64,000 nt of DNA from an uncultured bacterium (GTDB lineage Bacteria; Zixibacteria; MSB-5A5; GN15; FEB-12), in contig CBDVDR010000002.1 in NCBI GenBank assembly GCA_965372795.1, forward strand, positions 128,001 to 192,000, given 5' to 3'. The notes below the pieces were generated by a model. That model had not been told where the DNA came from. It ran no database searches and worked only from the letters and a program-made list of their open reading frames with translations. Both the position numbers and the translations under genes were made by a program. This document shows positions 1 to 64,000 of this stretch, piece by piece. The first letter of the stretch is position 1. Every line of letters begins with the position of its first letter.

Positions 1-663
1 GGATTTCCGCTTGAATCGATTGGTGGAGTTTTAGGAATAGGTATGTATGCATTGACTTCGGGAAGCATGATTGAACGTACCTGGGGTTCCGGAACCTATG
101 CGGGTACCGGAAGAACATTTGCCTGGAATGATTTTTCATTGTCTGTTAGTTATGGCCGTTATTTGACTGACCGTTTCTCGATTGGTTTTACAATGAAATA
201 TATTGGTGAATATGTTCATGATTATACAGCCAGTGGCTGGGCCGCTGATGTTGGCACAATGTACGATACCGGTTATCGCGGTTTTAGAATCGGAATGATA
301 ATTGCCAATTTCGGACCTGATATGACGTTTATTGATAATGGTTATCCTCTTCCTATTAACTTTAGATTTGGCGCTTCTATTAACGTGATTGAGGGATATG
401 ATCATATCCTGACCTTCTCAGCCGAAGGCGCCCATCCTTCTGATAACCTTGAAAAATATAATAGCGGTTTGGAATATTCGTTTAAGGATATGGTTGTTCT
501 CCGTTTTGGCGGACGATTCAATTATGATGTTGATGGATTTACTGCCGGTGCCGGACTGAGATTGCCTTTTGGTGAGGATCGGGAAATGAGCATTGATTAT
601 GCTTTTCAGGAATTTGGAATCCTAACCGAAGTGCATCGCTTTACTTTTTCAATGGCATTTTAA
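1..663 (+). CDS. PorV/PorQ-like (UPF0164) outer-membrane beta-barrel protein, 5' truncated by window edge
   Basis: Frame open from base 1 (GFPLESIGGVLGIGMY...); family-type motifs D.GT.YDTG, LP..FRFG, G.EY, IDYAF; C-terminal Phe. Confidence 0.75.
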   Translation, partial: GFPLESIGGVLGIGMYALTSGSMIERTWGSGTYAGTGRTFAWNDFSLSVSYGRYLTDRFSIGFTMKYIGEYVHDYTASGWAADVGTMYDTGYRGFRIGMIIANFGPDMTFIDNGYPLPINFRFGASINVIEGYDHILTFSAEGAHPSDNLEKYNSGLEYSFKDMVVLRFGGRFNYDVDGFTAGAGLRLPFGEDREMSIDYAFQEFGILTEVHRFTFSMAF

Positions 664-682
664 ATAGAAAGACGGAGATGTA

Positions 683-2854
683 ATGAATCAAAAGATTAGA
701 AATTTATTTGGATATTTTATCCTTACTATTGTAGCAGTTCTCTCAGTCTTTTCTGTTTTATTTCTCAGCGGGTGTGATAAAACCCTCGATGGAGATTTGA
801 GAGCCAACAGTCTTCCGCTGGTAGAATTTGTGAATATTCCGCCGGGACCGGTTGTTGTGACTGATACTTTATATCCTGGAACCGATTCTTCGGATGTTGT
901 GGTTGATACTACTTATACCCGATTTTCAAGAAATCCTTATATTTATTGGTATGGCACCGATGTTGACGGACAGATTGAATATTATCGTTATACGGTTGTA
1001 ACCGAAATTGAACTTGCCGGATCAACACCCGAAGAACATATGACAGTTATAGCGGCTGATTCTTCCGGTTGGATATACCTTGATGTTGTCCCGACTAAAG
1101 CAGATCCGCATACGACCGAGATTATTAAACTTCGTGCTTTGACTGAAGATCCGATTAATACATATCTGGTTCAGTATGTGTTCCTGCAGGCTTTTGATGA
1201 TAATAGTGAAGGCTCGGATATAGTTTATCGTGCATTTTCACGAAACGACAGTCCGCCGGTAACATCGATAGCCTATTTTGATCCGAATAAGAGTTTTATT
1301 AATTCAAAGACAGCAGGAATTATTACCGGTGTCTCAATGAGATGGGGAGCGGTGGATCCGGATTATCCGGGTGGTTTGAATGCTCCACCATTTGATTTTG
1401 AATGGCGTATGTACGGACCATATATTGATTATGATGCTGATAATGATGACTCGGTCTTTGTTCGCTTTTTAGAAAAATATGAAATTGATGCCTTCTTTGG
1501 CAGCAATGGAAAATTATATGTGCCGGGTGATACTTTAATAGAGTGTGATGTGAATTCGGGTTTCTGTGATACCTTTGTTATCGGTGAGGATGACATGTCT
1601 TCAGCTGATGGTAATAAAACCAGGATTCTGGATGTTGATCAGATTGAGCTTGATAACGATACTACAATGAATAAGTTAGCCTATAGTTCAAATGGCTGGA
1701 CTAATGATAGTAATATAGTTCTTTATGATGTTTATAAAAATCATCAGCCTCCAGATGGCGGCGATACCACAGTTGAGATGAACTTTGCCTTTTGGGTGAA
1801 GAGTCGTGATGATGCTCTGGTAGAAGATTTAGTGCCATCATATAGAACTTTCCGGGTAATTGACCCTCGTTTTGAACGACCGGTTATGGTTGTTGATTTT
1901 AATCAATTCTTCGGTACAGTCAACACTCCAAAGTCTGGTGCTGGAGATAGTGCTTTCTATCTGGCTCGTAATTTTTGGAAATCAGTAGTTAATCATTGGG
2001 GTGAAAAGGAATTTGCTAACTGGACCGATACAACATTCAATACTAATCTAAATGAAAAAAGGTCGATGGCACCAGATTATATGTTTGCAGCAAAGTTTAG
2101 CTCTGGTATTCCAGTCGTTGAGTTATTGAAACATAAGATTGTTATCATTTATAATGATGGTGTTAAACCCCCGGATAATAGAGAATTACAATATTCGTTT
2201 ATTTATGATGCAATTGATGCCGGAGTAAATGTCTGGTTAATTATGCGAACTCCATTAAATGGCGGTTTGGGTAGTGAGCCGATCTTTGGTGAAAGCCGCG
2301 TACAATGGATTTCAAATAATTATAAGAAGTTCTTTGCGGTCACATCATTCAACTATTCTGCCTGGCAGTTCCAATCATATTATGATAGTGTAAGGGTAGA
2401 AGATTTTGTAATGGCAAAAAGTGGCGCTGATCTTGGCGGATGGCCTAATATCCCAATTGATACAGCCTTGCTTCATGCAAATTATATTTGGAATGCTGAC
2501 TTAGGCTGCGGTTGGGATGGCTCTGTGGCAGCTTTGCCGGAAGTGAACTGGACCTCTTTCTCACAGAGATATACCAGCGACGGGGTATTGATTACCGCCG
2601 AGCCGATTTATCTTTACGGTTCAAAGTATGGCCAGGGTGGGCACCCTCTGGGTGGTCCGTTAGCTAACTATGATGGTTCACCGGTGGCTCATCTGGTAAC
2701 AGGTGAATATTTTAAGACAGCTTATTTCAGTTTCACACCGCTTGCATTGCAGCCGGATTCATTTATGATCGCTGCTGACAGAGTGTTAAACTTCCTTTAT
2801 GAACCAGATCCAGTGGAACCGGCCTCCAAGAATACATTCTCAGGAAGTCGGTGA
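683..2854 (+). CDS. Large exported lipoprotein of unknown function
   Basis: 723 aa ORF, lipobox LSGC after a hydrophobic signal, GGAG RBS, acidic beta-rich body with many D-S/T motifs. Confidence 0.75.
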   Translation: MNQKIRNLFGYFILTIVAVLSVFSVLFLSGCDKTLDGDLRANSLPLVEFVNIPPGPVVVTDTLYPGTDSSDVVVDTTYTRFSRNPYIYWYGTDVDGQIEYYRYTVVTEIELAGSTPEEHMTVIAADSSGWIYLDVVPTKADPHTTEIIKLRALTEDPINTYLVQYVFLQAFDDNSEGSDIVYRAFSRNDSPPVTSIAYFDPNKSFINSKTAGIITGVSMRWGAVDPDYPGGLNAPPFDFEWRMYGPYIDYDADNDDSVFVRFLEKYEIDAFFGSNGKLYVPGDTLIECDVNSGFCDTFVIGEDDMSSADGNKTRILDVDQIELDNDTTMNKLAYSSNGWTNDSNIVLYDVYKNHQPPDGGDTTVEMNFAFWVKSRDDALVEDLVPSYRTFRVIDPRFERPVMVVDFNQFFGTVNTPKSGAGDSAFYLARNFWKSVVNHWGEKEFANWTDTTFNTNLNEKRSMAPDYMFAAKFSSGIPVVELLKHKIVIIYNDGVKPPDNRELQYSFIYDAIDAGVNVWLIMRTPLNGGLGSEPIFGESRVQWISNNYKKFFAVTSFNYSAWQFQSYYDSVRVEDFVMAKSGADLGGWPNIPIDTALLHANYIWNADLGCGWDGSVAALPEVNWTSFSQRYTSDGVLITAEPIYLYGSKYGQGGHPLGGPLANYDGSPVAHLVTGEYFKTAYFSFTPLALQPDSFMIAADRVLNFLYEPDPVEPASKNTFSGSR

Positions 2855-2888
2855 TTTTAGAAGTATTAAATTACTTCTTATAGAATTT

Positions 2889-2917
2889 AAAGACCGGGTA
2901 TTTGCCCGGTCTTTTTT
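2889..2917. terminator. Bidirectional intrinsic terminator
   Basis: AAAGACCGGG-N6-CCCGGTCTTTTTTT between convergent genes. Confidence 0.8.
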
Positions 2918-5070
2918 TATTGGAAATTTTTCAGGTATTGATTGCCGGGGAATTTTTGGTTAGCCAGTTCAAGGATGGAAGCCGCTTTATCGTTTTGTCC
3001 GGTTGAAATATAACCGCTGATCAGATTAACATAAGCCTCGACAAAAGATGAATCCAATTCGATGGCTTTGGCGGAATTATTTATTGATAGGTCGAATTTT
3101 TGTTTTATACCCTGTACAAATCCAAGCTGGTAGAAAGCTTCCGATCTTTTCTTTTGAAAATTAGCGGGACTGTTTCGGAAATATCTTTCAAAAGCTTCAC
3201 CATCGGTTTCAAAGGGCGGGGGAACAGCCATCGTGGCGCGATATAGAATTTCTTCGGAGAGTTCATATTTGGAGTTTTCAAAAAGTAATTTACCGGCATC
3301 GGTTAGAAAATATAGATCGTTGTTACTGTTTGTTATGGTGGTGTCGAGATAAGCTTGAATCAGGGAGGTATTTGATGTGTCCCGGGCTATAATTGATCGG
3401 AGCAGAAGAGTATTGGATTTAAGATCGTAAGGGTAGAGGTTTATTGATTGTTGAGCAAAGAAAATGGCAGAATCATAATTGTCATTGAGATAGCTTAAGG
3501 AAGCTAAATTTATATAGGCTTTGTGCCGTTGGGGGTTGTGTTTGATCTCTTCGTTATAATAGAAGGTGGCAGAGTCAGCCATGGCGTTGATAAAGAAACA
3601 GCTGCCGATGTTAAGATTTATTTCGGGATAAGTCGAATCATAATTTCTGGCGCGGTGGAAGTAATTTAAGGCGGTGTCATAATCGCCCAGATTAAAATAG
3701 TGCAGTCCGGTGCTCATCTCGTGGGAGGTCGGCGGTTTGGCTTCGGGCTGAACAATTGGGAAAAAAGAAAACAAGCCGGCTGTTAATCCAAGTGAAGTGA
3801 TAAATAGTTTACGTTTTGGATTATTTTTCCATGATTCCAAAAGATAGAATATTCCGGACGAGGCAAAGATTATATAAAAAGGCATGAGCGGTAATCGGAA
3901 TCGGCTGGTGAAGAAAAAGAGTGAAGTTGCCAGTAGATAGATAACGATTGATAACAGGATAATTTGAGTGTATTTGTTTTTTCTGATTGAATGGACAATA
4001 CCGATAGTTGCCAGAGCAAAGATTAAGGCAAAATTAAAGAAGTTGTATTTGAGAAGTGGGATTTTATTAACGAAGGTTGCCAGGCTGCGGTTATTTGCAA
4101 TTTCGAGGTTCGAGAAGTTATAATATAATTTTGTAAGATATAATTTAAAAAACGATCCGGGGTTTTCATAAATCCAATCAATAGCTTTGGTTGTCCAATA
4201 AGAGGAAATTTCTCCGGGGGAGAGTTTTTCGCCAAGTTCCTTTTCAGCGATTAACGAGATCTGGGAGACTCGCCAGTTGGTCCCAAGCGGTTCCTCAAGG
4301 CGGGCGCTGACACCATCGGCAAGCTCGTTGTTTCCAATATAGAGGTTGATACCTCCCTGGGATGAGACAATGACAGGGTCACCGGCAATGGTTAGGTTGC
4401 GGATAAAGATAGAGCCGACGATAATCAGAATCCCAATGAAAAAGGGAAGGATATATTTAAAGCTTTTATTGAAAATTTTATTGCGGTAAAAATAAATCAG
4501 TACAATCGGGATAAATATTAATGCGGTCGGTCGGGTAATTATTGCCAGTCCCAGAAAAATGCCGCATGAAAAACCATGCGATGGATTCTTTTGTTCATTC
4601 CATAGAATAAAACAATAACAGGTGATTTGCAGGAGAAGCATGAAAAGAGGGTCCAGTAAAAGCTCACCTTCAAAATAAAGAACCATCGGAAGAATCATCT
4701 GGAGGGCAGCGGCTAAAATTGCGGTCTTATTGGAAAACATTTTATTGGCAATTAAATAAGTATAGACAATCGAAAGAGCGCCAATGGTGATTCCAAAAAT
4801 TCGTGCGGTCCAAAGCGAGACTGAGAATAGTTTATACATTAATGCCAGGCAATAGATATAAAACGGAGCGCGGAAATAAGTTGTGTCTCCAAAGATATTT
4901 CCCGACATGATCGAAACCGCCCAGTTGTGGTGATAGAAGTTATCTACGGTTAATTGCTCCCAGTCGGGCAGTTGACTATAAAGATAGAGGTATAAGGCTC
5001 TTATTAATATTGCAATTAAGAAGATTATAATTAAAACATAACGCTGTTTAATATTTTGTAATATGGCCAT
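2917..5070 (-). CDS. GT-C fold glycosyltransferase (ArnT/PMT_2, GT39/83-like) with C-terminal TPR repeats
   Basis: Multi-TM N-terminal half with D..Y...A, RAPFY.Y.LA, RP, GG.NLYIGNN and RFRLP motifs; TPR-like helical repeats in the C-terminal ~270 aa. Confidence 0.8.
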   Translation of the reverse strand: MAILQNIKQRYVLIIIFLIAILIRALYLYLYSQLPDWEQLTVDNFYHHNWAVSIMSGNIFGDTTYFRAPFYIYCLALMYKLFSVSLWTARIFGITIGALSIVYTYLIANKMFSNKTAILAAALQMILPMVLYFEGELLLDPLFMLLLQITCYCFILWNEQKNPSHGFSCGIFLGLAIITRPTALIFIPIVLIYFYRNKIFNKSFKYILPFFIGILIIVGSIFIRNLTIAGDPVIVSSQGGINLYIGNNELADGVSARLEEPLGTNWRVSQISLIAEKELGEKLSPGEISSYWTTKAIDWIYENPGSFFKLYLTKLYYNFSNLEIANNRSLATFVNKIPLLKYNFFNFALIFALATIGIVHSIRKNKYTQIILLSIVIYLLATSLFFFTSRFRLPLMPFYIIFASSGIFYLLESWKNNPKRKLFITSLGLTAGLFSFFPIVQPEAKPPTSHEMSTGLHYFNLGDYDTALNYFHRARNYDSTYPEINLNIGSCFFINAMADSATFYYNEEIKHNPQRHKAYINLASLSYLNDNYDSAIFFAQQSINLYPYDLKSNTLLLRSIIARDTSNTSLIQAYLDTTITNSNNDLYFLTDAGKLLFENSKYELSEEILYRATMAVPPPFETDGEAFERYFRNSPANFQKKRSEAFYQLGFVQGIKQKFDLSINNSAKAIELDSSFVEAYVNLISGYISTGQNDKAASILELANQKFPGNQYLKNFQ

Positions 5071-5294
5071 GGTTATATATCTGTAAATTAAATTCTGCTG
5101 TTAATAATGCAAATCAAATCATCTAAATCAAATAAAGAATTACTGAAAATTGCATATTAATGCTGCATCCGGTTGCAATAAGTCCAAATTATCACGGTTG
5201 GAGTTATTTTCTAAGTTGTGCCGGGACAGCAGGATACCGATTGACGGTCAGGTTTAGTGCAATCTGTTTCATTTTGAAATAAGAAATCCGGAGC

Positions 5295-5310
5295 CGGCAT
5301 AGCCTTTGCT
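5295..5310 (+). promoter_or_regulatory. Putative sigma54 (-24/-12) promoter for the protease operon
   Basis: CGGCATAGCCTTTGCT = GG-N10-GC with TTGCT, about 35 nt before the S8 ATG. Confidence 0.6.
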
Positions 5311-5343
5311 CAAATAGGATTGCGGACAATTTCAAAAGGATAA

Positions 5344-8277
5344 ATGATGAAACAACTTAATATCTCTTATTTGATAAAATCAATAATATTTGTTTTTGCC
5401 TTTTTGGTAGTTACCAATATAGGTATTGCCGAGGGGTTATCGCCCAATTTAGAAAAATTAGTTAATCAATATAATGAATCCGGTCGGGATTCTTTAATTG
5501 AGGTTGTTCTGTTTTTTGAAGATGATTATCGGATTCAAAAATTAGAAGAGATTTCATCCAATAAATTATTTTCCCGTTCCGATAGAATTGAAGCCGTCTT
5601 AGATGAACTTCAAACCAATCCGGTCTCGAAAATTTCACGAAATATCAAATCACTTAGCGCCAAGCCGGTTAAAGAGTATTGGATTGTGCCAGCCATGTCA
5701 ATGCAGATCAATCTTAGTCAGGTTGATTCGATTATGTCAATTGAAGAAGTTAATTCAATAGTTGAAAATGTTTATCTTGATTATATCGCTCCGGTTGAGA
5801 TGGAAGAAGTCAAGTCGGCGGCATCGCTGACGGCTTCGGTTACTGATCAATTGAAGCTTTTGAAGGTTCCGAGTTTATGGGCAAAGGGTGTTACCGGTAA
5901 AGGCAGTTTGATTTGTTCTTTTGATACCGGAGTTGAGGGAACCCACGAAGCCTTGCAATCAAAATGGCGCGGGAATAAGGCGACTTTGTCGGCGAGCTGG
6001 TTTTCAAAAGATACTCCTGATTCATTGCCCTCTGATAATATCGGTCATGGCACTCACACGATGGGAATTATGGTCGGTTCGACACCGACTGATAGTTTTG
6101 GCGTAGCACCGGGAGCCGAATGGATATCAGCCGGGGTTGTAGATCAGGGCAGAACCATGACGATGACGCTGGCTGATATTCTTGAAGCTTTCCAATGGGC
6201 TTTAAATCCGGATGGCAATACGAATACATTTGAAGATGTTCCTGATGTTATTTTAAATAGCTGGGGTGTGCCGAAAGGTTTGTTTGCGCCTTGTGATGAT
6301 AAGTTTAACGGTGTAATTGCCGCTTGTGAGGCAGCCGGAATCGTAACAATTTTTGCCGCCGGCAATGAAGGTCCTGACCCGATGAGTATGCGCTATCCGG
6401 CAGATTTAGCTATCAGCCCGCTAAATACATTTTCTGTCGGGGCGGTTGATAATTTTAAAGTCGTGGCAAATTTTTCAAGCCGGGGTCCTTCATCATGTGA
6501 CGAACGGTCGGTGAAACCTGAGGTGGTAGCTCCGGGGATGACTATCAGATCATCTTATAAAGGGGGCGGATATTTTATTATGAGCGGTTCTTCGATGGCG
6601 GCTCCTTATGTTGCCGGTATTGTTGCGCTGCTGCGTCAGTCTTATCCCAATGCTTCGGTTGAAGAGATCAAAAATGCTATTTTATATTCGGCGGAAGACC
6701 TGGGAGCAACCGGAGAAGATAATAATTACGGGTATGGTTTAGTTGATGCTGAAAAAGCGTTAGAGCTTCTTTCGGATCCTGATGAGTCAAACTTTGTGCT
6801 TTCATCCTTTAGTATTTTAAATAACGGTATCGCTCTTCCGGGTGAAACCTTTCAATTGCAACTTTCATTGCATAATCCAGCCGGAAATGTGGAACAGGTT
6901 TTTGGACATATCGCTACGGCTGAAACAAACGAGATTGAAATTTTGAATAATGATGTCGCTTTCTTTTTTGGAATTGGCGGAACGAACGCTTTGAGCAGTT
7001 CGGTATACAATATCAGCATCAGTGAAAATTTATATCACGGTCAGCAAGTTCAATTTGAATTGACGGTCAATAACCAGTTTGGTGAAATTATGAATACTCT
7101 TGGTTTTGAGATGACGGTCGGATTTATGCCTAAAGGTAAAAAGGGCGACCATGTAAATAAGGAAATTACGCTTACCGTTTCAGATTTTGGACAGTATGGT
7201 TTAGCCGCCGGATCAATTTATAATGCCAAGGGTGAAGGTTTAAAATATAACGGCAGTCAGAATCTTTTGTATGAAAGCGGAATTATTGTCGGTCGGGGGA
7301 TTGCTCAGATATCAAGTTCGGTTCGTGACAGCAACGCTTTGTTTGTACCCTCTGATTTTAAACCGGTGCGGGAATTAACTGATGGTAATTACGGAGTTGA
7401 CGGCGGGTTTCATCGGACAGCATCGTTTACCGATAACGGAAGTCCCCGTTCAGTGCCGATTATTATCAATCAGGAGACGATTCATTTTAACAATGGTTAT
7501 GATGACGGAATAGTAATTTTTAAATATTTTCTTAGGAATAGTCTGCTGGAAACATTGCATGATGTTTCGTTTGGATTCTTTGCCGATTTTGATCTACCCG
7601 GATTAGGGGAGAAGCTTGAGTTTAATAAAGATTTGAATCTGATTTATCAGAAGAACGCAAATGGGACAATCGTTGGTTTGGTCGGTTTAAATAATGTTAA
7701 AAACTTTACCGCTATTGAAAATTCTGATCCGACAATGGGTAAAACAGGCTTTACGGTATCAGAAAAATTAGATTTAATTATGAAGCAGGGTGTTGATGTT
7801 AATTCGAGCATAGTCGGGGATATGATGTTTTTGGCTTCGACCGAACCGTTTACTTTGAGTATGAATGATTCGATAGAAGTAACTTACGGGCTTCTAACGG
7901 GATCTTCGGTGAGTGAAATATTACAAAAAGCTTCGATTGCAATTTTGAAGTTTGGTCTTTTAACCGATGTTAATGAGAATATTCAGGAAGTTCTGCCATT
8001 TGACTTTGAACTGAACCAGAATTATCCCAATCCATTTAATCCGACAACGAGCATATCTTTTACAATTGCAAAATCAAGTGAAGTTGAACTGACCGTATTT
8101 AATATGCTTGGTCAGGAAGTGAAAAGCCTTCACACCGGATACCTTCAAAACGGCAATCATTCGATTGAATGGGATGGCACAAATAACGCCGGGATGGCTG
8201 TTTCATCGGGTGTTTATTTCTATCGTTTGTCGATGGCGGCCGGTTCTGAGACTAAAAAGATGGTTTTATTAAAGTAA
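5344..8277 (+). CDS. Subtilisin-like S8 serine peptidase with C-terminal FlgD-Ig/T9SS-type sorting domain
   Basis: Triad motifs FDTG, HGTHTMG, SGSSMAAP; oxyanion AAGN; C-terminal LNQNYPNPFNP...WDG...SGVYFY...KKMVLLK. Confidence 0.92.
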   Translation: MMKQLNISYLIKSIIFVFAFLVVTNIGIAEGLSPNLEKLVNQYNESGRDSLIEVVLFFEDDYRIQKLEEISSNKLFSRSDRIEAVLDELQTNPVSKISRNIKSLSAKPVKEYWIVPAMSMQINLSQVDSIMSIEEVNSIVENVYLDYIAPVEMEEVKSAASLTASVTDQLKLLKVPSLWAKGVTGKGSLICSFDTGVEGTHEALQSKWRGNKATLSASWFSKDTPDSLPSDNIGHGTHTMGIMVGSTPTDSFGVAPGAEWISAGVVDQGRTMTMTLADILEAFQWALNPDGNTNTFEDVPDVILNSWGVPKGLFAPCDDKFNGVIAACEAAGIVTIFAAGNEGPDPMSMRYPADLAISPLNTFSVGAVDNFKVVANFSSRGPSSCDERSVKPEVVAPGMTIRSSYKGGGYFIMSGSSMAAPYVAGIVALLRQSYPNASVEEIKNAILYSAEDLGATGEDNNYGYGLVDAEKALELLSDPDESNFVLSSFSILNNGIALPGETFQLQLSLHNPAGNVEQVFGHIATAETNEIEILNNDVAFFFGIGGTNALSSSVYNISISENLYHGQQVQFELTVNNQFGEIMNTLGFEMTVGFMPKGKKGDHVNKEITLTVSDFGQYGLAAGSIYNAKGEGLKYNGSQNLLYESGIIVGRGIAQISSSVRDSNALFVPSDFKPVRELTDGNYGVDGGFHRTASFTDNGSPRSVPIIINQETIHFNNGYDDGIVIFKYFLRNSLLETLHDVSFGFFADFDLPGLGEKLEFNKDLNLIYQKNANGTIVGLVGLNNVKNFTAIENSDPTMGKTGFTVSEKLDLIMKQGVDVNSSIVGDMMFLASTEPFTLSMNDSIEVTYGLLTGSSVSEILQKASIAILKFGLLTDVNENIQEVLPFDFELNQNYPNPFNPTTSISFTIAKSSEVELTVFNMLGQEVKSLHTGYLQNGNHSIEWDGTNNAGMAVSSGVYFYRLSMAAGSETKKMVLLK

Positions 8278-8327
8278 ATCTTTCATTTGGAACTTAAAGG
8301 AAAGTCATTTAGTTTAATATATAGAAG

Positions 8328-11120
8328 ATGGAAAACAAAAAACTAAAGATGAATCAGATCAACTCAATATATTTTACTCTCATCCTCACATTATTTATTA
8401 TTGGCAATACCGTTCAGGCGGTCGCACCATCGCCCGAGGTTCTTTCGGCGTGGGAGAAAAATGGGACGACTAAAGAGAATTTTGAGAAGTTAATGAAATA
8501 TAAAGAAATGGGGATGTGCGCTCCGGCTGAGAATTCTATATTTAACAAGAGTAAAGTTTCAAATCTGGCAACTGCCGGGGACGTTGATACAATTAATGTG
8601 CTTTTGTTATGTGTTGATTTTTCTGATCACGTATTTTTTTATTCAACGAATGGACAAACGGTTGTAGGACAGCCTTATCAATTTGATTCGGTTCTGTTTT
8701 CTAGAAAGTCTGATACAAAAAATAATCCTTCCGGTTCAATGACCGAATATTATCTCGAAAATTCTTATGGTAAATTATACATCAAAGGAAAATCTTCAAC
8801 CTGGCTTAGAATGCCTCAACCATACTCTTACTATGTCGGGGATGATAACGGAGTATCAAAAAGCAGAGAACTTGCCCGTCATGCAGTTGAAGAAGCCTTC
8901 GCACGGGGAGTTGTAAATTTTTCAGATTATGATTTGAATAATGATGGTGAGCTTGACGGTTTGATAATTGTTCATGCCGGACCGGGGGAAGAAGCTGATT
9001 CGGAGTCTGCCTATGAGGCGATCTGGTCGCATCGGTGGGTGATGGATTCGGCGGTGACCTATGATGGGGTACGGATGTTTGATTATATCACGGTACCGGA
9101 AGAGAGTAATGGCACCGTTTCACCAATCGGAGTGGTTTGTCATGAGTTCGGGCATTTACTTGGACTGATTGATTTATATGATACCAGTCCGGTCGAGCAA
9201 CCATCCTCCGGGTTAGGAAACTGGTCGTTGATGGCAAGCGGCAGTTATAACGGACATTCAAAAATACCATCGCACCTTGACGCCTGGAGTAAAATCAAAG
9301 CCGGTTTTGTCGTGCCGATAGAGATAACCAACAATTTATATCAACAGGAAATTCCTCGGGTAGAAGAGCTTCCGATCATATTCAAATTAGCCAACAACTC
9401 AATTACTTCGACTGAATACTGGCTGGTGGAAAATCGCCAGAAAGAAAAATTTGACTGGGCAATCCCCGGTGAAGGGCTATGCATCTATCATATTGATGAA
9501 AGCGTTGCCAATAATAACAACCCGAATCGTTTTCGAGTTGCGCTTGAGCAGCCGGATGGCAGGAATGAACTGGCTTTTGTCTTTAATGAATTAGGTGACT
9601 GGGGCGATGTCTGGCCAGATTCGGGCAGGGTAAATTTTCACGATCTTACGATTCCATCATCGCGCACCAATAGTTTTGTGACGACCGGTTTCGGGGTGTG
9701 GAATATATCTGATGAAGATTCGCTGATGTATGCTGATTTGGATGTTGGGTTTTCCCGTCCGTGGGTTGAACTTGACCGCGTTAATCCGGCTGAGGTATAT
9801 ACTTTTTATAATAACCGCGTGAACGATTTAATTGAACCGGGGGATACGGTAACGATTTATATTCGCGCCAAGAATTTTATGCGGACAACATATAACGCTA
9901 CCGCCACCATGAGCAGTAACCGCAATGATCTGACCTTTTTGAATAATACCGGTTTGCTGGCAACGGCTTTTGATAATTCACAATATTACCGGTCAGTGAT
10001 TAATCCGATTAAGTTTATTGTGGATGATTCGATTCGCCCGGCAATTGATTCTTTTTATGTGACGATTGTATCTGATTCGCTGGCTGATGGAAGTGGTGCG
10101 AAGTATACGAATGAGTTTGCCTTTACATTGCAGTTAGGGAAAACTTCGGTTCTGATTGTGGATGATGATGACGGGGAAGATTACGATACTGTTTATACCT
10201 CAAGTTTGTCACGAATAAAAATTGCTCATGATAAAATCGAAAGTTCGGCTACACTGAGTATTGAGGATCTTATGGGATACTCGATAGTTTTCTGGCATAC
10301 CGGAGACAGTTCTTCTGATGGGATTTCTTCAGCTGAGATGGATGTAATAAAACAGTATTTGGATAGCAGCAACGGTTCGCTGTTTATGTCGAGTCGTACA
10401 ATTGTTGAGGATGTCAGGAATGTTGATCCGTTCTTTTTATCAAATTATTTCCGGTGTACGGCGGCTAATGATAGTATTAATACTATTCCAATTACAACCG
10501 GAACAACAGTTGGGAACCTTTGGGAAGATTTAAGTTTTTTCGTTCAAGTTCCTAAATTTGAATATACACAGCTGATAGAACCGCTCTTTCCGGGGGAAGC
10601 GATATTTGCGCATGATTTTAACCCGGGAGCCAATAGTCCGATCTGCGGGGTGTCTTATTCGGGTGCTTTTAAGTCAATACTTATGACTATGCCGGTCGAG
10701 TATTTTGATAATGAAAATGTCAACTCAACGCCTACTGATTCGCTGTTTTCACGGGTGATTCAATATTTCGGGATGGGTTTTGTGACAGATGTTATTGAAC
10801 AGGATAATCGGCAAGGACTTCCGATCTCATTCAGTTTAAAACAGAACTATCCTAATCCTTTTAATCCTGAAACCACGATCAGATTTACAATAGATAACAG
10901 CTCGGGCAGTAAGAATAGTGTAAAAACTCAACTACATATCTACAATTCCATCGGTCAAAGAGTGAAAACATTGGTCGATGATTATATTTCAGCCGGTTTT
11001 TATCAAATTAATTGGGATGGGACCTCTACAAATGGCTACAAAGTAGCATCGGGGGTCTATCTGTATCAATTAATTAGGGGTAAACAGTCGGATAGTAGAA
11101 AAATGATCCTTTTGAAATAG
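8328..11120 (+). CDS. M6 family (immune inhibitor A-like) metalloprotease with C-terminal FlgD-Ig/T9SS-type sorting domain
   Basis: HAGPGEE, IWSH, HEFGHLLGL.DLYD, WSLMASG, LVENRQ motifs; QNYPNPFNP...SGVYLY...RKMILLK tail. Confidence 0.9.
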   Translation: MENKKLKMNQINSIYFTLILTLFIIGNTVQAVAPSPEVLSAWEKNGTTKENFEKLMKYKEMGMCAPAENSIFNKSKVSNLATAGDVDTINVLLLCVDFSDHVFFYSTNGQTVVGQPYQFDSVLFSRKSDTKNNPSGSMTEYYLENSYGKLYIKGKSSTWLRMPQPYSYYVGDDNGVSKSRELARHAVEEAFARGVVNFSDYDLNNDGELDGLIIVHAGPGEEADSESAYEAIWSHRWVMDSAVTYDGVRMFDYITVPEESNGTVSPIGVVCHEFGHLLGLIDLYDTSPVEQPSSGLGNWSLMASGSYNGHSKIPSHLDAWSKIKAGFVVPIEITNNLYQQEIPRVEELPIIFKLANNSITSTEYWLVENRQKEKFDWAIPGEGLCIYHIDESVANNNNPNRFRVALEQPDGRNELAFVFNELGDWGDVWPDSGRVNFHDLTIPSSRTNSFVTTGFGVWNISDEDSLMYADLDVGFSRPWVELDRVNPAEVYTFYNNRVNDLIEPGDTVTIYIRAKNFMRTTYNATATMSSNRNDLTFLNNTGLLATAFDNSQYYRSVINPIKFIVDDSIRPAIDSFYVTIVSDSLADGSGAKYTNEFAFTLQLGKTSVLIVDDDDGEDYDTVYTSSLSRIKIAHDKIESSATLSIEDLMGYSIVFWHTGDSSSDGISSAEMDVIKQYLDSSNGSLFMSSRTIVEDVRNVDPFFLSNYFRCTAANDSINTIPITTGTTVGNLWEDLSFFVQVPKFEYTQLIEPLFPGEAIFAHDFNPGANSPICGVSYSGAFKSILMTMPVEYFDNENVNSTPTDSLFSRVIQYFGMGFVTDVIEQDNRQGLPISFSLKQNYPNPFNPETTIRFTIDNSSGSKNSVKTQLHIYNSIGQRVKTLVDDYISAGFYQINWDGTSTNGYKVASGVYLYQLIRGKQSDSRKMILLK

Positions 11121-11148
11121 GCCTCCGCAACCTATTTATCCTTGATAG

Positions 11149-11172
11149 AAAAGCCGCCCTTTGGGCGGCTTT
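11149..11172 (+). terminator. Intrinsic terminator
   Basis: AAAAGCCGCCC-TTT-GGGCGGCTTT after the M6 gene. Confidence 0.8.
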
Positions 11173-11235
11173 TGTCGTTGTAGGACAGCAGGTTATGATT
11201 TGTGAAAAAAATAACAAATAATTGTTAAAAAAGCC

Positions 11236-11263
11236 TTGACAATACCGATAATATAGTTATCAT
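11236..11263 (+). promoter_or_regulatory. Sigma70 promoter of fur-feo operon
   Basis: TTGACA-N16-TATCAT. Confidence 0.65.
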
Positions 11264-11287
11264 TGAAATTGAAAATCGTTTTCAATT
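11247..11287. promoter_or_regulatory. Fur-box-like operators
   Basis: GATAATATAGTTATC (11247-11261) and perfect inverted repeat AATTGAAAA-TCG-TTTTCAATT (11267-11287) overlapping the promoter upstream of fur/feo. Confidence 0.7.
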
Positions 11288-11309
11288 AGCTTTTAGGAGC
11301 GGAAAAGGC

Positions 11310-11828
11310 ATGAAAGAGTTTTTAAGAACAAAAGGATTTAAGATGACTCCCCAGCGGGAGTTAATTTTTCGATCTTTCTTTGAATTGGACAAACATTGTT
11401 CGGTCGAAGAGCTTTACGAGATCGTAAAGGACAAGGATCGCTCAATCGGTTACAGCACGGTCTGGAGAAATTTGAAACTTATCTGCCGTGTCGGACTAGC
11501 CCAGGAAGTAAACATTGGAGATGGAATTACCCGCTTTGACCGACTTTCGAAAGTTCCACATGGGCATCTTTACTGTTTGAATTGTAAAGAAGTGATTGAG
11601 TTTAATGTTGATCAGATTATTGGAATACTGGCTCAGACAGCTGTTGATAATAACTTCACCAATAAAGGCTTTAAAGTAGAAGTCCAGGGATTTTGTCAGA
11701 ATTGCAATGATGAAAGTGAGAAGAAGGCTGTTCCTTCTGAATCTGAAGGGGACAGTCAAACAATTGCATCTCCTCCGAGTGATTCATCTGATGGCAATGG
11801 GGATAGCAACGTAGAAGGAAATAATTAA
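11310..11828 (+). CDS. fur: Fur family transcriptional regulator
   Basis: TPQR, H.S.EELY, STVWRNL, H.HL.CxxC...G.CxxC; acidic disordered tail. Confidence 0.9.
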   Translation: MKEFLRTKGFKMTPQRELIFRSFFELDKHCSVEELYEIVKDKDRSIGYSTVWRNLKLICRVGLAQEVNIGDGITRFDRLSKVPHGHLYCLNCKEVIEFNVDQIIGILAQTAVDNNFTNKGFKVEVQGFCQNCNDESEKKAVPSESEGDSQTIASPPSDSSDGNGDSNVEGNN

Positions 11829-11846
11829 AATTTTAGGAATACAGCT

Positions 11847-12083
11847 ATGACACCACTGAACAAAATGATCCCGGGCCAAAAAGGTAAAGTCGTTGGTTTT
11901 GACGATGACTCTCCGGTTTCACGTCGATTAATGGAGATGGGGGTTGTACCCGGTCGTCCGATTAAATATGTCAGACGGGCTCCTTTGAGAGACCCGATGG
12001 TTGTGCAAGTTGGTAATTGTTGTTTGTCATTGAGACACTCTGAAGCTTCCTTAGTACAAATAGAAGTGGATGATAACTGCTGA
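11847..12083 (+). CDS. feoA: Ferrous iron transport protein A
   Basis: RRLMEMGVVPG...RAPLRDP...LSLR..EA. Confidence 0.93.
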   Translation: MTPLNKMIPGQKGKVVGFDDDSPVSRRLMEMGVVPGRPIKYVRRAPLRDPMVVQVGNCCLSLRHSEASLVQIEVDDNC

Positions 12084-12093
12084 AAATTGAATC

Positions 12094-14511
12094 ATGACTG
12101 ATGCCATTAAAAAGGGTACGAGTAAAGTATCAGGAATGGTCGCAATTTGCGGCAATCCCAATTGTGGTAAGACAACAATTTTTAACGCCATTACCGGCTT
12201 GTCGCAGAAGGTTGGTAATTATTCCGGTGTGACCGTTGAGCGGGTATCCGGTCAATTCTCCTTAGATAACAATTCTTCAAAAATTACAATTGTAGATGTT
12301 CCGGGAACATATTCGTTGTCGGCTTTTTCTCCCGATGAATATATCGCCGCCTCGGCATTATATGGCGGTATTGAGGGTGAGAACCGACCGGATATGATTG
12401 TCTGTGTGCTTGATGCCACCAATCTTGATCGATCTTTATATTTGATCTTACAGGTTCTCCAGACCGGGATTCCTATTATAGTTGTTTTGAATATGGTGGA
12501 TATTTCCAAACGCAAAGGGATAGATATTGATCCTGAGCGACTTTCTGAATGTTTGGGCGGGGTAACGGTTCTTCCTGTGGTTGGAAATCAGGGTAAGGGC
12601 ATTGAACGGCTAAAACTTGAAATCAGCAATTTACTTGAGACTCCATTTAAACCGGCTATTCCAGAGTATGAAGAAGTATTTGAGAATCTAATCAGAGATT
12701 TCCAGGAGATTAAAACCGAACGAGTGCGTACCCGGGCGGAACTTATCAGGGTCTTGTTAGATATTGACGGACCGGCTGAACAAAAATTTATTGCTGATTC
12801 AAATATTAGTAATCTAAAAGAAAAAATTGAAGTTTCCCGGAAAATGCTAAAAGAGAAACATCGGGCTTTATCATCAGCTGAAACAGTTATGCTGACTGAC
12901 CGAGCAATGGAAATTTCGAATTGTTCTGTCTCGTTACCAAAAGAGAGACCCAGAAGTAAATCTGAATTTATAGATCGTTTTTTACTGAATCCAATTTTAG
13001 GACCAGTAATTTTACTTGGAGTGATGGTTTTAGTCTTCCAGTCAATTTTCAGCTGGTCGGCTCCGTTTATGAATCTTATTGATGGTTCGTTTGGATCGTT
13101 GTCTGCTTATGTAGAATCGCTTATGGTTGAAGGTCCCTTGCGGTCTTTATTGACTGATGGCATCATCGGGGGCGTTGGATCGGTATTAATATTTCTACCG
13201 CAAATTATAATTTTGTTTTTGTTTATATCGTTTTTGGAAGATTCGGGTTATATGGCAAGGGCTGCATTTTTAGTCGATAGAATGTTTCGGTGGTGCGGTC
13301 TTTCGGGCAAATCATTTATTCCGCTGTTATCATCGTTTGCCTGTGCGGTTCCGGGGATAATGGCAACCCGTACCATTGAGGATAAAAAATTACGCACGAT
13401 CACAATTTTGGTCGCACCTTTGATGTCCTGTTCAGCCAGACTGCCGGTGTATACAATTTTGATTGCTGCATTTATACCATACAAGCCGGTTATTGGAATA
13501 ATTAATTTACAAGGACTGGTGCTGACATTTCTTTATCTGGCGGGGATACTGGTTGCGGTGGCGGTAGCGTTTGTCTTGAATAAAACGTTTCTCAAGGCGG
13601 AGCAGGGTACTTTTTTGATGGAACTGCCCAGTTATAAAATGCCAACTTTTAAAGCAACTTTCATTATGGTTTATTCGCGCGCAAAAACATTTGTGATCCG
13701 AGCCGGAACAGTGATTATGGCGATAACTATTATAATCTGGGCGTTGAGTTATTTTCCGCGGTCGGATTTTATTGCAACCCAATACAGCCGTCAGATTGAA
13801 TATCAGGAAAACCTGTATGAATCGAGACGCACCGAAATTAATGGCTCCTTAATTGGATATTCGGAATTTCAGACTCAAAATATAGACTGGTATGATAATA
13901 TTATTTTGCAGATAAGCGAGTCGGAGGATGAAGCGAGTCTGGTTGATGTGCGCGATGAAAATCCTCAGACTGATCCTGATAAAGCGCAAGTCATGGAATT
14001 GCTTTTGAACCGAAAATTATTCGAATTGACTTATGATTCCAAGATGCAGGTTTTGTATAACGAAAGAGCTTCAGATAATTTAGCTAATTCCTATTTTGGT
14101 CAACTTGGTCGGTTTGTGGAGCCGGTGTTTGCACCGTTGGGATGGGACTGGAAAATTACGATGGCAGTATTAGCCTCGTTCCCCGCTCGTGAAGTTATTA
14201 TTGCAACGCTGGGGACGATTTATAATCTGGGCAGTGATGTTGATGCGGAGTCATCTTCTTTGGTAGATAAAATGCAAGCGGCAACATACACCCATGGCGA
14301 GAAGGTTGGGGAGAAAGTTTTCACTCCGGCGGTGGCGATGTCGATAATGATATTTTTTGCGCTGTGTTGTCAATGCGGGGCGACCCTGGTTACGATTAAA
14401 GCGGAAACCAGCCGGTGGATTTATGCGGTTGGAACATTTTTATATATGACGGTGTTGGCTTATGCGATGGCATTTGTTGTTTTTCAAGTACTAACTAAGA
14501 TGGGATACTGA
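12094..14511 (+). CDS. feoB: Ferrous iron transport protein B
   Basis: GNPNCGKTT, GNYSGVTVE, DVPGTYSL, LEDSGYMAR, F.CAVPG, MSCSARLP, MELP.Y, AREV. Confidence 0.96.
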   Translation: MTDAIKKGTSKVSGMVAICGNPNCGKTTIFNAITGLSQKVGNYSGVTVERVSGQFSLDNNSSKITIVDVPGTYSLSAFSPDEYIAASALYGGIEGENRPDMIVCVLDATNLDRSLYLILQVLQTGIPIIVVLNMVDISKRKGIDIDPERLSECLGGVTVLPVVGNQGKGIERLKLEISNLLETPFKPAIPEYEEVFENLIRDFQEIKTERVRTRAELIRVLLDIDGPAEQKFIADSNISNLKEKIEVSRKMLKEKHRALSSAETVMLTDRAMEISNCSVSLPKERPRSKSEFIDRFLLNPILGPVILLGVMVLVFQSIFSWSAPFMNLIDGSFGSLSAYVESLMVEGPLRSLLTDGIIGGVGSVLIFLPQIIILFLFISFLEDSGYMARAAFLVDRMFRWCGLSGKSFIPLLSSFACAVPGIMATRTIEDKKLRTITILVAPLMSCSARLPVYTILIAAFIPYKPVIGIINLQGLVLTFLYLAGILVAVAVAFVLNKTFLKAEQGTFLMELPSYKMPTFKATFIMVYSRAKTFVIRAGTVIMAITIIIWALSYFPRSDFIATQYSRQIEYQENLYESRRTEINGSLIGYSEFQTQNIDWYDNIILQISESEDEASLVDVRDENPQTDPDKAQVMELLLNRKLFELTYDSKMQVLYNERASDNLANSYFGQLGRFVEPVFAPLGWDWKITMAVLASFPAREVIIATLGTIYNLGSDVDAESSSLVDKMQAATYTHGEKVGEKVFTPAVAMSIMIFFALCCQCGATLVTIKAETSRWIYAVGTFLYMTVLAYAMAFVVFQVLTKMGY

Positions 14512-14669
14512 TGGATATTTTCTGGCAGAATTTTATTATTATTTTTGCAATGATAGGGGCATCGTTGTATTTGGTTTATAATTTTACCGTTGGGAAGAAA
14601 AAGAAACCGTCATGCAGTAATTGTCCGGCGGTTAAAGCGATGGGTCAAAGAAAACCAGTTAGAAAATAA
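14511..14669 (+). CDS. FeoB-associated Cys-rich small membrane protein (52 aa, absent from the ORF track)
   Basis: Translated by hand: MDIFWQNFIIIFAMIGASLYLVYNFTVGKKKKPSCSNCPAVKAMGQRKPVRK; ATG overlaps feoB stop; TM + basic + CxxC. Confidence 0.8.
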   Translation: MDIFWQNFIIIFAMIGASLYLVYNFTVGKKKKPSCSNCPAVKAMGQRKPVRK

Positions 14670-14673
14670 AGCT

Positions 14674-14890
14674 CACACTTCGTGTGATTTTCTCTGGCGA
14701 AATTCTAACATTCGGAACTCCACTTATTAAGATGTCAGGAGCGCAGTGCTTTTGACCTACTCGAACTAATCCTTTCTTATTCAAGAATTATATTTGAGAG
14801 AGTTGTCTGTATAGATCAGGTCTCCAAGAGAAGAGAGACCTGACCTACGAGAGGTTAGTTTTTTGGTAGGGTACAGGTTTCTTGTACCCC
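14674..14890. repeat. BIME-like cluster of REP-like palindromes
   Basis: CACAC-TTC-GTGTG (14674-14686, also 27174-27186); GTCAGGAGCGCAGTGCTTTTGACCTAC (14734-14760, inverted homolog of 27225-27251); 34-bp unit 14816-14849 identical to 29213-29246; GTAGGGTACAGG..CTTGTACCC (14866-14889). Confidence 0.8.
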
Positions 14891-14935
14891 TTTTTTTGTT
14901 CAAGCTTATAAACAGAAACAAAAATAAAGCTCTGT

Positions 14936-14964
14936 TTGACTCTAAAATTATAACCCTGTATATT
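14936..14964 (+). promoter_or_regulatory. Sigma70 promoter of ecfT-truA
   Basis: TTGACT-N17-TATATT. Confidence 0.6.
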
Positions 14965-14984
14965 GGTGGAAAAGAGGGAGTTTG

Positions 14985-15788
14985 ATGGTACAGGTTTCAC
15001 CAATAATACTCGGTCAATACCGTCCAATTGATACATTTCTACATCGGTTAGATACCCGTTCTAAAATGGTTCCGGTATTAGTCACGCTTGTGCTTTCCCT
15101 ATTTAGTAATTCCCTGACCTTCTATCTGTCCTGTTTGGCGATCCTTGGGGCAGGACTGTTCAGCAGCGGAGTTAGTGTGGTGACATTATGGCGAAATTTG
15201 AGACCGATCTTGATTTTGATTTCGATAACCTCGGCGTTCCATCTCTTTTTTTCAGGGCATGATTCAAAAACATTAGTTAATGTCTGGGGAATAAAAATTA
15301 GTGAGACCGGATTTTATAATGCGGGGTTTTATTCATTACGGCTGGTGGTTTTTATCGGGATAGCCTTTTTAGTAACGCTGACATCCTCGCCTTCTGATTT
15401 AGCCGAATCGTTTGTTAAGATTTTCAGACCACTTAGGAAGTTAAAAGTTCCGATTGATGATATGGCGATGATCGTTTTTATTGCTCTACGGTTTATTCCG
15501 GTTTTGTTTGAGGAATTTCAGGCAATCAGGAATGCTCAAATTATCAGGGGCGTGAATTTTAAAGGAAGTATGGTTAATCGGATTAAGAAAACAGCTTACA
15601 TATTAATTCCTGTTCTGCTGGCGGCAATTCAACGGGCTGATGATCTGGCTTTGGCGATTGCAGTGCGGGGTTATCGGTCATCGAATGACAGGACATTTTA
15701 CAGCCGGTTAAAATTTGCTTTGCCGGAATGGATGTTTATGATGGGCGGGTCGGCAATTATTATTATGTTGTTTGTTTATACAGGATAG
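14985..15788 (+). CDS. ecfT: ECF transporter transmembrane component T
   Basis: LGQY.P.D..LHRLD.R.K, IALRFIP.L.EE, AQ..RG, A..RA..LA.A...RGY. Confidence 0.9.
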   Translation: MVQVSPIILGQYRPIDTFLHRLDTRSKMVPVLVTLVLSLFSNSLTFYLSCLAILGAGLFSSGVSVVTLWRNLRPILILISITSAFHLFFSGHDSKTLVNVWGIKISETGFYNAGFYSLRLVVFIGIAFLVTLTSSPSDLAESFVKIFRPLRKLKVPIDDMAMIVFIALRFIPVLFEEFQAIRNAQIIRGVNFKGSMVNRIKKTAYILIPVLLAAIQRADDLALAIAVRGYRSSNDRTFYSRLKFALPEWMFMMGGSAIIIMLFVYTG

Positions 15789-15790
15789 CG

Positions 15791-16546
15791 ATGTCAGAAA
15801 AAAATATTAAAATTATAATCGAATATGACGGGTCCGGGTTTTGCGGATGGCAGTCACAGGTTAATCAGAAAACAATTCAGGATGAGATCCTTGAGGCTAT
15901 TTTCAAAGTGACTTCTGAGAAAGTGAATCTAATCGGAGCCGGTCGGACTGATGCCGGGGTTCATGCTTTGGGGCAGACGGCGAATTTTCGAATTGATCAC
16001 CGGCTTGAGCCGGAACAGTATATGAAAGCCTTGAATTATTATTTGCCGGATGAGATCAGGGTGAAATCATCATGTGAAGTATCGTTTGAATTTAATTCCC
16101 GTTTTGATGCCAGATTTAGAAGGTATCGGTATTTGGTTGGGAACGAGAAATCGGCTCTTTATCGTAATTTCCGGTGGGAATATGAGTATGGTCTTGAGTT
16201 TGAAGTACTCAAAAAAGCGGCGAAGATTATTGAGGGCGTGCATGATTTTAAGCCGTTTTGTGTGGTCAGTTCTCAGAAAGAGGACAATCGCTGTACCATA
16301 GAATTCAGTAAATGGTACCAATTTGGACCACTTCTGGTTTATGAAATCAGGGGTAACCGATTTCTACACAGCATGGTACGGTCATTGGTCGGCGCCATGG
16401 TTAATCTGGCTAATCTAAATCCTGATAACAATAAGCTTAACTTGACATTAGACCAGTTTGAGGATATTATAAATTCCCATAATGAAGAAAGAATAATGTT
16501 CACCGCACCGCCTCAGGGATTATATCTTGTGTCGGTGGGATATTAG
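15791..16546 (+). CDS. truA: tRNA pseudouridine(38-40) synthase
   Basis: [39 protein letters not shown]; start moved to ATG 15791. Confidence 0.95.
16442..16470 (+). promoter_or_regulatory. Internal sigma70 promoter within truA 3' end, likely driving tal-purB
   Basis: TTGACA-N17-TATTAT about 90 nt upstream of tal ATG. Confidence 0.55.
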
Positions 16547-16560
16547 AAAAAGGATTTGAA

Positions 16561-17208
16561 ATGAAATTTTTTATCGATACTGCCAACATTGAGCAGATTA
16601 AAGCAGCTTCCGCAATGGGGGTGCTTGACGGAGTAACCACCAACCCATCCTTGGCAGCCAAAGAGTCGATGCCTTATAACGAACTTTTAAAAGAGATTTG
16701 TGCGATAGTACCGGGACCGGTTTCCGCCGAGGTTCTTGCCGTAGAATTTGACGGGATGATGAAAGAAGCTCATGAACTGGCAAAAATTGCGGATAATATT
16801 GTTGTGAAAATTCCAACAATTTTAGAAGGTCTGAAAGCAATTAAAGCTCTTACCGGTGAAGGTATTAGTACCAACGCAACTTTGGTTTTCTCGCCCTCAC
16901 AAGCTTTACTGGTTGCCAAAGCGGGCGCCTCATTTGTGTCACCATTTATTGGACGGCTGGATGATATTTCGACTCATGGCATGGACCTGATTGAACAGAT
17001 CGTGACTATTTATCATAATTATGCATATACCACCGAAGTATTGGTGGCATCGGTCCGACATCCGATTCATGTGGTTGATTCAGCTCTGATCGGGGCTGAT
17101 GTTATTACGATGCCGTTTGATGTAATCAGCAAACTGATCAAGCATCAGTTGACTGATATCGGTTTGGCGAAATTTCTTGAAGATTATAAGAAAGCTCCAA
17201 AAAACTAA
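16561..17208 (+). CDS. tal: Transaldolase (small TalC/FSA family)
   Basis: [27 protein letters not shown] (Glu) and SPFIGR (Phe) are the transaldolase rather than FSA residues. Confidence 0.9.
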
Positions 17209-18503
17209 TGATTGCAAGATATACATTACCGGAGATAGGAAATCTTTGGACGGAAGAGTACAAATATCGCACCTGGCTTGAGGTGGAAGTCGAAGCTGCC
17301 CGAGCTATGGCAAAACATAAGATAATCCCGACTAAGGCTTTTAAAGTTATCGAGAAGAAAGCTGACTTTAAGGTTGACCGGATCAATGAGATTGAGAAAG
17401 AGACCAACCATGATGTGATCGCTTTTTTGACTTCAGTTTCCGAATTTGTCGGTGAAGAGGCTTCTTATTTGCATTTCGGGATGACATCATCGGATGTTTT
17501 AGATACTTCGCTGTCACTGATCATGAAAAGATCAGCAGCCATCATTGATAAAAAAATTGTGGCGGCATTGAAACAGATCAAAAAGCTGGCGGCAAAATAC
17601 AAGATGACTTATTGCATCGGTCGTTCGCACGGGGTTCATGCCGAACCAACGACTCTGGGATTAAAATTTGCAATGTGGTACACCGAGTTGCGCCGCTGTC
17701 ATGAGAATTTTAAAAATGCTACCGAGATAATTTCAGTCGGCAAGATTTCGGGTGCGGTTGGTAATTTTGCGAACCTTGACCCGGTTATAGAAGCAGAGGT
17801 TTGTAAGAAATTAGGTCTGAAACCAGCCGAGGTTTCGACTCAGGTAATTCAGCGTGATCGCCATGCTCAATTTTTGACCGCGATTGCAATTATGGGTTCG
17901 TCACTTGAGAAGTTCGGCACCGAAGTACGGAATCTTCAACGGACCGAAATTAATGAGATGGCGGAAGGATTTGCCAAAGGTCAAAAAGGCTCATCAGCGA
18001 TGCCTCATAAGAAAAACCCGATTACAGCGGAAAGAATTTCGGGGATTGCACGGGTGCTTCGCGGGTATTCACTTTCGGCGATGGAAAATATTCCACTCTG
18101 GCACGAACGGGATATAGCTCATTCATCGGTTGAGCGGGTGATAATACCTGATGCGACAATTTTGGTTGATTACAGCCTTCAGAAATTTAATGATCTTCTT
18201 AAGGGTCTGGTTGTAAATGAAAAACGAATGATTGAGAATATTTATTTCCGGGGCGGGATTGTTTTCTCGCAAAGATTGCTTTTGAAATTATCATCCAAGG
18301 TTGGATCGCGTGATAAAGCTTACCGGATGGTACAGAAAAATGCAATGGATGCCTCCGAAGGAAAAGGTTTGTTTAAAGAGTTAGTAAGAAATGATAAAGA
18401 GATTAATAAATTCATCAACTCTAAAGAGATCGACAGCTGTTTTGATCTGACTTATTATTCAAAAAATGTTAATAAAATTTTTAAACGGGTGTTCACCAAA
18501 TGA
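17208..18503 (+). CDS. purB: Adenylosuccinate lyase
   Basis: MIARY, HDVIAF, H.G.TSSD, GRSHGVHAEPTT, GSSAMPHKKNP, WHERDI.HSS.ER. Confidence 0.97.
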   Translation: MIARYTLPEIGNLWTEEYKYRTWLEVEVEAARAMAKHKIIPTKAFKVIEKKADFKVDRINEIEKETNHDVIAFLTSVSEFVGEEASYLHFGMTSSDVLDTSLSLIMKRSAAIIDKKIVAALKQIKKLAAKYKMTYCIGRSHGVHAEPTTLGLKFAMWYTELRRCHENFKNATEIISVGKISGAVGNFANLDPVIEAEVCKKLGLKPAEVSTQVIQRDRHAQFLTAIAIMGSSLEKFGTEVRNLQRTEINEMAEGFAKGQKGSSAMPHKKNPITAERISGIARVLRGYSLSAMENIPLWHERDIAHSSVERVIIPDATILVDYSLQKFNDLLKGLVVNEKRMIENIYFRGGIVFSQRLLLKLSSKVGSRDKAYRMVQKNAMDASEGKGLFKELVRNDKEINKFINSKEIDSCFDLTYYSKNVNKIFKRVFTK

Positions 18504-19147
18504 TAGCTCGCGAAGGCTTAATATTTATCTTTAGCGGTGCCTTGATTACCATATTGACGATTTTAGCCGCCAGTCGATGGGATAGCAGGGTGCTGTTTAC
18601 AATAAGTATTATTTTCGGAATATTGACGATTTTTACGACCTTCTTTTTCAGAGACCCCGAACGTTCGTTTACTCCTGAAGATGGGATTTTGATTTCTCCG
18701 GCTGATGGTAAAATTATTGCGATTGATACCCTTTCGAATCATGATTATATCGGCGGCGAAGTAATTAAGGTCTCGATATTTTTATCAGTGTTTAATGTTC
18801 ATATCAATCGTATTCCGGCTGACGGGGTAATTGATTATGTGAAGTATAACCCAGGAAAGTTTTTTGCAGCCTTTGAAGATAAAGCCTCGGAACTGAATGA
18901 ACAGACCGAATTTGGCATGACGACTAAATCCGGTTCCAAGATTGTCTTTAAGCAGATAGCCGGATTGATTGCTCGCCGGATAATCTATAATTTGAATGAG
19001 AATGATGTTGTAACAGCGGGTGACAGGTTCGGATTGATCCGATTTGGTTCCAGGATGGAGCTATTTGTCCCAGCCGGAACGGAACTTCTTGTAAAAACCG
19101 GTGATATTGTCAAAGGAAGTGAAACAATAGTCGGGTATCTTAAGTAG
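18500..19147 (+). CDS. psd: Phosphatidylserine decarboxylase proenzyme
   Basis: FFRDPER, SPADG, IFLSVFNVH.NR.P, QIAG.IARRI, IRFGSR self-cleavage site. Confidence 0.95.
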   Translation: MIAREGLIFIFSGALITILTILAASRWDSRVLFTISIIFGILTIFTTFFFRDPERSFTPEDGILISPADGKIIAIDTLSNHDYIGGEVIKVSIFLSVFNVHINRIPADGVIDYVKYNPGKFFAAFEDKASELNEQTEFGMTTKSGSKIVFKQIAGLIARRIIYNLNENDVVTAGDRFGLIRFGSRMELFVPAGTELLVKTGDIVKGSETIVGYLK

Positions 19148-19157
19148 AAAGAGTTAG

Positions 19158-19943
19158 ATGATGGTTCCAACTCCACAGCCATACAAGACCAATTATCGCG
19201 GAATATTTCCGGGTACATTTACAATGGGGAATGTTGTCTGCGGGTTTCTGGCTATTCTGTCAGCTTTTGAAGGGAATATAACAACTGCCTGCTGGTTTAT
19301 AATTTTAGCGGCATTTTTAGATGCGCTGGACGGCAAGGTGGCAAGGTTGAGCGGTGGAACTTCCCAGTTTGGAGTCGAGCTTGATTCGCTGGCAGATTTT
19401 CTATCTTTTGGAGTAGCTCCGGCTGTTATAGTTTATGCTACCAAATTAAACTCACTTGGTAAGTGGGGCTGGATAATTTCGGTTGTTTATATAATGGCGG
19501 CGGCTTACCGGTTGGCGAGGTTTAATCTGTTTGCCGATACCGATGAGAAAAAAGGTTTTGTGGGATTGGCTGTGCCGGCGGCTGCGATTGCGCTGGTGAC
19601 TTATTTAATTTTCAGCTATTTCCTCTGGGGACAACTTGAGTATGGCGAACTTTTAGTTTCCATGATAATTTTACTGTCAATATTAATGATTTCTCAGGTG
19701 CCATATGACAGTTTTCCTGATAAGTTTGATACTCCTCAGAATCGGGTAAAACTGATTGTGATGGTCGTGGCCGGGATACTTATTTTGTTCAAGCCAAGAC
19801 TGCTGTTGTTTCCGTTGATTTCATTATATATATTATTTGGGATGGGTAGAGAAATGTATCGATTGCTGCACAAAGGAGTAGGGAAAGTTACCCGTCGTGC
19901 GGTAGAAAATCGTAATAATTATAAGGACAATAATAATGAGTAA
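19158..19943 (+). CDS. pssA: CDP-diacylglycerol--serine O-phosphatidyltransferase
   Basis: D.LDG..AR......FG.ELDSLAD..SFGVAP, RLARFN; follows psd. Confidence 0.92.
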   Translation: MMVPTPQPYKTNYRGIFPGTFTMGNVVCGFLAILSAFEGNITTACWFIILAAFLDALDGKVARLSGGTSQFGVELDSLADFLSFGVAPAVIVYATKLNSLGKWGWIISVVYIMAAAYRLARFNLFADTDEKKGFVGLAVPAAAIALVTYLIFSYFLWGQLEYGELLVSMIILLSILMISQVPYDSFPDKFDTPQNRVKLIVMVVAGILILFKPRLLLFPLISLYILFGMGREMYRLLHKGVGKVTRRAVENRNNYKDNNNE

Positions 19944-20184
19944 CCATAGTAAAGCAATTGTTCATGTCCGTTTAAAAGAGGGCGTGCTGGATCCTCAGGG
20001 AGTAACGATCCATAAAGCTCTCGGTCAAATGGGGTATGACGAATTTGAATCGGTTAAAACAGGTAGGTTTTTTGAACTGGAAATTAAGGCTGATGCAAAA
20101 GATGTAGATAAAAAGATTGAGGAAGTCTGTTCAAAATTACTTGCCAATCCGGTAATTGAAAATTTTGAAGTGGAGAAAATCTGA
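19936..20184 (+). CDS. purS: FGAM synthase subunit PurS
   Basis: LK.GVLDPQG...LLANPVIE. Confidence 0.95.
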   Translation: MSNHSKAIVHVRLKEGVLDPQGVTIHKALGQMGYDEFESVKTGRFFELEIKADAKDVDKKIEEVCSKLLANPVIENFEVEKI

Positions 20185-20897
20185 TGAAAGTCGGCGTTGT
20201 AACATTTCCCGGTTCCAATTGTGATTATGATGCTTATGCGGCGGTAAAGGATGTTCTGAAAGAGGAAGTAGAATTTTTATGGCATAAATCATCCGATCTG
20301 TTAGGGAGCGATATGGTTATTCTGCCGGGCGGTTTTTCTTATGGTGATTATCTCCGCGCCGGTTCTATTGCGAAATTCTCGCCCTTGATGGAAGAAGTGA
20401 TTAAGTTTGGTAAAAGCGGCGGACTGGTTGTGGGAATCTGTAACGGATTTCAGATTTTGACCGAAAGCGGACTTTTGCCCGGAGCTTTGATTCGGAATTC
20501 TCATTTGCGTTTCAGTTGTAAATATGTTTATCTGAGAGTTGAAAATAATAAATCTACTTATACAAATTGTTGTGATGAGGGTGAAGTATTAAAAATCCCG
20601 ATTGCTCATGGTGAGGGGAATTATTATGATTTTGGCGATCAGGTTAAAGAGCTTGAAGATAACAACCAGGTAATATTCAGGTATTGCGAACCGGATGGCA
20701 GTCTTAGTGACGATGCCAACCCGAATGGATCGCTAAACAATATCGCCGGAATTTGTAATAAAGAAGGTAATATTCTTGGGATGATGCCTCATCCTGAACG
20801 AGCGGTTGAGGATATTCTTGGATCAAGCGACGGCATAAAAGTATTTCAATCGGTAAAATCTTTTCTTAACCGTAGTAAAACTGTAGGTGTCAATTGA
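20184..20897 (+). CDS. purQ: FGAM synthase glutaminase subunit PurQ
   Basis: FPGSNCD, PGGFSYGDYLR, GICNGFQ, PIAHGEG, NPNGS, MMPHPER. Confidence 0.97.
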   Translation: MKVGVVTFPGSNCDYDAYAAVKDVLKEEVEFLWHKSSDLLGSDMVILPGGFSYGDYLRAGSIAKFSPLMEEVIKFGKSGGLVVGICNGFQILTESGLLPGALIRNSHLRFSCKYVYLRVENNKSTYTNCCDEGEVLKIPIAHGEGNYYDFGDQVKELEDNNQVIFRYCEPDGSLSDDANPNGSLNNIAGICNKEGNILGMMPHPERAVEDILGSSDGIKVFQSVKSFLNRSKTVGVN

Positions 20898-21160
20898 AGA
20901 ATCGAGAAGTAACTTTTATTATTATTGCTCTTTTACTGGGTGCAATAATCGGCGGCGTGGTTGGCGATGTGATCGGCTCATATCTTCCTCCAAGTGCGGC
21001 TAAGACATTATTTACCAAGGCAATAGAGGTAGGGATAAATACTTTTAAAGTCGATTTTTACGCTATATCCTTTACTTTCGGGCTGATGTTTAAAATAAAT
21101 TTTATGTCGGTCTTGTTTGTTCTGTTAGTTATTGTATATTTCAAATGGTGGTATTTATAA
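20894..21160 (+). CDS. DUF4321 family membrane protein
   Basis: 88 aa, G.IIG...G..IG helix and ...FTFGL.FKIN..S C-terminus; TTG start overlaps purQ stop. Confidence 0.7.
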   Translation: MKNREVTFIIIALLLGAIIGGVVGDVIGSYLPPSAAKTLFTKAIEVGINTFKVDFYAISFTFGLMFKINFMSVLFVLLVIVYFKWWYL

Positions 21161-21184
21161 ATTTTATATAGATCGGAGGCTAAC

Positions 21185-21406
21185 ATGTTTGGCATGGGTC
21201 CCTGGGAACTTCTTGTAGTATTTTTAGTCATATTACTCCTGTTCGGCGCAAAGCGATTACCTGAAATCGCACAGGGTATGGGTAAAGGTATCAAGGAATT
21301 TCGCAAAGCAATGAAAGACACAACCGCAGAGATCAAAGGTTCTATGAATGAAGAAGAAGAGCCTGCGAAACCTGTTGAAAAAACTGATAATTCTAATACC
21401 AAGTAG
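21185..21406 (+). CDS. tatA: Twin-arginine translocase TatA/E
   Basis: MFGMG.WEL...LLFGAKRLPE...MGKGIKEFRK. Confidence 0.95.
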   Translation: MFGMGPWELLVVFLVILLLFGAKRLPEIAQGMGKGIKEFRKAMKDTTAEIKGSMNEEEEPAKPVEKTDNSNTK

Positions 21407-21430
21407 AATTGATCATTAAAACTTACTTAT

Positions 21431-21883
21431 ATGAAGTTTACAAAAGAAGATGTATTAAAAATTGCTCCAGTGGTTGAATGCAGCAATGTCGCTTATCAGA
21501 CAGATCATTATCGTTTGAAGGTTGTAAATGCTGATGACAATCGAGAATTAGTTTTGGAGATTTATCCTGAGACCAGTTTTGGCAAATCGCGCGGAGCTTT
21601 GGTTGTTGTCTATACCGGTAATTCTCATTTACAACTGCATAATTGCACCGGTTACGTAATATCGGCGGAATTGGGCGAGATTACTTTTATCGCTGAAACA
21701 GAACATCGACTTTCCGGTTTGGTTGTTGAAAAAGGCGCTTCGGCTTCGCTGTATGCCGCTTTGAACCGGGATTTGATTTCATCTGACTTTACTCAGCTGG
21801 GAGTAGAGGTAATGCTTTCGGGGGTGGCACTTTCATTGGCGGAAGAAATTCTGGGTGATGAAAATAAAATTGATGAAGATTGA
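21431..21883 (+). CDS. Hypothetical cytoplasmic protein
   Basis: 150 aa ORF co-oriented with the operon and followed by a terminator. Confidence 0.7.
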   Translation: MKFTKEDVLKIAPVVECSNVAYQTDHYRLKVVNADDNRELVLEIYPETSFGKSRGALVVVYTGNSHLQLHNCTGYVISAELGEITFIAETEHRLSGLVVEKGASASLYAALNRDLISSDFTQLGVEVMLSGVALSLAEEILGDENKIDED

Positions 21884-21898
21884 TAAATTTTAGAATTT

Positions 21899-21932
21899 AA
21901 AAAACCGCTGTAATTTTACAGCGGTTTTTTTT
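21899..21932. terminator. Bidirectional intrinsic terminator
   Basis: AAAAAACCGCTGTAA-TT-TTACAGCGGTTTTTT between convergent operons. Confidence 0.85.
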
Positions 21933-21940
21933 ATGTCAAA

Positions 21941-24412
21941 TTATTTGTGAGTAAAAGCCTCAACAAATTCAGCCAGATCGTTAGTGATGTCGGATGCTTT
22001 CTGGTATCTGTCCTGAGGTTTCTTGCTGAGAGCTTTGGCCACGATATGATCAAACAGAAGCGGAATTTGCGGACGAATATTTGATGGTTTTTCCGGGTCC
22101 TTATTTAAAATAGAATAAATAAGCGAAGTAATGTTTTCACCTTTGAACGGTCGTTTTCCGATCAGAAGTTCATACATGACCACACCCAGAGAAAACAGAT
22201 CGGAACGGTTGTCGACTCTTAGTCCCTGGAGTTGTTCCGGTGAGATATAGTTTGGAGTTCCCATCGCTATGCCTGTTTTAGTCATTGAGCTTGACTCAAT
22301 GCGGGCGATGCCGAAGTCCATGACCTTGACCTGATAGTTCTGCAGAATCATAATATTTGCCGGTTTAATATCTCTATGGACGATATTTTTAGAATGGGCA
22401 TATTCGAGCGCCGAGCAAATCTGCATAATAATTTGCGATATTATTTTGTAATTGAAGTTGGTCTTCCTTTTGATCATCTCTTCAAGCGTCTGACCTTCAA
22501 GACATTCCATCGCGATATATTGTAAACTTCCTTCTGAACCAACATCATAAATAGTGACAATGTTCGGATGTGAAAGTTTGCCGACCGCTTGAGCTTCCTG
22601 TTGCAGACGGGTTTTGAGTTCTTCCATCTCTTCAGGGTCATTGATGAAATCGAGTCTGATAGTTTTTAAGGCGACCGGACGATTTATAGCCGGGTCGATA
22701 CCTTTGTAGACATGACCCATAGCGCCTTTGCCTAAGGTGCCTACGATTTGATATCTGCCCAGATTCGTTAACGATCCTGCGGTCGGAGTGGCAGAATGTT
22801 TCAGTGAATTCGCTGAATCGTTGGTGAGCCGTTTTACTTTTTCAGAATCGGATAGAGAATCATGATGAGTAGACACAATACCGAGGTCATCATTTCCTGA
22901 ATCAAAGTTATCCGGTGAATCCTCGATAGGCTTATCAAAGTTTACGGCAGTTTTGGATTCCGGAATAATTGTTTCGGACTCTTCGCCAGAAATATCAATA
23001 GCCGTATGATCTTCAATATAATCGGCATCCGATTTTGAAGCCTGGGAAATCATCTCTGTCTTATGCCAATCTTCATCAGCCTCTGATTCTTTTAACTCAC
23101 GAGTTTTAACTGGAGTCTTGTCGGCATCATCCAGATTGATTTTCGGCAATGATTTTTTAGAAGATTTTTTATCTGCCTGTTCTCCGGTGACCAGTTCGCT
23201 GTCTAAGATAGGTGAAATAAACATAAATAAGAGTAATTCCAAACCAAGATAGACAGTTTCTACGATAAGATTAAAGGAACTGAACAGGAAATAATTTACA
23301 TTAGCCAGGATCACAAAACCGCAGAATAATATTACCATGCGGTATAAGATTGAAACCTGGGGCAGGATAAAGGCACAAAGACCACCTAACACAAATAACA
23401 TTAACATCGTCATAGCTGTCATGTCAGTTTTGTGAGTCAGCAGGTTATTGTTAATTATGTTTTCAATAATAGTAGCGCGGACAATATGCTGGGGAGTTTC
23501 AAGTTCGAGCGGCGTTTGGAACATTTCGGTATAGTTGTAGTCGTTGACACAGATCAATACAAGTTTGTTTTTGAAGAGACTAAAGTTAAAGCCATCTTCA
23601 AGCACTTTTGCAGCGGAGAAACTTTGGAAAGGATTGCCCCTAGAGAAATTGATATACATTTCGCTTCTGGAGTTTATCGGAATTGTGATTTTGCTGCCAA
23701 GTTCGATGTTGACACCTTCATTAACCTGCACCATATCAAAAGGGATTTTCAGGAAGTTGGTTGCGGCAATTAATGACAGGGAAGGGTAGTAATAACCTTC
23801 ATAATTCATAGTCAGGGCTTGATGTCTTAGGATACGGTCATCATCCGGCATGATATATTCAAAGCCTAATTGAGGATCGGTTTTCAGAATTTTTAAAGCC
23901 GGCAGGAAAGTTTTTCTAACGAGCAGACTTGAGCTTTCGTTCATTAATCCCAACGGATTACTAACCTGCATAGAATAATTAAAGAGGTATTCCGGATTAT
24001 TGGTTTTACTGCTGCGGTAACTTGCCAGAGCGATATCATAGGGGAATACTATGTTTTTGATCCAGCTGAGTTGTCCGGCGAGGATGTTTGTATAGCCGGC
24101 AGAATCCTGGTAGGCATTTTCAGCCAGAGGGAAATCGACCACAATAGTTTTCGGTTCGGCGGCTGCGGTGGCGGCTAACAAGTCGGCAATCAGGTCCCGA
24201 TTCCAGGGCCAGGCTCCATATTTGTCGATGGATTGAGCATCAATATTTACTAACACAATATTTTGTTTACGGCCTTCATCGGCAGTAAAACTGCTGAACG
24301 AATCATCAACCCACCTTTGCAGGTTGTTCATCGGTCCGAAATTGTTTGCATATAGTAATACTACCAGTACCGATGTTAGCAAATACATTATATATGAGTA
24401 ATACTTTTTCAT
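21941..24412 (-). CDS. CHASE2-domain membrane Ser/Thr (Hanks-type) protein kinase
   Basis: CHASE2 motifs IVLVNID..SI..YG.WPW.R, D.D..LR, FKNKLVLI; 3 TMs; acidic linker; kinase LGKGAMG.V, VALK, HPNIV, HRDIKPAN, DFGIA, GTPNYISPE, SDLFSLG. Confidence 0.92.
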   Translation of the reverse strand: MKKYYSYIMYLLTSVLVVLLYANNFGPMNNLQRWVDDSFSSFTADEGRKQNIVLVNIDAQSIDKYGAWPWNRDLIADLLAATAAAEPKTIVVDFPLAENAYQDSAGYTNILAGQLSWIKNIVFPYDIALASYRSSKTNNPEYLFNYSMQVSNPLGLMNESSSLLVRKTFLPALKILKTDPQLGFEYIMPDDDRILRHQALTMNYEGYYYPSLSLIAATNFLKIPFDMVQVNEGVNIELGSKITIPINSRSEMYINFSRGNPFQSFSAAKVLEDGFNFSLFKNKLVLICVNDYNYTEMFQTPLELETPQHIVRATIIENIINNNLLTHKTDMTAMTMLMLFVLGGLCAFILPQVSILYRMVILFCGFVILANVNYFLFSSFNLIVETVYLGLELLLFMFISPILDSELVTGEQADKKSSKKSLPKINLDDADKTPVKTRELKESEADEDWHKTEMISQASKSDADYIEDHTAIDISGEESETIIPESKTAVNFDKPIEDSPDNFDSGNDDLGIVSTHHDSLSDSEKVKRLTNDSANSLKHSATPTAGSLTNLGRYQIVGTLGKGAMGHVYKGIDPAINRPVALKTIRLDFINDPEEMEELKTRLQQEAQAVGKLSHPNIVTIYDVGSEGSLQYIAMECLEGQTLEEMIKRKTNFNYKIISQIIMQICSALEYAHSKNIVHRDIKPANIMILQNYQVKVMDFGIARIESSSMTKTGIAMGTPNYISPEQLQGLRVDNRSDLFSLGVVMYELLIGKRPFKGENITSLIYSILNKDPEKPSNIRPQIPLLFDHIVAKALSKKPQDRYQKASDITNDLAEFVEAFTHK

Positions 24413-24425
24413 CAGTCTCCTCGCT

Positions 24426-25154
24426 TTATCTTCCGATGGATAAACGATCTATTAAAACTTTGGGCAAGGCTGCCTTTTCCATTTTTGCTTGTGTAGTTTT
24501 CACATCATATTCAACACGGTTGAAATATATATCCCACTCTTCGGTATCAACGATAACGTATGATGCTCTTGGGTCGTTATCGCGTGGCTGACCAACTGAT
24601 CCGACATTTATAATGTACCTATAATCAGGGTCCATGATGAAGTTATGACCAATTTTGAGTCGCGGGGCTTCACCTTTAATTTCGGTAAATATCATCGGTA
24701 AATGAGAGTGTCCTATAAAACAGTTATGTTCTCTGAGACTTTCAAAGGCTAAGGTTGCCTGTTCGGTGTTAAGAATATAATTCCAGTCTTTCGGACGATA
24801 GGGGGAAGAGTGAATAAGTAAACAATTTTCGATGACTGACTGAATTTGAAATTCTTCAATAATCGCAAGTTCAAAATCCGTAATCTCTTTACGGGTCCAT
24901 TGGTAGGAAATCTGGGCGGCATTATTACACTTTTCCATTGGGATAATGCCCAGCATCATGAATTCATGATTGCCGACAAGTTTTATGTCGCAATTTTTAT
25001 TTATTAAATCGAGACATTCTCTGGGATTGCTGCCATACCCGACTACATCACCGAGGCAATGAATTTTATCAACCTTTTGTTTTTCAAGGTCGGAAAGGAC
25101 AGCAGTCAGGGCTTCCAAGTTTCCATGGATGTCAGATATAAGTGCAAATCGCAT
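24426..25154 (-). CDS. Calcineurin-like metallophosphoesterase (PPP/YfcE-like; putative protein phosphatase)
   Basis: SDIHGN, LGDVVGYG, GNHE, GHSH.P, NVGSVGQPRD. Confidence 0.88.
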   Translation of the reverse strand: MRFALISDIHGNLEALTAVLSDLEKQKVDKIHCLGDVVGYGSNPRECLDLINKNCDIKLVGNHEFMMLGIIPMEKCNNAAQISYQWTRKEITDFELAIIEEFQIQSVIENCLLIHSSPYRPKDWNYILNTEQATLAFESLREHNCFIGHSHLPMIFTEIKGEAPRLKIGHNFIMDPDYRYIINVGSVGQPRDNDPRASYVIVDTEEWDIYFNRVEYDVKTTQAKMEKAALPKVLIDRLSIGR

Positions 25155-25158
25155 CTAT

Positions 25159-25851
25159 TTATTTCCCTTCGACAAACTTAAAAGTAGATTTTCCAACCGA
25201 AATGATATCACCATTTTTTAACACACATTGTTCAATCGGTTCACCGTTGACCTGAGTTTTACCTTTTTTGCCAAGGTTTACCATCGAATATAAATTATCT
25301 TCTTTAACCAGTTTTGCCTGAATCCCGGAGAGCCAGAATCCTTTTACTCGTACGTGGCAAAATTTTGCTTTACCAAAAGTGGTCACATCACGATCAATTC
25401 TGAACTCAGAAAAATCGGCGTTTTCTTCACCGATGAGAACCGAGCCGTCATGCTTGGAAACGATCTCTTTTTCCATGCGGTCGTTTTCAATCATTTTTTT
25501 CTGTTTCTTAGTGTTAAGAACCATGGTTCCGTCAAAATCAGCAACTCCGTCAGCTTCCTGTGAGCTTTGGTTGTGGTAAATAAGATTGTATTTTCCGATT
25601 GTGATAACGTCGTCGTCCCGTAAAACTTCTTCATTAACCTTGCGGTTATTTACAAAAGTTCCGTTCAAGGATTCGTTATCAATAATCACAGCAGCATTAT
25701 TGTTAAATTCAATGAGGGCATGTTTTCTTGAGACGCCGCGGTTTTCGAGGACTATGTCGTTTTCATTGGTGCGACCGATAGAGAGTCTTTTTTTCTCGGT
25801 CACTATCCGTTCAACGACTTTATCTTCATATTTGACAATGATTTCTGCCAT
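25159..25851 (-). CDS. Tandem FHA-domain protein
   Basis: FHA1: IGR...NDI.L....VSR.HA, SLNGTFVN, GD.I.IG; degenerate FHA2 (FGK...LS..QA...VNG...LKNGDII.VG). Confidence 0.88.
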   Translation of the reverse strand: MAEIIVKYEDKVVERIVTEKKRLSIGRTNENDIVLENRGVSRKHALIEFNNNAAVIIDNESLNGTFVNNRKVNEEVLRDDDVITIGKYNLIYHNQSSQEADGVADFDGTMVLNTKKQKKMIENDRMEKEIVSKHDGSVLIGEENADFSEFRIDRDVTTFGKAKFCHVRVKGFWLSGIQAKLVKEDNLYSMVNLGKKGKTQVNGEPIEQCVLKNGDIISVGKSTFKFVEGK

Positions 25852-25952
25852 CAGAAAATCCTTTCATATATTTAATACATTATTTTTAAGCAGTTTCGAT
25901 CCATATTTAATAGTGGTTTGAATCGAAATTATCGCCATTCTGATTTATTCTT

Positions 25953-25979
25953 TTATCGGCATCTGGTTTTTAAACTTAA
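25953..25979 (-). promoter_or_regulatory. Sigma28 (FliA/WhiG-type) promoter of FHA-phosphatase-kinase operon
   Basis: Minus strand TTAAGTTT-N11-GCCGATAA vs consensus TAAAGTTT-N11-GCCGATAA. Confidence 0.7.
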
Positions 25980-26157
25980 ATAATGGTTATTGTTTCGGAT
26001 CAACTTTTAGAACCATTGGGGCGTAAATTAGGATAGTTGTTATCTCTGTTCAAATACTGAACAGGTAATATGTTCTGAAAATGGTTGCCCAGGATCGTAA
26101 AGGAATATATATTGTTCGGAATTGTGTTAAGTAACTATGTATATATAGGATAGATAA

Positions 26158-27120
26158 ATGAAAATACTCACCGTTGCTCTTCAAAAAGATGGTCAGCTTG
26201 TCCCGGCTTCGTTTGAATTAATCGAAGCGGCTAAAAAGCTTCAGGGCGAAATCATGACCGCGATATTGGCTGAAAATGCTCAAGCTTCCGCAGAAATACT
26301 GGCATCCCGGGGCGGAGGACAGGTTTTTGCTGTTTCTAATCCGGCTTTGAAATATTTTAATGATGAAGTTTATGTCAAAGTTTTGACTGAACTGATAAAG
26401 AAACATAATCCTGATCTGGTTTTGGGACCGGCATCGTTCTATGGGAAAGCTCTTTTCTCAAGACTTGCTGCCAAGAACGGATCAAAGATGGCTTCTGATA
26501 TTAATGGGTTAGCCCTTGATGGTGATAATGTTGTTGTGAGTCGTCCGAATTATGGCGGTTCGGTTATTTCTGATGTTGTCCAAAATGGCGACGGACCTTT
26601 CTTTGCAACCGTACGTCCGAAAATATTTCCGGAGTCTCAAGACGGTGCCGGTGAGGTAGTGGTTGAAGAAGTTGACGGCACAGCCTTTGAGTCTAAAATG
26701 GAAATTAAAGAGATGAAAGTCGAATCTGCCGGAGCCGTGAATTTGACCGAGGCTGATATTATTGTTTCGGCGGGTCGCGGTTTGAAAGATGCCGAATCGG
26801 TTGGCATCGTCAGAGATTTAGCCGATTCACTCGGAGCGGCGTTTGGCGCCTCGCGGGCGATTGTTGATGCCGGCTGGGTTCCGTATTCTGATCAGGTCGG
26901 ACAGACCGGTAAGACGGTTAATCCAAAATTGTATTTTGCGGTTGGTATCTCGGGTGCGATTCAGCATTTAGTCGGGATGCGTTCCTCTCAGACAATTGTA
27001 GCGGTGAACAAAGATAAAGATGCGCCGATTTTTAATGTTGCCAATTATGGCATTGTTGGGGATGCGTTTGAAATTGTTCCGGCGTTGACAGCGAAGTTTA
27101 AGAAAGAACTGCAGAGTTAA
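26158..27120 (+). CDS. etfA: Electron transfer flavoprotein alpha subunit
   Basis: RP.YGG, TVRP, L.EADIIVSAGRG, GASRA.VDAGW, QVGQTGKTV.P.LY.AVGISGAIQH. Confidence 0.96.
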   Translation: MKILTVALQKDGQLVPASFELIEAAKKLQGEIMTAILAENAQASAEILASRGGGQVFAVSNPALKYFNDEVYVKVLTELIKKHNPDLVLGPASFYGKALFSRLAAKNGSKMASDINGLALDGDNVVVSRPNYGGSVISDVVQNGDGPFFATVRPKIFPESQDGAGEVVVEEVDGTAFESKMEIKEMKVESAGAVNLTEADIIVSAGRGLKDAESVGIVRDLADSLGAAFGASRAIVDAGWVPYSDQVGQTGKTVNPKLYFAVGISGAIQHLVGMRSSQTIVAVNKDKDAPIFNVANYGIVGDAFEIVPALTAKFKKELQS

Positions 27121-27139
27121 AATAGATATTTGAGATTAT

Positions 27140-27169
27140 AAAAAAGCCCGCTTTGAGCGGGCTTTTTTT
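27140..27169 (+). terminator. Intrinsic terminator of etfA (degenerate direct copy at 27269-27299)
   Basis: AAAAAAGCCCGCT-TTG-AGCGGGCTTTTTTT; core CCGCTTTGAGCGG..TnGTGG repeated about 128 bp downstream. Confidence 0.8.
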
Positions 27170-27173
27170 GTGG

Positions 27174-27344
27174 CACACTTCGTGTGGATTATTTATATGA
27201 TATCAGACAATTAGTAGTTCTTGAGTAGGTCAGGAGCCCTGCGCTCCTGACTTTTTATTTTGTACTTTAAAAGTTCCGCTTTGAGCGGTTTTTTTTTTGT
27301 GGGGGAGCTTTGTGTTATGGGGTAGACGAGGGCGTCTGCCACCC
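27174..27344. repeat. REP-like palindrome cluster
   Basis: CACAC-TTC-GTGTG; GTAG-GTCAGGAGC-CCTGC-GCTCCTGAC (27225-27251); GGTAGACG-AGGG-CGTCTGCC-ACCC (27321-27344). Confidence 0.75.
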
Positions 27345-27998
27345 ACCCACTACATCACCTTGCCAAACGATGTCATCAATAATGGTAACTTCATGAACAT
27401 TTTTAGATGAATCATAAGTTAGAAGCGATCTTTGATTGATTCCTTCGAAAGTTCCAACTTCACCGTTCCATTGAAATGATACAATCACTCTTATATAAAA
27501 ATTTTGTTTCCAATTCTTTTTTTCTCGTGCGTCAATAGGTACACTATGAGTTTCATTTTTTCCTAATTTTCCAATTTTATTAGAAGCAGTACCAATTATT
27601 GATACTCCAAGGCTATCCCATGAATAAATACTTTTAATGTTCAGATTGTAAGCATCTGAAGCTCCATAATTCTTAATTGATAAATCACTCCGTAAAGTGC
27701 TATCTGATAATATTTCTACTTTAATCCCTTCAGAAAGTCCAGGTTTAGATAACATTCGTTGAAGCCTAACTTGTTCCTGAGTAAGTTGAAGTTGATTGTT
27801 TGTGCACATCAACCCAATAGCTACCAAAACAAGACCTATCGCTGAAATCCAATGTGGAGCATTTCTGATAATTTTACTTAACTTCGTTTGAGGTCGTTGA
27901 CAAACTGGACAGATTCTCGCACCTAACTTAAGTTCTGAACTACATGAACTGCATTCCCTTGATTCGTATCTTATTATCTTTTTATTTGTTTCTGACAT
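27315..27998 (-). CDS. Hypothetical membrane-anchored protein with N-terminal zinc ribbon
   Basis: CSSC-x10-CPVC, one TM, Gln-rich coiled segment, beta-rich C-terminal domain; AT-rich. Confidence 0.7.
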   Translation of the reverse strand: MSETNKKIIRYESRECSSCSSELKLGARICPVCQRPQTKLSKIIRNAPHWISAIGLVLVAIGLMCTNNQLQLTQEQVRLQRMLSKPGLSEGIKVEILSDSTLRSDLSIKNYGASDAYNLNIKSIYSWDSLGVSIIGTASNKIGKLGKNETHSVPIDAREKKNWKQNFYIRVIVSFQWNGEVGTFEGINQRSLLTYDSSKNVHEVTIIDDIVWQGDVVGGWQTPSSTP

Positions 27999-28113
27999 TA
28001 CTGCTCTACCTTAAAATAATGTATTTCTTATTTCAATCCATCACTACTTATTCCAAAGTACTACTCAACAATATTATTTTTGTAAATCAATATTCCTGTG
28101 CCCTCGACTAGCT

Positions 28114-28201
28114 GGGTAGCCCACTCCTTGGGGTGGGTTTCTGTTCAATTAAATTTAAATAAGGATGAACTTTAAACGCACCCCAAGGGATCCTGCCCTA
28201 C
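28114..28201. repeat. REP-like elements (left flank of cassette pair)
   Basis: GGGTAGCCCACTCC-TTG-GGGTGGGTTT (28114-28140), inverted 26/27 copy at 28987-29013; CACCCCAAGG..CCTGCCCTAC at about 28179-28201. Confidence 0.8.
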
Positions 28202-28215
28202 AAAATTTGATCTGA

Positions 28216-28503
28216 TTATAGGTTATAATACTTTGTGATATAAGTTACCCCAACCATAACTGTTCCAGTCAAAATATGAAAAGCAATAGATTTTAATCCC
28301 CACCGTTTTTCCGGAATGTACGCATATGTCATTCCGATTGAAATAATCACTCCCGCAAGGAACCAGCCGAGGGTTAAATATCCCTTGTCCTCTAATATAG
28401 TCGCTAATGGAAGCCCGACACAGAATCCTGTGAATAGTATTAAATAACCTTTTGGCGTTATCTTTGTTTTAGATTTTTTTGTTAAGCTTGTTTTTTCTTC
28501 CAT
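28216..28503 (-). CDS. Small 3-TM hypothetical membrane protein (cassette-like)
   Basis: Start reassigned to ATG 28503 (MEEKTSLTK) with GGAG RBS in the shared leader; three hydrophobic segments. Confidence 0.65.
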   Translation of the reverse strand: MEEKTSLTKKSKTKITPKGYLILFTGFCVGLPLATILEDKGYLTLGWFLAGVIISIGMTYAYIPEKRWGLKSIAFHILTGTVMVGVTYITKYYNL

Positions 28504-28536
28504 AAATAAACTCCAGTTGTAATTGCTCAAGTAGGG
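28501..28536 (-). repeat. Shared 36-bp gene leader copy 1 (CCCTAC...GGAG...ATG)
   Basis: 34/36 identical to 28874-28909. Confidence 0.9.
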
Positions 28537-28612
28537 TAAAACACTTTAGTGGTTCTCCAATTCGTCAAGAGCACATCCGCCTTGGCGGACTGACCTACTC
28601 AATCTGAACTGC

Positions 28613-28876
28613 TCAAATTTCAAGTATTTCTGAAACAAAGATGCCAAAAAATGCAGAACCAAAGGCTATGAATATTATTCCAGTTTTCATAAACTTTAAC
28701 CCTTTGGGAGTATACCAGCTTTTCAACCTCTCTGTGTAATCCGATGCAAATGGGTTTATATATTTCCAGGAAAAATACCCAAGGTGTTCTTCTGTTCGGT
28801 TTCGGTAACTGAGGACAGAAAACAAAATCCCCAAAAACATACAAATACTACTCAAAACACCAAAAATAATATTCAT
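28613..28876 (-). CDS. Small 2-TM hypothetical membrane protein (cassette-like)
   Basis: Start reassigned to ATG 28876 (MNIIFGVLSS) with AGGAG RBS; the track's upstream extension reads through repeat DNA. Confidence 0.65.
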   Translation of the reverse strand: MNIIFGVLSSICMFLGILFSVLSYRNRTEEHLGYFSWKYINPFASDYTERLKSWYTPKGLKFMKTGIIFIAFGSAFFGIFVSEILEI

Positions 28877-28909
28877 AAATAAACTCCTGTTGTAATTGTT
28901 CAAGTAGGG
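28874..28909 (-). repeat. Shared 36-bp gene leader copy 2
   Basis: 34/36 identical to 28501-28536. Confidence 0.9.
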
Positions 28910-29361
28910 CAGGGTGAGATTGCTTCGTCGCTTCACTCCTCGCAATGACACCCTTCGGGTGCTTTTCTCTTTGTAGTATGAATAGTAAACCCACCCCAAG
29001 GAGTGGGCCACCCGCTTTAATTACAAATTCATGAGGATAATATAATCTACGTTATTTTAGTCCGATCAGCAAGAAAATTGTCCGTTGCACACGTAACCGG
29101 GGATTGGTTGATTATGTTCTGCGAACCTGCTGTCGAAACCACAGGGGTTTTACCCTACGGGCAGAACCCGACCTACTCAAATGAGAATATTTGGAAGTTC
29201 TCTGCTGACAGGTCAGGTCTCCAAGAGAAGAGAGACCTGACCTACGGGAGTAAAATTATGTGTAAATGTTAAAAATGAGCAAACGAACCCAAATTGTTGT
29301 AAGACCCAATAATAGAAAGGTTTGCAAATAAAAAAGGCAGGTCTCGGGGAGACCTGCCCTA
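28904..29361. repeat. Dense REP/BIME-like cluster (right flank)
   Basis: GTAGGGCAGGGTG + GAGATTGCTTCGTCGC..CTCGCAATGAC; 28987-29013 inverted repeat; CCCTAC/CCTAC ends at about 29153 and 29172; 34-bp unit 29213-29246; GGCAGGTCTC-GGG-GAGACCTGCC-CTAC at about 29336-29361, positioned to double as the cytochrome terminator. Confidence 0.8.
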
Positions 29362-29383
29362 CAAATATAATTGTAATTTTGCG

Positions 29384-30955
29384 TTACGGGGTGGTGACGA
29401 TTATGTCCTGAGTTATAACATCAGTTCCACATGGATTGCTCACCGTTAAAGTCACAGTATAAGTGCCGGCATCTGTGAAGATGTAGGAAGGAGAACCAAT
29501 AAGGGAAGTGTCAGACTCAACCGCTGGGTCGCCAAAATCCCAAAAACGTGAAATAGACGCAGTCGACAGATCGCTAAACAATACCTCAAGTGGCGCATCA
29601 CCGGTAGTAACATCAGCACTCATAGCGGCAACCGGAACCTGATCGGAAATTCCAATAATGTTAGTCAGTTTCAAGGTGTCAATGTTACCGGCATCACGTC
29701 CGAAAACAATCAGCTGAACCGAGTATATGCCTTCAGTTAAAAAGGTATAAGTATATTCAGGTTCAATAGCAGTATAGACAATCGTGTCGTTTACAAAATT
29801 CCATTCCAGAGAATCTATGGCACCGGAAGAGTTATTGGTAAAAGTTATCAGGTCAGTGTTGCAGGCATTAACGAGGTCATAAGAGAAATCGGCATTGACC
29901 GGCAGGGAATCCCAGCGTTCGACTGATTCGCCTAAAATTTGATTGATGAAATTCGGGTTATGAACTCCAAAAGATCCGTCTCGTTCATAAATAAGATAGT
30001 TGGATAACATTCTTATAATATCAGGATTGAAATTATCAACCATGTTGATGTTGTTATTTTCATCAAGAATCGTTGTTGATTTTAGAATAGCTTCAAGGCT
30101 GTCTGAGAGGATTTTTATACTGGCTAATTTTGGCGGACTGTTAAAATCAGATAATGGCAAACTTGAATGACAACCGCTCTGGTTGCAATTATTAACGTAG
30201 TGATTGCCTTCATCATCAGCGAGATTAAAGGTATGTTCTCCGAATGAATATCCTTTGCCGTTTCCGAAGTGACAGATCAAGCAACCATCTGCATTTTTAA
30301 TAGCATCTTTGTGAGATGGAATGGTCGTTGTGTCGGTGAAAATAAAAGCATTGGTGCCGACGATAACATCAGCCTGAATACTGTTATGAGCCCCAAAATC
30401 AGCCGGGACTAAAGTATCTGAAGTGGCACCATTAGCAGGTGTCGTGAGGTCATTGATTCCTTTATGGCAATTAACACACATGATTGATTTGTCGTCGGTA
30501 TCGAGAAAATAATTTTCGCCGTTGGCGAGGGTCAGAAATCCGCCTTCAGCTCCGCCTCGTAATCTTGAGACCAGCGAATCATCCCAGATTTGATAATCAT
30601 AACTATGGGGGCTATGGCAGGTAAAACATCCAATGGTCGAATAGAGAGGGTCACTTGAGATAAAAACGGAATCAAATTCTTTGATATAGCCTTCATGCGA
30701 ATGACATTCTTCACCACACCCGATGGCAGTATCAATGTATAAGGCTGAAGCATGTTTTGAGTTTTCCCATTGTCCTTTGGGGCGGAGAAACCGGTTATCT
30801 GAGTCGGAGTGACAATTGTAACAGCCAATACCGAGGGTAGAGTCATATACGGTATTTTCGATTCTTTCGGTAACGAGTTCATCACACCCGGGCAGAGAAA
30901 ACGCCGCCGCTAAAATCAGCAAAAAGAAAAATGGGAGTAAACGTCTGCTATTCAT
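29384..30955 (-). CDS. Multiheme cytochrome c lipoprotein with two C-terminal PKD domains
   Basis: Lipobox LPGC; CYNCH, CFTCH, CVNCH, CLICH plus non-canonical CGEECH and CNQSGCH; GVHNP; PKD motifs WNF...YTF..EG.Y.V.L and WDFGD...F..AGTYTVTLTVSN. Confidence 0.88.
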   Translation of the reverse strand: MNSRRLLPFFFLLILAAAFSLPGCDELVTERIENTVYDSTLGIGCYNCHSDSDNRFLRPKGQWENSKHASALYIDTAIGCGEECHSHEGYIKEFDSVFISSDPLYSTIGCFTCHSPHSYDYQIWDDSLVSRLRGGAEGGFLTLANGENYFLDTDDKSIMCVNCHKGINDLTTPANGATSDTLVPADFGAHNSIQADVIVGTNAFIFTDTTTIPSHKDAIKNADGCLICHFGNGKGYSFGEHTFNLADDEGNHYVNNCNQSGCHSSLPLSDFNSPPKLASIKILSDSLEAILKSTTILDENNNINMVDNFNPDIIRMLSNYLIYERDGSFGVHNPNFINQILGESVERWDSLPVNADFSYDLVNACNTDLITFTNNSSGAIDSLEWNFVNDTIVYTAIEPEYTYTFLTEGIYSVQLIVFGRDAGNIDTLKLTNIIGISDQVPVAAMSADVTTGDAPLEVLFSDLSTASISRFWDFGDPAVESDTSLIGSPSYIFTDAGTYTVTLTVSNPCGTDVITQDIIVTTP

Positions 30956-31068
30956 AGATTTGTATCCTATTTTTATTGTTGTTAAGTTATATAACTGTCC
31001 ATACGAATGAAGTCAATTGTTTATTTTTTAAACAGAAAACTATAATAAGTTTCATTTAAATGAATTAA

Positions 31069-31455
31069 GTGATTGAGGCGGGGTATTCAGAATTACAAAG
31101 AGTGGTGACCTGTCCCGGATGCGGGGCAGGATTGACATTGGAGACAGATATTTATGTGCTGAGTTGTAATTACTACAGTTCAGTTCTGTGGGTTATTATG
31201 CCTGAAATTCCGGCTTTTAACTCGCAGAATTATGACGGTCTTTTGCGGGTGGCGCGAAGAATGAGCTATGCTTTTAATAAGCTTGAATTAGAACCGGTAA
31301 TTGCATCAACCGAACAGTTTCAACCGGTAGAAGTTAATATCAAGGAAGCGATTCAGCAGTCATCTTTATTGCTTTATAAAGAACAGAATTACTTCTATCT
31401 CGACACGATTCTTGAGTCGATAACTTTTGAAAAAAATATGATAGAATCGGTCTGA
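31069..31455 (+). pseudogene. Possible degraded zinc-ribbon protein remnant
   Basis: CPGCG followed by a decayed second pair (CNYY), weak start, poorly coding downstream region. Confidence 0.35.
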
Positions 31456-31715
31456 TTCGGAACTCTTTCACATTATTACAGTACAATAAATAAGTTTGGA
31501 AACGGGTTGTTTTTTGATGCCTAATTTGCTTGCTTTACGGCAAGTTTGGGGCTATTTTCCCGAATGATTTTGCAGAAACAGAATTGCGGAATTTGAAAAA
31601 AATAGAACTGAGAAAAATATTAACAGCCGCCTTACCTGGGAATAATTTTTAGTATAAAAATTCATTTTGTACTAAGAATATATTTTAGGTGCGGTAATTT
31701 TTTTGGAGATAATGA

Positions 31716-34292
31716 GTGATTAAAATAGTGATTTCTTTATTCATGATTATTCTATTTCCGGTTATTGTAACAGCCGGAACCGCCAGTACTTTTGATCTCC
31801 CCGATACAGCTTATGCTTCAAATGTTGTCATTGATTTGTTAGAGGCTGATGGCATCATCTGGCTGGCAACTGATGACGGGTTGAACTTTTCATTGGATTC
31901 AGGGAAGACCTGGCTTTTGTATAACAAGGATAACGGGCTGGTCAGTGAGTCGGTCTCAGCCATGTTGTTTGTTGACGGCCGAATTTATGTAGCCACGAAC
32001 CATTCGGAAATAATTTCCGATAACCTGACTTCGCTTTCAGATGGAATTTCATACTCTGATGATTTAGGCGATAACTGGCAGGTTGTCGATTTTGACGCTC
32101 AGGATATAATTTATGCTACGGGCGGTGATCGAACAATTTTTGATTTGACCGGTCACGGCAGCTGGGTTTTTGCAGCAGCCTTTGCCGGGGGATTGCTGGC
32201 TTCCAATGATGATGCGACCAGCTGGTTTCGGATGTTTCCAACTCCGCGGGATTCAATAAATTATTATGAAGGTCATGTCGGGCTTGATACGTTGTCGCTA
32301 TTGAATAGATATTTTTCAGCTCAAGTTGACACTTCTCATTTTAATCCGGCAACCCCTTATGATGATTCATTATTCCTATGGGTCGGTTCAGCCGGCGGAT
32401 TGGTTCAGTTTGTTTTTGTCGATCCGCACGCCAAGCCGTTTACAAAACGAATCTCAAAAATAGTTACCTGTGAAAACTGTTCCGGCGAGGATGTCGGCTA
32501 TATGTTTCTGGGTGGAGATAATGGCATAACCCGAGGGTTCAAAAACGGAGCCCCATATATATCGATATTTGATGAGAATGAAATTTCTTATCGTCAAACT
32601 ACTGCTATCGGATACTTTGCCGACCGTTTGTTTCTCGGTACGGTTGATGAAACCGGAACCAATTCGGCTTTGTCAATTTCGGATGATCAGGGAGTAAGTT
32701 TTACCGGGGTTGCTAATTTCCCGGCAGACCCACAGGGTGAAACTGTCTTTTCTGAATTTGATCTGTTTCAGGACAAATTATTCCTGTCAGCTTCATCCGG
32801 TCTATTTATGAGTTTGGATTCAGGCGATACCTGGCAGTCTTTTCTGATTGACACGTTAAATGCAACCTCAGTTGTAAATACGGCTTATGATTTTGTTTCA
32901 ATCGGTGACACGATGTACCTTGGAACCGATGCCGGATTGGCAATAGTATATTTGAGTGATACAACGACGGTTGATTCATTTATAGTTAAGAGTTTCCCGG
33001 AAACCGAATCGAGTTCTACCAAGATTACTCGCTTGAAAATACAGGAATTTGCGGATTCGCTGATTCTGTGGACGATTCATGAACCCGTTAGTGCCGGAGC
33101 CGGAACGAGATTTGTCGGACGAAATAATATTGACCGGCTTGATAATATCGCCGACTGGCAGCATTTGCAGGTTGATGTGGTTGTAACGGATATGAACTTC
33201 CTCGGTGATACTGCTTTTGTAGTAGGTGAGGAAGGGATTCGGCTGACTTCGTTTGGTACCAATCCTGATATAATTTTTACGATTGAAATGTTAATTGACA
33301 GTACGGTGATTGATTCTCTGGGCTCTGATACAATAAATGTTTTGTCAATTCAAGGCGACACGATCATTGTCGGAACCTCCAATGGATTCGCTTATTCGAA
33401 TGACCGTGGTGAAACATATAATATCGTTAGAATAAATACCGATCTGACCCAGCATGATGCCAGTATTCATTTTACAATAGCAAATTCATTTTTGAATTTC
33501 AGCGGCGGGTTAGGTATCACCGGAAACTGGATCCCGGCTCTTGAGGTTCAACCGATCCCCGGTCAAGCTGATGCAATCTGGTTATCGACTCGTTCTACGG
33601 GACTTGAGGCAGATACTTCCGGATTCGGTATAACGCGTGGGATGCCGTTTTATAATATCGGAACGGATACGCTTCATCAGCGATACTGGCAATTATTTTA
33701 TGAAGATGATTTTGCCTGGAATTTTGCCTTTAACGGCGATACGGTATTTGCAGCAACTAACAGCGGTTTGATTATGAATGCGACCGGAGAGCAATACGAA
33801 TGGGATACGCTGGCTTTTGTTGATGATCTTGGTGAAGTGCAGATATTTGATGAGGTCCCGGTTTATGGAGTAGAGGTTTTTGACGGGTTTGTCTGGGTTG
33901 GCACCGATGATCGGACGCTGAAATTGAGGCTTAATGATCTGGTCGTTGAAAAAACATTTTATGTTGAAGATAATTTGACTTCTGTTGAAGAAGTTTATGC
34001 TTTCCCGGTTCCGTTCAGCCATGAGACTGATTACGAAATTGATTTTCATTTTACAGTTGAACAGGATGCCAGAGTAACTTTGGAAATTTATGATTTTGCA
34101 ATGAATCTTGTGAAACGGGTTTTAAATAATCGAGAATATGTTGCCGGGATTTATCCTACTTCCGGTTCCAATCGGGTAACCTGGGATGGATTCAATGGCA
34201 AAGGAGACAAGGTCGCAGTAGGTGTTTATTATTTTAAAGTAGAATATTCCACCGGCGAAGTTCGTTGGGGTAAATTAGCGGTTATCCCTTAA
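31716..34292 (+). CDS. Secreted beta-propeller protein with C-terminal FlgD-Ig/T9SS-type domain
   Basis: Signal peptide; repeated W.AT..GL and S.D.G.TW (BNR/Reg_prop-like) blades; YAFP.PF...IYD...WDG...VGVYYF tail. Confidence 0.8.
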   Translation: MIKIVISLFMIILFPVIVTAGTASTFDLPDTAYASNVVIDLLEADGIIWLATDDGLNFSLDSGKTWLLYNKDNGLVSESVSAMLFVDGRIYVATNHSEIISDNLTSLSDGISYSDDLGDNWQVVDFDAQDIIYATGGDRTIFDLTGHGSWVFAAAFAGGLLASNDDATSWFRMFPTPRDSINYYEGHVGLDTLSLLNRYFSAQVDTSHFNPATPYDDSLFLWVGSAGGLVQFVFVDPHAKPFTKRISKIVTCENCSGEDVGYMFLGGDNGITRGFKNGAPYISIFDENEISYRQTTAIGYFADRLFLGTVDETGTNSALSISDDQGVSFTGVANFPADPQGETVFSEFDLFQDKLFLSASSGLFMSLDSGDTWQSFLIDTLNATSVVNTAYDFVSIGDTMYLGTDAGLAIVYLSDTTTVDSFIVKSFPETESSSTKITRLKIQEFADSLILWTIHEPVSAGAGTRFVGRNNIDRLDNIADWQHLQVDVVVTDMNFLGDTAFVVGEEGIRLTSFGTNPDIIFTIEMLIDSTVIDSLGSDTINVLSIQGDTIIVGTSNGFAYSNDRGETYNIVRINTDLTQHDASIHFTIANSFLNFSGGLGITGNWIPALEVQPIPGQADAIWLSTRSTGLEADTSGFGITRGMPFYNIGTDTLHQRYWQLFYEDDFAWNFAFNGDTVFAATNSGLIMNATGEQYEWDTLAFVDDLGEVQIFDEVPVYGVEVFDGFVWVGTDDRTLKLRLNDLVVEKTFYVEDNLTSVEEVYAFPVPFSHETDYEIDFHFTVEQDARVTLEIYDFAMNLVKRVLNNREYVAGIYPTSGSNRVTWDGFNGKGDKVAVGVYYFKVEYSTGEVRWGKLAVIP

Positions 34293-34301
34293 GGAGAAAT
34301 T

Positions 34302-35273
34302 ATGATTCGCAGATTATTTGTAATATTTGTTTTAATTGTAGCGGTGGTTCTGCCGGTAAATGCGGAAGAGTCCAACGGCGGTTATACGGGTTCATTTTTG
34401 CAGATGCCTGTCGGTGCCCGTCCGGTAGCGATGGGTGGAGCTTACCGGTCAATATCCAATGATGGCGCCGGACCTTTGTATAATCCGGCCGGTGTTGCAG
34501 AGCTTAAGAAAATAATGTTTGCATCCTCATATAGAATGATGGAGCTTGATCGCAAACTGGGGTATGTAAACCTTTTATTTCCGGCACGATTAAATTCGGT
34601 CATCGGGATTAGCTGGTTATATGCCGGATCGGGTGCGGTTGACGGCAGAAACAAAGACGGCGATTTAACCGGGACCGATTATAGTTTGAACAATCATGAT
34701 ATTGGGATTGTTTTTGCCAAACGTTTTGAAAATTTATTCGCAGCCGGAGTGAAACTAAATTATTTACAGTCTGATTTTGGCAATTTGACCGCTTTTTCAG
34801 TCGGCTTTGATTTTGGGTTTTTGTTTTATTTGAGTGAATTGGTAGATCGTGAAAACAGAGATTTGAAGGCGGTGCAGAATATACAACTCGGATTTACTTT
34901 GAAAAATATCGCCGCCAAATACCGATGGGATACCGGCGACATGAACAGCGGAGCTATCGGAATTATTCAGGAGGATGATTTTCCTCTGGAAGTAGCTGTT
35001 GGCGGATCAGCACGGTTTTTTGACAAAAAATTATTACTTTCTTCTGATTTAGTTTATACAGAGAATCAATCTATTCGCAACTATTCCGGGGCGGAATATT
35101 TTGTTAAACCGGAATTCGCATTGAGAGCCGGTTTTTCAGATGGAAGAGCAACCGCCGGGACCGGATATGTTTTTAAATTAGGCAAAAGAATAATGGCCAT
35201 TGATTATGCCTTTTCAACTGATAAAGCCAGCGAAGGTTCGGAACATATATTCTCGTTTGATTTGTTATTTTAG
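34302..35273 (+). CDS. PorV/PorQ-like outer-membrane beta-barrel protein
   Basis: FL...VGAR..AMGGA...YNPAG, D.G, G.EY, LRAG, IDYAF, terminal Phe. Confidence 0.8.
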   Translation: MIRRLFVIFVLIVAVVLPVNAEESNGGYTGSFLQMPVGARPVAMGGAYRSISNDGAGPLYNPAGVAELKKIMFASSYRMMELDRKLGYVNLLFPARLNSVIGISWLYAGSGAVDGRNKDGDLTGTDYSLNNHDIGIVFAKRFENLFAAGVKLNYLQSDFGNLTAFSVGFDFGFLFYLSELVDRENRDLKAVQNIQLGFTLKNIAAKYRWDTGDMNSGAIGIIQEDDFPLEVAVGGSARFFDKKLLLSSDLVYTENQSIRNYSGAEYFVKPEFALRAGFSDGRATAGTGYVFKLGKRIMAIDYAFSTDKASEGSEHIFSFDLLF

Positions 35274-35281
35274 GAAATAAT

Positions 35282-36184
35282 ATGAAGCAACTTTTTAGCA
35301 TTTCTTTTTTGATAATTTTAATGGGTGTCAATGTTATTGCTCAGGATGAATACAATGACGGGTTAACCCTGATGCAAATTGAGCAGGGTGCTAAGGTTGC
35401 CGGGATGGGCGGCACTTCGGTTGCCCTTATCAGCAGTCCTGATTTGACAGCTTATAATCCGGCGGCAGCGGTAGGTGTTGAAAAATTTACGGTTTCGTTC
35501 GGACATATTTCATATTGGGAAAATATCCGGCTGGAGTCGGGCTATTTTGCAAAAGATATGAATGATCGCTGGTATTTTCATGGCGGTTTAAAATACGCTA
35601 CTGATGATAAAATCGAAGAGCGTCAGTATCCCACCGCAATTCCCGATGGTCTGTTTTCGGCTCATGATATATCAATTAAGAGCGGGCTTGCGTATAAATT
35701 AAGTGACAAAGTAAATATCGGATTAGCCCTCGGCTGGTTTATCGAAAAAATCGGAAACTATCGCGGATCGGCTTTTAATCTCGATTTTGGCTTACAGAGT
35801 CAAATAAATGAAAAATTATCACTGGGAGCATCGGTAACGAACCTTGGGAAACATTTTCATCTAACCTTAAACGGGTTAGTAGGATCGCGCTATATAACAT
35901 TGCCGACCACTTATAGAATCGGAGCGGCATATAAAGTGGATAAATATATTGGAACAGCTGATATAGTTTATCTGGATGATGAAGTAAAAATACATGTTGG
36001 TACCGAAGCCAATGTGCATGAATATTTTCTGCTTCGCGCCGGTTATATGGCGAACTATGATTCAAAAAGTTTTACAGCCGGGAGTTCGTTTATATACCGG
36101 AATATGATAATAGATTATGGCTTTGTACCATATAGTAATAATTTAGGAACATCACATCTTTTTAACATAACCTTTAGTTTGTAA
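35282..36184 (+). CDS. PorV/PorQ-like outer-membrane beta-barrel protein (paralog)
   Basis: GA..AGMGG...YNPAA, LDFG, LP..YRIG, LRAGY, IDYGF. Confidence 0.8.
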   Translation: MKQLFSISFLIILMGVNVIAQDEYNDGLTLMQIEQGAKVAGMGGTSVALISSPDLTAYNPAAAVGVEKFTVSFGHISYWENIRLESGYFAKDMNDRWYFHGGLKYATDDKIEERQYPTAIPDGLFSAHDISIKSGLAYKLSDKVNIGLALGWFIEKIGNYRGSAFNLDFGLQSQINEKLSLGASVTNLGKHFHLTLNGLVGSRYITLPTTYRIGAAYKVDKYIGTADIVYLDDEVKIHVGTEANVHEYFLLRAGYMANYDSKSFTAGSSFIYRNMIIDYGFVPYSNNLGTSHLFNITFSL

Positions 36185-36204
36185 CTATCAGGAGACTTGA
36201 AACT

Positions 36205-37323
36205 ATGGCGAAATACAAAATAGCATGGTTGCCCGGCGATGGCGTTGGTAATGATGTTATGGAAGCTGCCAAGATCGTACTCGATCGCTTCAGCTTTGAT
36301 GCTGAATATATCCATGGGGATATCGGCTGGGAATTTTGGAAAACCGAAGCTAATCCGCTGCCGGATAGAACCATTGATTTACTCAAGAACACCAATTGTG
36401 CTTTGTTTGGTGCAATTACCTCGCTTCCAAAAGAAGAAGCAGAGAACGAACTGATTCCAAGCCTTCGCGGTAAAGGGCATATTTATGCTTCACCGATTGT
36501 AAGGCTCCGTCAGGAATTTAATCTGCGTACGAATTTGAGACCTTGTAAAGCGTATCCGGGTAATCCCATCAATTATAAAGATGATATTGACATTGTTGTT
36601 TTCCGTGAAAACACCGAAGATTTATATGTCGGTATTGAATTTCATCCCCTGCCGGATGAAGTCAGGGCAGTGTTGAAAAGTAACCATAAGAAAATGGCTC
36701 GTTTTGACAGTACTCCCGGTGAAGATATTGCGGTATCACTAAGAATCAATACCCGCAACGGCTGTCGGAATATTATGACCGATGCCTTTGAATTTGCCAA
36801 AAAAACCGGTCGTAAATCGGTCGCAGTGGTTGAGAAACCGAACGTGATCAGAGAAACATCGGGTCTGATGATTCGCACCGCCCGAGAAGTTGCCAAGAAC
36901 TATCCGGGAATCGAACTTTGGGAAACCAATATCGATGCTATGTGTATGTGGCTGGTTAAGAATCCGAATGAATATTCGGTGCTGGCAACCACCAATATGT
37001 TTGGCGATATCGTTTCTGATCTTTGCGCTCAATTGGTCGGCGGATTAGGTTTTGCCGCATCCGGTAATATCGGTGACAATTATGCCGTCTTTGAGCCGAC
37101 TCATGGTTCGGCGCCGAAGTATGCCGGACAGTACAAAGTTAATCCGATGGCGATGCTTTTGACAACTAAGATGATGTTTGACTGGCTGGGTGAAACCGAA
37201 AAAGGTGAGACCCTTGAAAATGCCATTGCTGCTGTCATCAAAGAAGGTTCGGTCAGAACTTATGATATGGGTGGAAAAAACAGTACTCTTGAATTAGCGG
37301 AGGCTGTAGCCGCTAAGTTATAG
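36205..37323 (+). CDS. Isocitrate/isopropylmalate/homoisocitrate dehydrogenase family protein
   Basis: PGDGVG..V, LFGA, FRENTE..Y, K.NV, IDAMCM.LV..P, NMFGDI.SD, EP.HGSAP, NP.A, T.DMGG; substrate not assignable. Confidence 0.9.
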   Translation: MAKYKIAWLPGDGVGNDVMEAAKIVLDRFSFDAEYIHGDIGWEFWKTEANPLPDRTIDLLKNTNCALFGAITSLPKEEAENELIPSLRGKGHIYASPIVRLRQEFNLRTNLRPCKAYPGNPINYKDDIDIVVFRENTEDLYVGIEFHPLPDEVRAVLKSNHKKMARFDSTPGEDIAVSLRINTRNGCRNIMTDAFEFAKKTGRKSVAVVEKPNVIRETSGLMIRTAREVAKNYPGIELWETNIDAMCMWLVKNPNEYSVLATTNMFGDIVSDLCAQLVGGLGFAASGNIGDNYAVFEPTHGSAPKYAGQYKVNPMAMLLTTKMMFDWLGETEKGETLENAIAAVIKEGSVRTYDMGGKNSTLELAEAVAAKL

Positions 37324-37351
37324 TATTTAGAAATAATTCAGCTATTTATAT

Positions 37352-37387
37352 AAAAGGCAGTCCGCCCAGGCGGACTGCCTTTTTTTT
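37352..37387 (+). terminator. Intrinsic terminator
   Basis: AAAAGGCAGTCCGCC-CA-GGCGGACTGCCTTTTTTTT. Confidence 0.85.
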
Positions 37388-37407
37388 ATGTAAAATCCAA
37401 TTATAAC

Positions 37408-37434
37408 TTAATAGAACTCCAAATTTGTCGATAA
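37408..37434 (+). promoter_or_regulatory. Putative sigma28 promoter of MCP
   Basis: TTAA-N15-GTCGATAA. Confidence 0.55.
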
Positions 37435-37485
37435 CATTAACGATATTAAACAGTTTAAAATGCTCATACTTGGAGGCTAGATTAG

Positions 37486-39564
37486 GTGAAAAACCTTTCA
37501 ATAAAAAACAAAGTATTGATATTAGTTCTATTCGGATTAGTACTTGTCACCGGTACTACTTTTATTGTAAATAATAATATTCAATCTGAAACAATTTCAA
37601 CCATCTACAAAGACAATACTGATGCGCTCAATTGGTCACTTACAAACCAAATTGAAGAGTTGATGGTGTTTGGAGAAAATGAGAAACTTCAACCCTTAAC
37701 TGAAAATATCGTGAGTCAGGGGATATCAAACGAAGTTACAATAGTCGATGCAGATTTAAATATTGCCCGTTCATCAAATCCTGAGATCATTGGTGAAAAA
37801 TCTACAGATAAAATCTGGATACAACTTTTTGCCCAAGGCCGGGATGCTGTTTTTGAAGAAATAATTAATGATGAAGCCGTTCAGATTAGTTATAAAGTTT
37901 TTAAGAATGAGGGTGCATGCACAGAGTGTCATGATACAGATACTGAAAAAATTCTTGGTGGTTTGAAGATGGTAAAGTCCAAGCAATTTATTGCTGATGC
38001 AAATGATGAATCATTGGCGATGAATTTATTATTATTCGGGATTGGGTTAATTTTATTGATTGGCAGTATAAACTATATTTTAAAACGCCAGATTTTCACG
38101 CCATTAAATGCGGTTACTCTCAAACTTGAACGAGCCAGTGAAGGGGACATCGATCAGGTTATAAGAGCGAGATCAAATGATGAGATTGGTTTATTCCTCA
38201 CTAAAATTCAAGCTCTTATTGATTATATAAAAGTATTTGCTAATGCTTCTGAAAAAATTGCAAATCGTGATCTTCGGGTCGTTGTGGAACCAAAAAGTGA
38301 CAAAGACATATTGGGGAAATCATTCAAACAGATGGTTTCAAATCTCACTGAAATAATTCAACAATTGACAACTAATACGGCAGAGTTGATGCAAGTTTCC
38401 GGTAACATAGCCTTAACTTCTCAAAAAACTTCAAGTGGAACCGTTCAGCAGGCTGAGGAAGTTCGACAAATTGCATCAGCAGTGGAAGAGCTAAGTAAAA
38501 CTACTACTGAATCGAGTAAGAATGCTAATCAGGCAACTTCAATTGCCGGACAATCTTCGGAGACTGCAACTGCCGGAGGTAAAATTATTGATGAAACTAT
38601 AAGTAGTATGAAAGAGATTGTTGAAATCGTACGTAACTCATCAGAATCAATTGGGAAACTTGAGAGTTCGGCTAATAAAATTGGAGAGATCATCAATGTT
38701 ATCGATGATATCGCTGATCAAACTAATCTGTTAGCTCTAAATGCTGCTATTGAAGCTGCGCGAGCCGGAGAGCAGGGACGCGGTTTTGCAGTAGTAGCAG
38801 ACGAAGTACGGAAGCTGGCCGAGCGAACAGCTAAGGCTACCAGTGAAATTTCTGATATGATAAAGGGTATCCAAGTCGAAACGAATGCTGCGGTATCGTC
38901 GATGGGTTCCGGTTTAGAAGCGGTAGGAAAAGGACAGGAGCAAGTAGATCAAGCGGGTCAAAGTCTGGTACAGATAGTAAGTATGTCAGAACAGGTGATG
39001 AGTGTTATAAATTCTATTGCCAACTCTACTGATGAACAGAATATAGTAACGGATGAAATTGCAAAAAATATGGATCATATCACCGCTGTAGCTATACATA
39101 CTGAAAAAGGTGCCCATGAAGCATCGGCAGCAGCAGAAGAATTAAGTCGTCAGGCTGAAAGTATGAGACTAATGGTTTCAAAGTTTAAGCTGGAAGACAA
39201 TCATACCGGAATGTTTTCTATAGCAAAAAGTGACCATAAGCTTTATATGGAAAAACTGAATGCAATTGTTGAAGGCATTTTGAAAGTTGAAGATTGGAAG
39301 GCTGTCGATCATCACAATTGTCGGTTTGGGAAATGGTATGATACGGTAGAAAACACATCGTTTTGTAATTTGAAAGAATTTAAAGAGCTAAAAAGTGTCC
39401 ATAAAGATGTTCATCTTTTTGCCAATCGAGCGATTGAGGCTTTAAAAGCAAATAATGAAAAAAATGTACAAGTAGAATTTGACAAGGCTATTGAAGCTTC
39501 GCAGGGTGTCATTAACTACTGTGATTCATTGGTGAATATTATTTCAAAAGGTATTAATGTATAA
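37486..39564 (+). CDS. Methyl-accepting chemotaxis protein with periplasmic heme-c (CxxCH) sensor, HAMP domains and C-terminal CZB domain
   Basis: TM-periplasmic domain with [50 protein letters not shown] motifs [18 protein letters not shown]. Confidence 0.92.
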
Positions 39565-39598
39565 AGACAATTTTTACTGCTGTTAACTGTCTTTAAGC

Positions 39599-39630
39599 AA
39601 AAAGGTCAGCGTTTAGACTCGCTGACCTTT
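39599..39630. terminator. Bidirectional intrinsic terminator
   Basis: AAAGGTCAGCG-loop-CGCTGACCTTT between convergent genes. Confidence 0.75.
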
Positions 39631-40231
39631 ATTTTTTGGCATTAATCCGGTCGATGATGACATCACGGATTTTTTGAAGGGCTAAACCCCGATGAGAGAT
39701 TCGGTTCTTTTCCTCAATCGTCATTTCTGAAAATCGTTTGTCAGAAGGTGGATGATAGAATACCGGGTCGTATCCAAATCCTTCGGTTCCTAAAATATTC
39801 TCAGAAATAATTCCCTCAACTTCACCGGCAACAGTATCAAATTCGCCGTTGTGCCAGTCGATAGTCATGACACACCGGAAACGGGCGGTACGTTGTTCTT
39901 GCGGGACGTTTTGAAGCTCGCTGATAAGCTTTTTATTGTTGTCGCTATAGCTGACATCATCGCCGGCATAACGGGAGGAGTAGACGCCCGGGGCGCCGTC
40001 AAGAGCATCAACCTCAAGTCCGCTGTCATCGGCAAGAGCGGGTAGGTCGCAATAATTGGCAATGCCGGTGGCTTTGAGTTTGGCGTTTTCTTCGAGGGTG
40101 GAGCCGGTTTCTTCGATGTCTGGGAATTCGAGGAAATCATCACGGGTTAAGATGGTGACGGGTAGATCGTCAAGGAGATGTTTGATCTCTTTGATTTTGT
40201 CTCTGTTATTAGTGGCGAGGATTAGCTGCAT
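39629..40231 (-). CDS. rdgB: dITP/XTP pyrophosphatase
   Basis: LATNN..K..E, EETG.T.EENA..KA, ADDSGL.VDAL.GAPGVYS.RY, GFGYDP.F, SHRG. Confidence 0.96.
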   Translation of the reverse strand: MQLILATNNRDKIKEIKHLLDDLPVTILTRDDFLEFPDIEETGSTLEENAKLKATGIANYCDLPALADDSGLEVDALDGAPGVYSSRYAGDDVSYSDNNKKLISELQNVPQEQRTARFRCVMTIDWHNGEFDTVAGEVEGIISENILGTEGFGYDPVFYHPPSDKRFSEMTIEEKNRISHRGLALQKIRDVIIDRINAKK

Positions 40232-40255
40232 ATTTATTCTAAATTAATATATTTT

Positions 40256-41080
40256 TCAATATTTACTTATGTCGATGCGGGTGATGTTTTCAATCGTCTG
40301 TCCCAAAAAACGGGAAGCAACTTTTGAGAATTTTTCAGGAACATCACTGACATAAAATTTGTGATCGCCGAGATTCAACGTATTCGAACTGGTTTCAGGA
40401 TTCAATAAGTTCGCCTCAGTCAGTTTTTGAACGGCTTCTTTGGCGGTTTCAACACCGCTGTCAATCAAAGTAACAGCGTCACCCATAATGTCATGAATAA
40501 TATGTTTGAGAAGCGGGTAATGGGTGCAGCCTAAAACAAGGGTGTCAATGCCAACATCAATCATAGTTTGCAGATAATCACGGGCAATCAGAAAGGTAGC
40601 ATCTTTGTCGATGTAGCCTTCTTCGGCAAGAGGAACAAAGAGCGGGCAAGCGAGGGAGAAAACTTTCAGGTCCGGGTTGATTGAATGGATAACTTTGGCA
40701 TAGGCGTTTGATCCGATAGTGGCGGTGGTTCCGATAATCCCGATTTTTCCATTTTTGGTTTTTTGAACGGCAGCATAAGCACCGGGTTCGATCACCCCGA
40801 TCATTTGCAGGTTGAATTCTTTTTTCATTTCTTCCAGAGCCACAGCCGAGGCGGTATTGCATCCGCAAATAATAAATTTGACCTGATGTTCGTTGAGGAA
40901 ATTTATATCCTGACGGGTAAATTCGGTTACAATTTCTTTTGAGCGTCCGCCGTAGGGGGTTCTGCCCGAATCGCCAAAATAGACAATGTTTTCACCGGGC
41001 AGGATTTTGAAAACCTCACGGGCAACGGTCAGTCCGCCGACTCCGGAATCAAAAATCCCTATTGAAGAATTGTTATTCAT
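40256..41080 (-). CDS. murI: Glutamate racemase
   Basis: IGIFDSGVGGLTV, PYG, CNTASA, LGCTHYP. Confidence 0.97.
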   Translation of the reverse strand: MNNNSSIGIFDSGVGGLTVAREVFKILPGENIVYFGDSGRTPYGGRSKEIVTEFTRQDINFLNEHQVKFIICGCNTASAVALEEMKKEFNLQMIGVIEPGAYAAVQKTKNGKIGIIGTTATIGSNAYAKVIHSINPDLKVFSLACPLFVPLAEEGYIDKDATFLIARDYLQTMIDVGIDTLVLGCTHYPLLKHIIHDIMGDAVTLIDSGVETAKEAVQKLTEANLLNPETSSNTLNLGDHKFYVSDVPEKFSKVASRFLGQTIENITRIDISKY

Positions 41081-41095
41081 ATCAATCCGCTTTCT

Positions 41096-42589
41096 TTAGC
41101 TACTTTCATATTTGGCTTTAAATCTTTTAATCGCCTCATAAACAGCTTTGGCAACTTTCTTTTGATATTTTTTTGATTTCAAAAGTTTTTCTTCATTTTT
41201 ATTGGAAATAAATCCGCTTTCAACTAATACGGAGGGAGTGAAAACTTTGTTGAGCACAAAAAAGCCTGCCTGATCAACCCCGCGGGCAGGGATTTTCAAT
41301 CTTTTTCTAAATTCTTTATCCATAATCATAGCCAGGTCGTGGGATTCCATTTGGAATTCGGTGATGAGCATTTCATTTAAGATTGATAAAATCGGGTCGT
41401 ATGGTTCGTCATCTTCGAGGTCTTCATAATACTGTTCTCGTAAGAAAGCGCTGTTCTCAAGTTGTGCCACCGAGCGGGCCGAATCATTTTTTGCGGGGGC
41501 GAGGAAGAAGACGTTCCATCCGCGGACATTCTTTTTGGGTGATGAATTAGCATGGATAGAGATAAACAGATCAGCGGATGCCTCATTGGCAATTTTTGCC
41601 CGCCTTTCCAGGGAGACAGTCTTGTCGCGGTCACGGGTCATTATTACTTTAAACTGTTTGTCTTTACGGATAAGTTTTGCGAGTTCTTTGCTGATGTTTA
41701 GGGCGATATCTTTTTCGCGGGTACCTTTTTGTCCGATAGCACCGTAATCGTTGCCGCCGTGTCCGGGGTCGATGACGATTACGTTGATATTATTGTCGGG
41801 TCCGATGGTGGGGTTGGTGTCTGTTGGTTCAATCGCAAAATTAAGGTCATTGAATGAGAGCTGAATCCGGGGCGGGTCGTTTTCAAATTTGTGATGCCAT
41901 TCGTTTATGTTTCTTTTCAATCGGAAAGATAGCTGTCCGGATTCCATCGCCTGATGAGTTTTGAGTTTGTACATGAATCTCGAATCTTTGCGGGAGTTCA
42001 GCTTGGGGATGTTGAGTTTGCCATCTCTGACTACGACGTTGACCCAGTTGCCCTCGGAGATATAGACTTCATAATTTAAGGAACTGGTCAGGAAAATTTC
42101 AACTAAGAGACCGTTGGCTTTTCTTGAAACGGTTAAGTCGGTGACATTGAAATATTCGGAGTCGATGCGGATATTATTATTGGATTCGCTGTAAATTATT
42201 TTTTGGGGAAGAATCCGGTCGAGGTGTTTTATAAATGTTTTGGGTGTGATAAAAAATTGTCCATCTTTCAGGATGGTCGGGTAGACCAGATTATAAGCGG
42301 TATCGTTGAGCAGGAAAAAGGGAGAGTTGACGTTGAATATAAAATGGTTTTTCCCTTCATCATAAGTGATTTGATGGCCGACGATTTTCCAGTCGAGATA
42401 TCCGCCCATAATTTCAACCAGTTCGGAAAGAGAGATGTATTGAATATCCTTAACTTTGAAAGAATTGATTTTTTCTTCAGAGCCTGAAAAAGCAACCTCA
42501 AATGAATTAGCACTGGGAGGGGAGAATATGGATTGGCTTACTATTATCATTAGAATAATAGTAAAAATATTTAGTTTAATTTTTGTCAT
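41096..42589 (-). CDS. N-acetylmuramoyl-L-alanine amidase (Amidase_3, AmiA/AmiC-like)
   Basis: Signal peptide; IDPGHGG.D.GA, EKDI.L, TR..D..VSL..R, FISIHAN, ENS, VLVE.GF.SN. Confidence 0.92.
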   Translation of the reverse strand: MTKIKLNIFTIILMIIVSQSIFSPPSANSFEVAFSGSEEKINSFKVKDIQYISLSELVEIMGGYLDWKIVGHQITYDEGKNHFIFNVNSPFFLLNDTAYNLVYPTILKDGQFFITPKTFIKHLDRILPQKIIYSESNNNIRIDSEYFNVTDLTVSRKANGLLVEIFLTSSLNYEVYISEGNWVNVVVRDGKLNIPKLNSRKDSRFMYKLKTHQAMESGQLSFRLKRNINEWHHKFENDPPRIQLSFNDLNFAIEPTDTNPTIGPDNNINVIVIDPGHGGNDYGAIGQKGTREKDIALNISKELAKLIRKDKQFKVIMTRDRDKTVSLERRAKIANEASADLFISIHANSSPKKNVRGWNVFFLAPAKNDSARSVAQLENSAFLREQYYEDLEDDEPYDPILSILNEMLITEFQMESHDLAMIMDKEFRKRLKIPARGVDQAGFFVLNKVFTPSVLVESGFISNKNEEKLLKSKKYQKKVAKAVYEAIKRFKAKYESS

Positions 42590-43050
42590 TAATAATCTCT
42601 GTCAGTTGCCTGTTTAATTTTCCTTTTAGCATCAGCATCTGCTATTGCTTGTCTCTTATCATATTTTTTACGTCCAATAGCTAATCCGAGTTCGATTTTA
42701 ACCAAATTTCTTGAAAAATAAAGCCCCAAGGGGATTAAAGTCATCCCTTTTTGCTCAATTTGAGCCTTTACTTTTCTGATTTCTCTTTTATTCAGCAGTA
42801 ATCTTCTTTGTCTCAGTGGATCATAATTATCCGAAGCCATTTTATAGGGGGAGATATGGAGGTTTTTGAGTATAACCTCACCGTTAACTATTATAGCGTA
42901 AGCATCAGCGATGTTTATCTTGCCGTCCCGTATAGACTTAACTTCCGGTCCTCTCAGCTCGATACCGGCTTCAAAAGTATCTTTAATTTCATAGTCAAAA
43001 CGGGCTTTCCTGTTTTTAACTATATATTTAATTTTTGGACTATCACTCAT
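42589..43050 (-). CDS. smpB: SsrA-binding protein
   Basis: NRKARFDY.I...EAGIEL.G.EVKSIR, R.R.LLL.K.EI, G.K.YDKR; likely start ATG 43050. Confidence 0.96.
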   Translation of the reverse strand: MSDSPKIKYIVKNRKARFDYEIKDTFEAGIELRGPEVKSIRDGKINIADAYAIIVNGEVILKNLHISPYKMASDNYDPLRQRRLLLNKREIRKVKAQIEQKGMTLIPLGLYFSRNLVKIELGLAIGRKKYDKRQAIADADAKRKIKQATDRDY

Positions 43051-43138
43051 AGGATAGAAAATATAGATTTTCAGGCGTAAAATCAATATTCAACTTTACG
43101 GTTGTCAGGTAAGTTAATAAGAATATACAGATTCTTTA

Positions 43139-43165
43139 TAAACAATTAACTTGTTTAGTCGATAA
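43139..43165 (+). promoter_or_regulatory. Sigma28 promoter of response-regulator pair
   Basis: TAAA-N15-GTCGATAA. Confidence 0.65.
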
Positions 43166-43211
43166 ATAAATTAGACTCTTATAAGAAGAAGTCTATTACC
43201 AATGGGGTATA

Positions 43212-43619
43212 ATGGAAACAATATCTGAGAAAAAAGGTAGAATTTTAGTAGTAGATGATGATAGCACGATATCTTTAATAGTAACAAAAATATTGAAGAA
43301 AGAAGGTTACCAGGTTTTTACTGCAAACAATGGCCGAATTGGAATTGAGGAAGCCCTTTCTATTCAACCTGATTTGATTTTGATGGATATTAGGATGCCT
43401 GAAATGGATGGATATGAAGCGACCGACTTGATAAAAAGAATTCCACAATTGACCGAGGTTCCGGTAGTTTTTCTTACCGGCGTGGCTCCTTATGCAGATG
43501 CCGGGAAGGCTTTTAGAAAAGGCGGCGTTTCTTATATCTGTAAACCATTTACAAATGTTCAACTTCTTGAAGTAGTTAATCTGGCAATGATGTCAACTGA
43601 ACATACAAATAGAGATTAG
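43212..43619 (+). CDS. Single-domain (CheY-like) response regulator
   Basis: ILVVDDD, PDLILMDIRMPEMDG, FLT, KPF. Confidence 0.9.
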   Translation: METISEKKGRILVVDDDSTISLIVTKILKKEGYQVFTANNGRIGIEEALSIQPDLILMDIRMPEMDGYEATDLIKRIPQLTEVPVVFLTGVAPYADAGKAFRKGGVSYICKPFTNVQLLEVVNLAMMSTEHTNRD

Positions 43620-43633
43620 AAGAAGAGTATTCA

Positions 43634-44038
43634 ATGTCATATAAAATTAGAACTGTGGCTGCCAAAGTATTGGTCATCGATGATGAGCCGGAAATAACTG
43701 AAATTATAGATACCTTTCTGACTGAGTTTGGATTTTCAGTCAGAACTTTGAATTCATCCGACCAGACGCTTGAAGTAGCCCGTGAATTTAAGCCTGAACT
43801 TATTCTTCTGGACATTATGATGCCGGGTATGGACGGCTATGATGTTTGTGCGGAATTGAAAAAGGATGAAGAATTTGCAACTACTCCGGTAATTTTTCTG
43901 ACCGGTAAAGATAGAAACGATGATATGGGTCGTTCATTTAAGTCCGGCGGCGATATGTTTATCAAAAAGCCGTTTTCCTGTGAAAGACTATTGGAAATTA
44001 TAAATATCGTCCTAATGTCGACCGGAAAATTAGGTTAA
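43634..44038 (+). CDS. Single-domain (CheY-like) response regulator
   Basis: VLVIDDE, ILLDIMMPGMDG, FLTG, KKPF. Confidence 0.9.
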   Translation: MSYKIRTVAAKVLVIDDEPEITEIIDTFLTEFGFSVRTLNSSDQTLEVAREFKPELILLDIMMPGMDGYDVCAELKKDEEFATTPVIFLTGKDRNDDMGRSFKSGGDMFIKKPFSCERLLEIINIVLMSTGKLG

Positions 44039-44066
44039 AAAAAAGAGGGGGAACCCCCTTTTTTTT
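44037..44066 (+). terminator. Intrinsic terminator
   Basis: AGGGGG-AA-CCCCCT flanked by A and T runs. Confidence 0.7.
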
Positions 44067-44067
44067 A

Positions 44068-44096
44068 TTGACAAATATGGTGCAGTGCACCATATT
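44068..44096 (+). promoter_or_regulatory. Sigma70 promoter with perfect palindromic operator (PhaR-box-like)
   Basis: TTGACA-N17-CATATT; AATATGGTGCA-G-TGCACCATATT (44074-44096) fills the spacer and -10. Confidence 0.75.
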
Positions 44097-44102
44097 GTAG
44101 AT

Positions 44103-44693
44103 ATGAAAGTAATTAAGAGGTACAAGAACAGACGGCTATATGATTCTGATTTGAGCCGGGTTATAACCCATGCCGATTTAGCCGATTTGATCAAGAAGAA
44201 TATCGAGTTCAAAATTGTTGATACATCCACAAATGAAGATATCACTCTTTCAGTTTTAGGGAGAGTCATGGTTTCAGAGGCGAAGTCCTGGGATGATATC
44301 AAGCAATCAAAAGAACTTTTTAACCAAATAATATCATTAGGAGGTGATAAATCTATGTCTATTCTAAAAAACACCATATTAGCTTCAATTGGAGCTTTTC
44401 AGGTAACTAAAGCTAAAGCTGAGAAGGTCATTGATGATTTAATCAAAAAGGGCGATCTTGATAAATCTGACCGCAAAAAAGCAATAATGGAATTACTTGC
44501 CAAGGCTGAGAAATCAACGGCAGGTTTCCGTGAGAAGGTCAGCAAAGAGGCAAGCAAAGCTCAAAAAGACATAAAGAGTGTTATCAAGGAATATAAATTT
44601 GCCAAACAGGCAGATTTGAAGAAGCTTGAAACGAAGCTTAATAAAATAGGTAAAGCTTTATCAGGCATTGAGAAAAAGATCGACTCATTATAA
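44103..44693 (+). CDS. PhaR-type PHA regulator DNA-binding domain fused to a phasin (PhaF/PhaI-like) domain
   Basis: IKRYKNRRLYD...I...DL..LI....F.IVD..T.EDIT..VL (PhaR N-domain); C-half LASIGA...TK.KAEK.ID.LIKKG; start ATG 44103; internal AGGAGGT + in-frame ATG 44355. Confidence 0.8.
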   Translation: MKVIKRYKNRRLYDSDLSRVITHADLADLIKKNIEFKIVDTSTNEDITLSVLGRVMVSEAKSWDDIKQSKELFNQIISLGGDKSMSILKNTILASIGAFQVTKAKAEKVIDDLIKKGDLDKSDRKKAIMELLAKAEKSTAGFREKVSKEASKAQKDIKSVIKEYKFAKQADLKKLETKLNKIGKALSGIEKKIDSL

Positions 44694-44723
44694 AAGAGAA
44701 ACGGGGTAACCCCGTTTCTTTTT
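44693..44723. terminator. Bidirectional intrinsic terminator
   Basis: AGAAACGGGG-TAA-CCCCGTTTCT flanked by A/T runs. Confidence 0.8.
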
Positions 44724-45678
44724 ATGTATTAAGAGCGATATTTAATTCTTCGAGAAAAACGTTCGGTTCAACGCCATGCATCCGACAGGCAAGATCGACA
44801 GATTCATAAGATTGTCCGGGACAATCAAAGCATCCGTCCCCAAAATATTTTGAAAAGACATCTTTTGATTTTGGGTATTTTGCGATAACATCACCAATCA
44901 GAATATTGGCTGTTATTGTAATAGAATCGGCAGAACTCTCACTGGTTGAGTTTGAACCATCTAAGCAGGCTTTGACTTTACTTATAATTGTATCCAGCTT
45001 AAGCCCGTGATTTGCGGCTGCCATGCCAAGGGTAACGCCAACCATCCGAACTTTATCAATGTGTCCGGGGCTGCCGAGGGTTTTGAGACCTTCGTTGACG
45101 AGGACGTTTAAAACTTCAGGGTTCCTATCATATAGTTCGGCAATTTTTGAATCAGCGGTAATTTCAGAATTTTCGGGTTGAGCTTTTGCCTGGGGTGCCG
45201 GTGCCGGTTTAGCTGCTGTTTGAGCGGATGCGATTGGTTTGCTTTCGGCTTGGATCGGGTTAACCGGTTCTTTGGGTGATAATGAAAGCCAGATGTTGAT
45301 AATAAACATGGTGATAGTAATAACCTGAATGGATGCCGAAATTATAAACAAGATTTCAAAGATGTCTTCTCCGGTTTCAACTGCCAGACCCCGGAAGGCA
45401 ACCATTCCGAGAATGCTGATATTTGCCAGCCAAAAATGAATTGCAACCCAGCCCGGGAATCTTAAGTCTGATCCGTTAAAGCGGGGAAGAATAAAATAGC
45501 CAATGCCAAAAACCATCATTGACATGAAGCCTAACAGGTTGAAGTGAGTGTGAGCAAAAGCACCCCAATAACCGATATCGGTCATGCCGTTGAGCACTCC
45601 AAAAAGGGCTGCTAAACCAAGATATACCAGCGAAGCATAAACAAACCGTTTCATATATAGACTCATAAGTTCCTCCAA
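44722..45678 (-). CDS. Membrane protein (4-TM, H.H..LLG.F) fused to two DUF1858/ScdA-N-like domains
   Basis: AHTHFNLLGF..M..FG..Y..LPRF; Pro/Ala linker; two IT..S/I.I.E/D....P....V..........TL..A...HG units, the second with CFDCP. Confidence 0.7.
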   Translation of the reverse strand: MEELMSLYMKRFVYASLVYLGLAALFGVLNGMTDIGYWGAFAHTHFNLLGFMSMMVFGIGYFILPRFNGSDLRFPGWVAIHFWLANISILGMVAFRGLAVETGEDIFEILFIISASIQVITITMFIINIWLSLSPKEPVNPIQAESKPIASAQTAAKPAPAPQAKAQPENSEITADSKIAELYDRNPEVLNVLVNEGLKTLGSPGHIDKVRMVGVTLGMAAANHGLKLDTIISKVKACLDGSNSTSESSADSITITANILIGDVIAKYPKSKDVFSKYFGDGCFDCPGQSYESVDLACRMHGVEPNVFLEELNIALNT

Positions 45679-45731
45679 TAATTTTTAATTACAGCCCAAG
45701 TATCGGGAGATTGATGATCAGAGTCTTTGAT

Positions 45732-47762
<2,031 letters not shown>

Positions 47763-47799
47763 TCAGTTATAAAGTGTCAATCATAATAATTGCGGGCAT

Positions 47800-47832
47800 A
47801 AAAAAACCCGCTGAATAAACAGCGGGTTTTTT
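47800..47832 (-). terminator. Intrinsic terminator
   Basis: AAAAAAACCCGCTG-AATAAA-CAGCGGGTTTTTT. Confidence 0.8.
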
Positions 47833-47847
47833 ATAAATCATAGTAAT

Positions 47848-49365
47848 CTATTTTTTAACAGCATGCATAATATTGCCGTCGTATCCGACCATCCAGCCGG
47901 TTGTTCCATCGAGGAAGAAGATCGAGTTAAACCCGAGATTAAATCCCTGACGGTCGAGATACCAGCTAAAGCCACCGTCGACAGTACGGTAGATATCACC
48001 TTGGGTGTTGACTACCCAGCCATTGAGGGCATCAGCAAACGAGACCGAGACAAAGTGATTGGTTAATCCGCTTCCGGTAAACTGTTTATGCCAGCTTTGG
48101 CCGCCATTGCTGGTGTGCAGAATTGTACCGCTATGTCCGACAACCCAACCGTTGTTGGCGTCTATAAAGGTAACCGCTCTTAAGCTGACTGATAATCCGG
48201 TTTCTTGATCTTCCCAGCTTATTCCGCCGTTGCCGGTGTATGCGATTGTACCGAGATCACCAACTACCCAGCCATAAGTACCTTCTACAAAGGTTACATC
48301 CCAGAGGTTTTGAATAACTTCAGTAAGAATTATGAACCAACCGGATTGCTGGGTCACAATTTCAGTATCAATAATGTTGATGGTGGAATCAGGAATTTCG
48401 TAAATCACAGTATCATTAACTGTGGTGTCGATAACCAGTACAACAGTGTCATACGAAGTGTCAATAATCAGACTGTCCGGATAATAACTGGTAGAATCAA
48501 AAATTGAATCAATAATTAAGTTTGTTGTATCAAAGACGCCATTGAAAATTGTGTCAATAGTAATAGTGACAGTGGTCTCGGCATGGAAGATAGAATCAAT
48601 ATAGAACCAGGAGGTGTCATATACGGGGTCACTTCCGGAGTTAATAACAGAGTCCACGTAATAGAAAGTTGTGTCAATGTTATAAAATTCGGTAGTATCA
48701 AAAAAGAAGAAAGAGTCGAGAAATAAATAAATACTATCAATAGTAAAGTTTATAATCGTATCTTTGAAAACCTGAGTGTCAACACAGGCACTGTCTGTGG
48801 CGTACTTAAAGATTGAGCCGTTTTCGCCAACTGCCCAGCCGCTGTTTGCATCGGAGAAATAAACACCGTTAAGATTAACTCTGATAGGTTCCGAACCGAA
48901 ATAACAGATTTTGAAAGTAGTGTCAATATCCCAGTTTGCTCCGGCATCGGTCGTGTTTAAGATATGACCTCTGGAGCCGACCGCCCAGCCGATATTGTTA
49001 TCTACGAAGTACAGATCGCGAATACTAACATCGGTCCCACTGTTAAGCGGTGTCCAGCGACAATCGGTAAAGTTTGAATCAATAACACCATTGTTATCGG
49101 TAACACAAACAGAATCGACATATTTGATGATCGATCCGTTATCTCCGACCGCCCAGCCATTGGTATTGCTTGTAAAAAATACGGCATGAAGAATATCGGT
49201 ATTAATATCACCGCGCTCCATTGTCCAGTTGACATCAGGTCCGAAAGAAGGACCTAAAATAGTTTCATCATCATCACCGCACCCGGTAAAGATCGTCATA
49301 GATAAAATAACCAGTGCGAAAAGGGATAAAATCCATAGTTTTCTTGAACTTAAGGTGTTGTTCAT
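47848..49365 (-). CDS. YCF48/BNR-type beta-propeller lipoprotein with D-S/T-rich insertion
   Basis: Lipobox FTGC; repeated F.D...GW.VG..G.I..T.DGG..W blades interrupted by about 150 aa of low-complexity sequence. Confidence 0.85.
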   Translation of the reverse strand: MNNTLSSRKLWILSLFALVILSMTIFTGCGDDDETILGPSFGPDVNWTMERGDINTDILHAVFFTSNTNGWAVGDNGSIIKYVDSVCVTDNNGVIDSNFTDCRWTPLNSGTDVSIRDLYFVDNNIGWAVGSRGHILNTTDAGANWDIDTTFKICYFGSEPIRVNLNGVYFSDANSGWAVGENGSIFKYATDSACVDTQVFKDTIINFTIDSIYLFLDSFFFFDTTEFYNIDTTFYYVDSVINSGSDPVYDTSWFYIDSIFHAETTVTITIDTIFNGVFDTTNLIIDSIFDSTSYYPDSLIIDTSYDTVVLVIDTTVNDTVIYEIPDSTINIIDTEIVTQQSGWFIILTEVIQNLWDVTFVEGTYGWVVGDLGTIAYTGNGGISWEDQETGLSVSLRAVTFIDANNGWVVGHSGTILHTSNGGQSWHKQFTGSGLTNHFVSVSFADALNGWVVNTQGDIYRTVDGGFSWYLDRQGFNLGFNSIFFLDGTTGWMVGYDGNIMHAVKK

Positions 49366-49585
49366 AAATCCTCTATCTCCTGAGATATCCGATTAAAATC
49401 TTCAAAATTAGCTCATAATTTACATCAATAAGTGAGTATCTGTCAAGCAAATTTAAGGAAAACAGTAAGTTATTGTGCGGTTCTTGATAAGTATTCATAA
49501 TGTTATGTGAACGAAGGCGGAAAAGGAGTTGTTTAATCATTTATTTTAAAAAAAACAGAGTGTGAAAAGGTGGGTTTCGTAATAA

Positions 49586-50104
49586 CTATTTATCCGACAT
49601 ATGCTTCTTTCTGAAAGAAGCCAGCTTTTTGCCGGCTAAATCGTCTAAAATATTTATTATCCAAATCGCAGCCAGCTCATCAGAGCTATTAACTTCTATC
49701 ATTATATAATCATTCAGCTTAAGGCAGATTGTCTCAGTACTCTCAAAGAAGCATATTTTCAGATCTTTTTGATCGGGTGTTGTTTGTATTTGAGGGGGTT
49801 TTATCGTTTTTCTAAATGGAATAAATTTAACATCTCTTTCAGATGCAGGGGAGGGGATATCCAGATTATTCATAATATTCCAATTTCGACGCGGAGTTGT
49901 GATAACAATAAATATCAGATAGCCATGTCGATCAATTTCGAGGCGGCAGTTTTTAGATTCGAGGTAGGAGAAATATTGACCTGTTTTGGCAAATTGACCA
50001 ATTTGAACGTATAGTTTTTCTTCTTCAATCTGATAAAAACCCCGGCTGAGCCTATTTAGCTTAGTCGGGGCTGATATTCTTAATTTGATTCGATTTAGAG
50101 GCAT
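49586..50104 (-). CDS. Hypothetical protein downstream of cpoB
   Basis: Likely start ATG 50104 (MPLNRIKL) immediately after cpoB stop; two similar E.D/N..G/D.L..I.I beta units. Confidence 0.6.
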   Translation of the reverse strand: MPLNRIKLRISAPTKLNRLSRGFYQIEEEKLYVQIGQFAKTGQYFSYLESKNCRLEIDRHGYLIFIVITTPRRNWNIMNNLDIPSPASERDVKFIPFRKTIKPPQIQTTPDQKDLKICFFESTETICLKLNDYIMIEVNSSDELAAIWIINILDDLAGKKLASFRKKHMSDK

Positions 50105-50105
50105 T

Positions 50106-50885
50106 CTACTTGATGTCTTTAAGTCGTTCCCTGGCTTGTTGAGCTTCCAGTGTTTCAGGATATTCATCAATTAGTTTTTGGAACAATTTTTTTGCTTCAG
50201 CATTTTTACCCAGTTCCTGCTGGGATCGGGCTAATTTATAATATGCCCGTCCAAGATTTGGAGAAGTTTTGAAATCATTGATTAACTTTTCAAATTCAAT
50301 GACAGCATCCGGGTATTTTCCTAAAGCGTAATAACTTTCACCAATCCAGTAATGAGCATTGTCAACCGAGCCATGGGATGTACAGTTTTCAAGAAACTTT
50401 GTAAAACCGTCGATAGCCTGTTGATATTCACCGCGTCTTACCAGAATGAAAGCATCATCATATTTGTTGTCACATTCAAAACCGGTTGGCGAGGTTTGAC
50501 CTCCGGTAGTTTCAGCCGAGTTCTGAGAGGATCCGGGAGAACTTCTGATGATCGTCTTTACATTTTGTTTACGCGAGAGTTCATCAATTTTCTGCAACAG
50601 ATCGTTATAATTTTCAAGCAAAGCTGAAATCTGTCCCTGGATCTCGCCCATAGTGAAATTGACTTCATTACGAAGTTTGTTGTCAGCCTCAGCCGAGTAG
50701 CTGATTATCGAATCCATTCGGGTTACGAGATCCTGAGTTGTTTGATTCTGCTGTTCGACGTTGCGAATTTCTGCTTTTACTTCATCAATGTGTCTTGGAG
50801 TGACACAGTTGGTGAGTATTAAAGCGCAAAATATAACCGCCATTGAAAGAATGGCGGTTATAAAAATATTACGATTTTTAATCAT
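50106..50885 (-). CDS. cpoB: Tol-Pal system protein CpoB/YbgF (lipoprotein form)
   Basis: Lipobox LTNC, coiled coil, TPR domain Y..A......Y..AI..F..FL...NAHYWIGESYY, YP....A..A..RL; follows pal. Confidence 0.88.
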   Translation of the reverse strand: MIKNRNIFITAILSMAVIFCALILTNCVTPRHIDEVKAEIRNVEQQNQTTQDLVTRMDSIISYSAEADNKLRNEVNFTMGEIQGQISALLENYNDLLQKIDELSRKQNVKTIIRSSPGSSQNSAETTGGQTSPTGFECDNKYDDAFILVRRGEYQQAIDGFTKFLENCTSHGSVDNAHYWIGESYYALGKYPDAVIEFEKLINDFKTSPNLGRAYYKLARSQQELGKNAEAKKLFQKLIDEYPETLEAQQARERLKDIK

Positions 50886-50902
50886 ATTTAATCTTACTTA
50901 AG

Positions 50903-51421
50903 TTATTGTGAAACAATGCGGAATTCACAACGACGATTTTTAGCCCAGGCATCTTCGGTCTGACCTCTGTCAGCCGGGCGTTCTTTACCAAAGCTGAGAG
51001 TTGAGATACGGTTTTCCGGGATTCCCAGCCCTATGAGATAATCCATGGCTGCTTTGGCTCTTTTTTCGCCGAGTGAAAGGTTGTATTCCACAGTACCACG
51101 TTCATCACAATGACCTTCAATTTTAATGATGGCATCGGAGAATTCCTGGAGCAGTTCATAGTTTTTGTCCAGAGCCGATCTGGCATCATTGCGAAGGTTG
51201 TGTTTATCAAAATCAAAGTACAAGGTTACAAGCTGTGATTCTTTCATCTTTGGCGGTGGAGGCGGAGGCGGTGGTGGCGGTGGTGGCGGCGGCGGTGGTG
51301 GTTCGACCGGTTGTTCAATTGGTGCTTCATCAACAATTGGCGCTTTTTTGCCACAAGAGACGTTAAAAATTATGGCAAAGGTCATCAGTCCGATAACTGC
51401 CAATAGTCCAATTCTTTTCAT
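50903..51421 (-). CDS. pal: Peptidoglycan-associated lipoprotein with 17-Pro linker
   Basis: Lipobox VSC-GKK; YFDFDK, IEGHCDERGT.EYNL.LGEKRA, S.GKERP, AWAKNRR; start ATG 51421. Confidence 0.95.
   Translation of the reverse strand: MKRIGLLAVIGLMTFAIIFNVSCGKKAPIVDEAPIEQPVEPPPPPPPPPPPPPPPPPKMKESQLVTLYFDFDKHNLRNDARSALDKNYELLQEFSDAIIKIEGHCDERGTVEYNLSLGEKRAKAAMDYLIGLGIPENRISTLSFGKERPADRGQTEDAWAKNRRCEFRIVSQ
51251..51301 (-). repeat. (CCN)17 polyproline-coding tract in pal
   Basis: 17 consecutive Pro codons mixing CCA/CCG/CCT. Confidence 0.95.
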
Positions 51422-51604
51422 TTGATTTTCCTTCCATGTATAGAACATATTCTTTTATTCTTTTTTCAATGTAACCAATTTAAGAGATGAAAAAAACATG
51501 GTCAATAAAAAAACTGCTAAAAGCAGTTTTTTTTGCATCAAGCAGTTTTTTAAATTTCCAGTATTCGGACGTAAATATAGGACTTTATGACACTTGATTC
51601 ATTT

Positions 51605-52933
51605 TTAATGAAGGGGTCCCCAGACAGGATTTGAGCAATTTCCGTATCTTGTTAATCTTCTCTGGTTGCGGCCGGTAATATCCATTGTGAAAATGTCCTG
51701 TGGTCCGAGCCGGGTAGAGGAAAAGATAATATGTTTACCATCAGGCGAGAAGTGGGGGTTTTCATTCATGCCGACTTCAGTTAAAACCCTGAAATCTGCT
51801 CCGGAAGTGTCAATTGAAGCCAGATCGAAGCGTCCAAACTTGGTTCGACTGACAAAAGTCAGCCGGTCACCATGCTGGGACCAGATCGGTGAATCATTAT
51901 ATCGTCCTTCATAAGTCAAACGGCGGACGTTTAAGCCGAAGGAATCCATAATATAGATTTGAGGCCGTCCGGTTCGGTCGGAGACAAAGGCGATATGTTT
52001 GCCATTCGGCGACCAGGTGGGCGAGGTGTCAATGGCGCGATGTCGGGTAAGTCTTTTGATGACTTTGCCTTCCAAGTCGAGCAGGTAAATTTCGGAATTA
52101 CCATCTTTAGACAAAACACAGGCGATTTTATCACCATCGGGTGACATAGAAGGCGCGCCCATCATTCCGGGAAAATCACCTATTTTTTTTGTTATTAAGC
52201 TGTTGACATCAACGCTGTACAATTGCGGATCCCCGTGCATGTAGCTGGTAAAGAAAACAAATTTTCCATCGGGAGAAAATGAGGGAGAGATATTTATAGA
52301 CTGATTATTGGTCAGTTGTCTTTCGTTGGCACCGTCAAAGTCAGAGATATAGAGTTCTTTATTTTCCCCATTTCGTTTTGCGTAGACAATTTTAGAGAAG
52401 AATATGCCGGTTTCGCCAGTTAGCGTTTTGACGACTTCGTTGGCAATTTCATGTCCGAGCAGCCGCCATTCACTTTTTCTTTTTTCAACTTTTCCGCGGG
52501 CAAATTGTTGTTTTCTAATGGTGTCGACTAAGCTCCAGCGGACCCTGATATTTTTTCCCGGAAACTCGGCTTCAAGCCTGATCAGGTAAGTTGCTCCAAG
52601 TCGTGACCAGCCTAAAGCGTCAAGTTCGGTGATTTCATAAGTTTTCATATAGAAACTGTCAATCAGAATGAGTTCGAAATCAGCATAAAAGTCGATGTCA
52701 AATTGAACTACAGCTGTGATGTATCGCATGAGGGTAGAATCGTTCCGGCTGATATATTGATTTCCGATGTATTTCATTTCGTCGACACCGATTGGAGTAG
52801 AAGAGACATCGCCGGTACGAAGCGTGTCAAACAGATATTCGAATACTTCCTGTTCACTGTCCTGAGCCGAAGGGGAAGAGATTATGATTAAGAATAATAA
52901 AAATATTAGTGTGCAAATCCTGGTGGCTTTCAT
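51605..52933 (-). CDS. tolB: Tol-Pal beta-propeller protein TolB
   Basis: H.IANEVV..LTGETG.F.SKI, D.DGAN, PD40 repeats SP.FSPDG/P.WSP.G. Confidence 0.92.
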   Translation of the reverse strand: MKATRICTLIFLLFLIIISSPSAQDSEQEVFEYLFDTLRTGDVSSTPIGVDEMKYIGNQYISRNDSTLMRYITAVVQFDIDFYADFELILIDSFYMKTYEITELDALGWSRLGATYLIRLEAEFPGKNIRVRWSLVDTIRKQQFARGKVEKRKSEWRLLGHEIANEVVKTLTGETGIFFSKIVYAKRNGENKELYISDFDGANERQLTNNQSINISPSFSPDGKFVFFTSYMHGDPQLYSVDVNSLITKKIGDFPGMMGAPSMSPDGDKIACVLSKDGNSEIYLLDLEGKVIKRLTRHRAIDTSPTWSPNGKHIAFVSDRTGRPQIYIMDSFGLNVRRLTYEGRYNDSPIWSQHGDRLTFVSRTKFGRFDLASIDTSGADFRVLTEVGMNENPHFSPDGKHIIFSSTRLGPQDIFTMDITGRNQRRLTRYGNCSNPVWGPLH

Positions 52934-52947
52934 CGAGACCTCATTAT

Positions 52948-53661
52948 TTATGGTTTATATTGGAAAGGTAAAGTTATTCCGATTATTTCATCGACAAATT
53001 TATTAGGCAAAGGCGGGAATGGGGCAGCATTTTGTACGGCAAGAATACAGGCATTATCAAAGGCGATAATTTCAGATGAATTCACAACTTTTACTTCGAC
53101 CAATCTTCCCGATTTAATGACTTGAAAATAAATAGTACAGGTAATCGAAATATCGATAGCAATCGGGTTGCGCCAGTTGCGTCTGATTTTCTGGAAAGCT
53201 TGAGTAAACCAATAGGGATAATTAAATGATGCATTATCAATGGTGACACCTCCAAACGGAGTCCCCGCTCCGGTTCCGGGGGCGTCGACTTCTTTTTGGG
53301 TGCCGGTGGCGTTTTCGGTTTGTCCAGAGACCGGTTTGGTTATTTTCTTTTTTGGTTTATCGGGTTTTGGTTTCAGTTTGTCTTTTGGTTTTGGCGGTTC
53401 TTCTTTGGGAATGATAGCTTCAGGGAGAGTAGTCGGGTCATCAATCGGAATTTCAGGCATGGCTTCGTCAATAGCTTCCGGTACAATCGGCGCCGGGATT
53501 GGAGCCGGTTCATCAAATGACAGTTCGGGCATGGCGGTAAGAGATACTTTAATCACATTATCGAAGGTCTGTTTCTTTCCAATGTCAAACGGAGTAGTCG
53601 CAACCATAAACAGAACAATAATTAAATGAAGGATTAATGATAAGGTGATATCGAGTTTCAT
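52948..53661 (-). CDS. tolA: TolA/TonB family energy transducer
   Basis: N-terminal S..LH TM motif, Pro/Lys-rich linker, TonB_C-like I.RNW..P...SG.....S....FD.....AV..AAPFP.LP; position in tol operon. Confidence 0.8.
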   Translation of the reverse strand: MKLDITLSLILHLIIVLFMVATTPFDIGKKQTFDNVIKVSLTAMPELSFDEPAPIPAPIVPEAIDEAMPEIPIDDPTTLPEAIIPKEEPPKPKDKLKPKPDKPKKKITKPVSGQTENATGTQKEVDAPGTGAGTPFGGVTIDNASFNYPYWFTQAFQKIRRNWRNPIAIDISITCTIYFQVIKSGRLVEVKVVNSSEIIAFDNACILAVQNAAPFPPLPNKFVDEIIGITLPFQYKP

Positions 53662-53665
53662 CGGT

Positions 53666-54091
53666 CTACCGTTTACTTTTCTTTTTATCCTCTTGAGAGG
53701 TTATCAGGCTGATGCCATCAATGCCCATATCTTTCATTCTTCCGATAACGGCAATAGCAGTGCCATAATCAACGGCTGAGTCTCCACGAAGGTACACTGA
53801 TGATGTGTTTTTGGCTGACAATTCTTTTTCAAGAGCAACCTCAAAATTTTCCAATCGGGACCAGACATCATTAATATAGATTCCATTTTTAGCATCAATG
53901 GTAACAACAACACCATCGGCTTCTTCTTCAACCGCAGCTGCTTTGGTTTTGGGGAGGTTGACTTCAATGCCTGATTGGAGTAAAGGGGCTGATATCATAA
54001 ATATAATAAGCAGAACCAGCACAACATCAACTAAGTTGGTGATATTGATTTCCGCCATGGCTCCATAGGTTCTGTGGCGGGGTCTACGCAT
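53666..54091 (-). CDS. tolR: TolR/ExbD
   Basis: EINITNLVDVVLVLLIIFMI.APL, V.LP, LRGD..V.YG. Confidence 0.88.
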   Translation of the reverse strand: MRRPRHRTYGAMAEINITNLVDVVLVLLIIFMISAPLLQSGIEVNLPKTKAAAVEEEADGVVVTIDAKNGIYINDVWSRLENFEVALEKELSAKNTSSVYLRGDSAVDYGTAIAVIGRMKDMGIDGISLITSQEDKKKSKR

Positions 54092-54807
54092 TAGAGAGTC
54101 TCCTTTTTAGCTTTACTCATAAATTCAATAATAAAATTGTTGGCGGTATCACTGATGACTTTCATTTTATTATTTGCCCAGTTAAATGCGATTACCGCCG
54201 GAATGGCAGCGCCCAAGCCAACAATAGTAGCCAGTAAGGCTTCGGCAATACCCGGGGCAACAACAGCAAGCGAGGCTGAGCCACGTTCGCCGATTGACCA
54301 GAAAGAATCCATAATACCAACGACCGTACCGAGGAGTCCTAAAAACGGGGCAGCATTAGCCGTTGTGGCAAGGAAAATGACCTGTTTTTCAAGAATTGCC
54401 ATTTGTTCGGTCAGTGTTTTTTCCATGCTTAGTTCTATTATTTCAAAATCATCATTTTTGAGAGGATTAAATTTCTCTTGTAATCCACCGCCTTCATTTT
54501 TCATTTCATTCAGGCTGTTCATTTCCGTAAAACCGGATTCAAAAATGTTTGAGAATGGTGACTGGCTATGAGATTTTGCCTGTCCGATAGAATCAGCCAA
54601 TTTTCTTGAGCCTCGGAAATATTTCAAAAAGCGGTTGTTATCATGTTCAACAGCACGGTATTGACGCCATTTGTGAAAAATAATAACCCATGAGATAACA
54701 GACATTGAAGCGAGGACTAAAAGGATAAAAATGCCAAAGACAGATGAATTTCCAATAATCTGCCAGACTGATCCGGAAAAAATTCCGGGAAGTATTAATG
54801 TATTCAT
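54091..54807 (-). CDS. tolQ: TolQ/ExbB proton channel
   Basis: L...S..SW, LAT....APFLGLLGTV.GI..SF, VAPGIAEAL.AT..GL.AAIPA. Confidence 0.9.
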   Translation of the reverse strand: MNTLILPGIFSGSVWQIIGNSSVFGIFILLVLASMSVISWVIIFHKWRQYRAVEHDNNRFLKYFRGSRKLADSIGQAKSHSQSPFSNIFESGFTEMNSLNEMKNEGGGLQEKFNPLKNDDFEIIELSMEKTLTEQMAILEKQVIFLATTANAAPFLGLLGTVVGIMDSFWSIGERGSASLAVVAPGIAEALLATIVGLGAAIPAVIAFNWANNKMKVISDTANNFIIEFMSKAKKETL

Positions 54808-54941
54808 ACTTGTTGTACGCTCGTACCTTTCAAAAGTTTACTGCAACTGACCAGTCGCAATTATTCTCCTTAATTCAGTCAGAATATATACCGATGATAA
54901 ATGGAATCGTCAACAAAAAGAAATTTGAGAAACTTGAATAA

Positions 54942-55028
54942 GACACTTCGTTTTTATGGGGCAGACGAGCACACAGCAGGGCTAAAAAAAACAGATTCAC
55001 CCCCAAACAAGTTTGAGGGTGCCACCCG
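54942..55028. repeat. REP-like cluster related to the 27-29 kb elements
   Basis: ACACTTCGT; TTATGGGGCAGACGAG (15/16 with 27315-27330); CACCCCCAAAC-AA-GTTTGAGGGTG-CCACCCG sharing the GCCACCCG end of 29007-29014. Confidence 0.6.
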
Positions 55029-55052
55029 ACGCCCACACAAAACATTTAAAAA

Positions 55053-55079
55053 AAAAGCCTCTCAAAATGAGAGGCTTTT
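55053..55079 (-). terminator. Intrinsic terminator of glmL-like operon
   Basis: AAAAGCCTCTCA-AAA-TGAGAGGCTTTT. Confidence 0.8.
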
Positions 55080-55098
55080 AAAATATTAGAAAATAATA

Positions 55099-56223
55099 TT
55101 AGTCTTCGATCATTTCCACGTTAGCGCGAGGGATAATGGCTCTTTTTCCATCCTCAAATTCTACTTCAAGCACGCGAGCCTTTGATTCGGATTCAAGAAC
55201 ATGAAGCGGGGAAGGAAGGTCTGTGACCGACCCAATCTTTCCAAAATATGGATGACGGATCACACGAACCGGAGTACCGGTTTTTAAGCCCTGGATTTCT
55301 GTGTCAGCTTCCGAAGTATCAATCCGTTCTTCGGTTGATGGAATTACAACTTCCGGTCTGATAACACCGGCACGAATCTGGGTGGCACCGTTGATGCAAG
55401 CCATTTCGCCTTCATGTTTTTTCAGAAGGTCAAAAGTTTTTGAAGCCATGTTGATTTCTCCAAAACCTTCGGTTACAACTAAAGTAACAGAGATATCTTC
55501 TGAACCGGTAATGGCAACACCGATGTCGTAGCCAAGGAAATCACGCAAGTCTTTGTCATTAAAACCACCAACAACGATCCCTTTGGCGCCGACTTCAATA
55601 GCTTTTTGCAAAGCTCCGGCAGTTACAAGAGAACCGCCAACAATGACTTTATCTTTCATGTCAGGATTTATTAAATCTTCTGTTAGCACGGTGGCATTGT
55701 CAGGGGTGGCGATAACGATATTTCCATAAGTTTCACCGCCGATACCAAAGATTCCCTGAACAAAAGAAGCATTACAAGTGACAACTACGCCTTCGTTGGG
55801 GATGACTTCGGTCACTTCACCGCGAAGATAAGCTTTGACTTCAACCGGGACCGGTAGTCCGCGTTGGAGGATTTGGCCGGTAATATGAGAAACAGATTCC
55901 AGAGTACCATTGATTGTAGCTTCAGCCGAAGAAGAGAAGAATTTAATAAATGATTTTTTAATTGCGATAGCTTCGCCTTCTTTAATTGTGTCGCCCTCTT
56001 TTTTAACCATGACCATTTCGAGATCTTCAGGAGGTAATCCAAGTTTGTTGGCTATATTCAGAGGAACTACATTACCGGGTAGGTGAGTACGAGCCACAAC
56101 AACATCGGGGGTAACTTTGTCGCCAACTTTTACCACTACATCACCCTTGAGGGGGAGGATGCGACTTTTTTGAACCAGTAATTTTTCGGTGACTTTGAGT
56201 CCCGGAGTATAGGCATGTGCCAT
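55099..56223 (-). CDS. Hypothetical protein with barrel-sandwich-hybrid-like motifs and C-terminal KOW/SH3-like domain
   Basis: VKVGDKV, KKEGDTIKEGEAIA, ATINGTLESV, AYLRGEVTEV; VQGIFGIGGE, GAKGIVVGG, VTEGFG, TQIRAGVIRPE; G..VRVIR.PYFG..G.V. Confidence 0.75.
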   Translation of the reverse strand: MAHAYTPGLKVTEKLLVQKSRILPLKGDVVVKVGDKVTPDVVVARTHLPGNVVPLNIANKLGLPPEDLEMVMVKKEGDTIKEGEAIAIKKSFIKFFSSSAEATINGTLESVSHITGQILQRGLPVPVEVKAYLRGEVTEVIPNEGVVVTCNASFVQGIFGIGGETYGNIVIATPDNATVLTEDLINPDMKDKVIVGGSLVTAGALQKAIEVGAKGIVVGGFNDKDLRDFLGYDIGVAITGSEDISVTLVVTEGFGEINMASKTFDLLKKHEGEMACINGATQIRAGVIRPEVVIPSTEERIDTSEADTEIQGLKTGTPVRVIRHPYFGKIGSVTDLPSPLHVLESESKARVLEVEFEDGKRAIIPRANVEMIED

Positions 56224-56250
56224 AGGTTTAAACCTTCCTAAATTCTTATA

Positions 56251-57006
56251 TTATGATCGAGCTTTTTTTCTTTTTTTAATAACAATAAATAAAACAACAG
56301 CAATCGCCACAAAGATAGCAACTTTCGAACCGTTGCTGCTGCCATCATCGGAGTCAGTTCCTGTTTCAATATCAGCAATTTTCACATTCTCTTTTGGAAG
56401 CGCCGCATCGACGTTTTCATCAGAGAAGGTGTTTACCATATCATAAAAGTCATTTTTACTTGTTTCAAAGAGCGAGTCAGGAGAATAGAAGAAGAATTTT
56501 GCAATTCCCCGGTTATAGAATTTGAACATTAAGAGATTCTTTTTAAAAGATTCTGCTTTTTGAGACACATCGTTTAAAACCGAAACGATCTTTTTTTCTT
56601 TGTCATAGTTGGGTGCGTTTGATTTGAGATCGGTCAGGTAGTTTGCGACCGGAAAGTATTTAAGATCCTCACCGAATAGCTTAGTCATGGTTGCGAGGAC
56701 CGAGTCAATTTGTTTATCTGACAGTTGTCCGATTTTGTCGTAGGTCAAAAACAGATATTCGCCATTATAAAAGGGGTCGTTTGTTTTGGGAGCAAAAACC
56801 GCATCATAGTAAAAACTGGCATCACCGACGTTGTTCTGTGCTAAGTACAAATCGACCGTTGGGTAATCAATTTTCACCCAGTCATCAGGGAGATTAAAAT
56901 AAAACTCGCCGCTTAAACTGACATAGTTTTTTGCAAACGAACTTGTCAGAGTTACAGTTATTAATACTATTACTACAATTGTAAGCAGTTTAATAAAAGC
57001 TCTCAT
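56251..57006 (-). CDS. Exported hypothetical protein with C-terminal TM anchor and basic tail
   Basis: Signal peptide, F.LPDDW, acidic linker, VAIFVAIAVVLFIVI-KKRKKARS. Confidence 0.75.
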   Translation of the reverse strand: MRAFIKLLTIVVIVLITVTLTSSFAKNYVSLSGEFYFNLPDDWVKIDYPTVDLYLAQNNVGDASFYYDAVFAPKTNDPFYNGEYLFLTYDKIGQLSDKQIDSVLATMTKLFGEDLKYFPVANYLTDLKSNAPNYDKEKKIVSVLNDVSQKAESFKKNLLMFKFYNRGIAKFFFYSPDSLFETSKNDFYDMVNTFSDENVDAALPKENVKIADIETGTDSDDGSSNGSKVAIFVAIAVVLFIVIKKRKKARS

Positions 57007-57009
57007 ACA

Positions 57010-58884
57010 TTATTCCCCTGTTAAAGCTTGAAGTTTTTCGGTTGAATAAATATCCAACTCATTCATCCATTTGGTTAAATAACTAACTCTGTCCTTTTCG
57101 CTCAAGGTTGACAGATCAAAAGGTCTGCCACGACCATCAAGGATAACACCGACCACGCCGCCATAAACATCTTTTTCGATTTTCTGTCCTTTACCGGCGC
57201 CAAGATCGTAATGTTTGGTAGGTTCAAACGTAGCTTTGGCAACTATCGGGAGTCCGTTTTCCTGAATACCGAGGTTGAATTTTTTCATTTCGAGATGTTC
57301 AAGAGTACCACTGACCGTTCCGGATGGAAGTTCAATAGTGTAATTCATAACCGGTCCGGCACCTTTTTTGGGAACACCAACCGGGGCAACACAGGTACCA
57401 AGATGGATCAGGCAATCTTTTTCAAATACTTCAGTAGCAGCTTTTGGCTGAACTTCGGTCAAGACCCCAAGCTGAGGCATCATGAAGATTGAGTCGACAG
57501 CCAGACGGGTGACACCTTCCGGTAAGAAAGAATCAATCATCATCAAAGCTGATTGCTGACGGCGAGGTGCGTGAGAAAGAACACCGCCGGAACCGATAAG
57601 CATATCGAGCGTCATCATGTTTACAATGGTAGCACCGGAAGCCGACTGTTCGAAAGCATCGGCAATGGTACGCTGTTGTTGAACGCCTTTTAAGACGGTC
57701 GCAAAGTTTTTGTGCTGAATGAAGGCGAGACGAAGAGCTTCTTTGGCAATTGCCTGTTCAAAAATTAGTTCTTCAAGAGATTGCGGGATCGTAGTCGGGC
57801 GAATCATTTTGTTTTTAACACGGTTTCTGAGGTCGCGTTCATCCATCGGGAATGGTACCCAGCGCATAACCATAGGCAGGGTAGCTTCGGCAAATACATT
57901 TGAGATAGAGTATGACATGCCAAGGTTAGCTGATACCGTACGGTTAAAGACGCCTTCGCCGTCATCTTCCGGACGGAAGACAGAGAATACATCGGTGGTT
58001 GCTCCACCAATGTCAACGCCAACGGCTTCAATATTGTACTGTTCGGCGATAGTTTGAATAATCAGACCAACTGCTCCCGGGGTAGGCATAATTGGAGCAT
58101 CGCCCCATTCCATTAGTTTTTTATAGCCGGGTGCCTGAGCCATGACGTGTTCCATGAACAGTTCATGGATTTCTTCACGGGCAGGACCAAGATTTTCACG
58201 TTCTAAGACAGGACGAAGATTGTCGACAACTTTTAAGTCAACTTTATCAGAAAGAGTTTCTTCAACGTTTTTAGCGGCATCTTTATTGCCGGCATAAATA
58301 ATCGGTAGTTTGTAACTTGAGCCAAGACGAGGGCGCGGGTCGGCGGCTGAAATAAGTTCGGCAAGTTCGACTACGTGAGTAGTTGTGCCACCGTCAATGC
58401 CGCCGGACAGGAGAATCATGTCGGGGCGTAAGTGGCGAATGCGTTCAATTTGTTGATGGGGGAGACGTTTATCATTGGATGAGATAACGTCCATGACAAT
58501 TGCGCCGGCACCAAGGGCGGCACGTTCGGCTGATTCGGCAGTCATTGATCTGACCACGCCGGCAACCATCATCTGTAAGCCACCTCCGGCTGATGATGTA
58601 GAGATGAAGACATCGGTACCAGTATTACCTTGGGCAGGGGAAATGAATTTGCCGTTTTCGTCAAGAATTTTCCTGCCGGATAATTCTTCGAGTTCCGCAA
58701 CAGCGTTGAGAACGCCCATAGTTACATCTTCAAACGGTGCTTCAACCGTAGTTGGAGCTTCACCTCTTGTAGTTTGGCGATACTCACCATTAATGAATTC
58801 AATAAGAATTGCTTTTGTAGTAGTAGATCCGCAATCGGTGGCGACAATAATTTTAATATCGTCAGGGTTATCAAACTTAGCCAT
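57010..58884 (-). CDS. GlmL/MutL-like (glutamate mutase L family) ASKHA-fold ATPase
   Basis: TDCGSTTTKA, PTTV, SSAGGGL.M.V.G, TAESA.RAALGAGA, PDMILL.GG.DGG, IIYAGN, N.RP, MPTP.AV, VDIGGATTDVFS, RTV.ANLGM. Confidence 0.85.
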   Translation of the reverse strand: MAKFDNPDDIKIIVATDCGSTTTKAILIEFINGEYRQTTRGEAPTTVEAPFEDVTMGVLNAVAELEELSGRKILDENGKFISPAQGNTGTDVFISTSSAGGGLQMMVAGVVRSMTAESAERAALGAGAIVMDVISSNDKRLPHQQIERIRHLRPDMILLSGGIDGGTTTHVVELAELISAADPRPRLGSSYKLPIIYAGNKDAAKNVEETLSDKVDLKVVDNLRPVLERENLGPAREEIHELFMEHVMAQAPGYKKLMEWGDAPIMPTPGAVGLIIQTIAEQYNIEAVGVDIGGATTDVFSVFRPEDDGEGVFNRTVSANLGMSYSISNVFAEATLPMVMRWVPFPMDERDLRNRVKNKMIRPTTIPQSLEELIFEQAIAKEALRLAFIQHKNFATVLKGVQQQRTIADAFEQSASGATIVNMMTLDMLIGSGGVLSHAPRRQQSALMMIDSFLPEGVTRLAVDSIFMMPQLGVLTEVQPKAATEVFEKDCLIHLGTCVAPVGVPKKGAGPVMNYTIELPSGTVSGTLEHLEMKKFNLGIQENGLPIVAKATFEPTKHYDLGAGKGQKIEKDVYGGVVGVILDGRGRPFDLSTLSEKDRVSYLTKWMNELDIYSTEKLQALTGE

Positions 58885-58988
58885 TTGAAAAAACCTGTTA
58901 TTTAAATTTTAAAATTCTCTTACTTTATTGCGATAACTAATGAAACCAAAATAGTTTATCGCTTACAGTCCGTTTAACAAAGGGTGGC

Positions 58989-59017
58989 ATTATACATAAA
59001 ACATCAAATCTTGTAAA
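58989..59017 (-). promoter_or_regulatory. Sigma70 promoter of glmL-like operon
   Basis: Minus strand TTTACA-N17-TATAAT. Confidence 0.65.
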
Positions 59018-59160
59018 GAGCCTTTTTAGTATAAATTAGAATTATAAGACGGCAAATAGCGGGAATTATCCAATTTATCAGAAAATGAAATTTATCGAAC
59101 GCTTTGTAGTTCATTCACAGATAGTTACAAGGGTTAAATTGCACTAATCTTTCTTTTTTC

Positions 59161-59189
59161 TTGACTTCAAAATACCAGTCTGATAGATT
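59161..59189 (+). promoter_or_regulatory. Sigma70 promoter of DUF6754 membrane operon
   Basis: TTGACT-N17-TAGATT with TGn extension. Confidence 0.65.
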
Positions 59190-59291
59190 GGCAACTTATT
59201 AGTATTTTATGAGGTTTGTTCTGATTTTTAGTTTGATGTTTTAAACAAGTTAATCGTTACTGAATTAACTCTAACTTGAAATGTTGGTTCT

Positions 59292-60587
59292 TTGGTTGAG
59301 GAAATGACTTTGAGTGACTTTTTGAACAATACACCTTCCATAAAAATTTTCAGGAATTACCTTATATATACATTTTTGTTACTTTTCCTAATTACATCAA
59401 ATATTTATTCACAAGATGAAATAGAGCCGGTTGATGAGCCAGCTCAAGTCTCCGATTCAGTCTTAGAAACTTTTGTACCTTCTCCCATAACTGGAATTTC
59501 GGTAAAAGATACTCCTAATGATGCCGGTAATTCAATTACAATCACTTGGGGATTATCACCTGATGATACAGTTGGCGGTAAAGTAGTAAAATATAGAATT
59601 CTCCGGTCTGATACCAGTTTTGCCGGGGATGGATATAAAGAGGTCGGCGATGTGCCGGCTGATAAAAATGAATATATTGATGGTCAGGTTGATGACGATC
59701 ATGTTTATACTTATGTAATCTCTACGGTTAATAATGTAGTAGAGAATGGTGAAACAGTTTGGGAAGTTTCAACCGAATCAGATCAGTCTGAACCGGTAAG
59801 TTCTTCGGCCCAATGGTTTGATATGAGGCGTATCAACGTCTTTGTCGGGGTGTTGATGGTTTGTGCCTTCATTATGTATTATATCAATCAGGCCAAATCA
59901 GGGAAGAAACTGTTTATACGTAAAATTGCCGGACTTGAAGCGGTGGATGAAGCTGTTGGCCGGGCAACTGAGATGGGGAAGAAGATTTTCTTTATACCCG
60001 GCACTCAGGATATGGATAATGTTCAGACGATTGCCGGAGTTACGATTTTAGGGCGTGTTGCCGAAATGGCTGCCACCTATGACACCTGGCTTGAAGTTCC
60101 CGTTTCACGTTCATTAGTATTAGTAACTGCCAAAGAGATAGTAAAAGAGGCTTACTCCAAAGCCGGTCGTCCAGATGCATTTAATGAAGATCAGGTACAT
60201 TATTTAACGGATGACCAGTTTGGGTATGCGGCGGGTATTGACGGCATGGTAGTACGTGAAAAACCGGCGACAATTTTCTTTATGGGTGCATTTTATGCCG
60301 AATCACTGATTTTGGCTGAAACCGGTAACTCAATCGGTGCGATTCAAATTGCCGGAACCGGAATGCCTTCACAACTGCCATTCTTTGTTGCTGCTTGTGA
60401 TTATACTTTAATAGGTGAAGAATTATTTGCCGCATCGGCGTATCTTTCCCGTGAGCCAAAACTTCTTGGTTCATTAAAGGGGCAGGATATGGGGAAAGCG
60501 GTAATTTTGGTAGCGATAATAATTGGAATTATATTGGAAACTTTTAATATATGGAATTTTTCATCACTATTTACGGTGATTGAGTAA
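59292..60587 (+). CDS. FN3 + DUF6754-type membrane protein (paralog 1; exact start uncertain, 59292-59310)
   Basis: Signal, FN3-like (ITITW..S.D...KY.I.R...Y.D...Y.Y.I), TM, IRKIAGLEAVDEAVGRATEMG...AESLILAETG..GAIQIAGT...QLPFF...D.TLIGEELFAASAYLS, C-terminal TM. Confidence 0.8.
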   Translation: MVEEMTLSDFLNNTPSIKIFRNYLIYTFLLLFLITSNIYSQDEIEPVDEPAQVSDSVLETFVPSPITGISVKDTPNDAGNSITITWGLSPDDTVGGKVVKYRILRSDTSFAGDGYKEVGDVPADKNEYIDGQVDDDHVYTYVISTVNNVVENGETVWEVSTESDQSEPVSSSAQWFDMRRINVFVGVLMVCAFIMYYINQAKSGKKLFIRKIAGLEAVDEAVGRATEMGKKIFFIPGTQDMDNVQTIAGVTILGRVAEMAATYDTWLEVPVSRSLVLVTAKEIVKEAYSKAGRPDAFNEDQVHYLTDDQFGYAAGIDGMVVREKPATIFFMGAFYAESLILAETGNSIGAIQIAGTGMPSQLPFFVAACDYTLIGEELFAASAYLSREPKLLGSLKGQDMGKAVILVAIIIGIILETFNIWNFSSLFTVIE

Positions 60588-60590
60588 GCG

Positions 60591-61238
60591 ATGCGTAGAG
60601 AAATACCGTTATTAATAACCGGCATCGTCGGTGTGGTTTTTGTGATTCAATATTTTGTTCCACATGCCCCCTTTGATCGGATGAATGCATGGTTTTCGGA
60701 TTGGTTTTCTATAATAGGTGCCTGTGCTATCTGGCTTGGTGCGCTTAATTTGTTGAAGATATCTTTCCAAAAGACAATGAAAAAGAAAGCTGACTGGGGT
60801 TATGCCGTTGTTACAATAATTTCTTTTTTCCTGATCACAATAATCGGATTTACTGCGGGCGAAGGGTTTCGGGAGCCGGGAACAGGCTTTACCTGGCTTT
60901 ATGATTTTGTATACACGCCGCTTTCGGCAACGATGTTTGCAATCTTAGCCTTTTTTGTCGCGTCAGCTTCTTATCGCGCTTTTAGAGCCCGAAATCTTGA
61001 TGCGACCCTTCTATTAGTAGCTGCGTTTTTGGTGATGATTGGAAGAGTGCCGGTGGGATATAGTATATCGTCATTTATGCCGGATGCTTTTCAGCTTCAA
61101 AATATAGCGACCTGGATAATGCAGTTTCCTCAGACTGCCGGCCAGCGGGCAATTATGATTGGTATCGCTCTTGGGATTGTCTCTACATCACTCAGAATTA
61201 TTCTTGGTATTGAACGTTCACATCTGGGGGGTGATTAA
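60591..61238 (+). CDS. Hypothetical polytopic membrane protein (about 6 TM)
   Basis: PL.ATMFA.LAFF.ASA.YRAFRARN, G.RAI.IG.ALG....LR.ILG.ER. Confidence 0.8.
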   Translation: MRREIPLLITGIVGVVFVIQYFVPHAPFDRMNAWFSDWFSIIGACAIWLGALNLLKISFQKTMKKKADWGYAVVTIISFFLITIIGFTAGEGFREPGTGFTWLYDFVYTPLSATMFAILAFFVASASYRAFRARNLDATLLLVAAFLVMIGRVPVGYSISSFMPDAFQLQNIATWIMQFPQTAGQRAIMIGIALGIVSTSLRIILGIERSHLGGD

Positions 61239-62249
61239 TTGAGTACAAAAATTAAAGAATTGATTGTAGTAGCAATTATTCTGATTGTATCAATTGTATT
61301 TTATTTAGCAAAAATAAATAGCTGGTTTGGAGCAATTAAATTTTCAACGACCGTATCAATGATAATTGTCGGATTGATTTTTATCTCCTTATTGTATATT
61401 CTTTTCTTGACTCTAAAAGGGAAGCCGGTTGGTCGAAGGACAGTTTTCTTATATGTCGGTATTGCGGTATCACTTCCATTTTTTATGGATATTTCCCAGA
61501 CAATAAAGATTTCTCCAGAGGTTCAAACTTTGTATGATTGGATCGAAACCCTTCCGCCGGGTTCCAAAGCATTAGTGTCATTCGATTATGATCCTCCTTC
61601 AGCACCTGAACTTCAGCCGATGGCAGAATCATTTTTCCGCTTCTGTTTTAATAATGATATCAAAGTCATAATTATAGGTCTTTGGCCACAAGGTCCTCAA
61701 CAGGCGAACCTTGCCCTTGAAGTTGTTTTACAGGATGAAAATATAGCGGCTAAAAATTTACAGTATGGTATTGATTACGTTAATTTGGGATTCCAAACCG
61801 GGAATGAGTTTGTTATTCAAAGGATGGGTGCGGATTTTAAATCAATGTTTCCGACAGATTATTCCGGAACCGCTTACGATGATCTTCCTTTAGTAAAGAA
61901 CGTAAAGAATTTTGATAATATAGATTACAGTTTTAATTTATCTGCCGGTTATCCGGGAACAATCGAGTGGGTGCAGGTAGCGGTTGACCGTTACGCTGTT
62001 GATTTGGGTGCCGGCAATACTGCCGTACAGGCACCGCAATGTTATCCATATCTGAGGTCCGGACAGTTGAAAGGGATTCTCGGCGGCATGAATGGTGCGG
62101 CTGAATTTGAATTACTTACCGGACATGAAGGTAAAGGCACAAAGTTTATGTTGTCTCAATCATTTGCTCATATGGTTGTGATAGCATTTATTCTTATTGG
62201 TAATGTCGCCTATTTCAGGGGCGGTCGAGAGAAGAAACTCAAAGGTTAA
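61239..62249 (+). CDS. Hypothetical membrane protein with large alpha/beta domain
   Basis: 3 N-terminal TMs, SFDYDP....EL.PMA, YG.DYVNLGF, PY..SGQL.G..GG..GAAE.E, C-terminal TM; TTG start abuts previous stop. Confidence 0.8.
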   Translation: MSTKIKELIVVAIILIVSIVFYLAKINSWFGAIKFSTTVSMIIVGLIFISLLYILFLTLKGKPVGRRTVFLYVGIAVSLPFFMDISQTIKISPEVQTLYDWIETLPPGSKALVSFDYDPPSAPELQPMAESFFRFCFNNDIKVIIIGLWPQGPQQANLALEVVLQDENIAAKNLQYGIDYVNLGFQTGNEFVIQRMGADFKSMFPTDYSGTAYDDLPLVKNVKNFDNIDYSFNLSAGYPGTIEWVQVAVDRYAVDLGAGNTAVQAPQCYPYLRSGQLKGILGGMNGAAEFELLTGHEGKGTKFMLSQSFAHMVVIAFILIGNVAYFRGGREKKLKG

Positions 62250-62256
62250 GCGAATT

Positions 62257-62880
62257 ATGGATCATTTTTCAGTATGGGTTGCAGCTTTTTTTACAATGGG
62301 AATTGTTTCCTTTTTGTACAAGGACAATCACTGGTACAAACTCTGTGAATCAATTTTTGTTGGGATTTCTGCCGGATACTGGTTTGTGACTTTGTTCTGG
62401 GATAATATCTACGGGAAATTCTGGCTTGGCAAGGGTGAAGACCCGATGCTTTATGTCGGAGCCTTGTTGGGATTAATGATGATTCTCAGGTTGATTCCTA
62501 AAATTGGATGGATCTCCCGTTGGCCCTTGGCATTCATTGTCGGTGCGACCTCGGGTTTGTATCTTATAAATTATTTTTCATCAAATATAATGCGTCAGGT
62601 TGAAAATACGGTTATGCCGTTATTTGGCGCCGGATATGAAGCTGGAATTTATACTATAATCGGTAATATTATTGTGGCCGTCGGTACGTTTTCAGGGCTG
62701 ATTTATTTCTTTTTCTCAAAAGAACACAAAGGCGCCTTTGGCGCTACCGCCCGAGTCGGAATTATCTTTTTAATGATAACTTTCGGTGCATCTTTTGGCT
62801 ATACCGTTATGAGCCGTATGTCGCTTTTGATCGGACGAATTGACTTCCTGCTTGGCGACTGGCTGGGGATGATTAACTAG
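62257..62880 (+). CDS. Hypothetical polytopic membrane protein (about 6 TM)
   Basis: SFLYKDN..YK..E.IFVG.SAG, YFFFS..H, FLM..FGA.FG.TV..R..LL..R..FL; start ATG 62257. Confidence 0.8.
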   Translation: MDHFSVWVAAFFTMGIVSFLYKDNHWYKLCESIFVGISAGYWFVTLFWDNIYGKFWLGKGEDPMLYVGALLGLMMILRLIPKIGWISRWPLAFIVGATSGLYLINYFSSNIMRQVENTVMPLFGAGYEAGIYTIIGNIIVAVGTFSGLIYFFFSKEHKGAFGATARVGIIFLMITFGASFGYTVMSRMSLLIGRIDFLLGDWLGMIN

Positions 62881-64000
62881 TGAGAAATAAAAAATCAAAA
62901 TTACCTTTGTTGTTTTTATCAATTTTAATCGTCATCTCATTTAATATTTCAATCTTTTCTCAGGAAACTCCGGTTGTTGAAGAGGTAGATTCAACAATTA
63001 TTGTTGCCGCCCCGGTAACATCTCTGATAGCATCTGATTTTAAATATGATGATGGAGAAGCCATTGAATTAAGCTGGGTGCCGTCGATAGACGACCAACT
63101 GGTTGAGGGGAAAGTAATTGCTTATCGGGTTTACCGGAGAACAAATGGTGCTTTAGAGGAAAAGATTGCCGAACTACCGAAAGGTTCTGCTTACTACCGT
63201 GATGACGGTTTGGAAAAAGAGAATAGCTATATGTATAGTGTCACTTCTGTTTCGCTAAATTTTGAGCAATTCTCAACCGAGACGGCGCCGATTAGTCCTG
63301 AGAGAGAATGGCTTAACTATGATCGTTCGTATTTATTCTTAATAGCATTAATTATCACTTTGGCAATCGCTTTTTTCATAGAAACCGCCCGTCGCGGGAA
63401 AAAATTATTTGTCCGGAAGATTGCCGGATTAGAAGCTATTGACGAAGCAATCGGTCGTGCGACCGAAATGGGACGTCCGATTTTATATGTTCCGGGTATT
63501 CAGGATATGGATGATGTGCAGACTCTTGCCGGTTTAACAATTCTTGGACGAGTCTCCCGAATGATTGCTGAATATGATACCCGAATTTTTATGCCTGTTT
63601 CCCGTTCGTTGGTTATGACCGCCGGACGTGAAACGATTAAAGCTGCCTATCAATCAGCCGGTCGTCCTGATGCTTATAGCGATGACATGGTAAACTATAT
63701 AACAGACGAACAGTTTGGTTATGTTGCGGCGGTAGATGGAATTATGGTCCGTGAAAAACCGGCGACCTGTTTCTACATGGGAGCTTTCTTTGCGGAATCG
63801 CTTATTTTAGCAGAAACCGGAAATTCAATCGGAGCCATTCAGATAGCGGGTACTGCCCGTCCGGCACAGCTTCCATTTTTTATTGCCGCCTGTGATTTTA
63901 CTCTTATTGGTGAAGAACTGTTTGCAGCTTCGGCATATTTATCTAACGAACCAAAGCAGTTGGGTTCGTTAAAGGGTCAGGATATCGGCAAAGCGATAGC
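62880..64000 (+). CDS. FN3 + DUF6754-type membrane protein (paralog 2), 3' truncated by window edge; absent from the ORF track
   Basis: GTG overlapping previous stop; translated by hand MRNKKSKLPLLFLSILIV...IELSWVPSIDD...VRKIAGLEAIDEAIGRATEMG...AESLILAETGNSIGAIQIAGT...LIGEELFAASAYLS..PK.LGSLKGQD. Confidence 0.85.
   Translation, partial: MRNKKSKLPLLFLSILIVISFNISIFSQETPVVEEVDSTIIVAAPVTSLIASDFKYDDGEAIELSWVPSIDDQLVEGKVIAYRVYRRTNGALEEKIAELPKGSAYYRDDGLEKENSYMYSVTSVSLNFEQFSTETAPISPEREWLNYDRSYLFLIALIITLAIAFFIETARRGKKLFVRKIAGLEAIDEAIGRATEMGRPILYVPGIQDMDDVQTLAGLTILGRVSRMIAEYDTRIFMPVSRSLVMTAGRETIKAAYQSAGRPDAYSDDMVNYITDEQFGYVAAVDGIMVREKPATCFYMGAFFAESLILAETGNSIGAIQIAGTARPAQLPFFIAACDFTLIGEELFAASAYLSNEPKQLGSLKGQDIGKAI

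Follow-up and report, generated by a model that had tools for sequence, protein, structure and literature searches.

A long-form GlmL/MutL-like ATPase and DUF6754 membrane modules: one conserved bacterial system and probably a new kind of ATP-coupled membrane machine

Layout of the locus

What does a MutL-family ATPase do when its gene stands back to back with an operon of membrane proteins, none of which belongs to a family with a studied member? This question is raised by a locus in a Zixibacteria genome, at the end of a 64,000-nucleotide stretch of DNA that was analysed as a whole (the window). The locus contains both halves of one system, a minus-strand trio including the ATPase gene and a plus-strand membrane operon, which are transcribed divergently here, with a 407-bp spacer between them. 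The open reading frame coordinates agree with those of an initial annotation made from the sequence (8/8); in the numbering of the locus (L001), each coordinate is the window coordinate minus 52000. The features are as follows.

50106..54807, minus: Tol-Pal operon (tolQ, tolR, tolA-like, tolB, pal, cpoB/ybgF), a neighbour outside the system
55053..55079, minus: terminator-like hairpin (12-bp stem and T run) between tolQ and P374, whose stop codon is 20 nt away
55099..56223, minus: P374, predicted three-domain cytoplasmic partner of the ATPase, 374 aa (AlphaFold model and fold matches)
56251..57006, minus: P251, exported protein of 251 aa, anchored in the membrane at its C-terminus and encoded between the ATPase and P374
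57010..58884, minus: long-form GlmL/MutL-like ASKHA ATPase, 624 aa, with a MutL domain (13-491) and a C-terminal extension of ~130 aa
58989..59017, minus: promoter-like site upstream of the ATPase gene (11/12 consensus matches; a pattern match)
59161..59189, plus: promoter-like site upstream of A1 (9/12 matches, extended -10 TG; a pattern match)
59292..60587, plus: A1, with a signal-like N-terminus, exported FN3, TM, cytoplasmic DUF6754 (PF20539; six beta-alpha units) and TM
60591..61238, plus: B1, polytopic membrane protein by hydropathy, 215 aa
61239..62249, plus: C1, with TM(s), a soluble domain of ~210 aa and a further TM (hydropathy and sequence)
62197..62880, plus: D1, polytopic membrane protein by hydropathy, 227 aa when counted from the listed TTG, although translation may begin further downstream
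62880..64000, plus: A2, with which module 2 begins, truncated at the window end; the full gene (410 aa) ends at 64112
beyond A2 to ~70549, plus: remainder of modules 2 and 3 (B2, C2, D2, A3, B3, C3, D3)

The initial annotation had counted at least five translationally coupled membrane genes. The spacing at the gene junctions (3 nt, 0 nt, an overlap and a 1-nt overlap) indeed fits translational coupling, but the operon really comprises 12 genes, organized as three tandem paralogous four-gene modules, in each of which an A-type gene with the order FN3-TM-DUF6754-TM is followed by B, C and D. Inspection of the genes past position 64000, which had been recommended, revealed that modules 2 and 3 follow and that the operon ends ~6.5 kb past the window end, at a window-equivalent position of ~70549, where it is succeeded by a terminator-like hairpin. 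Two further ABCD modules are found outside the locus, on contigs C7 and C18, with no ATPase gene nearby, and the genome thus carries 1 ATPase, 1 P374 and 5 ABCD modules. Two small conserved companion genes are located on another contig. The seven proteins matched none of the families in the PADLOC anti-phage models.

The long-form ATPase and its partner P374

The 624-aa protein, which had been read as an ASKHA protein with both phosphate motifs, matches the Pfam MutL family (PF13941) over residues 13-491 with an E-value of 8.9e-130 and 433.9 bits, against a gathering score of 27. Its phosphate-1 (D17/G19-K24), phosphate-2 (D291-D298) and adenosine (S432-G434) motifs are invariant in 43 aligned homologues, in full agreement with that reading. 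With GlmL/MutL and Or-4 (PF13941; NF040745, NF040744) it shares the Pfam family, the ASKHA fold signature and both phosphate motifs, but it is ~160 aa longer than GlmL, has a conserved C-terminal extension, falls below every NCBIfam cut-off, and forms a separate, slowly evolving clade; moreover, it is encoded next to P374 and the DUF6754 modules, and in the genomes searched it was not found beside GlmE. GlmL and Or-4 are its best NCBIfam names, with scores of 240.7 against a cut-off of 475 (NF040745) and 223.4 against 600 (NF040744), and the match to glmL_fam (TIGR01319) reaches 177.5, below the cut-off of 204.05. In a quick tree that included 12 short GlmL sequences, the long-form proteins group closely together and are set off from short GlmL by a long branch (length 5, SH-aLRT 100); they are far more conserved than classical GlmL. 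Identity across phyla is 62-89%, a level more usual for core machinery, with a mean column identity of 60%.

The initial annotation had described the 374-aa protein as a barrel-sandwich/KOW protein, and this description is upheld by fold matches and by an AlphaFold model (pLDDT 92.8) in which a barrel-sandwich hybrid is combined with a swivelling beta/beta/alpha domain and a KOW/SH3-like domain. P374 is present in 244/251 genomes of the phylum sample; its relatives (E<=1e-3) amount to 2451 cluster representatives at 50% identity, and occur in at least 569 species-representative genome stretches. The swivelling phospho-histidine domain of PEP-utilising enzymes (PTS enzyme I, rifampin phosphotransferase, pyruvate kinase C-terminal domain) is among the closest known systems, as is the N-terminal barrel-sandwich domain of NqrA/RnfC. 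Among 85 sequences, no His or Cys occurs in the invariant columns. Assignment to PEP-utilising phospho-His domains was rejected: the fold is alike, but no His is invariant or 90%-conserved in the 85 sequences. Biotinyl/lipoyl carrier domains have a conserved modified lysine in a hairpin, and a carrier role was likewise discarded, as no Lys is found in invariant or 90%-conserved columns of the same set; PF00364 is present on only 11-21% of members of related Atlas clusters.

The membrane modules

DUF6754 is a catalogued Pfam family without a function, and A1, A2 and A3 are full-length members of it, scoring 426.5 (E 3.8e-128), 415.9 (E 6.2e-125) and 379.6 bits, respectively (overall range 380-428), against a cut-off of 27. 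The view of A1 and A2 as two similar FN3-TM-DUF6754-TM paralogs proved correct: both contain DUF6754, they are 49% identical, and the N-terminal FN3 beta-sandwich of A1 is confirmed by a profile as well as by a model (pLDDT 86.6), for which both fold-match lists are filled by the FN3 domain. The FN3 domain of A is exported and optional, and the A1, A2 and A3 paralogue classes are old. According to the A model and the distribution of charges, DUF6754 lies in the cytoplasm and the domain of C on the outer side.

Two 6-TM proteins had been noted. The description suits B1, for which a crude hydropathy scan shows about six TM peaks, but not D1, with only four peaks corresponding to approximately three to four segments in the same type of scan. 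B1 is 48% identical to B2 and 34% to B3. The ~210-aa domain of C1 is put outside the membrane by the positive-inside rule, and D116, E124, D179, D207 and E291 are invariant in C1, which has no sequence relative in the PDB. No Pfam family exceeded its cut-off in 46 members of B, 40 of C or 36 of D, nor did these members match known transporter, secretion or Rnf/Nqr membrane-subunit families over the Pfam/NCBIfam cut-offs, and profile comparison detected no homology between D and B. Scattered sub-threshold matches do occur, e.g. TMD0_ABC and Acyl_transf_3 in 6/46 members of B. The initial annotation knew of no functional characterisation of such a cluster, and this still stands: no family has a studied member, and the name DUF6754 appears in no paper of the literature searched.

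Linkage of the two halves across phyla

Within the order to which the genome belongs, the association looks shallow. DUF6754 matches number 2-6 per genome in 31/31 genomes, and the ATPase gene lies <=3 kb from a DUF6754 array in 14/17 same-family genomes having the ATPase and in 0/12 genomes of three sister families, a pattern that counts against the mechanism proposed below. Since adjacency in this lineage is both shallow and divergent, the genome and its close relatives alone would be misleading.

A wider comparison gives a different picture. Outside the Zixibacteria-like group, the ATPase, P374, A, B, C and D are encoded together in 17/48 loci, and the complete set is present in 14 of the 23 loci with full flanks (>=8 kb upstream and >=5 kb downstream); it is co-directional under at least seven phylum labels (Latescibacterota, Eisenbacteria, Planctomycetota, Fermentibacterota, Synergistota, Bdellovibrionota and Bacillota). 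The other 9/23 full-flank loci have P374 without ABCD in reach, which counts against the mechanism. All genomes examined with a lone P374 locus (5/5) encode the long ATPase and DUF6754 elsewhere. Deeper Zixibacteria lineages (L034, L035, L045, L050) display the co-directional order ATPase-P374-ABCD-ABCD-ABC, and three fusions join the ATPase to P374 (L022:8010-10958, a 982-aa frame; P0139, 995 aa; P0200, 1003 aa). In a phylogenetic profile of 151 Bacillota-phylum genomes, the long ATPase is found in 8, all of which also have DUF6754 and P374. DUF6754 occurs in 10 genomes (the 8 carriers, G277, and G361 with a weak partial match), and P374 in 9 (the 8 carriers and G268). Two exceptions count against the mechanism, namely G277, in which DUF6754 is present and the ATPase and P374 were not found, and G268, with P374 and a fragmentary ATPase, in which DUF6754 was not found. 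Overall, gene neighbourhood and phylogenetic profiling, the two comparisons that the initial annotation had suggested, were both positive, and the joint occurrence of the families across phyla does not depend on B12 mutases, as it had predicted. Comparative genomics leaves little doubt that the two halves belong to one conserved system.

Possible function and alternative explanations

This system is probably a new kind of ATP-coupled membrane machine, most likely one in which a shared cytoplasmic ATPase serves interchangeable membrane modules. In the mechanism that we propose, the ATPase-P374 pair would dock on the DUF6754 domain of A, the sole sizeable cytoplasmic part of the inner-membrane modules, ATP-driven domain closure would power transport or translocation via B, D and C, and one motor would serve five diverged modules, three here and two elsewhere in the genome. 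ATP-coupled transport or translocation of this form is a serious but tentative possibility. It has against it that none of the subunits matches a transporter family. We know of no ASKHA ATPase that powers a transporter, and the mechanism is therefore without precedent; that it represents the first class of transporters or translocases driven by an ASKHA ATPase, with modules tuned to different cargo by their exported domains, is conceivable and somewhat more doubtful. A similar logic may apply here as in ECF transporters, whose several substrate-binding membrane components are energised by one common module: each genome would pair a single ATPase unit in the cytoplasm with several membrane modules that have diverged. 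The ATPase, however, is of the ASKHA fold rather than ABC, and none of the subunits shows homology to components of ECF systems.

Hundreds of species from many phyla, known here almost only from metagenome-assembled genomes, carry the system, and its components, which lack a studied homologue, are publicly annotated as “glutamate mutase L”, “NusG” or “hypothetical”. Should the system turn out to be an ATP-coupled membrane machine, it would add a new energy-coupling principle to the ABC, P-type, V/F-type and AAA+ ones, and would account for a sizeable conserved block of dark-matter genes in groups such as Zixibacteria, Planctomycetota and Latescibacterota. The present genome is a useful case, in which five modules are combined with paralogue classes of long standing and an accessory protein specific to the lineage.

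It is unlikely, though worth weighing, that the long ATPase and P374 instead repair, load or reactivate a membrane-bound A-B-C-D enzyme, spending ATP on cofactor or subunit exchange without transport, on the model of GlmL and its presumed service to the coenzyme-B12-dependent glutamate (methylaspartate) mutase. Membership of the ATPase in Pfam MutL would agree with such maintenance, as would the position of short GlmL directly next to GlmE, seen in many of the 39 genomes of the 151-genome sample that have GlmE and fitting an accessory role of the family, and the many invariant acidic, basic and polar residues in the DUF6754 and C domains, which are enzyme-like. However, searches of A-D yielded no cofactor-binding family or motif, P374 is devoid of invariant His or Cys, the ATPase greatly exceeds classical GlmL in conservation, and one pair for five diverged modules with a variable exported FN3 better suits substrate-specific modules. 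A classical GlmL, i.e. an accessory of a glutamate or ornithine mutase that depends on B12 and has its gene elsewhere in the genome, can practically be dismissed: the Pfam MutL match and the best NCBIfam names point that way, but the scores are far below the equivalog cut-offs, the ATPase is in a separate clade, GlmE (PF06368) was not found in the genome (98.65% complete), and its four B12-binding-domain matches are all away from the locus. GlmE was found in 0/5 other carriers and in 1/8 long-form genomes, there beside that genome's own short GlmL. Within the reach of the analysis this reading is refuted, and a hidden mutase could be encoded only in the unassembled ~1% of the genome.

Actin-fold proteins with membrane partners are familiar from MreB-MreC-MreD, FtsA and PilM-PilN-PilO, in which an ASKHA-fold cytoplasmic protein is likewise encoded with bitopic and polytopic membrane proteins, although there is no Pfam or NCBIfam sequence relation, and here multiple paralogous modules are present per genome. 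By analogy, the ATPase might form a scaffold or filament positioning A-B-C-D for envelope growth or division, which the Tol-Pal neighbourhood in Zixibacteria would mirror; we regard this as rather improbable. Tol-Pal adjoins the trio in 10/11 orthologous loci of the order, TolQR is found in 6/12 Zixibacteria-like loci with full flanks, the ATPase is very conserved, and the small companion genes in this genome sit behind a TPR/LppC-like periplasmic protein. Yet TolQR occurs in 0/23 full-flank loci outside the group, P374 and tolQ have a terminator-like hairpin between them, the other neighbours that recur are catabolic (glycine cleavage genes directly upstream in 9-11 loci), and a genome such as G391, where DUF6754 copies number as many as 11 and the ATPase pair is present several times, would be unusual for a cytoskeletal system. 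Finally, the divergent halves could be mere inherited synteny, with the trio acting alone or with Tol-Pal and the DUF6754 modules being ATPase-free. The restriction of adjacency within the order to one family, the C7 and C18 modules and the separate promoter-like sites of the two halves are in line with this, but cross-phylum gene order, fusions and 8/8 co-occurrence are hard to explain without a shared function, making it very improbable.

Lineage-specific neighbours and regulatory sites

P251 has a signal-like hydrophobic N-terminus and a TM at 225-243 by hydropathy, and the initial annotation of an anchored exported protein holds in this respect, but not as regards its place among the core parts. 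It matches no Pfam or NCBIfam family, is merely 26-45% identical within the order, and was found in 14/24 Zixibacteria-like loci with >=2.5 kb upstream and in 0/39 such loci outside the group; the deeper Zixibacteria lineages listed above do without it. P251 is a lineage-specific insert outside the core system.

The back-to-back sigma70 promoters that had been postulated in the spacer are represented by hexamer pairs facing both ways, but the region contains 15 promoter-like sites, which is not above shuffles (10.7 +/- 3.5), and the pairs are therefore regarded as pattern matches only.

Directly downstream of the minus-strand trio, Tol-Pal is a lineage-specific neighbour. TolB (375.9 against 343.15), Pal (126.7 against 125.35) and YbgF (106 against 90.1) exceed their NCBIfam cut-offs, while for TolQ and TolR the best matches carry those names with scores below the equivalog cut-offs. 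The Tol-Pal operon, like the true length of the membrane operon, had been overlooked in the initial annotation.

Composition of the locus

All open reading frames named in the initial annotation were found in the window, and its gene listing holds for these; the complete Tol-Pal operon that adjoins the minus-strand trio (ATPase, P251 and P374) was absent from it. The five plus-strand genes that it had described as an operon are present, but they do not represent its whole extent, being the first part of 12 genes that form three tandem four-gene modules and run past the window end. Each module consists of a DUF6754 protein (A), a polytopic protein (B), a protein with a TM-domain-TM layout (C) and another polytopic protein (D). 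The main features, with coordinates continued beyond the window end where necessary, are as follows:

57010-58884, minus strand: long GlmL-like ATPase, 624 aa
56251-57006, minus strand: P251, 251 aa
55099-56223, minus strand: P374, 374 aa
55079-55053, minus strand: terminator-like hairpin with a 12-bp stem, 20 nt behind P374
54807 down to 50106, minus strand: complete Tol-Pal operon, on the same strand as the trio and after the hairpin
70549 (window-equivalent), plus strand: end of the 12-gene operon, with a terminator-like hairpin 21 nt later

The window's genome is a 3.35-Mb assembly with 38% G+C, assigned to Zixibacteria from the names under which near-identical proteins and loci are recorded. 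In it, the ATPase, P251 and P374 are each present in one copy. Module paralogues are 30-49% identical, with 49% identity between the A subunits of modules 1 and 2 (A1 and A2), and two further A-B-C-D modules, in which the A subunits are devoid of the N-terminal exported part, are found on contigs C7 and C18. The module on C7 is preceded by a 987-aa ORF without a family and a Ser/Thr kinase, and the end of its D gene is overlapped by a 386-aa ORF, likewise without a family (locus L009:6853-8013), while the module on C18 is divergent from a sugar-type ABC importer comprising a solute-binding protein and two permeases (locus L010:5519-8417). Beyond the end of the 12-gene operon, a 116-aa ORF without a family and then the start of a pyruvate phosphate dikinase gene occupy L001:19094-19999 (window-equivalent about 71094-72000).

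The closest named family of the long ATPase is GlmL/MutL: residues 13-491 match Pfam MutL PF13941 with 433.9 bits. At the equivalog level, membership fails, as the protein scores under all NCBIfam cut-offs (GlmL, 240.7 vs 475; Or-4, 223.4 vs 600; glmL family, 177.5 vs 204.05). An alignment of 43 sequences drawn from many phyla shows no variation in the phosphate-1, phosphate-2 and adenosine motifs and has a mean column identity of 60%; the C-terminal extension of about 130 aa has invariant Gly, Asp and Arg positions of its own. P251 combines a signal-like N-terminus with a membrane helix at its C-terminal end, and P374 yielded no family match in Pfam or NCBIfam.

Gene order within the order and across phyla

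DUF6754 is present in all 31 relatives examined from the window's order, and a MutL-family protein in 29 of them. Judging by coordinates, a DUF6754 array is no more than 3 kb from the ATPase in 14 of the 17 genomes of the same family that have the ATPase. This is so in none of 12 genomes from three sister families: the distance there is 12-19 kb or about 400 kb, or the two are on separate contigs. The trio is conserved in 11 orthologous loci from these genomes, with identities of 76-87% for the ATPase, 60-73% for P374 and 26-45% for P251, the last of which was not detected in one locus; Tol-Pal adjoins the trio in 10 of the 11. From these data, drawn from the window's own order, the trio was initially read as belonging with Tol-Pal, and it was the loci from other phyla that reversed this reading.

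The cross-phylum search was based on an alignment of 85 P374 relatives. A P374 relative is encoded in 569 of 603 pattern-matched stretches from species-representative genomes, and the best 80 of these 569 loci were used. They comprise 32 Zixibacteria-like loci (L023-L051, L053, L061 and L074), assigned on the strength of their label or because their P374 is at least 61% identical to that of the window, and including some labelled, for example, Ignavibacteriales or Calditrichaeota, and 48 others. The full set of ATPase, P374, A, B, C and D is present in 17 of these 48, most commonly in that order and on a single strand. If only the 23 non-Zixibacteria-like loci with full flanks (at least 8 kb upstream and at least 5 kb downstream) are considered, ABCD is present in 14 and TolQ/TolR in none, and on this basis the association of the trio with Tol-Pal rather than with the DUF6754 array was rejected. 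In the 39 non-Zixibacteria-like loci that extend 2.5 kb or more upstream, P251 was not found. The clusters carry the labels Latescibacterota, Eisenbacteria, Planctomycetota, Fermentibacterota, Synergistota, Bdellovibrionota and Bacillota.

In deeper Zixibacteria (L034, L035, L045 and L050), two to three ABCD modules come after the ATPase-P374 pair, co-directional with it, and P251 is missing. Since the co-directional cluster is common elsewhere, the divergent orientation in the window, the insertion of P251 and the adjacency of Tol-Pal appear to be derived from it by later, lineage-specific rearrangements.

In the remaining nine of the 23 full-flank loci, P374 is alone, with no ABCD within reach. 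Five of these nine genomes were searched whole, and every one encodes, away from P374, one to three DUF6754 proteins and a long frame of the MutL family (606-628 aa).

The ATPase and P374 were found fused into a single reading frame in three cases, indicating that they act as one unit: a 982-aa frame at L022:8010-10958 (genome G029, contig C109), which a Zixibacteria relative has as a paralogous copy, and P0139 and P0200, database representatives of 995 and 1003 aa. The L022 copy is diverged (43% identical in the ATPase part and 27% in the P374 part), and G029 also has a normal split pair.

Independence from glutamate mutase

A phylogenetic profile was compiled from 151 genomes around a Bacillota-labelled carrier, G256, in a phylum with few carriers of the system (E<=1e-10; the genomes are related, so that the counts do not constitute a statistical test). 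The MutL family is present in 58 of them, in eight as the long form, which was defined by a frame of at least 584 aa and a score of 319-431 bits rather than by a separate model. All eight long-form genomes have both DUF6754 and P374. Otherwise, DUF6754 was seen only in G277 and, as a weak partial match, in G361 (10/151 in total), and P374 only in G268, beside a fragmentary MutL match (9/151). GlmE, which commonly adjoins the short GlmL, occurs in 39 of the 151 genomes, among them a single long-form genome, G401, where it lies beside that genome's short GlmL on a different contig from the long form with its DUF6754 and P374. Whole-genome search did not find GlmE in the window's genome, nor was it found in five carriers from other phyla. 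A quick maximum-likelihood tree, to which long-branch warnings apply, was built from 28 long-form and 12 short-form sequences; in it, the long ATPase forms one tight clade, set off from the short forms by a branch of length 5 (SH-aLRT 100).

Shared gene order, the 8/8 overlap in the profile and the absences of GlmE thus bear out the proposal that these families co-occur across phyla independently of a B12 mutase. It is highly probable that the ATPase, P374 and A-B-C-D constitute one conserved gene system of this kind.

In four genomes of the Bacillota-phylum sample (G391, G351, G341 and G256), the long ATPase and P374-like genes each occur in several copies, and DUF6754 matches number as many as 11; many of the P374 paralogues concerned have two barrel-sandwich-part matches per reading frame.

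Predicted structure of the subunits

P374 was modelled as three domains (pLDDT 92.8) and A1 at pLDDT 86.6, the latter beginning with a signal-like helix followed by an FN3 domain. Features assigned from the models are:

P374, residues 312-374: KOW/SH3-like domain (model and fold matches)
A1, residues 178-202: first TM helix, with a Lys/Arg-rich stretch after it (model)
A1, residues 213-386: six beta-alpha units (model)
A1, residues 389-417: second TM helix (model)

No whole-chain fold match was obtained for P374 with Foldseek (query TM-score <=0.24). Its 85-sequence alignment contains no conserved His, Cys or Lys, which excludes both a phospho-His and a biotin/lipoyl carrier. For A1, FN3 matches occupied both lists of the full-length fold search, and the only non-FN3 lead, the Nir2 LNS2 domain, was unusable (rmsd 27.8). 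The DUF6754 domain probably faces the cytoplasm by the positive-inside rule, given the Lys/Arg-rich stretch after the first TM helix, and may be Rossmann-like, judging by its secondary-structure pattern. In subunit C, the domain of about 210 aa, which has invariant Asp and Glu residues, is placed outside the membrane by the basic C-terminal tail and a conserved Arg-Arg ahead of the N-terminal TM. B and D are polytopic by hydropathy and showed no relation to known families; hhalign rejected them as duplicates of each other (probability 3%), as it did A and C (2%). PDB searches returned no sequence relatives for P374, the ATPase or C, and for A only those of the FN3 part.

In a midpoint-rooted tree of the DUF6754 domain (43 rows), the A1, A2 and A3 types form separate supported Zixibacteria clades (97/98, 100/99 and 100/99), with A2 placed with Planctomycetota copies and A3 with second copies from other phyla. 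The tree shows the DUF6754 paralogue classes to be old.

Possible mode of action

The system fits none of the membrane machines described so far. To our knowledge, DUF6754 is a catalogued family name without a function. The literature searched, in which subscription journals are mostly outside coverage, yielded no publication on this system, no paper naming DUF6754 or PF13941 and none joining glutamate mutase with ASKHA; the titles and abstracts listed on Zixibacteria and MutL included nothing relevant, and glutamate mutase together with GlmL led to a single paper, on mesaconase. No public sequencing runs, RNA included, are listed for window positions 54500-62500. The initial observation is confirmed and extended, and the interpretation put on it is supported in its core, with the mechanism unproven.

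A transport-type mechanism is a tentative reading, to which we give somewhat less than even confidence. The ATPase-P374 pair would dock on the DUF6754 domain, as the putative sole large cytoplasmic part of the module, and would drive a step across the membrane via B, D and C; in the window's genome, one pair would have to serve five diverged modules. The relationship of the ATPase to GlmL/MutL also brings up the maintenance of a membrane enzyme in a GlmL-like manner, which we consider unlikely, and an actin-like envelope scaffold is more doubtful still. The absence of any link between the two halves in the window's genome, which are divergently transcribed there and separated in the sister families, is very improbable in view of the single-strand clusters and the profile, and the function of a classical GlmL, with no GlmE found in the genome, is of negligible probability. 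An anti-phage defence system was rejected, as there was no PADLOC match.

Companion genes and other neighbours

In 24-30 of the best 80 loci, the ATPase is preceded by two small genes (about 150 and 137 aa), neither with a Pfam family; one or both are present in 15 of the 23 full-flank non-Zixibacteria-like loci. In the window's genome, the homologues of the two (48% and 59% identical) are together on contig C5, detached from the window locus. In addition, gcvT-gcvH-gcvP1-gcvP2 lies directly upstream of the ATPase on the same strand in 9-11 loci, labelled Eisenbacteria or Fermentibacteria or belonging to unlabelled MAGs, which is possibly a metabolic hint or else shared synteny. The positions are:

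L103:7711-8262 and 8259-8717 (C5:152711-153717): companion homologues, behind a 595-aa TPR and Peripla_BP_6/LppC-like protein
L052, L062, L064, L067, L069, L083, L085, L093, L096, L097, L100: loci with glycine cleavage neighbours

The ESM Atlas contains one cluster of subunit-C look-alikes (score 0.90), commonest in Bathyarchaeota, which hints that A-B-C-D modules may also occur in archaea.
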